Below are positions 1-37,263 of a stretch of DNA of 37,263 nucleotides, one piece after another. A program made the translations under genes and the position numbers. How positions within the stretch are numbered: the stretch's first letter is position 1; every line of letters begins with the position of its first letter. The stretch is from Candidatus Bathyarchaeota archaeon (GTDB lineage Archaea > Thermoproteota > Bathyarchaeia > Bathyarchaeales > Bathycorpusculaceae), in assembly GCA_963811105.1 (NCBI GenBank), contig CAWEPZ010000014.1:1-37263 (forward strand), read 5' to 3'. The notes beneath the pieces were generated by a model. It was not told where the DNA came from, did not search any database, and saw only the letters and a list, made by a program, of their open reading frames with translations.

Positions 1-1
1 G

Positions 2-733
2 AAAGTTGAAGAAGGCACCAGGGAGGACTGGATAAAACTTTGCCGATTCCACTATCGAGGCCACGGCTTCTCAGTGGCAAGAAAATTCTTCCGCGTAAGC
101 AGAAACGGAGAACTCTGCGGCATCATCATCTACTCTTACCCGCCTCCAGCATGCTACGGCAGACGAATGGTTCTGCCCATCATGTCCATGACGGAAATAA
201 ACCAGCAACTAAGCACAATCAACCGGGTTGTTATTCACCCAAAATACCGAACCATAGGTCTAGGAGCTAAGCTGATTCGGGAAAGCCTGCCGCTTGTCGG
301 AACACCGTATGTGGAGCTGATCGCAGTGATGGCAAAATATAATCCCTTTGCAGAGAAGGCAGGCATGCAAAAAATCACTCAACAAACCATGGTCGAGAGC
401 GTAGCCAAAGTTTCTAAAGCCCTGCAGAACTTAGGCTTCACAATGCAACTCCTGGGCAGCACCCACTACGTAGAATCCAAGCTTCAAAACCTAAGTAGCG
501 AAGAAATGATTTGCCTAAAAGAAGCATTTATCAGAAATGCCCATCCGAGGTTCAAAAAAGTCTTCTCCGGGAAAGGCCAGCCGTACGGGAAAGGATCCGC
601 CTATCTGCAGCACATCCAGGATGCGGACCTAACAAAAATGGCCAAACTGATAAAGATCACCAGCATGCTCCTGCAAACGAAAGTTTACCTATTTTGGTCC
701 CGCTATTCAAGCACCATACTGGCTCAAAGTTAG
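2..733 (+). CDS. 5'-partial GNAT-type acetyltransferase domain, probably the C-terminal half of an ABC-ATPase/acetyltransferase fusion (COG2401-like)
   Basis: The frame is open from base 2 (KVEEGTREDWIKLCRFHYRGH...). It contains the FHYR motif and the acetyl-CoA-binding motif RVVIHPKYRTIGLGAKL, plus MAKYNPFAEKAGM. Confidence 0.75.
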   Translation, partial: KVEEGTREDWIKLCRFHYRGHGFSVARKFFRVSRNGELCGIIIYSYPPPACYGRRMVLPIMSMTEINQQLSTINRVVIHPKYRTIGLGAKLIRESLPLVGTPYVELIAVMAKYNPFAEKAGMQKITQQTMVESVAKVSKALQNLGFTMQLLGSTHYVESKLQNLSSEEMICLKEAFIRNAHPRFKKVFSGKGQPYGKGSAYLQHIQDADLTKMAKLIKITSMLLQTKVYLFWSRYSSTILAQS

Positions 734-1486
734 ACTCGACAGCACCTCTGTTTCTGGAAGATGCGTTAAATTGGTGCTAGGGCTCAACGTTTTTTAGTGA
801 TTGAAAATGTTGATGGAAAAACTTGGAAAAAAGAACTTTAGATTTTTAGAAAAAGAAGTAATAGAATTTTTTGACGATATGAGAAAAGATAAGTATTTGG
901 GAAAACCAGATATAGAAATTTCAGAAATTCTAAGGTTCAATATGTTCATTAACTTTCCTGCGTGTTTCAACGTTAGCCTAGTTAATGATCTTTCTTAATT
1001 TTTTTTTAGAATTTTTGTGGTAATTGAGGCTTGATCAAATGATTCCTCTACGAGAACAGAAAAGGAATGGAGCAATCAACCATCAATACGAGCTGTATTT
1101 ACAGAAGAAAGCTATATGCGTTTTCTATTCTGTTTGCGGGAACTCCCAAAGCGGCCTTTGTCTCCATGGCGGCACCGGCAGCGGAACGAAAAAAGCGCAG
1201 AGAGGGATTTCTTCATCCCGTCGAATGTCCGTCGCTTGATCGCTCTGAGAAAATTATCGCTAGTTTAAAGAATGTTACGGCTTTGGTCTTTAGCTGATTA
1301 TGACCGCTAGTATGCTGCTGCAGTGAGGGTTCGCCTTTTCTGGCCTGACAGCGAAAAGTAAATTTTAAAGTTCATATATGAAGTCTTCACTTTCACTATC
1401 CTCTCTCCACTGTACTAAATAGTTGTTTGGGGAGTTGGTTTTTAAGGGTTTTTAGCGCACATGTGGGTTACTGAGAGGTTTAGGAA

Positions 1487-1663
1487 ATGGATAGTGAGAG
1501 TTATCGTCATGGATTTGAAGCTGCTCTTGAACTTTGTGTCGCAGAAATACGTCAGTGCGAAAACAAGGAGCAGTACTTAGAAAAGATAGGTGAGTTTTTA
1601 GAGTTAATCAAAGAGGATAAGATTGATCGATTGAGAGAAATGATCTGGAACATTAAACGATAG
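1487..1663 (+). CDS. small hypothetical protein (58 aa)
   Basis: Read manually, below the ORF-track cutoff: MDSESYRHGFEAALELCVAEIRQCENKEQYLEKIGEFLELIKEDKIDRLREMIWNIKR*. A GAGG SD-like motif lies upstream and the composition is helical and protein-like. Confidence 0.6.
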   Translation: MDSESYRHGFEAALELCVAEIRQCENKEQYLEKIGEFLELIKEDKIDRLREMIWNIKR

Positions 1664-1787
1664 TTCTTCTTAATTTTCTCAAATCTTCAACAGTTCTCAA
1701 GATGCAAACCCACAATAGAAGATTAATCCAAAATATGAATTTCAGTTTCAGAGGTTTTTAATTCGCTCCCTTGTATACCAACTGAGC

Positions 1788-2276
1788 ATGGACATCGCAG
1801 TATTCGCCGTCATATTCTTATTTAATCCGTTATTCTGGATCGTTGTTATATATGTTTTAGTAAAAATATTCAGGACAAACAATAGCACATTCCCGCGGCT
1901 AAATACGCCCTCGTATGGTATTCAATCGATTACTGATAATGGCGAAGTGGTCAGGAGTTTTTCTGAAAGGCGAATTGCCAATTATTTCAAAAAGAATAAT
2001 GTAAGGTACGTTTATGAGAAAAGCGCTGATCATGTAATAAGAAACCCAGATTTCTATCTGCTGGATTATGATGTTTATGTTGAGTTTTGGGGTTTGTTGA
2101 ATGCGGACGACTCATTAACTAGAGAGAATTACGAACGAAATATGAGACGAAAAATGGCAATTTATCACAAAAGAAGCAAGCGACTAGTTTCCATTTATCC
2201 GAAAAACTTGGAAAACTTGGATTGGATTTTCAGAAAAAGATTCAAGAAAGCAACTGGGTTCGATCTCCCAAACTAA
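1788..2276 (+). CDS. membrane-anchored PD-(D/E)XK-type nuclease domain protein (resembles the nuclease domain appended to helicase IV/UvrD proteins)
   Basis: N-terminal hydrophobic helix followed by GEVVRSFSERRIANY..Y.YE..PDFYL....VYVEFWG. Confidence 0.7.
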   Translation: MDIAVFAVIFLFNPLFWIVVIYVLVKIFRTNNSTFPRLNTPSYGIQSITDNGEVVRSFSERRIANYFKKNNVRYVYEKSADHVIRNPDFYLLDYDVYVEFWGLLNADDSLTRENYERNMRRKMAIYHKRSKRLVSIYPKNLENLDWIFRKRFKKATGFDLPN

Positions 2277-2294
2277 AAAAGACTTAGAGAGAAG

Positions 2295-2508
2295 TTTTTG
2301 TGTTTTGTGTTGTGTGTTGTTTTGTCGTGCTGTTTTGTTGAGGTTGTGGGTGCTTAGGGGTTAGTAGTATAGTAAGAGAAAGAGTAGTCGTTTAGTTAGG
2401 AGTTAGCAGAGAGAGAAAATTAAAGTTTAATCCAACCAACATAACTACTAACTACACCTATCCATATCTACCTACATACATATACATACAACACAGTACA
2501 CACGCACA
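2295..2508. repeat. site A: palindromic core ATTAAAGTTTAAT (2419-2431) with G/T-rich left tract and C/A-rich right tract
   Basis: The sequence reads ...gttagtagtatagt...gagagagaaaATTAAAGTTTAATccaaccaacataactactaactac...catacatatacatac. Strand skew flips at the core. Confidence 0.8.
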
Positions 2509-2696
2509 ATGAGTGCTTGGTATTTGGGTTTGTTTGATAGGCAATCTGTTCGGAGTCTTCTTTTAGCTTCTTGGTCTGGTGGGGGGAGTTTTTCGTATTC
2601 TGCAAGCTTTTCAATTGGGCGCAAGAAGTGATCGAATGTTTCTTCGTTAACTTTTTGGATGACTATGGAGCTCTCTTTTTTGTTCATGGCAGTCAT
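2472..2696 (-). pseudogene. 3'-truncated GNAT N-acetyltransferase (SSAT/diamine-acetyltransferase-like N-terminus)
   Basis: IEKLAEYEKLPPPDQEAKRRL...KPKYQAL matches the N-terminus of SSAT-like GNATs. The reading frame runs into the low-complexity tract at about 2510 (VRVYCVVCICM*) and lacks the acetyl-CoA motif. Confidence 0.65.
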
Positions 2697-2744
2697 TTGG
2701 TTGTTTACGGGTTATAAAGTTATTCAGCCTGCTGGCACTTGGTT

Positions 2745-2764
2745 GCAAAAAAAGAAAGAGAGGA
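2745..2764 (-). terminator. oligo-pyrimidine/T-tract terminator of the beta-propeller gene
   Basis: The minus strand reads TCCTCTCTTTCTTTTTTT just after the stop at 2778. Confidence 0.5.
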
Positions 2765-2777
2765 TTTGTGCGGGATT

Positions 2778-5153
2778 TTATTTCTTTCTAAGCAACAAAA
2801 CTGTTGCTATGGCTATTGCAATAATTATGGCGATTGCTGCCACGGCTGTGTATGTCATTAGGTCTGTTGTTGTTGCCAATGTTAATAGTGCCCCTGTTGA
2901 GGTTGGTGTAGCGGTTGCTTGGGTTAACGTTGCGTAGGTTGTGGCTTTAGAGCTGCCGTATGAGTCGTCGCCTGCGAAGGTTGCGGTTATTTTGTATGGT
3001 CCGGGGATTGTCGGTGTCCAGGTGTAGCCGTAGGTGCCGCTTGTTCCGTCAGTTGTTACTATTGCTATGTGTACGTTGTTTCCGTTAGGATCGATTGCGT
3101 CTATCGATACTGGGACTCCGGTTATGGTGGTGTCTGGGGGTATTTGTTTTTGCATGTGGAGATATTCCATCCAAGTTGTCATTGAAGTGTTGGATACGCA
3201 TGGGGTGTTTGGTTGTCCTGGTGATTGGTCCATGACTGTGCCTGTTATGACTGCGCCTTGTCCCATTGTTACAGTTGTACTGGGTGCGGAGATTGTGCTG
3301 GCGGTTTGGCCTTTGCTAAAGCAGTAAAGCATTCCATCGTATGCGTTTGCTTCTACTAGGTAATTGTCGGCTATTATGGGTACGTTTGCTGTGCCTCCAC
3401 CGCCTCCATCCCCTGGTATTTGGCAAGAGATGTTCCATATTTCTGTTCCTGTCATTGCGTCTATGCAACTTAGCTTTCCGCCTCTATAGAGAGGGGTTGG
3501 TGGGGTGTGCAGGCTCATGGATATGTAGAGTTTTCCATCTGCTATGGCTGCCGGGTGATCGTAGGGCCATGTGTTATAGGGGGTTTCGCCGTTGGAGTTC
3601 CCTTGGTTATATATCCATTTTATATGTCCCGTGTTGGCGTCATAGCAGTAAACGCCATTGTAGGCAAATCCGTAGAAGTTGCCATATGCTGCGGCTGAAC
3701 TGTAGGCCCATCCAAAGCCATAGGGGTATTGTGGTGCGTCGCTGGTCCACACCTTCTTTCCTGTGTCAAGATCAAAGCAGTCGAAGTATCCGTTGTCATT
3801 TACGGCGATTACCTTTCCGTAGGCGGCAGAAGTTGTGCTAGTGCTGTAGCATCTTCCGGTCATAGATGTATTCCAAAGGAGTGCTCCTGTGACTAAGTCA
3901 GCTCCTCCGACCCATCCGTTGAGGATGTAGTTGGGGTCTCTGTTTACGAATACTCCTACTTGGCGGCCTGAGGCTGATGTGCCAATGCATGTTAAACCTG
4001 AGAACGGCCAGGATACGTTGTAGAGAATTGAATTAGCTAAAGTGTATGAACCGGTTGAGATAAGGCCTAATGTGGTGTTTGCGGTGTTGCCTGGGCTCCA
4101 ACAGAGTAAAGTGTATGTGGTTCCGTTAGCGTAGATTGAGTATGCCCATGGCGAAATTAGTTGTGTCGCTGTCAAGAATCCGCTTTGATTTAGCATTATA
4201 TTTCCGTATAGTGCGTTGTATTCTATGAGATTTGTACCGATTGACATCGGGATCATGGTTGGCCTGATTTCTTCTAGGCTGCCTGCTTCGGGACGTGACA
4301 TTGCATACATGAGGGCAGTTACGCTGCCGGGCGCTGTCCAGAGTAGTTTTCCTGTCGCCATGTCAATGCATCGCAGACCATCCGGGGCGTTCATGTAGCC
4401 TAGGCCTTGGCTGATGTAGGAGATGCCTTGAGTGTTTATGTATTCTTGTCCGTAGTTGGAGTCACTACCATAGCCTCCTTGGATTCCACTAATGGTGGTT
4501 CTCATACTCCATAGAACGTGGGCTGTGTTTGGTGCTTTGCTCCAGGGATTGAAGTTTATTTTAGAGGCGTTGTAGCTTCCTATGGGCCAGTCACCTGCGA
4601 CCGAGTACCATTCTCTGTTTTCGCTGTTGATTGGGTAGGTCCAATAGTCTGTTGGAAGCGGAGATAATGGCCAGCCTGCTAGGGGTTCTTGCGTTACCGT
4701 GAACGTTGTTACTGGGCTTGTGGCTGGTGGCCAGATGTTACCTGTTACGTTTGCTCCCGAGAAGTAGAATACCGCTGTCCAGTTTCCCACTTGATCGGGT
4801 ATGTAGTTGAACCACATGGTTGCGTCGGGGTATATCGCTCCCGATGATTGCCATACGTACGTGGTCTTATCAGGTTTTGTTAGAGTCACCGTATAGTTTC
4901 CTAGGTATCCGTATTGTGAGTTTGTTATTTTGCTAGTGCTTGGTGTTACCCATGCGTTAACTAGCAGTGTTTGACCTACGCCTATTTTGGGGTAGGGACT
5001 AACGCTCAGGTAGGCTAGTGTGTGCATTGTGACCCCTGTGACTTGTCCGTCAACAGCTGGTAGTTTTGGTAATACTGGGAGGGCTATCATCATTAGAAGA
5101 AGTGTCAGTAACGTTATGAATTTCGTTTCCTTTCTATAAATTTTCGTTTGCAT
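2778..5153 (-). CDS. secreted, C-terminally membrane-anchored PQQ-like beta-propeller surface protein (791 aa)
   Basis: Signal peptide, repeated D..TG...W blade motifs, conserved PLPTDYWT.PI..ENREW block, C-terminal Ig-like domain, Thr-rich linker, TM helix and LRKK tail. Confidence 0.85.
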   Translation of the reverse strand: MQTKIYRKETKFITLLTLLLMMIALPVLPKLPAVDGQVTGVTMHTLAYLSVSPYPKIGVGQTLLVNAWVTPSTSKITNSQYGYLGNYTVTLTKPDKTTYVWQSSGAIYPDATMWFNYIPDQVGNWTAVFYFSGANVTGNIWPPATSPVTTFTVTQEPLAGWPLSPLPTDYWTYPINSENREWYSVAGDWPIGSYNASKINFNPWSKAPNTAHVLWSMRTTISGIQGGYGSDSNYGQEYINTQGISYISQGLGYMNAPDGLRCIDMATGKLLWTAPGSVTALMYAMSRPEAGSLEEIRPTMIPMSIGTNLIEYNALYGNIMLNQSGFLTATQLISPWAYSIYANGTTYTLLCWSPGNTANTTLGLISTGSYTLANSILYNVSWPFSGLTCIGTSASGRQVGVFVNRDPNYILNGWVGGADLVTGALLWNTSMTGRCYSTSTTSAAYGKVIAVNDNGYFDCFDLDTGKKVWTSDAPQYPYGFGWAYSSAAAYGNFYGFAYNGVYCYDANTGHIKWIYNQGNSNGETPYNTWPYDHPAAIADGKLYISMSLHTPPTPLYRGGKLSCIDAMTGTEIWNISCQIPGDGGGGGTANVPIIADNYLVEANAYDGMLYCFSKGQTASTISAPSTTVTMGQGAVITGTVMDQSPGQPNTPCVSNTSMTTWMEYLHMQKQIPPDTTITGVPVSIDAIDPNGNNVHIAIVTTDGTSGTYGYTWTPTIPGPYKITATFAGDDSYGSSKATTYATLTQATATPTSTGALLTLATTTDLMTYTAVAAIAIIIAIAIATVLLLRKK

Positions 5154-5170
5154 TTTCTCCTGTAGACTTT

Positions 5171-5287
5171 AGAGAAAAGGCTTATGCGAAGAAAGCGCCT
5201 TCGCTCTCAGCGCGAAGCACTTTGCTCAGCAAATAGATAAGTTTGTAGCTACTTATAAGACTAAGTGGAAAGGTCTCACTGACAACA
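5171..5287 (-). promoter_or_regulatory. promoter and structured 5' leader of beta-propeller gene 1
   Basis: TATA-like CTTATAAG (5252-5259), upstream TGTTGTCAGT box and leader hairpin at 5192-5223. The layout is shared with the paralog at 11093-11201. Confidence 0.6.
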
Positions 5288-5441
5288 GAGAGCCAATCCA
5301 TTTTTCGCTCTTATTTTTCTGGAGTTCAAGGCTGGTTGCAGCAGTCTCTCGAGCAGTTACCAAATTAAACAGTAGAAGAAACCGTTGAAGACTCAACCTT
5401 CTTGGGTTTTAGCAAATATATTTTCACATAACTAAGATATT

Positions 5442-5561
5442 GACAGAGAGAGACAGACATTAGGCACGCGTACGCGTGCGTGAGTGCGAGTACGTGCTTA
5501 AGTGAGTACGTAGTCGTAGACGTACGTTCGTTCGAGAGAGAGAAAGATTAAAATTTAATCT
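5442..5561. repeat. site B: 4-nt-periodic tract ending in perfect palindrome AGATTAAA-A-TTTAATCT (5545-5561)
   Basis: The sequence reads gcacgcgtacgcgtgc...gagtacgtagtcgtagacgtacgttcgttcgagagagagaaAGATTAAAATTTAATCTat. Confidence 0.8.
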
Positions 5562-5685
5562 ATGTGTTTCAACGATGCTTCGATGACCTGCAAGAACAGA
5601 CAGGGAAGGCAGGTTATTTAGTTCTCAACGCATTGCGACACACAAGTATCAATCAAGCATGTGCGAAGTTTTTGGTCTCAGTATT

Positions 5686-5856
5686 TCATTGGAGTTCTGT
5701 TCCACACATAGGACAATCCTTTGCCTTCTTGTTTCCTTTAATTATCATTCCTAAATTGCAATTGTAACAGAGACGTATATGGCATTCTTTGCAGCAGAAG
5801 GTTGCTCCAACTCTGCCACATGCATCACACGTTTTCCACCAACACTCGTTACACAA
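5686..5856 (-). pseudogene. small Cys-rich zinc-finger ORF (56 aa), probably the remnant of a longer gene
   Basis: Manual translation from TTG: MCNECWWKTCDACGRVGATFCCKECHIRLCYNCNLGMIIKGNKKAKDCPMCGTELQ*. It has five CxxC pairs and an in-frame stop three codons upstream. Confidence 0.6.
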
Positions 5857-6043
5857 TAAAGGTCAGACTTTCAACATGTATAAGCGAAGTCGCTAAGACT
5901 ACAACGTGGAAACCACGCTTATAGACAGTATCAACTACTTGATAGCACTATTTTCAGCAGGATAATTTCCTTTAACCATCAATAGTAACAAAAATATGAG
6001 ACAAAAGATAATGTTTGCTCTTTTAGACACATAACTAATGCAG

Positions 6044-6170
6044 AATTAAATCTTAATCCAACCAAATAAATTGACTAACTATCTAACTAACCTACTATCT
6101 AACTAACAACTAACTAACCAACTAACTAACTACATAATTAACTACATAATAACTACGTAACTAAATATAG
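6044..6170. repeat. site C: core AATTAAATCTTAATC followed by CCAACCAA and an (ACTA)n-like tract
   Basis: The sequence reads gAATTAAATCTTAATCcaaccaaataaattgactaactatctaactaacctactatctaactaac... The tract ends about 50 bp from the integrase stop codon. Confidence 0.8.
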
Positions 6171-6220
6171 ATATGCATTAATTCTTTGACATATAGGTTA
6201 ACTTTTGACGTTTCGAGTGG

Positions 6221-7498
6221 TCATTTGCGTTGTCTAAACAGCTTTTTACCATCAATTTCTGTGATATATTCGAAACCAACTTCAAGAAGTTGGCAGGCTT
6301 CCTCCAGCGTTGCTGCAACCTTAACATTGTATTCGTTGGAAGCCAAGTTGAACGCCATTTTTTCCATGTTAATGTAGATTTCCGTAGTCATCGTATGCTT
6401 ATGTCCTAGCATTTGAGCAACGTGGTGGATGTCGCGTGTTTTGTGATACAGTAGGGTAGCGTACCAGTGACGGATTAGGTGATAGTGGATTTTTGCGATT
6501 CTGGGATTATTTAGCCTCTTAGCAATTCGTTTCCTCTGGTTAATTAGGCAAGTTGTTGCGCTGCCCTTGTTCATTTTTCCGAAGATCTTGTCGCTTTCTT
6601 TAGGGAGGCTGTTGAGCATTCCTATTAGTGTGGTCGATACGTTGAAGACTCTTGGTGAGCTGCGTTTTTCAGCATGCGTCAATGTTATGATTCGCATGTC
6701 AGCGTTAACGCAAATCCAGGTCAATCTTAGACATTCTCCGAGCCGCACACCAGTTTCTTTCATTAATTGCAGTAGCGCACTTGTCCTTTTTCCGCAGCCA
6801 GCAATAAGTTGATCAAGCTCAATTTCAGTAGGTAGAAATTCAGGCAGTTTTTCAACGAAGCCGTATTTTGGCGGTTTCCACGTTTTTCCAAGAAAACTCA
6901 GGAATCTTGTGTAGGCGCAACTATAGAGAAATTTCGTGTTTTCGGTTATAGTCATTTTTGCAAGGGCTTCTTTTACGCTTTCTGGATCAGTGATTAAGGG
7001 AGTGTATCTTGATATGCTTCTTATTGCTGTTGTGAAAGTGCGAGCAGTGATTTGCTTTAAGCCTTCTTTTTTGCAGTAAAATTCGAATTGCAGTAGTTTA
7101 CCTTTAATGTCTGCTTCAGTTGTTTTCTCCATTCCCGCAACGGTTTTTATTTCTGCTGCAGGATCCAAATTTTTCGCCTCAAATGCGCATATTTGGCGAT
7201 TAAAAAGTAACTTTGATGGGTTATTTATTGACCATTTATGATTTTCTTGTAGCGGTTTTTCCGAGAATCTATACCCGCAATCTCTGCAGAGCCAAAGTTG
7301 CATAGGCTCGTTGCCTTTTGGATAGTATAAGCCATCTTTGTAGAGCCGTTTTGATGAGCATTCAGGGCATTCCAAATTTGACTGTTTGGGGGGTTGGTGC
7401 AAGTGGCTTGCTTCATTTTCAGCCAACTTCCCGTTTGAATCTTGCTTTAAGCCAAATATGCCTGAGGCATTATTTTGGAAGCCAACCTTTCCCCCCAA
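6221..7498 (-). CDS. tyrosine recombinase/integrase with N-terminal Zn-ribbon (Int1)
   Basis: CPEC...CRDC Zn ribbon. Catalytic R (ETGVRLGE), K (AEK), HxxR (HLIRH), LGH and Y (TEIY). GGTGA SD lies before the TTG start. Confidence 0.92.
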   Translation of the reverse strand: MGGKVGFQNNASGIFGLKQDSNGKLAENEASHLHQPPKQSNLECPECSSKRLYKDGLYYPKGNEPMQLWLCRDCGYRFSEKPLQENHKWSINNPSKLLFNRQICAFEAKNLDPAAEIKTVAGMEKTTEADIKGKLLQFEFYCKKEGLKQITARTFTTAIRSISRYTPLITDPESVKEALAKMTITENTKFLYSCAYTRFLSFLGKTWKPPKYGFVEKLPEFLPTEIELDQLIAGCGKRTSALLQLMKETGVRLGECLRLTWICVNADMRIITLTHAEKRSSPRVFNVSTTLIGMLNSLPKESDKIFGKMNKGSATTCLINQRKRIAKRLNNPRIAKIHYHLIRHWYATLLYHKTRDIHHVAQMLGHKHTMTTEIYINMEKMAFNLASNEYNVKVAATLEEACQLLEVGFEYITEIDGKKLFRQRK

Positions 7499-7572
7499 TT
7501 CAACTCACCTTTGTTTCTTTTTTAGTACCGGTTTTCTCGACCGCCTCATAGATTGCTACAAAGATACCCAAT

Positions 7573-7821
7573 TCAGCGATAAAATGCAAAGCAAGTATAG
7601 ACCAAACGTTCCAAACGATAGATAAGAAATTCATACGATTGCTCAAGGATGGCTTTTTCCTCGTCTGTTAATCTGTTTAAAAGATGTTTAGCCTCCTCGT
7701 TCTGCTGATCAGGACTTTTCCCACCGTCTACTATGGCTTGTGCATCATTTTTGACCGCTGCTCTTATTTTCTGTGCGCGGTCATGCAGTTGCTGTTCGTC
7801 TGGGTCACCTACGTGGAGCAA
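7573..7821 (-). CDS. hypothetical protein in the integrase operon, possibly degraded
   Basis: Co-oriented between the 104-aa ORF and Int1. The frame stays open upstream to about 7900 without a canonical start. Confidence 0.5.
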   Translation of the reverse strand: MLHVGDPDEQQLHDRAQKIRAAVKNDAQAIVDGGKSPDQQNEEAKHLLNRLTDEEKAILEQSYEFLIYRLERLVYTCFAFYR

Positions 7822-7895
7822 TATGTCATCGTCCTCTGGCGGAAAGTCTAAAACATTGCTCTCTAGCTCGTGAAGTTTACGGCTTAAGACATTCG

Positions 7896-8210
7896 TTAGA
7901 ATCCTCTCCTATCCTTTTTGATGTCGTCTTGCGGTTTCGGAATCAGTATGCTGTTCTTGAGCTTCTCTTCTAACTCAATCACCCTTAGCTCCATTTCCTC
8001 GTCCTTGAGTATGCCGCCATAAGTTGAAACTGCGGAAACCAATATTTTTGCCCAACCCTGCTTTGCTTTGTCGCTGTTTCCCTCCGAGTGAATTTTTCGA
8101 TGAGAGAGGCTTAAAACGCCGTCTAAAACGCGAAATAAGGTGTTTCTGCGGTCTTTAGCTGAGCGGTTTGATGATGGTTTCTTGACGGTTTCTGTTTCAG
8201 GTTCACCCAA
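7896..8210 (-). CDS. hypothetical helical protein typical of archaeal mobile elements (104 aa)
   Basis: First gene of the apparent operon, with a KQGWAKIL...ELRVIELEEKLK coiled-coil pattern. A TATA-like CTTTAAAT lies on the minus strand at 8314-8321. Confidence 0.65.
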   Translation of the reverse strand: MGEPETETVKKPSSNRSAKDRRNTLFRVLDGVLSLSHRKIHSEGNSDKAKQGWAKILVSAVSTYGGILKDEEMELRVIELEEKLKNSILIPKPQDDIKKDRRGF

Positions 8211-8249
8211 CTTAAATGCCTGCTAACCTTGACTCCAACACCTGGAGGA

Positions 8250-8321
8250 AAGACAACAAAGCAAGTTACCACTCAAGACAACACAAAACAAGACAACAAT
8301 CGCTATATCAATCATTTAAAG
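8250..8321 (-). promoter_or_regulatory. putative promoter of the Int1 operon with three 9-bp direct repeats
   Basis: AAGACAACA occurs at 8250, 8275 and 8290, downstream (on the minus strand) of the TATA-like element at 8314-8321. Confidence 0.5.
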
Positions 8322-8413
8322 GTAAAAAACTTGTGCAGACTTACTGAAATCAAAAGCGGCGCTTAAATAAATAAATTAAAAAAAGGAAGGAATTGGGTTT
8401 TTAGTTTCTTGGT

Positions 8414-11065
8414 TTACGCTCGTTTTCTAAGAACAAGGAAGCCTACTATTGCGATTGCAATGATGATGGCGATAGCTGATATTGCGACGGCAGAGATTAC
8501 TGGCATGTTGTCTGTTTGTAGTGCTGCTGTGGAAGGTGATGGACTGGCTGATGTTCCAGCACCAACTGAAACGGCGGTTGCTGCAGATGAACTTCCGTAA
8601 GAATTGTCTCCAGCGAAAGAAGCTACGATTTTATAATCACCCACTGTTGATGGAGTCCATGTCTTACTGAACGTCCCATAGTAAGCGTCTGAACTCACTG
8701 TCCCTATGTCTATCGAGTTACCGTTTGGATCGAGCGCGGTTAAAGTAACTGGAACACCTGTCATTGTAACATTATGGTCAAGGCCATCGATAGGATGCTG
8801 CATATACAAGAACTCCATTTGTGTTTCCATTGAATCATCTGATACACATGGTACTGTGCCTTGTTTGCTACTAGAGTCAAGTGGTGCGGTTGGGTTATTG
8901 AAGCTGCCCTGATCGCCCGGAGACATGTCCATAACTGTACCGGAAATGATAACACTGTTTCCGCTGGTGATTTGTGTTTGTGGCACTGATACTGTGGTGG
9001 CGCTCTTGCCTTTGCCGAAGACATACATGTACCCGTCATAACTGCTGGCTGCTGTAAGATAGCCATCTGCAATTGCACCGGGAGCCATGCTTCCCGTGAT
9101 GTTCCACATGTCCTGTCCTGTGGTTATGTTGATGCAGTAGATCTTCCATCCTCTGGTTATTGGCTGGCTAGGCGAGTGCTCAGTGTTGTAAGCGTAGAGC
9201 ATTCCGTCACCAATGGTACTAGTACCAGTAAACCACGGATAATTATCTTGGTATGGTGTTTCAAAAGAGTATGGCGCTTTTGCTTGGAATAACCAAGACA
9301 CTTTTCCTGTGCTCCAGTTGTAAGCTGCTATTCCGTCATATTGATTCGCGATTATATTGCCGCCGTATGACTGTACGCCGTAGCACCCGAATGTTCCCCA
9401 AGGCCAGGTTGTCAAGGGACTTTTCCATAGGAACGTCCCTGAGGACAAGTCCCAACAGCGCCAATACCCGTCATCAAAGCGTACGGCGAATTTACCGTGG
9501 TCAGCGACTGCTGTACTTCCGCTGAAGAGAGGAAAACCGACGCCTGCCGTGAAATTCCATAGGAGCCGCCCTGTGGTCAAACTAGCCGCTTCTAAGCCAA
9601 TATCCTGGGCTACTCCGCTAGCACTAGGCGGCGTTATGCTATATGTAGTAACAGATATGCCTGATTCGTAATCTGTTGATGCCGGTAAGCTGCTGAACGG
9701 CCAAGTAATGTTGTTCATTACTGTGAAAGTGTAATTGGTCAAACCAACTATGCTCCCGGGTCTTACTCCCGTAACGGTCCAGTTAATCAAACGATAATCA
9801 GGGTTAGCACTAGTGCCAATGTTTTGCACGGTCAAGAAGTACGGGTCCATATAGCATGTGCCAGTAGTCAATGGAGCGATTGAAATATTAATATTCGCGC
9901 CAGTGACTGGGTCAGTTTTCATGTTGCCAGTATATGGGTCATACACTATATACCTGCCGCTGCCGACGTAGACGAGTACAGGCGTACCTCCAATATTAGG
10001 TGCTGCGCCAGGTACCTCGCCAAACGCTTGTTGACTATATGAAACAATTGTTGGTATTTGGGTGTTGCCCGTCTGGTCCCAGTACACTTGTCCGGTGCGC
10101 AGGTTATAACACTCCCACACGCTCTGTGGGACGCCGTTTATCGCTTTGTTAAGAGTCTGATAGCACCTTCCGTCATAGACTAATGTTGGAGTCCCGGAGT
10201 TTCCCGATATAGCCCTTATTCCGCTTGTTCCTCCGATTAGCCCTCCTTCCGCTCCCTGTCGTCTCCATACCACATGTGCTGTCGTTGGTCCTAAGACATA
10301 AGGCGTGTATCTATAGTTGCTCATGTAGGTATTCGTGTCAGCTGGCCAGCCAGTGCCCCCTCCAACAATACCCGTTCCTGGATAGCTTCCTATAATCGGC
10401 CACCACTCCCTATTTTCTGGGGATATTGGTCGAGTCCAGTAGTCGGTTGGAAGCGGGGATGGAGGCCAAGACATCACTGGTTGCTCCTGCACTGTAAAGT
10501 TGTATGGTCCGTCATGGCTGGGCTTATAGTACAACGATTGCGTAAAGCTGAAGGGTCCAGCACCTATAAGAGAGAATGGGTCGCCAGTATAGTTTCCAGC
10601 AGGGAAGTATCCGCCTAGAAAGTCAAACTTGATTTGCCATGTGCCAACCTCGTCGGGATAATAGTTGAACCATGCCGTGGTGTCTGCCTCATAAGAATTC
10701 ACCACTTTCGTGTCAGTTGTTCCGTCTGGCTTAGTGAATGTTACCGTGTAATCGCTCAGGTATCGACTACCATGAGTTGGTGGATGCAGCCACACGTTAA
10801 CCAGTAGGGGCTGGCCAACGCCTATGGGGTTAGGTGTAAAGCTTAGGGCGGCGAGAGTGTCAAGAGTCACATCAGGAGTAACGCCGGCTGGAAGTGGTAT
10901 CGAACCACTACTTTGTACGTGTGTGGGAGTCACGCCTGCAGGAAGCGTCGTTTGAGCTTTAACTGGTTGAGTAAACATTGCCATTGGCAAAACCGAAGCC
11001 ATCATTAGAACTATAATGATTAAAGCAAAAGATTTCGTTTTCATCGTTTTTATTGGATTTTTCAT
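8414..11065 (-). CDS. secreted, membrane-anchored PQQ-like beta-propeller surface protein (883 aa), paralog of 2778..5153
   Basis: Signal peptide, the same conserved blocks (IGVGQ.LLVN.W, PLPTDYWT.PI..ENREW, YDG..Y.F.KG, FAGD.SYGSS), TM helix and LRKRA tail. Confidence 0.85.
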   Translation of the reverse strand: MKNPIKTMKTKSFALIIIVLMMASVLPMAMFTQPVKAQTTLPAGVTPTHVQSSGSIPLPAGVTPDVTLDTLAALSFTPNPIGVGQPLLVNVWLHPPTHGSRYLSDYTVTFTKPDGTTDTKVVNSYEADTTAWFNYYPDEVGTWQIKFDFLGGYFPAGNYTGDPFSLIGAGPFSFTQSLYYKPSHDGPYNFTVQEQPVMSWPPSPLPTDYWTRPISPENREWWPIIGSYPGTGIVGGGTGWPADTNTYMSNYRYTPYVLGPTTAHVVWRRQGAEGGLIGGTSGIRAISGNSGTPTLVYDGRCYQTLNKAINGVPQSVWECYNLRTGQVYWDQTGNTQIPTIVSYSQQAFGEVPGAAPNIGGTPVLVYVGSGRYIVYDPYTGNMKTDPVTGANINISIAPLTTGTCYMDPYFLTVQNIGTSANPDYRLINWTVTGVRPGSIVGLTNYTFTVMNNITWPFSSLPASTDYESGISVTTYSITPPSASGVAQDIGLEAASLTTGRLLWNFTAGVGFPLFSGSTAVADHGKFAVRFDDGYWRCWDLSSGTFLWKSPLTTWPWGTFGCYGVQSYGGNIIANQYDGIAAYNWSTGKVSWLFQAKAPYSFETPYQDNYPWFTGTSTIGDGMLYAYNTEHSPSQPITRGWKIYCINITTGQDMWNITGSMAPGAIADGYLTAASSYDGYMYVFGKGKSATTVSVPQTQITSGNSVIISGTVMDMSPGDQGSFNNPTAPLDSSSKQGTVPCVSDDSMETQMEFLYMQHPIDGLDHNVTMTGVPVTLTALDPNGNSIDIGTVSSDAYYGTFSKTWTPSTVGDYKIVASFAGDNSYGSSSAATAVSVGAGTSASPSPSTAALQTDNMPVISAVAISAIAIIIAIAIVGFLVLRKRA

Positions 11066-11092
11066 TTTTCTTTTTCTCTTTCCTTATTTTTA

Positions 11093-11201
11093 AGAGAAAG
11101 TACTTATTAGAAAAGCAATTTATTTTTGAGATAAGCGCTTTCCCTAGAAACAATTAGTAAATAACTTGCTTATAAAAGAATGCAGGTGGCTACTGACGAC
11201 A
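11093..11201 (-). promoter_or_regulatory. promoter and structured 5' leader of beta-propeller gene 2
   Basis: TATA TTTATAAG (11169-11176), upstream TGTCGTCAGT box and leader hairpin at 11108-11146. Confidence 0.6.
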
Positions 11202-11701
11202 ATGAGACAACCATGCACAAACTAAAAGTCTATTTTTCACATTTTTACAAATTATAATAGTTTTCATCATATTCGTAGGAACAATTATTGCATGTTAGTG
11301 AAATTGGGGAATGCCTCTAAAACCTTTGATAGGTATTTATCAATGTGGTATTAGTGTGATGTTAAGAAAGAAAAAAGGGACTAAGCGCGGAAATGGAGAC
11401 GTCGCCACTGGAAGGCTTAATATACATACACATCCATATCTGACCATACATAGGGACATGCCTAGTTGAATGAGTATTGTTTTTGCTTGCTTCAATAGCT
11501 ACGAACTATTTTTTTATAATTTGTAACATAAGTAGTACTGCTCGCAGGAACGATAGCGAGTAGAATAAACAAAATTTTAATTAAAAATATACTAGATTTA
11601 CTTAAACCATGGACCATTTGTAACAAGTAACGTAAAAAGATTCGCTTATCGGTAAATTAAATAATTTCCCCTGTATAATCAAGATAGCGGAGAATTGAGG
11701 C

Positions 11702-11986
11702 ATGCAAAATCCAAAATTAACTGAAATTGAGACCAAGTATGAAAAATGTATCATTAGAGTTGTAGATTTCCAAAATCTGACAAACGTTGTAGTTGTCAGC
11801 CTAGACAAGTTTGAAAAAATTATCGAAGGCGGTCATCATGAAGTATTTGAGGTCAAAACCGCTCCAACAGCAAAGTTTGCCATGTTTGATTACTGCGAAA
11901 TGGGGATAACCATTACAACTGAGAACATACAAATTCAGGTATCAGACCCACCGAAAAACGTGTCTATCTCTGCTAAAGCTCATTAA
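11702..11986 (+). CDS. hypothetical protein (94 aa)
   Basis: ATG with GAGG upstream and plausible globular composition. No recognised motif. Confidence 0.5.
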   Translation: MQNPKLTEIETKYEKCIIRVVDFQNLTNVVVVSLDKFEKIIEGGHHEVFEVKTAPTAKFAMFDYCEMGITITTENIQIQVSDPPKNVSISAKAH

Positions 11987-12215
11987 GTTAGTTTTATCTT
12001 TTCCTCGGAATATTAAGAAATAAGTGAATGCCCTACTTAATTTTTTTCTACTCTTACAGCCAAAAAAGGGCTTAACAACATAGTAGGATTAATTAAACTA
12101 CACTATATCAGAAAACACACCGGGTTCAAAACTTATAGGAAACAATTCTCGCTTTGCCAACTTCAACAGTCCATTTTTCTGAACTGAAACCACCCTTGAT
12201 ATTAGAGAGTTATCA

Positions 12216-12248
12216 GTTGTTGGTTGGTTGGACTAAATTTTAATCTAT
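12216..12248. repeat. site D: core GACTAAATTTTAATC (12231-12245) with TTGG repeats on the left, inverted relative to sites A and C
   Basis: The reverse complement reads ATAGATTAAAATTTAGTCCAACCAACCAACAAC. Confidence 0.75.
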
Positions 12249-12620
12249 TTTTCCAACTTTCAGTATTTTTGGTCCTCGAAAGTATGTTTCTGGTTTCTGT
12301 TCCTCACTGTCAAGCAGTATTTGGTCGTTTTCGCGCCATTTTAAATCGTCAGCGAGTTCTTTTGGGATGGTTATTATTAGGCTATTTCCTGCTTTTCTTA
12401 ATTTGACGATTTTCTTCATTTAGCTTGACCTCAAGTTGTAGGTGACTTTATGCGTTTGTTTTGAATGCGTGTGTTTTGGGCATGTTTTTAAACAGTATTT
12501 TGTATTTTTATATATAGTTAGGTGTTGTCCAGTATAATCAGGTATATACAGATAACTGTGCGTAATGGTTAAATGAGCCTTGCCCCGTATATGAGGATTT
12601 CGTAGAGCGAGGATGAGAAT

Positions 12621-12902
12621 TTGGAAAAAGCACTAGACCCCAAAAAAAAGGGTGTTGAGATACATTTTGTTGATATGCTTAAGGCTAAGGGTTACTTGCA
12701 GCTGCTGGATCCGCTTTGGGGTCATTGCTTAATTATTGGTCGAGAAGAGTTTACAGACAAAATGGCACTGTGTCTTAGAATCGAAGGCATAAGATACCAT
12801 TTCACCTTGCTAGATAATTATGGCGCCGTCTTCCTGGAACTAGAGCAGCCTTCCGTTCCAGAGCATAAGATACAATTAGCGTGTCTGGAGGTTAACTATT
12901 AG
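12621..12902 (+). CDS. hypothetical protein translationally coupled to Int2
   Basis: The TAG stop overlaps the integrase GTG start. SD-like GAGGATGA lies upstream. Confidence 0.55.
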   Translation: MEKALDPKKKGVEIHFVDMLKAKGYLQLLDPLWGHCLIIGREEFTDKMALCLRIEGIRYHFTLLDNYGAVFLELEQPSVPEHKIQLACLEVNY

Positions 12903-14239
12903 TGGCTCAGGGGGAGCGAACAGGCGGCCTTGCCAACTTTCCGTCTCCTATAAGCATATTTGACAATCAGCCGGGAAATAATATCACTGGCAAGTCAGTT
13001 TCAGTTCTAACTGCCGGCACCGCCACGCAAATCCCCAACTGCCCCAAATGCGGCAACCGAAAAGTTTGGCGGGATGGAATTCGCACTCAAATGTTTGGCT
13101 TGCCTATCCAACGTTGGCTTTGTCGCCGGTGCGGCTTTAGATTTAGTGATCCTGAAGATGTCGCAAGGGCAAAAGATGAGTTTGAACAAGTTCAAACAAT
13201 TGAATCAAAGAGCATAAAAAGCGCATCTGACTACTCTACTAATTGCCAAATATGCGTCGACAACGTTAAGGAGACGAAAAAATTGGCTGCGGAAAAACAA
13301 ATAACATCAACAATTCCGCAGATAAATCAAGTGGACGACCCAAAAAGTGCCATCGTAGACTTCCTCTGGCAACTCAAACGCAAAAACTACTCCGAAGACA
13401 CGATAAAACCCTATGGCTACAACCTAAACGCGATAGTCAAACTAGGCATAAATCTTTATGACCCCCAAAGCTTCATCGACAAAATGACTGAACTCGGCGA
13501 TACGAAAACTAACATCCGAAAACTCAACCTCAGAAAAGCATACAAAAGCTTTCTCAACTACCATAAAATCCAAGCCGATATACCACGCTATCCATACAAA
13601 AGACCCATACCTTATGTACCACATGAAAGATTCCTCGATCAACTAATCGATAGCTGCCAAAGCATTCAGATGATGGTTTTCTTAATGACATTAAAAGAAA
13701 CAGCCGCAAGACCTGGAGAAGCCTTTCAACTCATGTGGAACGACATAGACCCCGTCAACAAAACCATAAACATCTCACATCCAGAAAAAGGCAGCAACCC
13801 ACGGATATTGCCAATATCTGACAATCTTCTTAAGAAACTACTCGAACTACCCCACATCAGAGCCAACTATATATTCAACTACAAAAACAAAAAGAACCTC
13901 AGCAATAGCTTCAGGACAATGCGAGATCACGCAATTCGAAAGTTCAGCAATCCAGAGTTACGAAAAATAGACTTCTACACTTTCAGGTATTGGAGAGCCA
14001 CCGAAGAATACGACCGAAGCCATAAAGATTTTGAAGCCGTCATGTACCTACTCGGACATAATTCACTAAGATACGTTTTACTCTACAAGCAACTAAGCAA
14101 AGTACGCCATTTCGGTCGAGGCGAAGCATACATCGTTAGAGAAGCTAAAACCAAGAAGGACTGCATGGCTTTGATGGCAGATGGATTTGAACACCATATG
14201 GACAAAGGAGGAGCTAGCCTTTTCAGAAAGCTTAAATAA
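12902..14239 (+). CDS. tyrosine recombinase/integrase with N-terminal Zn-ribbon (Int2)
   Basis: CPKC...CRRC Zn ribbon. Catalytic R (ETAARPGE), K (PEKGS), YxxR variant (YTFR), LGH and Y (VLLY). GGAGG SD. The gene ends 83 bp before tRNA-Asp. Confidence 0.92.
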   Translation: MAQGERTGGLANFPSPISIFDNQPGNNITGKSVSVLTAGTATQIPNCPKCGNRKVWRDGIRTQMFGLPIQRWLCRRCGFRFSDPEDVARAKDEFEQVQTIESKSIKSASDYSTNCQICVDNVKETKKLAAEKQITSTIPQINQVDDPKSAIVDFLWQLKRKNYSEDTIKPYGYNLNAIVKLGINLYDPQSFIDKMTELGDTKTNIRKLNLRKAYKSFLNYHKIQADIPRYPYKRPIPYVPHERFLDQLIDSCQSIQMMVFLMTLKETAARPGEAFQLMWNDIDPVNKTINISHPEKGSNPRILPISDNLLKKLLELPHIRANYIFNYKNKKNLSNSFRTMRDHAIRKFSNPELRKIDFYTFRYWRATEEYDRSHKDFEAVMYLLGHNSLRYVLLYKQLSKVRHFGRGEAYIVREAKTKKDCMALMADGFEHHMDKGGASLFRKLK

Positions 14240-14322
14240 GGATTGCTCTTCTTTGGTTCAAACCGAACTGAGGAGAAAAAACATCTCCAAAAGTTGGTCT
14301 AGCATACTAAAAGTCCATAAGT

Positions 14323-14400
14323 GCCCAGGTAGTATAGTTCGGTCCAGTATATGCGGCTGTCGCCCGCAGGACCCGGGTCCGAATCCCGGCCTGGGCGCCA
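14323..14400 (+). tRNA. tRNA-Asp(GTC), CCA encoded, no intron
   Basis: Acceptor stem GCCCAGG/CCTGGGC with G73 and CCA. Anticodon arm TGCGG-CTGTCGC-CCGCA. T arm CCGGG-TCCGAAT-CCCGG. Confidence 0.95.
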
Positions 14401-14538
14401 TATTAATTCCAATTTACATGATAGATCTGCTTTAACAAATTCTTGATAATGAAACGGAGATTTATTTTTCTCATTAAAGCAGTCTTAAGAGGAAAGGCTT
14501 AATAGTTGTAGAGCTAAATTTTTGTTAAGGCGAATAGT

Positions 14539-14820
14539 TTGAGCCTTTCACGAATGGAGAAATATCTCGCCATAATCAAAGTTTTAGACAACTGGGATTC
14601 AATAACACAAGAACAAATAATGCATAAGGCCGAAGTCAAACTTGTTCCCCAAAAAGAAGCGCTCAACTTTCTAGTCAAGTTAGACTTGCTTGAAGAAAAA
14701 AAAGTTGGAACTAAAACAGTATATTCAATTACTTTTAAAGGACAAAGATTAAGCATATATTTTAGACTAAATGACGATAGTGCAATATTTGGCGGAACCA
14801 AAATAACTCGAATTGATTAA
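14539..14820 (+). CDS. archaeal winged-helix transcriptional regulator (HTH_45/ArnR1-like)
   Basis: SRME.Y..I..L...T..IM.KA...L.FL...L.....Y.IT.KG wHTH pattern. Confidence 0.75.
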   Translation: MSLSRMEKYLAIIKVLDNWDSITQEQIMHKAEVKLVPQKEALNFLVKLDLLEEKKVGTKTVYSITFKGQRLSIYFRLNDDSAIFGGTKITRID

Positions 14821-14875
14821 CCTGAATTCTCTATTGATATGTTATTATAGAGCTTGAGACCCATCCAATACATCG

Positions 14876-15883
14876 GTGCATTGTTTGCCAAGATTAATTG
14901 ATCCTTTGAAAGTGAAGGGCTACACCTTAAGAAACCGCATAGTTTTGCCGCCTATGCAGACGGGTAGAGCAACTTTTGAAGGAGCCGTAACTAACAGGCT
15001 GATTAACTTCTACGTTCGCCGCTCCTCAGCTTTAGGTTTGCCTATTGTGGAGCACGCCTATGTCTCGCCAACTGGAAAGATAGGTCCAAAACAGTTGGGA
15101 ATCTACGATAACTCCTTAGTTGAGGGTTTTGAAAAATTAGCGGAGAGTCTACATACAGTTGGTGCCCCCGCGATTGTGCAGATTTCACACGCTGGCGGAG
15201 CAGCAAACAAGAAAGTTATCGGAACTGAACCTGCAGGCCCTTCCGCTAGACCAAAAACACGCATGTTAGAAGTAAGTGAAATGGAAACTATCGCAGATGA
15301 TTTTGCTTTGGCTACTAAGCGGGCGGTTAAAGCTGGGTTTGACGGGGTTGAACTTCATGGAGCACACGGTTACTTGCTTAACCAGTTCTATTCACCCTTA
15401 CTAAACAAACGCCACGACGAGTATGGCGGTAGTTTAGAAAATCGGATACGGTTCCCTTTGCAAGTTGTTAGAAAGGTGCGTCAACGCCTCAACGATAAAC
15501 TTTTGCTATATAGGTTAGGTTCGGATGATTTAGCCCCCAGCGGAACTCACATAGAAGACTCTGCGATATTTGCCAAGACGCTTGAACAGGCTGGAGTGGA
15601 CATAATTGACGTTTCTGGAGGCATGTGTGGAAGCGAACCAAAACAGTTACGACAAGTCAAAGGCTACTTTGTCCCACAAGCAAACGAAATCAAGAAAGCT
15701 GTAAACGTTCCAGTTATCGGCGTAGGAGGAATAACCGACGCTGAATTCGCTGATAAACTGATAGTTGATGGAAAAGTTGACTTAGTGGCAGTGGGAAGAG
15801 CATTTTGGCGAGATAATAAATGGGCAGAAAAAGCCACAGAAAAACTAGCATTCAAATTTATCCAAAAAATCAACGTCCCATAA
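14876..15883 (+). CDS. NADH:flavin oxidoreductase (Old Yellow Enzyme family)
   Basis: NRIVLPPM, QISHAG, AGFDGVELHGAHGYLLNQF.SP..N.R.DEYGGSLENR.RF and VAVGRA motifs. Confidence 0.92.
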   Translation: MHCLPRLIDPLKVKGYTLRNRIVLPPMQTGRATFEGAVTNRLINFYVRRSSALGLPIVEHAYVSPTGKIGPKQLGIYDNSLVEGFEKLAESLHTVGAPAIVQISHAGGAANKKVIGTEPAGPSARPKTRMLEVSEMETIADDFALATKRAVKAGFDGVELHGAHGYLLNQFYSPLLNKRHDEYGGSLENRIRFPLQVVRKVRQRLNDKLLLYRLGSDDLAPSGTHIEDSAIFAKTLEQAGVDIIDVSGGMCGSEPKQLRQVKGYFVPQANEIKKAVNVPVIGVGGITDAEFADKLIVDGKVDLVAVGRAFWRDNKWAEKATEKLAFKFIQKINVP

Positions 15884-16256
15884 GCATTTTGTCTGGAGAA
15901 ATGCGAAACAGCTGAGGGAAATGTTTCTTCTTAATTATTGTAATATAGGGTAGGATGGTTTGCAGGAAAGTTGCATTTTTGGGGGGTGAATTTAGTTGGA
16001 AGTGGTCATTTTTGGCTTGAATTTGTGAATGCTTTGTGTTTTAGGCGTATTTTGTTTCAGGGTATTGCAATAGTTTTATTGTATTTTGCGTATTTTTACT
16101 TCTTATCTATGCAATAAGCTTCTTAAATTGTTGACTCGTTAAGGGGTTATGAAAAACTTGAGTGACTTGGATTAATTGTCTTTAACAAGAGTTAATTTAT
16201 CCTAAAAAACCTCAGAGATTCAAGTAATTTAGATTTTCTGAAAAAACAATCAATGC

Positions 16257-17630
16257 TTAAGTGGTCAAGTTTTGAGATGTTTCATAAGGTCCCAGGCCGA
16301 TCGCTGCAAATTTTATCTTGGCGAATTCAGGGGGGTTATAAATTCTTCTTCCATCTACTAGAACAGGATGTTTCATATTTTGGATGAAGTCTTTTGGTTT
16401 TAGTTTTTTGAATTCTGACCACTCAGTTATAACTATGGCACAATCAGTATCTTTTAGACAGTTTATGGCCGAAGTAGCATATTGAATCTTGCCTTCAAAT
16501 ATTGTTTTGGCTACAGGCATCGCTACGGGGTCATACGCAATTATTTTTGCCCCCTGTTTCAATAGGTGTTTGATGATTGGTATAGCTCTTGCTTCTCGCA
16601 TATCATCCGTGTCAGGTTTAAATGCCAATCCTAAGATCGCAATCTGTTTTTCTTTAAGCGACCCAACAAGCTTCTCACATAGCTGAATTGCCCGCAGTGG
16701 CTGATTCTTGTTAATGTTTTCGACGGAATCTAAGATTAATGGATCGTAGCCTAAGCTTTTTGAGCATGCGATTAAGGCTTTGACATCTTTAGGGAAGCAC
16801 GAGCCACCGTAGCCGATGCCAGCATCTAAGAAGAAAGGGCCTATCCGCTCATCTAAACCCATTGCTTTTGCCACAGTTGTAACATCAGCGCCCGGGATTT
16901 CTTCGCAAATGTTGGCGATCATGTTAATGAAACTAATCTTAGTTGCCAGCAGCGAGTTGCAAGCATATTTAATTAATTCAGCGGTCGCTAAACTAGTTCT
17001 AATTGTTGGAGGCGGATTTTTATCGTAAAATCCTTTGTAAAAATTTCCTAATGTGCCGCCTGATTTTTTGTCAAATTGACCTATTACCAGGCGGTGGGCG
17101 TTGACCGTATCTTCGAAGGCGGATCCTTGCCGTAGGAATTCTGGGTTCATGCATAATCCAAAATCTTTACCGCATTTCCTTTGCGATTCTTGTTCAAGAA
17201 TTGGCTTAACTGCGTTTTGTGTTGTGCCTGGAATAACTGTGCTTTTCACAATTGTTACATGATAAGAGCTTGTTTGTTTGAGAGCTTTGCCGATGTCTCT
17301 TGCCGCTGATTCAATGTATTGAAGATCTATGCTTCCATCTGGTTTGCTCGGCGTTCCGACCGCGATGAAAGTAAGATCTGTTTCAAGAACTGCCTGTTTG
17401 GTTTGGTTGAATAGGCATTTGATGTTACCGTTTTCTAATCCTTTTTTGAGAAGTTTGCTTAGTTGAGGCTCATGAAAAGGTGGAGTGCCCTTGCTGATTT
17501 TCGCTATCTTTTTGGGGTCATTGTCTACAGCAATTACTGAATAGTCCTTACTTGCAAATCCAACAGCGGTGCATAAGCCAACATAGCCAGCTCCTATTAC
17601 TGAAATAGCGGGTTTTTTCAATTCAATCAC
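16257..17630 (-). CDS. ugd: UDP-glucose 6-dehydrogenase
   Basis: GAGYVG, VGTP, KSTVIPGT, NPEFLRQG, catalytic GYGGSCFPKD and GLAFKPDTDDMRE. Confidence 0.92.
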   Translation of the reverse strand: MIELKKPAISVIGAGYVGLCTAVGFASKDYSVIAVDNDPKKIAKISKGTPPFHEPQLSKLLKKGLENGNIKCLFNQTKQAVLETDLTFIAVGTPSKPDGSIDLQYIESAARDIGKALKQTSSYHVTIVKSTVIPGTTQNAVKPILEQESQRKCGKDFGLCMNPEFLRQGSAFEDTVNAHRLVIGQFDKKSGGTLGNFYKGFYDKNPPPTIRTSLATAELIKYACNSLLATKISFINMIANICEEIPGADVTTVAKAMGLDERIGPFFLDAGIGYGGSCFPKDVKALIACSKSLGYDPLILDSVENINKNQPLRAIQLCEKLVGSLKEKQIAILGLAFKPDTDDMREARAIPIIKHLLKQGAKIIAYDPVAMPVAKTIFEGKIQYATSAINCLKDTDCAIVITEWSEFKKLKPKDFIQNMKHPVLVDGRRIYNPPEFAKIKFAAIGLGPYETSQNLTT

Positions 17631-17712
17631 TCGGCTATTCTCGATTTTAGCTCATATATTCAAATCAAATATATATTGGTTTGAGAAGAAAAGAAGAGCG
17701 AGAATCAGCAAC

Positions 17713-18582
17713 ATGATAAATAAAGTTATTATTCCAGCAGCTGGGTTAGGCACTCGACTTTTTCCAGCAACCAAAGAGCAACCGAAAGAGATGTTGCCAG
17801 TTTTTTCAGCCACATCTAATGGTGATTTGTCTGTGAAGCCTGTGTTGCAGATTGTTTTTGAGCAGCTATACAACGCTGGAATTAGGGAGTTCTGCTATGT
17901 AGTTGGCAGGAGTAAACGCAGTATTGAAGATCATTTCACACCCGATTCAAGCTGTATTCAAATGCTCGGAGACTTGGGCAGAGATGGACAAGCTGCTGAC
18001 ATGAAGGATTTCTATGAAAAGCTGGAAACTTCAACTATTATGTGGGTAAATCAACCTGAGCCTAGGGGTTTTGGCAATGCTGTTCTAATGGCTCAACCCT
18101 TTGTACAAAACGAAGATTGCTTGGTACATGCTGGCGACAGCTTGATAATCTCAAAAGACATGGATTACATCAAAAAATTGGTGAATGCTTTCGAACGTTT
18201 AAAGGCAGATGCGGCTTTTATAGTGCTTGAAATTGACAATCCGAAGCAATACGGAATCGTTGAGGGCGTAGAAGTTGAAGAGGGAATTTTACGGGTTAAA
18301 TCAGTAGTTGAGAAGCCCGAGAAACCGACGACCAACTTAGCAATTATAGCTATGTACGTTTTTCGACCAGTCATTTTCAAGGCTTTAGAGGCGACAAAGC
18401 CAGGAAGGTATGGTGAAATCCAACTTACAGATGCAATTCAAAAGCTTGTTGATTGGGGATTGAGCGTCTATGCGATTAAGCTTGATAGAAGCTACGGACA
18501 TTTAGACATTGGCAGCCCCGAAAGGTATTGGCAAGCCTTAGAGCTATCACATAAGTATCTTTTTCGGGGAAAAGACAATTGA
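17713..18582 (+). CDS. galU: UTP--glucose-1-phosphate uridylyltransferase
   Basis: IPAAGLGTRLFPATKEQPKEMLP, QPEPRGFGNA, VEKP and GEIQLTDAI. Confidence 0.88.
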   Translation: MINKVIIPAAGLGTRLFPATKEQPKEMLPVFSATSNGDLSVKPVLQIVFEQLYNAGIREFCYVVGRSKRSIEDHFTPDSSCIQMLGDLGRDGQAADMKDFYEKLETSTIMWVNQPEPRGFGNAVLMAQPFVQNEDCLVHAGDSLIISKDMDYIKKLVNAFERLKADAAFIVLEIDNPKQYGIVEGVEVEEGILRVKSVVEKPEKPTTNLAIIAMYVFRPVIFKALEATKPGRYGEIQLTDAIQKLVDWGLSVYAIKLDRSYGHLDIGSPERYWQALELSHKYLFRGKDN

Positions 18583-19607
18583 TTGATAAAATAATTTCTG
18601 AGGATATTCTGAAGATAAAGGACGCCGCTAAGAAGGATGAATTTGAAGAAAAGAACGTGCTTGTTACTGGTGGCGCTGGCTTTATTGGAAGTTGGCTTTG
18701 CGATATGCTTGTGGATTTTGGAGCCGAAGTGACAGCGATGGATGACTTATCAACGGGCAGAAGTGAAAATATTAATCATCTAATCGGAAACGCATCTTTT
18801 AAGTTTCTAAAGGCAGATGTTTGCGCTTTTGACAGCCAGGAAAAGTTTGATTTTATTTTTCATATGGCAGGGCATGCCTCTCCCGATGAATATCAGATGC
18901 ATCCGATTGAGACCTTGAAGACTAGCGCGTTGGGTAGCTTTAGAATGGCGGAGTTAGCAAGGAAGTATGATGCTACATTGCTGTTTGCGTCAACTTCGGA
19001 AGTATATGGTGACGCAGAGATTATTCCTACACCTGAGAGTTACTGGGGAAAAGTAAATCCCATTGGACCTAGATCCTGCTATGATGAAGGAAAGCGTTTT
19101 GCTGAAGCTTTGCTTATGGCTTATAGCAAACAATATAGATTGGATATTAGAGTGCCAAGAATCTTTAATTCTTATGGTCCACGTTTGCGAGAGGACGGCT
19201 TATACGGTAGAGCTATGTCACGCTTTATACTACAGGCACTAACTAATCAACCCATAACAGTCTACGGCGACGGTAAGCAGACCCGGTCATTCTGCTACAT
19301 AACAGACACAGTAACAGCATTAATGCAGCTGATTGCTAACGCCAACGCGAAAGGAGAAGTTGTAAATGTAGGCAATAATCAAGAAGTCACAATTCTTAAA
19401 TTAGCGCAAAAAATTAAGGATATAACAAAATGCAAATCAAGAATAGAATTCCAGCCATTGCCAAAAGATGACCCTAAGAGACGCTACCCAGATACGGGGA
19501 AAATTGAAACGCTGGTTGGATGGAAGCCAAACATTAACTTTGAAGAAGGCCTCAAAAGAACAATTATATGGTTCCAGCAAAAGAAGCGAATTAAAGCTAT
19601 ATCTTGA
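18579..19607 (+). CDS. uxs: UDP-glucuronate decarboxylase (UDP-xylose synthase)-like extended SDR
   Basis: TGGAGFIG, ASTSEVYGD, ESYWGKVNPIGPRSCYDEGKRFAE, QTRSFCY and DDPKRRYPD are UXS1 signatures. Confidence 0.85.
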   Translation: MIDKIISEDILKIKDAAKKDEFEEKNVLVTGGAGFIGSWLCDMLVDFGAEVTAMDDLSTGRSENINHLIGNASFKFLKADVCAFDSQEKFDFIFHMAGHASPDEYQMHPIETLKTSALGSFRMAELARKYDATLLFASTSEVYGDAEIIPTPESYWGKVNPIGPRSCYDEGKRFAEALLMAYSKQYRLDIRVPRIFNSYGPRLREDGLYGRAMSRFILQALTNQPITVYGDGKQTRSFCYITDTVTALMQLIANANAKGEVVNVGNNQEVTILKLAQKIKDITKCKSRIEFQPLPKDDPKRRYPDTGKIETLVGWKPNINFEEGLKRTIIWFQQKKRIKAIS

Positions 19608-19845
19608 AAATTAATTGTCTCTAGGCCTTCCGCTTTATCGTTAAGCGGGTGTGATTTAGGCACTCACAATCTCTTGTTGTTGAAGAAATATAGGTGCACA
19701 GTTCACTTTATAAAATGTAATATTCTCGCATTCTCAAATCTGCAGTTTATGATTCATTGTCTTTTGAAATATTCCGATTAACGAAGTATCGCTTATATCG
19801 TTTCTTGTGGCTTGTTTTATTAAGGAATAAAAAAGAGGGAAAAGA

Positions 19846-20121
19846 ATGGCTTCAAAAATAATTTTGCTACGGGCAAAGCAAACAGTCAACCTTGCAGGAT
19901 GTTGTATTCTATTGCTCTACACTCTGAGCGGTTTAATGTTTCAAGGTGGCATGTGGCTAATTTCGGGAGCATTTTGCTGGTTTGTAATTGTTAGCGGTTT
20001 TCTTGTTAGTCATATCTATTGTTATTATAAGAAACGTTTACAAGAGATATCATTCAAAACTGAGCGCCCGAAAAATAGAAAAGGAGAAGCGTGGCATGAA
20101 AGGGGATCATTCCATTTTTAA
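19846..20121 (+). CDS. small membrane protein, hypothetical
   Basis: Two hydrophobic segments and a basic tail. GAGGG upstream of the ATG. Confidence 0.45.
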   Translation: MASKIILLRAKQTVNLAGCCILLLYTLSGLMFQGGMWLISGAFCWFVIVSGFLVSHIYCYYKKRLQEISFKTERPKNRKGEAWHERGSFHF

Positions 20122-20215
20122 CCTAGAATTCTAGCCTTTATGAACTTACATTTCGCCTCAGTATCCTACATGATCTGGTAATCGGCCCATGTTTGTTGGG
20201 TTCGAGATTAGGAAT

Positions 20216-20422
20216 TTATATAAAGCCTATCAAGACCGTAACAAGAAAGGCAATTCCGCATCCTATGCCGGCAAATCTCATTCGGGTTTTGTTGATATAG
20301 ATTCTTATTGAATAGTCTTGTGATGAGCTAAGAAGTTCAGATGTACTAAGAAGTATTATAGCCGTGGCCGCTAGCCATAAACTGATGTCTGAAATTGTTA
20401 GCGGGATGTTCATGTGGATCAC
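20216..20422 (-). CDS. small 2-TM membrane protein (paralog of 26458..26655)
   Basis: PLTISDISLWLA..AIILL.TSELL...GIAFLVTV. Confidence 0.7.
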   Translation of the reverse strand: MIHMNIPLTISDISLWLAATAIILLSTSELLSSSQDYSIRIYINKTRMRFAGIGCGIAFLVTVLIGFI

Positions 20423-20476
20423 AGTTACCTTTTGTTATAAATCTAGGATAAAGTTAATTCATGTACTTCAAGTTTG

Positions 20477-22303
20477 TTATAGAGATTTATACACAAGTAA
20501 CAAAAACTGTTCCTTGAAAATTTTTCGGCTATTATCAATAACGCCTTTTAAGTCATACTCAGGAATTACTTTATCTATACTAGCCTTAAGCGCTTCAATG
20601 TTGACTTTAAAGTTAGTACTGTCAGCTAAGAATTGCAAGGCAAGTTCTAGTTTATGATACTCTTTATCGTTTTCTTTCTCTCCAGCCACTTTGCCAAGCA
20701 AAAGATAATTTAACGCATAATAGGATAAAATTATAGCTTTTGCATTTAGGAAATTTGGAATGCTCTCTTTGAGGTCATCATCAGGGCTTAAATTGTCAAA
20801 ATAACCGTAGATGACTTGTAGCATGCTGTGGGCTTCTTTTGAAGTTTCTTCAGGAATCTCACTTTTTATTGCTGTTGAGATTTTTAGGAAGTTCAAGTTC
20901 AATGGAGGCATTAATTGCCCTGTGAAACTGAAGGTCTCCAAAAGATCCTTAGAAGAATAATTCTTTAACCGTTGCCAATGAATTGGTTTTTTCTGCAGAC
21001 CAATAAGAATGTCAAATGCGAAATCAACAATGCCTACTGAAGCATTAATTACCGCTAACAGTTCATTTCTTCTTATAGCTACTTTCCATAAATCCTTGGT
21101 TTTTTGCTGCTCCTCAAGTATCGTGTTAACTTCATCACATAAATTAATGAACAATTCAGAGTTTTCATTCGTGTAGAACGTGTCAGTTACATTTCTCCAT
21201 CCTACTTCTAACGTATTTCCAAAATTCTCAATGTTGGTTATTTCATAAACAGGAATTTCCTTAACGATAACGAATCGTTTTTTAAGGAAACCTTTCTCAA
21301 TAAAAAATCTTACAGTATTATCAAATATCTCAGCTTTAGTCACAAGGAGACCCTTGGGTTTTAGTTCGGGAATATCCTCTCGATTTTCGAGAGCGATAGG
21401 TTGCTCGAGATCCTTAGGCTTTTCTTCGACCTTGGGTTTCTCTTCCGCCTTTGGTTTTTCTTCCGGAATGTCTTCCCAATATTCGAGATCGACGGATTGC
21501 TTCCTTGATTCAACAATGTTGAAGATTACATTAATTGTATTGCCTTTTGAGTTGGTTTGTATTTCTCGTATCATTGTGGGTTTGCCCGTGGATTTTGCAA
21601 TAGCGCAGCCTACTGCGTTGACCAGTGGGCATCCGAGCAGTTTAACGCTTTTGAGATTATGTTTTGGGCTATATAGGTTCTTATAAAGTGAGTCATGAAT
21701 ACGTAGAATTGCCTCGTTCTTGTTTGTGGTCATTTCAATTTCTTTGGCTAAATAGAGCACACTGAAAAAGTCTGGCAGTGTCATATCAAGTTCGCTTAAA
21801 GGGATTTTGGTGAAGTCTGTTTTGTGTTTTTGTTCGATTTTGTCCAATAAGCTTACACCGGGGGATGTTATCAGAATCCCTTTTGGTTTTTCCACTAAGA
21901 ATTTGCCTCTCGCTATGTCTTCAATTTCTGCTATTCCATCAGTGTAGGCAGCTGGGATGAATGTAACCATTTCTTGTAGACCTTTCAGGTGGTCAGGCAA
22001 GTAAATATCTCTCGGACATGGGGGGATGTTATATGCTTCGTTTTTAGGAATGAGACAATTGAGCATTCTGTCTATGTTCAAGTAACCAGGTAAAGATGAT
22101 GTTATTAAGAAACTAGCTTCAACATGTTTTGGGGGTGGTATTAATAAGAATAGGGCACCCCAGAAAACTAAGCCTAAACCAATTAAGGAAAATATTTGTG
22201 AATTTGAAAAAACCGACACGACGAACAGTGTGATTCCTGAAACCAAAAATATGAATGCAAGTAGAAATGAATCAATTTTTGATTTTTCTGGTTTTTTTTG
22301 CAT
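20477..22303 (-). CDS. membrane-anchored hypothetical protein (608 aa); N-terminal ~265 aa homologous to 26658..27446
   Basis: Two N-terminal TM helices, G..FW..L.L...P, IT.PG.SL and GCPL..A..CAIAKSTGKP. It also has a charged EEKPK-repeat linker and extra C-terminal domains. Confidence 0.75.
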   Translation of the reverse strand: MQKKPEKSKIDSFLLAFIFLVSGITLFVVSVFSNSQIFSLIGLGLVFWGALFLLIPPPKHVEASFLITSSLPGYLNIDRMLNCLIPKNEAYNIPPCPRDIYLPDHLKGLQEMVTFIPAAYTDGIAEIEDIARGKFLVEKPKGILITSPGVSLLDKIEQKHKTDFTKIPLSELDMTLPDFFSVLYLAKEIEMTTNKNEAILRIHDSLYKNLYSPKHNLKSVKLLGCPLVNAVGCAIAKSTGKPTMIREIQTNSKGNTINVIFNIVESRKQSVDLEYWEDIPEEKPKAEEKPKVEEKPKDLEQPIALENREDIPELKPKGLLVTKAEIFDNTVRFFIEKGFLKKRFVIVKEIPVYEITNIENFGNTLEVGWRNVTDTFYTNENSELFINLCDEVNTILEEQQKTKDLWKVAIRRNELLAVINASVGIVDFAFDILIGLQKKPIHWQRLKNYSSKDLLETFSFTGQLMPPLNLNFLKISTAIKSEIPEETSKEAHSMLQVIYGYFDNLSPDDDLKESIPNFLNAKAIILSYYALNYLLLGKVAGEKENDKEYHKLELALQFLADSTNFKVNIEALKASIDKVIPEYDLKGVIDNSRKIFKEQFLLLVYKSL

Positions 22304-22480
22304 TCGCGTTCTTCGCCGGGTTAAATTTACTATTACCCTTGGTCAAGATTATTCTTTTATGATTTGAAATATGAACTATGAGTGCTTCAATTGTCTGGAT
22401 TATTGTTGATTAATGTTTAAGAGTCTTTCGATGACAATTGCAGCTCTTTTTTTTGAACCCTAAAACTCCATACACCATAA

Positions 22481-22777
22481 TCAAAATATAACCCATCGAG
22501 AAACATATGGCATGCTCCGAGTAAGCTTAGAAAAACCATGAATGTTGTTTTTCCTCGACTTCTGATGAAGATGCTCAAGCCTTGGGCCTCCGAAGGCTAG
22601 AAAGAGGGAGATGATTGCATTCAAGCATTCGACCTCAAGCCGTTCTTCAAAACTCAAATGAACAAAACTTATGTCTTCAAACTTTTCTTTCAGCTTTGTA
22701 AGGATCTCTGAAGCATTATTGCCGTTTTTGGCTAACTCTTTAAAAGCTTCATAGATAAGCTTGAGTTCAGGGTTCAT
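22481..22777 (-). pseudogene. hypothetical ORF or probable gene fragment
   Basis: The frame extends about 24 codons upstream without a start codon and the C-terminus looks frameshifted. No motif recognised. Confidence 0.3.
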
Positions 22778-23107
22778 AAACTGATTGTGATACGCCTGCT
22801 CAGTCCATAACTTTTTGATTCTGACAGAAGCAACTAAAAGTATTAGAAGTTATCAAATTCCCCATAAACTAAAAACGTACCAACCTCAAAAGAACAAAAA
22901 ACCTCTCGAAAAACAATTAATATTCTAACGTCGAATTAAAGCAGTCCCAAACTACAGCAACATTGCAATAAATTTGAAAAAACAAAAGACTTCTCTAAGG
23001 TGGTTGGCCTCTCCTATTAACGACCAACTATGCCTTAGAGCTCAAACGACAACAAAATATGTCCAATATTAATTAGTTATAGACGGGTGCTAAATTTTAG
23101 GGTTTGG

Positions 23108-26100
23108 TTATGTATTTTCAGGTTTTCGTCTTAAGCGTTTCACCGCTATTACAGCATAAATTAATGTGATTTCGGGGACAGTTATGGCGACGGCAATCAC
23201 AATTACAAATGATGTTGCATGCGACGTTAAAGGTACTGCAAATTGTATTTTCACTAGATGTGTACTAAATTGTGTCGTGTACCATACGTAAAAGTTTTTA
23301 AGGTCTTGCGTGTAGCCCTGATTTGTAGCTTGCTGGCCATCTACGAATACAACTGGAGTAGTCTCATTCGGCACAAAGATTTTTGGAATAGTCATATTGC
23401 TATATCCTGTGGTGCCGCTTTCGCCTGTCAATGTGAAAGATACTGTTGTTGATTTGGCAGACTGGCTTATTGCTATAGTAATGTTGGAAATCTGGAGACT
23501 TGTTACGTTTCCTGTGATTAACAGATTAACGGTTGTGCCGTTATCTGTCGTCGCTGTAACATATGTTGCTAATGGAGTTGGAGAAGGCGATGGTATTGCT
23601 GATGGGATTGAAGTAGCTTTCGGGTTACTTGTTGTCCAAGGTGTTGAAAATGGAGTTGACGTCTCAGTTGGTATTGGAGTAGGAGTTGGAGTAGGAGTTG
23701 GCGCAGGAGTTGGAGTAGGTGTAGGAGCAGGAGTGCTTGTCACAGTAAATGAGTTGCTGGTACCAGAATGACTACCATCAGTAGCCATAATATTAGCGCT
23801 TGAACCCGCAGTATCCACCGTAACTGAAGACGATCCTACGCCGTTAACGAAGGCATTCATCGCGCCAGGACTAATTGATCCAGCAGAGTACGTCAAAATC
23901 GGCGTACCAGTATAGCCTGTAACCGTGTTCACATAAGCATCCTTAGCCATTACTGTTATCTTGAAAACAGAACCGGCAGTCTGAGGACTATCGATAATAC
24001 TGAAAATGAAGCTGTTGAGAACATCAGGATTAACCGTGAAGATGGCGCTTGTTCCATACATGCCAGAACCAGTTGTGAAAAGTGTAACTCCTGAACCTGC
24101 GCCAGTGACTGTCACTGAACCTGTCCAAACACCACTTAGGAAGACACTAGTGCTAGTTGGACTAATAGTTCCAGTTGAAACATTCAAACTGTTAGATCCA
24201 ACATAGTTCGTAAGGGTGTTGTTAGAAGCGTCCTTAGCGGTAATTGTTATGCTAAACGACGTTCCGGCAATTTGAGTACCCATGGAGCTAAACACGAAAT
24301 GATCAAGAGGAGGAATATTTACCGTAACCGACACTGCGGAAGAATTCAATGAAGCGCCCACATTATCCTTTACCTGAAGGATGAAACTCCAACTACCAGT
24401 CGCCGTGACAATTGAAGTGACAAAACTGAAACTTGCAGAGTTTGAACCTGCCGTAACGTAACTCCCGCCAGGAGCCTTCTGAAGCCACTGATACGTATAC
24501 GGAGAAGTACCCGTAGACACAGCAGAAGAAGTCAAACTACTAATCTGACCCTGAGTAATTATTCCAGGAGCAGGGGTCACAGATGGAGCAACCAAAGCAG
24601 AATTCACCGTAACAGACACAGCAGAAGAAGCCACCACTGCTCCAGCCGTATCAGTAACCTGAAGTTCAAAACTCCAAGATCCCGTAGCCGTAGAACCAGA
24701 AGTAACAAAAGAATAACTCCCAGAAGTTGCACCACCAATCGCCGAATAAGAACCTGCACCAGGAGCCTTCTGAAGCCACTGATACGTATACGGAGAAGTA
24801 CCCGTAGACACAGCAGAAGAAGTCAAACTACTAATCTGACCCCGATCAACCGTACCAGCAGAAACAGACACAGATGGAGCAACCAAAACAGAATTCACCG
24901 TAACAGACACAGCAAAAGACAGAACCGAAGTCACACCTAAACTGTCAGTAACAGTCACAGTAATAAAGAAAGAACCGGAAGACACGGAAGAAAAACTAAA
25001 CGTAGACGCAACCTGACCACTCTGAGTAGACCCACCTACATACCACTGATAACTTGTGTAAGTGCCTGAACCGCCGCTAGGAGCAGCCGAGAACGTCTTA
25101 GACTGCCCAACATCCATAGCCCAAGAAGTAGGCGACACAGTAACAGTCGGAGCAACATTCACCGTAACAGACACAGCAGAAGAAGCCACCACTGCTCCAG
25201 CCGTATCAGTAACCTGAAGTTCAAAACTCCAAGATCCCGTAGCCGTAGAACCAGAAGTAACAAAAGAATAACTCCCAGAAGTTGCACCACCAATCGCCGA
25301 ATAAGAACCTGCACCAGGAGCCTTCTGAAGCCACTGATACGTATACGGAGAAGTACCCGTAGACACAGCAGAAGAAGTCAAACTACTAATCTGACCCTGA
25401 GTAATTATTCCAGGAGCAGGGGTCACAGATGGAGCAACCAAAGCAGAATTCACCGTAACAGACACAGCAGAAGAAGCCACCACTGCTCCAGCGGTATCAG
25501 TAACCTGAAGTTCAAAACTCCAAGATCCCGTAGCCGTAGAACCAGAAGTAACAAAAGAATAACTCCCAGAAGTTGCACCACCAATCGCCGAATAAGAACC
25601 TGCACCAGGAGCCTTCTGAAGCCACTGATACGTATACGGAGAAGTACCCGTAGACACAGCAGAAGAAGTCAAACTACTAGTCTGACCCCGATCAACCGTA
25701 CCAGCAGAAACAGACACAGATGGAGCAACCAAAGCAACATTCACTGTCAAATAAGCCGTACCAGTATGACCGCTATCATCATTGGCAAAAATAGTAATGA
25801 ACCCCGCATTAGTCAAAGTTACCGAGCCACTCCAAACACCGTTTGACCAGTCAGAAGTCCCTGTTCTATTGGGAGTAATTGACCCGGGAGAAGCAGACAA
25901 ATCCACAGAAGCGCTGAAGCTTGTAACCGTGGTTAAATCCGCATCTTTAGCTGTAACAGTAAGAGTGAAAGGAATATAGGCTGTCACTGAACTAGGACTC
26001 TTAACGGCAAATTGAGACAAAGGGAGTGTTTGGGCTTTGACTTGCGTGCTTGCGATTGCGCAGATTGACAACGAAATCAAAAATGTGACTACAAGTAATT

Positions 26101-26113
26101 GAAATTTCTTCAT
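23108..26113 (-). CDS. large secreted cell-surface protein with tandem Ig/PKD-like repeats (1001 aa)
   Basis: Signal peptide, four 97-aa repeats (..YTYQW...F.LQV.D..G..SSAVSVTVN), T.TAKDA Ig-like domains, PT linker, C-terminal domain, TM helix and basic tail. Confidence 0.85.
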   Translation of the reverse strand: MKKFQLLVVTFLISLSICAIASTQVKAQTLPLSQFAVKSPSSVTAYIPFTLTVTAKDADLTTVTSFSASVDLSASPGSITPNRTGTSDWSNGVWSGSVTLTNAGFITIFANDDSGHTGTAYLTVNVALVAPSVSVSAGTVDRGQTSSLTSSAVSTGTSPYTYQWLQKAPGAGSYSAIGGATSGSYSFVTSGSTATGSWSFELQVTDTAGAVVASSAVSVTVNSALVAPSVTPAPGIITQGQISSLTSSAVSTGTSPYTYQWLQKAPGAGSYSAIGGATSGSYSFVTSGSTATGSWSFELQVTDTAGAVVASSAVSVTVNVAPTVTVSPTSWAMDVGQSKTFSAAPSGGSGTYTSYQWYVGGSTQSGQVASTFSFSSVSSGSFFITVTVTDSLGVTSVLSFAVSVTVNSVLVAPSVSVSAGTVDRGQISSLTSSAVSTGTSPYTYQWLQKAPGAGSYSAIGGATSGSYSFVTSGSTATGSWSFELQVTDTAGAVVASSAVSVTVNSALVAPSVTPAPGIITQGQISSLTSSAVSTGTSPYTYQWLQKAPGGSYVTAGSNSASFSFVTSIVTATGSWSFILQVKDNVGASLNSSAVSVTVNIPPLDHFVFSSMGTQIAGTSFSITITAKDASNNTLTNYVGSNSLNVSTGTISPTSTSVFLSGVWTGSVTVTGAGSGVTLFTTGSGMYGTSAIFTVNPDVLNSFIFSIIDSPQTAGSVFKITVMAKDAYVNTVTGYTGTPILTYSAGSISPGAMNAFVNGVGSSSVTVDTAGSSANIMATDGSHSGTSNSFTVTSTPAPTPTPTPAPTPTPTPTPIPTETSTPFSTPWTTSNPKATSIPSAIPSPSPTPLATYVTATTDNGTTVNLLITGNVTSLQISNITIAISQSAKSTTVSFTLTGESGTTGYSNMTIPKIFVPNETTPVVFVDGQQATNQGYTQDLKNFYVWYTTQFSTHLVKIQFAVPLTSHATSFVIVIAVAITVPEITLIYAVIAVKRLRRKPENT
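24468..25733. repeat. near-identical intragenic 291-bp repeats (4 copies)
   Basis: CCTTCTGAAGCCACTGATACG recurs at 24475, 24766, 25321 and 25612 (spacings 291, 555, 291). Confidence 0.9.
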
Positions 26114-26457
26114 GTTTCTTCATTCTGACATTTATGGTTGACTTCGACTTGAATAAATTATTTATTAAAATATTGTTTCTATTTGCTTAAACCTTTCCTA
26201 TTCTTATACTTTCAGAGTTGTGCATAAACAAGATAAAGTTGATTAGACTTGATGATTAAGCTGAGAAAATAATATATTTGTCCAGATTATGTGAACAAAC
26301 AATATTAACCTATGAGTATTTAGCTGGATCTTTATTCCTGAAAGGTTCAAAAATGTTCACCATTTACTTTGGTTTTGGTTGTCTTTGAAGTATTATTTCT
26401 GATAAATATGCCAGAGTTTCCTATCTAATATTTTGCTATTGGTGAAGTTTAATATTT

Positions 26458-26655
26458 TCATAGAAGGTCTATGGCAACAGTTACTACAAACAAGAGGCCT
26501 AGCACTAACGCTATATTCCGAAGTTTCTTCATGTCTGAGATTAATGTCTTTTCTCCGAAAATAAAAGGTATAAGTTCAGCTGTGACAAGGAGAAGAATTG
26601 CGCTTACAGCTAGGAGAATGCTTAGATCTTGAACAGTTAAGGGAGGAAGTAACAT
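26458..26655 (-). CDS. small 2-TM membrane protein (paralog of 20216..20422)
   Basis: PLTVQDLSILLAVSAILLLVTAELI...GLLFVVTV. Confidence 0.7.
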   Translation of the reverse strand: MLLPPLTVQDLSILLAVSAILLLVTAELIPFIFGEKTLISDMKKLRNIALVLGLLFVVTVAIDLL

Positions 26656-26657
26656 TT

Positions 26658-27446
26658 TTACATTTCTTCCATTTGATATTCTATAATTAGTGTTTTTGTG
26701 TCGGGGTTTAATGTATCTTTTTGGATTGTTATTGGTTTATCTGTGGCTTTGGCAAATGCACAAGCGAAAGCACTTGCTAAAATGCATCCGATCTGCGTGT
26801 GAGTTCGGGGTTGACTATTTCTGGTTTCGTTGCAAAGTGTGTTGAATACGCTGCCAGTTAGCTCTAGGGTAATGGTTCTATCTTGGATTCGAATTTGAGC
26901 ATCTTCAGCAAATTTTAGTTTTTGGAATAGTCTCCCAATTATACTCTGCATTTGAGGTAGAGAAATTTTTCTGAAAGATAATCCGAGTTCGGTTTCAAAC
27001 ATCAAGGAAAGAGCAAGTCCCGGCGGAGTGAGGAACAATCCGGTTCTTTTCTTATTGAACAACTTATCATTTGTTTCATCTGATGTAGGCAGAGTCATCT
27101 CAGGCGTCTTAGGTACGAATATTAGGCTAGATTCAAAGTCTCGAATGTTGTGAGGCGGCAAATATATTCCTTTTTCAGTTAAATCAAACTCGGTGAGGAA
27201 GCGTTCAATGTTGCTTCCGCTAGCACTTGTGGAAGCCTTCAACAAGGAGAGAAACGCATGTTTCGTTGGAGTGAAGAAGAGAAGCAACATACTCCAAAAG
27301 GAGATTGAAACACCCAGAATAGCTAGAAATGAAGAGTTGTTTAGTGCTGAGAGCACTATCATGGCTACGCCTGTTATGAGGGCGATTCCTATTATAACTA
27401 CAGTGATTATATCTTGATTAATTTTAGTTATATTGGTTCTAAGCAT
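26658..27446 (-). CDS. membrane-anchored hypothetical protein (262 aa)
   Basis: Two N-terminal TM helices, GIYLPP, LTPPG..L and GCILASAFACAFAKATDKP. Confidence 0.75.
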   Translation of the reverse strand: MLRTNITKINQDIITVVIIGIALITGVAMIVLSALNNSSFLAILGVSISFWSMLLLFFTPTKHAFLSLLKASTSASGSNIERFLTEFDLTEKGIYLPPHNIRDFESSLIFVPKTPEMTLPTSDETNDKLFNKKRTGLFLTPPGLALSLMFETELGLSFRKISLPQMQSIIGRLFQKLKFAEDAQIRIQDRTITLELTGSVFNTLCNETRNSQPRTHTQIGCILASAFACAFAKATDKPITIQKDTLNPDTKTLIIEYQMEEM

Positions 27447-27703
27447 TCATTTACCTTTATGGATACTTCAATTAATATCTTATTCTGAAAAATAAGTACT
27501 TTTTAGAAATTTGAATCAAGTTATTTTTCAGATGCGACTTAACCCCGAATTGGTTATTTCGTACGCTCGTAGATTTTTCTGCAGGGTTGAACCAAAAAGG
27601 GCGCGTTCCTTTTCTTTGCACTTCTCTAAAATGTAGCAACAGCTGACAAATTAGTGTTTTAGCGAAAGAGAGGAGAGTTAAAATGGAGGAATTCTTGGGT
27701 TCC

Positions 27704-30124
27704 CTACTTTGCTTTTCTTCTATTCAGGAATATGAATGTCACCAAAACTCCGACCAATATTAATGCAACAACCGAACCAACGAGATATATGGTATTTAAA
27801 TTGGAATCAGATGAAGACTGCGTTCGAGAAGGTGAAGGGCTAGTAGACGGTGAAGGCGAAGGAGACAGAGTTGGACTAGGTGAAGGAGACGGAGACGCAC
27901 TTGGAGTAGGGGTGCGAGTAGTAGTGGGTGTGGGAGTGCGAGTTGGAGTAGGCGTCGGAGTAGCTATGGGTAATGCTGCAAAGTTGGCTGTTATATTTCC
28001 AGGTCCGTTTATAGTCGCGGTTGCAGAACCTAAATATGAATTTGCAAACGTGATGCTTCCGGAATCGGATGTCCATGAGGAAAATTGGAAGCCATAAGAC
28101 GGGGTACCAGATATTGAAATTGAGCCAGCGTCCTGCCACGTATTTGTTCCGGAAGGACTTGTTGTTCCGTCTCCAGAATGACCAACAGCGAATGATACCA
28201 AGTATTGAGTCATCCAGTTCCAAGTAATAGTCGAAGGTGCACTAATCGTCAAGGTCAATGCTGATGCACTGCCAGAGGCTGAAACACTTCCGGTACCTGA
28301 CCAGCCTGTACAAACGTATTGAGTTCCTGAGCCGGCGGAAACTGGAGAAGCAACAAAAGCGCTTATGCTCGTTCCATCATCATACCATCCGTTTGCTGGC
28401 AAGGGGGAATCATTGGCCGAAGTGGTTGTCAAGTAGTACTGGGTCTTGTAAGATCCGGTTATAGTTGTGGGCTGTGTAACATTGATGAATAAAGCGCTGT
28501 TATTTCCGCCCACCCCTGTGAGGATAAGCTGTTTGCTGTTTGCAGCGACTAATAGTTGAGGCGAATAGCTGAAGGTATAGATGTAACTTGAGTTAGCCCA
28601 AATTGTGAAACCGGCTCTGTTATAGCTGGTGCCGTTGACGGTAATTACGTTACCAGAGAAGTCTAAGCCTACGCCAGACTGAGCCAAAGTCAGGTTGTAC
28701 TGAGTTTGCCAGTTAGCGATGGCTGTCTTTGGACCGTTCATTGTGATGTTGTTTGAGGGTGAAGTGTTGCCTGATGCGTTGCCGCTCCAATTAGTAAAGA
28801 TGTATTGAGTTCCAGGAGATCCAAGGACGGTTAAAGAGTTGAGTGAGGCAGTTGCATTTGTGCCTGAGTCGTAATAGCCAGTTCCGCCAACAGTGCCATT
28901 GACGGAAGAGACGTTCAAGTAGTATTGGGTCTTCCAGTTGGCTATTGCAGTCCTAGAAGCATTCATAATTATGGCGTTTGAAGTCGAAGATGTTCCTGAA
29001 GCATCCCCACTCCAATTAGTGAAGACGTACTGAGTTCCAGGAGCTCCAGCAACTATCAATGGATTAACCGAGGCAAAGGCAGATGTGCCATTGCTGTACC
29101 AGCCTGTGCCTGTTGTAGTGCCATTGGGCGATGATACAGTTAAGTAGTAGTCGTGTTCCCAGATGGCTTGCTCGGTTATTGGGCTACCCATCGTTAGGCT
29201 TGCGGGATTGTTTGTTCCAGTGTAGCTTCCTATTCCCGAACCATTCCATCCGATCCAAATATAGCGTTCACCCGCTGCCGCCACCGGCGCAGTAGCAGTT
29301 ATAGTAACTGTCGAAAATTCGGCAAATGGACCACTTGGGGGAGAAACAGTACCAAAATTGGATGAAGTTGACAATAGTAAAGGTGTGGGTCCAATGTAGC
29401 TGTCACTGACTACCATATCGTCAATGTAATAATTCCACTTTTCATCAGAAATAGCGACACTTTGACTTCCTCCAAGAACTACATTTGCAGGTATTCTAAC
29501 ACTGTTATTTATCCCTGCAACGTCGAGGATAGATTGGCCGTCGATGAATAATTGTACTTCACCGTTTGTGCTTGTCAGTTCTTTTAGTTCGACAGAGTGC
29601 CAGCCTAATGTAACGGGATGTGCAGTTGCTGTAGTGTTTGTGGTGCTGATGGAAAATGAAAAGCCTGGATATCTAAAATCAACATAGTACACTCCCCAAT
29701 AGAGGGTTCCGGCTACGTTGAAAACGCATATTTCGCCATCTCCGAAGTTGCCGCCTTGAGTGGTGGAGAATCCGCCTACTTCGTAGTAGTCTCCTGGTGT
29801 AGAGGGAACTGACGTTGAGTTAATGTAGATATATTCTCTTAGGTATATTGGGTTAGGTAGCGAATTTCCTAAGAAATGATAATAAAGATTCTCTACATCC
29901 CCGACCACATTATTTTGAACGCTGGATGCTCCGCTGTGAGCGGTTTGATTGTTTAAGGAAAGCGCGCCGTAGGTAGAGGTCCACGCGTTCAAGTTGCCGC
30001 TTTCAAAGCCGTCACTGAAAGTAATAGCTGCAGCTGCAACCTCGATTAACAAAGGAGACAATAGTGCAATGGTTAAAACTGCTACAATAATTGGGAACAT
30101 TAATTTATTCTTCATTCCTAGCAC
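27704..30124 (-). CDS. secreted surface protein with N-terminal beta-sandwich (LamG/polysaccharide-lyase-like) domain and InlB-B/Flg_new-like repeats
   Basis: Signal peptide, FSDGFESG...W start and YIDD end of the jelly-roll-like domain, repeated G.G.Y..GT...Y.FTNWSG...ANW.TQY units, PT/PS linker, TM helix and RRKAK tail. Confidence 0.75.
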   Translation of the reverse strand: MLGMKNKLMFPIIVAVLTIALLSPLLIEVAAAAITFSDGFESGNLNAWTSTYGALSLNNQTAHSGASSVQNNVVGDVENLYYHFLGNSLPNPIYLREYIYINSTSVPSTPGDYYEVGGFSTTQGGNFGDGEICVFNVAGTLYWGVYYVDFRYPGFSFSISTTNTTATAHPVTLGWHSVELKELTSTNGEVQLFIDGQSILDVAGINNSVRIPANVVLGGSQSVAISDEKWNYYIDDMVVSDSYIGPTPLLLSTSSNFGTVSPPSGPFAEFSTVTITATAPVAAAGERYIWIGWNGSGIGSYTGTNNPASLTMGSPITEQAIWEHDYYLTVSSPNGTTTGTGWYSNGTSAFASVNPLIVAGAPGTQYVFTNWSGDASGTSSTSNAIIMNASRTAIANWKTQYYLNVSSVNGTVGGTGYYDSGTNATASLNSLTVLGSPGTQYIFTNWSGNASGNTSPSNNITMNGPKTAIANWQTQYNLTLAQSGVGLDFSGNVITVNGTSYNRAGFTIWANSSYIYTFSYSPQLLVAANSKQLILTGVGGNNSALFINVTQPTTITGSYKTQYYLTTTSANDSPLPANGWYDDGTSISAFVASPVSAGSGTQYVCTGWSGTGSVSASGSASALTLTISAPSTITWNWMTQYLVSFAVGHSGDGTTSPSGTNTWQDAGSISISGTPSYGFQFSSWTSDSGSITFANSYLGSATATINGPGNITANFAALPIATPTPTPTRTPTPTTTRTPTPSASPSPSPSPTLSPSPSPSTSPSPSRTQSSSDSNLNTIYLVGSVVALILVGVLVTFIFLNRRKAK

Positions 30125-30252
30125 ATCCTATCTAAAGTATTACTTCTTTAGATTCGCAGATGTTTAAAAGGTTTATTCCTTTTGAATCAATATTATTGGC
30201 TTTCTGCGCGGTACAATTACCTGTTTTTCAATCCCAATTATGTAGCGATACG

Positions 30253-30498
30253 TTATGGGGTTGAGTTGAGCGTTTCCTTGGTTAACCTCCATATGAGGAA
30301 ACCAATTGCGGCGATGATAAAGCTTATGATTGTAAGAGTGTCTACTCGAATCCATGGTATAAGATGGGATAAACCAAGAGGTAACCATTCAGGATGGATT
30401 AGTTGGATGAGTACTCCGTAGATCCATGCTAACAAGCCGAATAAGAAGAGAAATTCTCCAAATACCTTTATGAGAATCAGTTTTAGATTTGCAGCCAT
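30253..30498 (-). CDS. small membrane protein (81 aa)
   Basis: Two TM segments separated by HPEWL..LSH....RVD. Confidence 0.65.
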   Translation of the reverse strand: MAANLKLILIKVFGEFLFLFGLLAWIYGVLIQLIHPEWLPLGLSHLIPWIRVDTLTIISFIIAAIGFLIWRLTKETLNSTP

Positions 30499-30572
30499 GA
30501 GACGTGTTTCCTGTGTTTTGAAATTGTGTGGATGTTAAAATAAGTTTTTGTTTACAAAAGAAGCAGTTTGAA

Positions 30573-31235
30573 TTATCTTAGTAATTTCGTTGAACGGTAG
30601 TCGATTTTTGTTTGGTATTCTCGGGCTTCTGCTGCGGTGGCAAGAACCGCGGTTAAAGTCAGTAGGCTTAGGGTTATTGGTGTCAGGCCAATGCCTGCGG
30701 GAGTGTAATATAATATTAAGCCTACCATGGGTGTGAGGGCTATGCTGAGTCCGATGCTTAAGACTAATCGTTCGATATTGTCAAAGCTTTTTGAGGAGGT
30801 TTTTATTGGGACTTTGGTTGGGAAAAATGCTTTTGTGAAGGCGTATCCTGGCAAGAACAGTACGAATATCACGCCTAAGAGGTTGCGAAGGTATGCTAAT
30901 GGGTATGAATCTGGTGGAATTGTGAAGACAGTTATTACAGTTGCTATGGCTATTGCGATTGTAATCCAGTACCATGCTGACTCTAAAGTGAAAAGGTAGG
31001 TTCCGATGGATTTGAGTGCAGGTTCCTGTTTGTCGTTGAAATGGATTTTGTCTTCGGCTTGGAGTTGATTTAGGAGATTGATAATTTCGTTTTCTGGCAG
31101 GTTTGTTGCCTTTTGTATTAATCGTATCAGTTGGCTTGTTGTTTGGGGTTTCTGCTCTTTCACAGTTTCGATAATGAGGTCTTTTATTGACTCGTTGCGC
31201 CATTGGTTTTGGGACAATTCAAAATGCACGCTCAT
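30573..31235 (-). CDS. DUF1616-family membrane protein with N-terminal wHTH-like extension
   Basis: LR..LG.IFVLFLPGY....FFP, IER..LSIGLSIAL.P.VGL.L.YTP.GI.L.PI..SL. Confidence 0.8.
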   Translation of the reverse strand: MSVHFELSQNQWRNESIKDLIIETVKEQKPQTTSQLIRLIQKATNLPENEIINLLNQLQAEDKIHFNDKQEPALKSIGTYLFTLESAWYWITIAIAIATVITVFTIPPDSYPLAYLRNLLGVIFVLFLPGYAFTKAFFPTKVPIKTSSKSFDNIERLVLSIGLSIALTPMVGLILYYTPAGIGLTPITLSLLTLTAVLATAAEAREYQTKIDYRSTKLLR

Positions 31236-31779
31236 GGATGTTTGTGGTTTTGTGATTTTGTTCGACTACACTTAATTGCCCAATTGCTATTAAATGTATT
31301 ATTCCGGTGTTAGAAGAGAAGTTTTGAGGTTTTATTTTTTGAGTCCTTTCTTTGGTTCCCTTGTCCGAAGTAGGTACCCCCCTCTAGTTTATTTGTAACA
31401 GTTTTGGCAAATTGTGGGGTGATATTGTGAAGTTGCAGGCAGGTGTGCGGCTTGAGGCTGGGGTTTGGTTGGCGTATGGGGCGCTTTGCGGTCGGGAACG
31501 GTTGTGTCCGAGTGTGCTGTTGAAGGGTTTCTTAGGCTTGTTTTAGAGAATGATTTCGGTTTTGGGTTTTCTATCTTTAGTTCGGGTGCTGCTAAGATGC
31601 GTGTAGAGGGCTTTGATGCTTACGCTCGGGTGCTCTTGGACTGTGCACTGCGTGGGAATGGTTCTTTCATGCGTTGGGTAAGGATGAAGTGTCTGTTGAG
31701 GGCTTGCTGCTGTGGGCTTTGAAGGCGGTTTCGGATTCTGAGTTGCGCATGCGGATTGAAGAGGCACCTATTTCTGCGC

Positions 31780-32060
31780 TGCGGTAGCGGTACTTGGAAA
31801 GATGAAGGAAAGGTGCAGCAAGAAGCTTTTTTTCCCATGTCTCAGAGATGGCAGCGACTTAAACCTCTGGGATGCACTGGGACATTGCATAAAAGAAGGT
31901 ATAATGGTAGGTGTGTGCGTGCTGTTTGGTTCTGTCAGCAAAGGGTAACCTTTGGAATCTGGCGCTGCAGTTTAGGTATCTTTTGGAAAGCTTCTTCAGA
32001 AGGCTTAGAGAGAATTCTTTGGAGTTGAGAACAGATCTGTCAAAAAAAGGCGACGTTTAT
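31780..32060 (+). pseudogene. degenerate remnant, possibly a GT4 glycosyltransferase C-terminus
   Basis: Across shifted frames it reads YNG..LV..KGNL.NLA......L....RRL.ENSL, resembling the GT-B C-terminal helix region. It is heavily frameshifted. Confidence 0.3.
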
Positions 32061-32197
32061 GTTGATGTAGGGCAGAACGCTCCAGAGAGCGCCGCACTAC
32101 ACCCCGCAGCAGCCAAGATTCCCTAAAATTTAGCCGCATAAAGTACTTCAGAAAGCCAGCGTAAGAAACAAAACTGCTAATTCCGTGAAACATAAGA

Positions 32198-33166
32198 ATG
32201 AGCACCCACCTATATCAGATTGGAGAGAACATGCTTAGAAAATTGCTAAAGAACACAATAGCAAAAACTATTTCATATCTTATCTATAAAGTAGATTATA
32301 AAGAGTATTTCAGCTTTTTCGAAAGCAAAGGATTTCATATAACTCCAGTTAATTTTGACCAGCCTATTCCACAGTTAGCAACTCTCCCAAATGACCTGTG
32401 GGACAAAGAATCTAAACTCGTTGAAATCAATATCAATGAAAATAATCAAATTAACCTTCTTTCGCAATTTTCCAGATTTAGAGTTGAATATGACAATTTC
32501 CCCAGGAGCAAGACAAAGATTCCATACGAATATTATGGAAACAATAAAGAGTTCGAAAGTTGTGATGGCGAAATTCTGTACAGTATCATTCGCCATTTTA
32601 AGCCAAAGAGAATACTTGAAATTGGTTCAGGGTATTCTACTATGCTGTCAGCTCAAGCAATACTGAAAAACAGAGAAGAAAACGCAAGCTATGAATGCGA
32701 ACTCACGGCGATTGAACCACTGCCAAGTGAGATATTAACGAAAGGTTTTCCAGGTCTGTCCAAATTAATACACGGAATAGTCCAAGATGTTCCTTTAACT
32801 GAGTTCAGGAAGCTGGGCGAGAATGACATTCTTTTCATAGATTCAAGTCACGTTCTAAAAACCGGCAGCGATGTGCAGTATGAGTTTTTAGAAATATTGC
32901 CAAGACTTGGAAGGGGAGTATTCGTTCATATTCATGATGTATTTTTGCCACGCGAATATCCAAAAGAATGGATTTTAGAAGAGCATAGGTTCTGGACAGA
33001 ACAATATCTGCTTCAGGCATTTTTAAGCTTCAACGACGCGTTTGAAGTTCTCTGGGCTGGAAGCTATATGCATTTGAAACATCCTGACGAACTAGAAGCG
33101 GCTTTCAGTTGGTATAATAGAAACAAGAAATGGCCAGCAAGTTTTTGGATAAGGAAGACAAGATGA
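32198..33166 (+). CDS. class I SAM-dependent methyltransferase (Methyltransf_24-like); true start may be 32231
   Basis: KPKRILEIGSGYST, AIEP, DILFIDSSHV, G..VHIHDVFLP.EYP and WTEQY. Confidence 0.85.
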   Translation: MSTHLYQIGENMLRKLLKNTIAKTISYLIYKVDYKEYFSFFESKGFHITPVNFDQPIPQLATLPNDLWDKESKLVEININENNQINLLSQFSRFRVEYDNFPRSKTKIPYEYYGNNKEFESCDGEILYSIIRHFKPKRILEIGSGYSTMLSAQAILKNREENASYECELTAIEPLPSEILTKGFPGLSKLIHGIVQDVPLTEFRKLGENDILFIDSSHVLKTGSDVQYEFLEILPRLGRGVFVHIHDVFLPREYPKEWILEEHRFWTEQYLLQAFLSFNDAFEVLWAGSYMHLKHPDELEAAFSWYNRNKKWPASFWIRKTR

Positions 33167-33266
33167 CACTTTGCATGGAATCTTGGCAAACCATATGGTT
33201 TGTTTGTAATCAGATGTGAAATTAATTTAGGGACAAGCCCGCGTGCGATTTTTTGTAGCGATGTCT

Positions 33267-33791
33267 TTATTTGGTGATTAGTACGGCGCATGATGCTTTG
33301 TGGGCGACTTTTTCGCTTGTGCTGCCCAGAAAGAGTTCTTTGATTTTGCTGTCTCCCTTGTGGCCTATAATTATTAAGTCAAATTGGCCGTTGGCGGCAG
33401 TTTCAACTATCTGCGATGATGCATCTCCTTCTTTAAGTTCAGCGGTGATTTCAAGGTTAGGCTTAAGATTAGTCGCTCTTTCAAGAGCTCTGGACAAAAC
33501 AGCCTCATGCACCCTTCTAAGATCTCTAGTAAAAGAGGCCATATTTGTCTGGTAACCTATCTGTTCTTGAAGAGACCCCGACGCAGGAAGCTGCTGAAAC
33601 ATGCTTGATTTATACTCAGACTCCGGAGGAGGCTGAAAAACATTAAGCAATAGAACGGATGCGGAAAACTTGTCAGCGACCTCAAGAGCAAAATCCAAAG
33701 CCTTCTCCGAGTATTCAGAACCATCCACTCCCACCAGAATTTTCGTAATCAAACAAGATTCCTCCATGCTTAATTTAGAATTGAAGCTCAT
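33267..33791 (-). CDS. universal stress protein (UspA family)
   Basis: KILVGVDGSEYS.KAL, EGD....IV, DLIIIG..G and LFLGSTSEKV.H.A.C.VL. Confidence 0.92.
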   Translation of the reverse strand: MSFNSKLSMEESCLITKILVGVDGSEYSEKALDFALEVADKFSASVLLLNVFQPPPESEYKSSMFQQLPASGSLQEQIGYQTNMASFTRDLRRVHEAVLSRALERATNLKPNLEITAELKEGDASSQIVETAANGQFDLIIIGHKGDSKIKELFLGSTSEKVAHKASCAVLITK

Positions 33792-34046
33792 AGACTTTTC
33801 GAATCAACACGCCGCACAATCAAAAGGAAAAAGAAGATGCTTTGAAATCTCATGCATATATTCGATTCCGACTATTCTTATACCCAATATTTGAATCTAC
33901 TCTGTGCCCTATTTTGATTTGACTTAATGCAGCCTTCATCTTGAATCCAACAGAATACACTTTATCCTTGAATCCTGTAAACTAAACCTGAATAGCAGCA
34001 CCTTTTCCCACAAACACACAGCGTAACCGTGAGTTCTGTTCGGTTT

Positions 34047-34061
34047 GACTAAATTTTAGTC
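34047..34061. repeat. site E: perfect palindrome GACTAAA-T-TTTAGTC
   Basis: It matches the A-D core consensus, is intergenic and is followed by CCCCAAACCCAAAC. Confidence 0.55.
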
Positions 34062-34176
34062 CCCCAAACCCAAACGGTAACATCCAGATGCTTTCCTAAT
34101 TGGTCGAAACTCAAATTTACCTGAAACATAAAATGGGTACTCAGTTGCCCCATAGTGAGCGATTTGCTGATTTACG

Positions 34177-34870
34177 CTAGAATTCTGAATACCAATCAAA
34201 TGTTCTATCATCTGTTTTTATTTTTTTAAACGCAATGCATCTTCGTCCAAGAATAGACAAATCTTGCCTCAACAATTTAATCTGACGTTGAATAAGATCC
34301 AGGAACGTTTTTGAAACAACCTTAAGGACACCAGAGTTTTGTTTGGCTGGCCAAGACGCATAAATCTTATAGCATGGATATCTTGAAACATAGCGGCAAA
34401 GCTTGCTAATGCTTGGCCAATCTGCATCATCAAAAACTACAACTCCATCAACATTAAGCATCCTGTTGATATAAAAGAAATCAAGAAGCGCATGATCAAA
34501 TGTGTGCCAGCCGTCAACAAAAGCGAAATCTATGCGTATCCCTTGTCTTATCAAATCAGGAAGAGCCGTTTCGGATGGTGCATTTATAAACTTAATTATA
34601 TTCTGATATTTTGCTCTTTGAATATTTCGATAACCAATTCCTTCAAAAGACCAAAATGGTGAAGGATCAACAATAATGTGTTTTCTACCTTTCACTTTCT
34701 GTAGGGCTTCGCAAATGAACAAAGCTGATATACCATAGGCAAAACCGATTTCTAAGGTGATTTCTGGCTTTATTTCTTCCACGATACCTTGCAAGAATTC
34801 TCCTTCCTCTGGAGGGAAACCGCCATTAAGTGCTCGGGTCTCTCAAAATTTCAAGTAAAACAGGATTCAT
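34177..34870 (-). pseudogene. class I SAM-dependent methyltransferase (Methyltransf_24-like) with N-terminal frameshift
   Basis: The main frame 34177..34794 has LEIGFAYGIS, IDFAFVDGWHTFD and GVVVFDD. The apparent true start, ATG 34870 (MNPVLLEIL), is in another frame. Confidence 0.7.
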
Positions 34871-35037
34871 TGTATCAGCCAAGACTTTCAATCGTTATAA
34901 GACATAAAGAAGGTTATCCAGTCCAATATTTCAATATGTTACGGGCTCGCTATATCATTACATATATCCGCATAAATATCTAACATTGATTAGAGCCTGT
35001 TTCTATTGATATTCTTAATTATCTTTATTTCTATTCA

Positions 35038-35365
35038 GAGTTAATAGACAGGAAAACAGTAGAACCGTATATGGAATATCCACCATACGAGTATGAAGTT
35101 CGTCGGCTCACCCACACAGTCCTATTTCAATTGATGTGCTCAAATGTCTCCATCCAGGTACCCGACAACTCGAGGAACCCTTGAAGCGCGAATTCGGTTG
35201 GATGCTGCCTTCTGAAGAATTTGAACATGGTAACTGCAAGTTGAATCCACTGAAAGACTATTTGATGAACAGAAAATGGGGGTTTTTAGAATTGACATAG
35301 GCGTACAGCGCTCTTGTAAGATTTGGCGAGCTATCGCCCGAGGAGACTCTCCGAAAAGCTGGCGT
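35038..35365 (+). pseudogene. remnant of an N-acetyl sugar amidotransferase (WbpG-like) C-terminus
   Basis: Manual translation: [59 protein letters not shown], with an internal stop and no start. Confidence 0.55.
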
Positions 35366-36920
35366 GTCGTTTGCGTAGCGTATTTAATATTGTCTGAACA
35401 GGGTTGTAGACTAAAAACGCCCTGAATAATGCCCCCGACAGCAGTGTTAAGCTTAAGACCTGCGTAATCTGTGAAGGCGCACCTGCACCTGTAAATGTGG
35501 AAACCAAGGCGTCTGGAAGAGTTTCATTGATCCCGCTTATTGCGTAGCTACCGATTATGCCTGATGAATAGTCGTTTGCTAAGGCTGTTGCGTTAAAGAC
35601 GTTGAGTGCACTGGAATTCGCGTATAGGTAGTAGTTGAACCATGATAGTGCGTATTTTTCTGTTGTTGGTGTTGTGGTAAGGTTGTATGTGAAGCCGTAT
35701 GGTGTTCCGTTCCATATGCCCAGATCGTGGTCTGCTCCACTTATTTGGATGTATTCTTTTGAGGCGTTAAAGTTGTTGTAGTAGTTAACATTGTCATTTA
35801 AGGGTGAGCTGGCGTCTTTTGAGCCGAAGATCAACATTGCTGGCACGTTAACGTAGCTGGAATTGTTTATAGCATTAGTTGAGTTTGCTGCACCCATTGT
35901 AAGGATAACTTTTATGCGATTATCTGTCCCTGCTTGTTCAATAACACTTTCTCCTCCTCTGCTATGTCCAAGCGCTCCAATCGCCTCAAGATTTACTGCG
36001 TTCGCCAAGGGGAAGGTGGGTGAAGAGGCATAATTTACGATTAGATGTTCCGCTTCTGTTTCGTCTGATACTCCTGTGTCATGAGTTGTCAATGGATTGG
36101 CGTTTGCAGCACAAACAATGTAACCGTTTGACGCCATGTATTCAAGAAACGGTACATAATCAGCAACTGATAACCCGGCATATCCACCTCCAATGCTAAA
36201 TACAATTAGGGGATGTGAACTATCGTTGCTTATTTTGGACGAATAAAATGTTTCTACAACATAATTTTGAGCCCCGATAACCGTGAAATTAAACGTAGAA
36301 ACAGAGTTTCCGCTTGGTGATGGCGTTGGAGTTGGAGAAGGTGTTGGCGAGGGTGTTGAAGTTGGCGTTGGAGAGGGTGAGGAAGTTGGGGTTGGGGTTG
36401 GACTTGGAGATGGTGAGGGCGTTGGAGTTGGTGAAGGTGAAGGAGAGGGTATTGAGGTTGGAGTTGGAGAGGGTGAAGGAGATGGAGTTGGAGTTGGAGT
36501 TGGAGAGGGTGAAGGAGATGGAGTTGGAGTTGGGGTTGGAGAGGGTGAAGGAGATGGAGTCGGAGTTGGAGAGGGTGAAGGAGATGGAGTCGGAGTTGGG
36601 GTTGGAGAGGGTGAAGGAGATGGAGTTGGGGTTGGAGTCGGAGAGGGCGAAGGAGATGGAGTTGGAGGGGAAGGAAATGGAGTTGGTGTACGTGTTGGCG
36701 AGAGTGTTGGTGTCGGTGTTGCTGTGGGTGTTGGGGTTTTGGTTGGTGTGGGTGTCGGGGTTGCTATGGGTGTTGGTGTTGGTGTTACGTTAGGTGTTGA
36801 TTTAGCGGATGTTGAAGAGTAAAATATTGCTAGAAGAATAACAAGTGCAACAATCACTATGGCAGCGCACGCGCCAACCCATCTTTTCTTCCTTTTTACT
36901 CCGAGATATATGTCAACCAT
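35331..36920 (-). CDS. membrane-anchored extracellular alpha/beta-hydrolase (chlorophyllase/cutinase/DLH-like) on a long Pro-Ser/Thr stalk
   Basis: N-terminal basic patch and TM helix, about 155-aa PT/PS linker, nucleophile elbow GHSRGG, Asp in GSKD and His in GADH. Confidence 0.8.
36316..36790. repeat. low-complexity coding tandem repeat (PT/PS)n
   Basis: Repeated GGAGAGGGTGAAGGAGATGGAGTTGG units on the + strand. Confidence 0.9.
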
Positions 36921-37263
36921 CTCTAAATCAAGCTGTCCGTTTTCTTAGCTAAATAATTGGGGTAAATATAGCATTTTGGATAATTATCTTATTTTCCTTA
37001 TGAAACCACAATTAGTATTAATAGAAAAGTTTGTTCATCTAATTATGGCACTTAGACTTTTTGATGAATCGACCAGTCTTAATGTCTATATATGGTTCTT
37101 GAGAGCCCTTTTTTTGTCTTTGTAGGTACATTCCTTCTGCGGTAAAATTCCATGGTTGCATTGGTGATCATGTGAGTAAATAAAGGCTAATGCTTCTATA
37201 AGCAACATATCTAAAGATAAATTGCGTAAGTAGTTGTTAACCTATTTAACAATATTACTAACT

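Follow-up and report, generated by a model that had tools for sequence, protein, structure and literature searches.

The 15-bp palindromic cores that recur in this DNA are likely to be the target segment of a casposase-like solo Cas1 encoded by a transposon family of this Bathyarchaeia genus. As read from the sequence, their anatomy is that of Cas1-type transposition with target-site duplication, casposon-like without PolB, and not that of attL/attR exchange. By analogy with the mechanism known for casposases, the 3'-OH ends of an element would attack the 15-bp segment at both borders, each on a different strand, and gap repair would then copy the segment. Because the segment is duplicated in this way, every insert would be bounded by cores with terminal repeats (core, terminal repeat, cargo, terminal repeat, core). 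As the target would thereby be restored on both sides, further inserts could land beside the first and stacks of core-module-core would build. Such repeat-insert-repeat stacks are similar to a stage that has been proposed in the origin of CRISPR.

The window, that is, the whole stretch of 37,263 nucleotides that was analyzed, contains the four 15-bp cores (A to D) described in the first-pass annotation, with the positions and sequences reported there, and a fifth core that was absent from that list (Table 1). Nine matches to RAYTAAANYTTAATC with at most one mismatch were found, corresponding to five places, some of which were scored on both strands; 100 dinucleotide shuffles gave a mean of 0.28, and none of them reached nine. 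The description of all four cores as intergenic does not strictly hold for D, which overlaps the last codons and stop of a MazE/AbrB-like ORF. The gene truncation proposed at B was likewise not recovered: the ORF at 5552-5698 matches itself alone in the genome and has no Pfam family at E <0.1. The cores were said to be unlike integron attC hairpins and tRNA-derived att sites, and this is correct. They are not tRNA-derived, no significant hairpin was found (fold z -1.09 and +0.35) and the core matches no Rfam family.

Table 1. Cores, termini, genes and related features of the window
Feature	Position	Strand	Description
G-type terminus	2290..2417	+	C-poor, low-complexity; ends in GAGAGAGAA
Core A	2418..2432	none	AATTAAAGTTTAATC; 15-bp palindromic target or duplicated segment; flanks GAGAGAGAA (left), CAACCAAC (right)
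C-type terminus	2433..2510	+	Starts CAACCAAC; G-poor
PQQ beta-propeller surface protein	2778..5153	-	791 aa, C-terminal membrane anchor; PF13360, E 2.3e-12
G-type terminus	5440..5545	+	Ends in GAGAGAGAGAAA
Core B	5546..5560	none	GATTAAAATTTAATC; flanks GAGAGAGAAA (left), TATGTG (right)
Cys-rich ORF	5686-5856	-	56 aa; from ORF list; in left half of host module
Left half of interrupted host module	5701..6043	none	95.0% identity over 359 bp to C11:328794-329151
Core C	6044..6058	none	AATTAAATCTTAATC; read as left copy of duplicated 15-bp target of 6.2-kb insert; flanks other (left), CAACCAA (right)
Left terminal repeat of C-D insert	6059..6170	+	With subterminal CTAACTAAC repeats
Int1, tyrosine recombinase	6221..7498	-	PF00589, E 6.8e-17; read as cargo of insert
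Two small ORFs	7573..8210	-	82 and 104 aa; kept beside integrase remnants in relatives
PQQ beta-propeller surface protein	8414..11065	-	883 aa; PF13360, E 2.5e-09
Right terminal repeat of C-D insert	12181..12230	-	Ends in TTGGTTGGTTG
Core D	12231..12245	none	GACTAAATTTTAATC; read as right copy of duplicated target; flanks TTGGTTGGTTG (left), TATTTTT (right)
Right half of interrupted host module	12240..12580	-	91.7% identity over 348 bp to C11:329140-329487
MazE/AbrB-like ORF	12240-12419	-	59 aa; PF04014, E 4.2e-08; stop overlapped by core D
Int2	12902-14239	+	PF00589, E 9.9e-14
tRNA-Asp	14323-14400	+	Adjoins Int2
Fifth core	34047..34061	none	GACTAAATTTTAGTC; arms of TTGG type and CCCAAACCC type

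Comparison of syntenic loci for empty sites identified a paralogous locus with one uninterrupted core (C11:329137), relative to which cores C and D enclose an insert of 6,172 bp. Specifically, window positions 5701-6058 and 12234-12580 directly adjoin each other at C11:328794-329487, on either side of that single core. The ends of the insert form inverted repeats (10/14 ungapped, approximately 24 nt gapped), and a Cas1 element in relatives carries a subterminal tandem repeat similar to the CTAACTAAC repeats of the insert. Under the Cas1 model, this is an element without Cas1 that inserted at the stop codon of the MazE/AbrB-like gene and whose cargo comprises Int1, the two small ORFs and a surface protein of the PQQ-propeller type. 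Cores C and D differ at 3/15 positions. Across C, D and the paralogous site, the three variable bases are distributed as expected for a crossover in TAAAT; we estimate the chance of such a pattern at approximately 1 in 8, so tyrosine-recombinase exchange is possible for the C-D insert alone.

The first-pass annotation also had the cores dividing the region into units with interchangeable arms. Flank modules are indeed common to several cores, and C and D do bound an insert; A and B, in contrast, do not delimit one intact element, as the termini of the segment between them are unmatched (4/14). The C content of the 150 nt to the left of core A is 6%, and we read 2290..2417 as the right end of an element situated left of this core. 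On its other side, the C-type terminus belongs to the same terminal-repeat family as both ends of the C-D element; positions 1-7 and a TAACT block are invariant in an alignment of the three termini. The G-type terminus left of core B has a 78% match, including the core, in another species (G013:C32), and the arrangement of GAGAGAGAAA and core is also found downstream of Cas1-like genes in relatives. Under the Cas1 model, cores A and B are flanked by termini of the type found in the C-D insert and of a second type, and what was described as "interchangeable arms" (CCAACCAA, GAGAGAGAAA) would be termini, each from a different element, that happen to abut at a common core. The arms seen in relatives (CCCAAACCC, (CA)n and poly-A) would likewise be element termini.

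The link to Cas1 comes from relatives. A core was found within 1.5 kb at 12/20 loci of a close Cas1 clade (and not at the remaining 8/20), compared with 0/9 loci of a distant Cas1 clade. Among 41 genus genomes, 13 have both core and close Cas1, six have the core with no close Cas1 seen, one has close Cas1 only and 21 have neither (Fisher p = 1.7e-5, a value that overstates the case, since genomes from a single genus are not independent samples). Three Cas1 genes are intact and have cores nearby. They align over 343-344 aa, and each lies within a 5-10-kb element that has perfect terminal inverted repeats and is bounded on both sides by the core, in direct orientation and 15 bp long: L231 (5.3 kb; termini 14/14, cores 15/15), L232 (8.5 kb; 26/26, 14/15) and L233 (10.0 kb; 26/26, 14/15). 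The L231 and L232 proteins, the two scanned against Pfam, match PF01867 (E 1.9e-45 and 2.2e-46), and E162, H227, D239 and E242 are invariant in eight aligned Cas1 proteins. The orthologous position of the L231 insertion is a single unoccupied core-like sequence both in the source genome of the window and in another genome (G004). Two further long Cas1 matches (L234 and L235) have stop codons, with bounding cores that are absent or not bracketing, and many core-adjacent Cas1 copies are short fragments.

Matched termini are enriched, but not general, among the core-bounded segments. Of 49 adjacent core pairs, six have termini matching at ≥13/14 positions and three at 14/14 (0.9% and 0.14%, respectively, in 20,000 cross-source control pairs); only nine reach ≥10/14. 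Flanking cores resemble each other no more than random core pairs do (mean 12.9 vs 13.2), so core identity cannot separate duplication from exchange. There is no Cas1 gene in the window, and in the source genome (completeness 96.65%) the single Cas1 match spans no more than the C-terminal half of the profile; it is therefore through relatives that the window's cores are tied to Cas1. The inserts of the source genome, where Cas1 is now truncated, are probably fossils or dependent on an enzyme in trans, and the window units, which lack Cas1, look non-autonomous.

The exact 15-mer is present in 19/41 genus genomes and absent from 22, with 0-13 copies each (0-1 for the reversed control). Elsewhere among relatives, this core marks the limits of variable segments within conserved synteny and delimits arrays of 0.5-3 kb modules. 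A hotspot common to three species has conserved backbone on either side and one core at the same backbone position; unrelated segments of 1.8, 3.3 and 4.1 kb begin exactly at this core, and a Cas1 remnant lies at the opposite edge. These segments and arrays, together with the C-D insert, bear out the earlier view of the cores as junctions of mobile, cassette-like DNA.

That view had assigned the junctions, as attL/attR-like sites, to Zn-ribbon tyrosine recombinases. Int1 and Int2 are genuine integrases, and four Cys that are invariant in 19 aligned relatives would, by inference from the alignment, form the Zn ribbon. In this alternative, the cores are att-type crossover sites, Int1 inserted the C-D segment by attP x attB recombination with a 7-bp overlap (AAAWTTT) and units without an integrase would be served by Int1 or Int2 in trans. 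The position of Int1 within the insert, with core C 163 bp beyond its stop codon, fits such a scheme, as do the TAAAT partition and the inverted half-sites around a 7-bp centre, which match lambda geometry (core 15 bp, overlap 7 bp; PMC8371274). The central base is common to 22/30 neighbouring core pairs, a pattern explained equally well by duplication. We nevertheless consider exchange by these integrases unlikely. Enrichment of the core beside the integrase family was tested, and a core with arms was found at 0/29 genus loci and 1/80 Bathyarchaeia loci around Int1 relatives; 8/13 full-length relatives instead have a tRNA gene 28-150 bp beyond their 3' end, like Int2. Core presence does not track the integrase family (17/2 vs 17/5, p 0.27), similarity to the closest Int1 homologue (83% DNA identity) is confined to the gene itself, with no core there, and many-core arrays in G013 are on contigs without an integrase match. 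Nor would att exchange be expected to give the perfect terminal inverted repeats that, with a 15-bp direct repeat, surround intact Cas1 genes. The acting enzyme is thus probably not the Zn-ribbon tyrosine integrases. A quite improbable alternative is that another recombinase or transposase made the junctions and Cas1 is a frequent passenger of the same elements. Cas1 is missing from most inter-core segments, as are matched termini, and the many fragmentary Cas1 copies beside cores also suit a passenger. Against this, terminal inverted repeats together with a 15-bp duplication are a known Cas1-integrase signature (PMC5137440), no further recombinase or transposase family recurs among 505 ORFs within 4 kb of the sites, where the only related clusters are Cas1 (four members) and integrase (three), and 17/18 non-Cas1 ORFs scanned in the three intact elements have no Pfam match, the remaining one being ClpP.

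The core might instead be an intergenic palindrome with a regulatory or structural role in the host (operator, promoter, terminator or REP-like), beside which mobile DNA merely lands, a reading to which we give very little credence. Core sites are mostly intergenic (79/91 have flanking ORFs on both sides and five are inside an ORF ≥100 aa), one is kept at the same backbone position in three species, and the AT-rich core is presumably similar to an archaeal TATA box, with GAGAGAAA similar to the purine-rich upstream element. Flanking genes are, however, tandem, divergent and convergent in 44, 22 and 13 cases, close to random placement, and arm type has no link to the orientation of the adjacent gene (35/28, 18/14, 31/28). 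Distances to genes vary from approximately 20 bp to >2 kb; A lies between convergent genes, B between same-strand genes at 393 bp from the next coding start, and TATA-like boxes appear far nearer to the surface-protein start codons than the cores do. The absence of the 15-mer from over half of the genus genomes and the lack of a hairpin or Rfam family also argue against a host element.

Casposons are Cas1-encoding self-synthesizing transposons, with family 1 in Nitrosopumilus and family 2 in Aciduliprofundum and Methanosarcina. The elements described here resemble them in having a Cas1 homologue with catalytic E/H/D/(D/E) inside the element, terminal inverted repeats with a 15-bp direct repeat at both ends, and a target that overlaps a gene 3' end. 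According to the cited papers, the A. boonei casposase duplicates a 15-bp target that overlaps a gene 3' end by 5 bp and requires an adjacent 'leader' (PMC5137440), the N. koreensis duplication is 13 bp (PMC5137440, PMC8464041), and the A. boonei enzyme prefers C-rich termini, while a family-1 casposase of 347 residues without an HTH domain, close in size to the Cas1 found here (approximately 344 aa), accepts many end types (PMC8464041). Tandem casposons and one casposon with a XerC-like recombinase are also described (PMC6563490), comparable to tandem insertion at a regenerated target and to a tyrosine recombinase as cargo. These papers present PolB as a constant component; here none was seen, and the three intact elements have neither a Pfam match to a polymerase nor an ORF longer than approximately 350 aa. 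Also unlike casposons, the target is a near-perfect AT-rich palindrome found at dozens of sites per genome rather than a single tRNA or ef-2 site, the termini consist of simple G-free repeats and vary from one element to another, and many inter-core modules are 0.5-3 kb with one or two genes and no Cas1. In sequence, the casposase in the PDB (6opm, E 9e-13) is no closer than CRISPR Cas1 proteins (4n06, E 7.7e-17).

CRISPR adaptation by Cas1-Cas2 at the leader-repeat junction uses the same enzyme family, duplicates a short, partly palindromic repeat and gives direct-orientation repeat-insert-repeat arrays, to which the shared centre base of neighbouring cores corresponds. The inserts here are kilobases of genes rather than 30-40 bp spacers and the repeat measures 15 bp; the Pfam results for element ORFs include no Cas2 or Cas4 family, and no CRISPR array was found in the Cas1 elements. 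Integron arrays and Acinetobacter pdif modules are similar in that small unrelated gene modules, most without their own recombinase, are split by a short recombination site. They differ in that the core is no attC hairpin, the polarity of the modules with respect to it is not fixed, no link to an integron-type integrase or Xer was seen and the tyrosine recombinases are tRNA-linked. This last property is shared with lambda-type and archaeal tRNA-targeting elements, unlike which the cores are neither tRNA-derived nor linked to the integrase family.

With respect to cargo, PQQ beta-propeller proteins form the largest gene family near core sites (27/505 ORFs). The two small ORFs beside Int1 have DNA matches of 68-83% identity in several genomes and no family match below E 0.01. 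Int2, a tRNA-linked integrase of the ordinary kind, lies where a variable island ends: the genus-wide conserved backbone begins at tRNA-Asp, and the whole stretch to the left of this gene is the island.

Each of the four cores A to D (15-bp palindromes with flanking arms) was recovered where the first-pass annotation had placed it, and the flank modules that it described as common to them are real. With a degenerate 15-mer and at most one mismatch, 9 matches were found in the window compared with 0.28 expected, a count reached by none of 100 shuffles; these matches fall at five places, including a fifth core. The window is the entire contig C14 of a genome of 3.49 Mb in 15 contigs, and 39 sites in this genome score well on core plus arms. 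Across the genus, the exact 15-mer is present in 19 of 41 genomes (0-13 copies each, versus 0-1 for the reversed control). Arms with at most 10% G are more common than in controls (15/78 versus 6.8%), a strand skew that is real and, overall, moderate, and which we attribute to G-free element termini. The central base of the core showed no correlation with arm orientation in a hand count. Cores A, B and C are intergenic as had been proposed, while D shares bases with the stop codon of a 59-aa MazE/AbrB-like ORF; in the sole good relative of this protein from a metagenome scan (68% identity), the stop codon carries no core. The gene truncation reported at B is unsupported, as the 49-aa frame there matches nothing, and an integrase remnant at this position was rejected for the same reason. 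Core plus arms also occur in three IMG/VR contigs classed as viral (L140, L141 and L142), and in L142 two core copies, separated by 609 bp, lie on either side of a single ORF of 140 aa.

That the cores mark junctions with inserted DNA, as had been proposed, was borne out by an uninterrupted paralogous site on contig C11 of the same genome. Two stretches of the window, one ending at C and the other starting at D, are contiguous at this site around a single core (95.0% and 91.7% identity, respectively), and thus C and D bracket an insert. The cargo of this C-D insert consists of Int1, two small ORFs, an 883-aa PQQ-propeller surface protein and a 94-aa ORF, and its termini match over approximately 24 nt if gaps are allowed. 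In an all-against-all comparison of flanks within the genome, an empty-site relation was found only for the triad of C, D and C11. In three species (genomes G042, G003 and G004), the backbone is conserved on both sides of segments that are unrelated to one another (1.8, 3.3 and 4.1 kb) and that all begin exactly at the core.

When the 505 ORFs within 4 kb of sites were clustered, a small Cas1 cluster was obtained and confirmed by Pfam (PF01867; for the copy in this genome, E-value 9.6e-25 over the C-terminal half only). This copy, on contig C2, is the only Cas1 match of the genome, with none in the window contig; it keeps the four catalytic residues but is missing the entire N-terminal domain, which no upstream frame supplies. 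A search of the genus separated a close clade (at least 45% identity, many of its members fragments) from a distant clade (32-38% identity, open frames of 320-404 aa). A core lies within 1.5 kb of 12 of the 20 close-clade loci versus none of the nine distant-clade loci; by arithmetic, about 4% of random 3.3-kb stretches of this genome would be expected to contain one of the 39 sites. Among 41 genomes, 13 have both a core and close-clade Cas1, six a core alone, one Cas1 alone and 21 neither (Fisher p = 1.7e-5, an optimistic value because the genomes are kin). Cas1 residues E162, H227, D239 and E242 are invariant. In public data, 1,887 relatives of this protein family are found at E ≤ 1e-10, and the best 120 are 332-368 aa in length. 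Based on these results, the cores are probably linked to this solo Cas1 clade in the manner of a casposase.

Locations and termini of the features discussed (window positions unless a contig or locus is named)
Feature	Location	Size or identity	Termini	Terminus match	Flanking cores
Core A	2418	15 bp
Core B	5546	15 bp
Core C	6044	15 bp
Core D	12231	15 bp
Fifth core	34047
Int1 (tyrosine recombinase)	6221-7498 (-)
Int2 (tyrosine recombinase)	12902-14239 (+)
tRNA-Asp	14323-14400
Stretch at core C	5701-6058	95.0%
Stretch at core D	12234-12580	91.7%
Uninterrupted paralogous site	C11:328794-329487
C-D insert		6,172 bp		10/14 (ungapped)	12/15
Subterminal repeats, C-D	6064-6145
Cas1 match of this genome	G000:C2:550389-550976
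Cas1 element	L231	5.3 kb	CCCAAACCCAAACC	14/14	15/15
Cas1 element	L232	8.5 kb	A10TAAT...	26/26	14/15
Cas1 element	L233	10.0 kb	(CA)n...	26/26	14/15
Subterminal repeats, L231	L231:14317-14463
Paralogous genes beside L231 element	G016:C5, 7923-9011 (-), 14588-16219 (+)	~63% DNA identity
Cas1-less unit	L146, 522-2906			13/14
Cas1-less unit	L152, 2639-5820			13/14
Cas1-less unit	L034, 79-1592			13/14
GNAT-like ORF	1-733
Paralogs of GNAT-like ORF	C6:28427-29125; C7:11868-12565	87-88% DNA identity
Block matching start of C11	25448-31810	85% over 6.4 kb
Block matching start of C11	16332-19583	73.5% over 3.3 kb
Block matching start of C11	33271-33808	83.5%
Internal tandem repeats	24468-25744; 36314-36706	140-430 bp
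Extra DNA on C11 relative to window 12580-12678	C11:329487-335547	~6 kb
Further tyrosine recombinase	C11:336232-337674	480 aa

Three intact Cas1 genes with cores nearby were found (in L231, L232 and L233); each is enclosed by two cores and sits immediately within perfect inverted termini. The L231 and L232 copies match PF01867 (E-value approximately 1e-45), and the L233 copy aligns over 343 aa. Two further long matches to Cas1 are interrupted by stop codons: of these, L234 shows no site over 18 kb, and L235 lies just outside a core pair with 12/14 termini. Matched termini also delimit units that carry no Cas1, and 6 of 49 adjacent core pairs have termini matching at 13/14 or better (null rate 0.9%). 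None of the three intact elements has an ORF larger than approximately 350 aa, or any of PolB size, and no polymerase domain was found by Pfam in the 18 non-Cas1 ORFs scanned (a set without five short L232 ORFs). No CRISPR-like array was detected in or beside these elements, nor any cas family match among the neighbours. The position orthologous to the L231 insertion holds a single core-like sequence in two genomes, which falls short of a clean empty site: the left neighbours differ and the comparison is only partial. The L231 element is situated between inverted paralogous genes.

The first-pass annotation had assigned the cores to the Zn-ribbon tyrosine recombinases of the window, a reading that was not upheld. 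Exchange between cores by such an enzyme is compatible with the three bases at which C, D and the uninterrupted paralogous site differ, a pattern that fits a crossover and also a duplication followed by drift. The relatives of Int1 are not core-linked, and many are tRNA-linked: core plus arms were found in only one (L034) of 80 Bathyarchaeia loci around Int1 relatives (1.09 Mb) and in none of 29 genus loci, and in 8 of the 13 relatives of full length in the genus a tRNA gene follows the 3' end at a distance of 28-150 bp. Core presence likewise does not follow the integrase family across 41 genomes (p = 0.27), and at the closest Int1 homologue (L013) homology is confined to the gene, with no repeats marking an element. 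The homologues of both integrases are labelled Candidatus Bathyarchaeia or Bathyarchaeota by their sources. The tRNA-Asp gene lies 84 bp past Int2, and it is there that conservation across the genus starts; bases 1-14322 are therefore a variable island. We consider exchange by tyrosine recombinases at the cores unlikely; the nearest integrase gene need not be the maker of a junction. That another enzyme, neither these integrases nor the solo Cas1, made the junctions is quite improbable.

A host signal is more improbable still. As a promoter or operator (with GAGAGAAA as upstream element and the core as TATA box), the cores would be expected to show gene polarity or a fixed distance, and they show neither: of 91 sites, 44 lie between tandem, 22 between divergent and 13 between convergent genes (seven are at sequence edges and five inside ORFs), arm type shows no relation to how the neighbouring gene is oriented, and core-to-gene distances vary widely. 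A terminator or hairpin was rejected based on folding (z = -1.09 for 226 nt around A and +0.35 for 231 nt around C) and on the 22 of 79 sites found between divergent genes. A known RNA family was also rejected, as the only Rfam match in bases 1-16000, at E-values up to 1, is the tRNA-Asp.

With the cores taken as targets of a solo Cas1, C-D is read as an insert that is non-autonomous, and the right arm of A falls into the terminus family of the C-D ends. To the left, both A and B have G-type (C-poor) termini as arms, as seen downstream of Cas1 remnants in relatives. The termini of the A-B segment are unmatched (4/14), and we read this segment as pieces of two elements or one decayed element. 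A weak joint in the reads (2382 to 5532; four runs, with low-depth contigs and low-complexity termini skipped) was rejected as an A-B deletion, having 30 foreign letters and a 29-letter side, and is best read as another G-type terminus. Like L231, C-D contains subterminal CTAACTAAC tandem repeats, set in from the element ends by approximately 100 bp; those of L231 comprise 7.3 copies of a 20-bp unit at 100% identity. The integrase or an accessory protein might bind to these repeats. In the arrays of G013 and G038, successive sites are separated by 0.5-2.4 kb, each interval holding 0-2 ORFs. These ORFs are functionally unrelated (including an arylsulfotransferase, a GNAT protein, a radical SAM protein, a Na/Ca exchanger and a PLD nuclease), and 20 were scanned, of which 9 are unknowns. 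In L095 and L096 (G042:C7 and G003:C1), 254 bp of backbone beside a shared core are 97% identical between two species in which the backbone around them has approximately 85% identity, and this stretch is a candidate "leader" or a candidate for recent exchange.

The elements were compared with casposons sensu Krupovic et al. 2014, as these are set out in PMC5137440 and PMC9939771. Shared features are terminal inverted repeats (ranging from 14/14 to 26/26 for the Cas1 elements, and 10/14 for C-D), a target-site duplication of approximately 13-15 bp (here a 15-bp direct repeat at both ends) and the location of the element Cas1 outside any CRISPR-cas locus. A Cas1 with catalytic residues is encoded by the related elements of the genus, whereas the window has none and the genome only a C-terminal half copy. 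For the Cas1 elements, only PolB differs among the features compared: described as constant in casposons (PMC5137440, PMC9939771), it was not found in the three intact elements. What the elements here have in addition is a target that is palindromic and present in many copies, termini that are simple and G-free, and numerous small units without Cas1, while casposons, in the available descriptions, are rare and large with one chromosomal target each. The casposase of A. boonei duplicates 15 bp at a target overlapping a gene 3' end by 5 bp and requires an upstream "leader" (PMC5137440), and it prefers C-rich ends (PMC8464041). A family-1 casposase of 347 residues duplicates 13 bp and tolerates a wide variety of ends (PMC8464041), and tandem casposons, one with a XerC-like recombinase, are described in PMC6563490. 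Our literature search returned no paper treating casposons in Bathyarchaeia or Bathyarchaeota and no report of a casposase without PolB, although supplements may list further Cas1-solo elements. As had been proposed, the cores are unlike integron attC sites: they fold no better than shuffles and form no attC-type hairpin. The array contigs of G013, unlike integrons, are without an integrase.

This Cas1 clade, with its approximately 1,900 public relatives, appears to move compact PolB-less elements and to leave dozens of copies of a 15-bp palindromic target per genome, stacked with small cargo modules. It is possible, and we put this forward tentatively, that these constitute a PolB-less solo-Cas1 transposon family of Bathyarchaeia in which the palindrome is a regenerating target. 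Because many kinds of G-free ends would be tolerated, unrelated gene modules (surface proteins, enzymes and even integrase-bearing elements) might be loaded in trans, giving genome-wide repeat-insert-repeat stacks. Such a system would be a living analogue of the postulated casposon-to-CRISPR-array intermediate and a Cas1-based counterpart of the integron. If confirmed, it would be a natural case of Cas1 alone building repeat-insert-repeat arrays, bearing on the origin of CRISPR repeats and adaptation; it would account for some of the hypervariable islands of surface proteins in an archaeal group that is widespread in soils and sediments, and would provide a Cas1 integrase that is compact and sequence-specific and whose target is short and defined.

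Several other features of the window have paralogs in this genome. The GNAT-like ORF at the left end is 5'-open, cut by the contig start, and has close copies on contigs C6 and C7; the contig probably ends in a repeat here. Three blocks match the start of C11, and internal tandem repeats occur at two places. Relative to the window, C11 has additional sequence separating the MazE-like module from a truncated 155-aa Int2-like gene, and encodes a further tyrosine recombinase.
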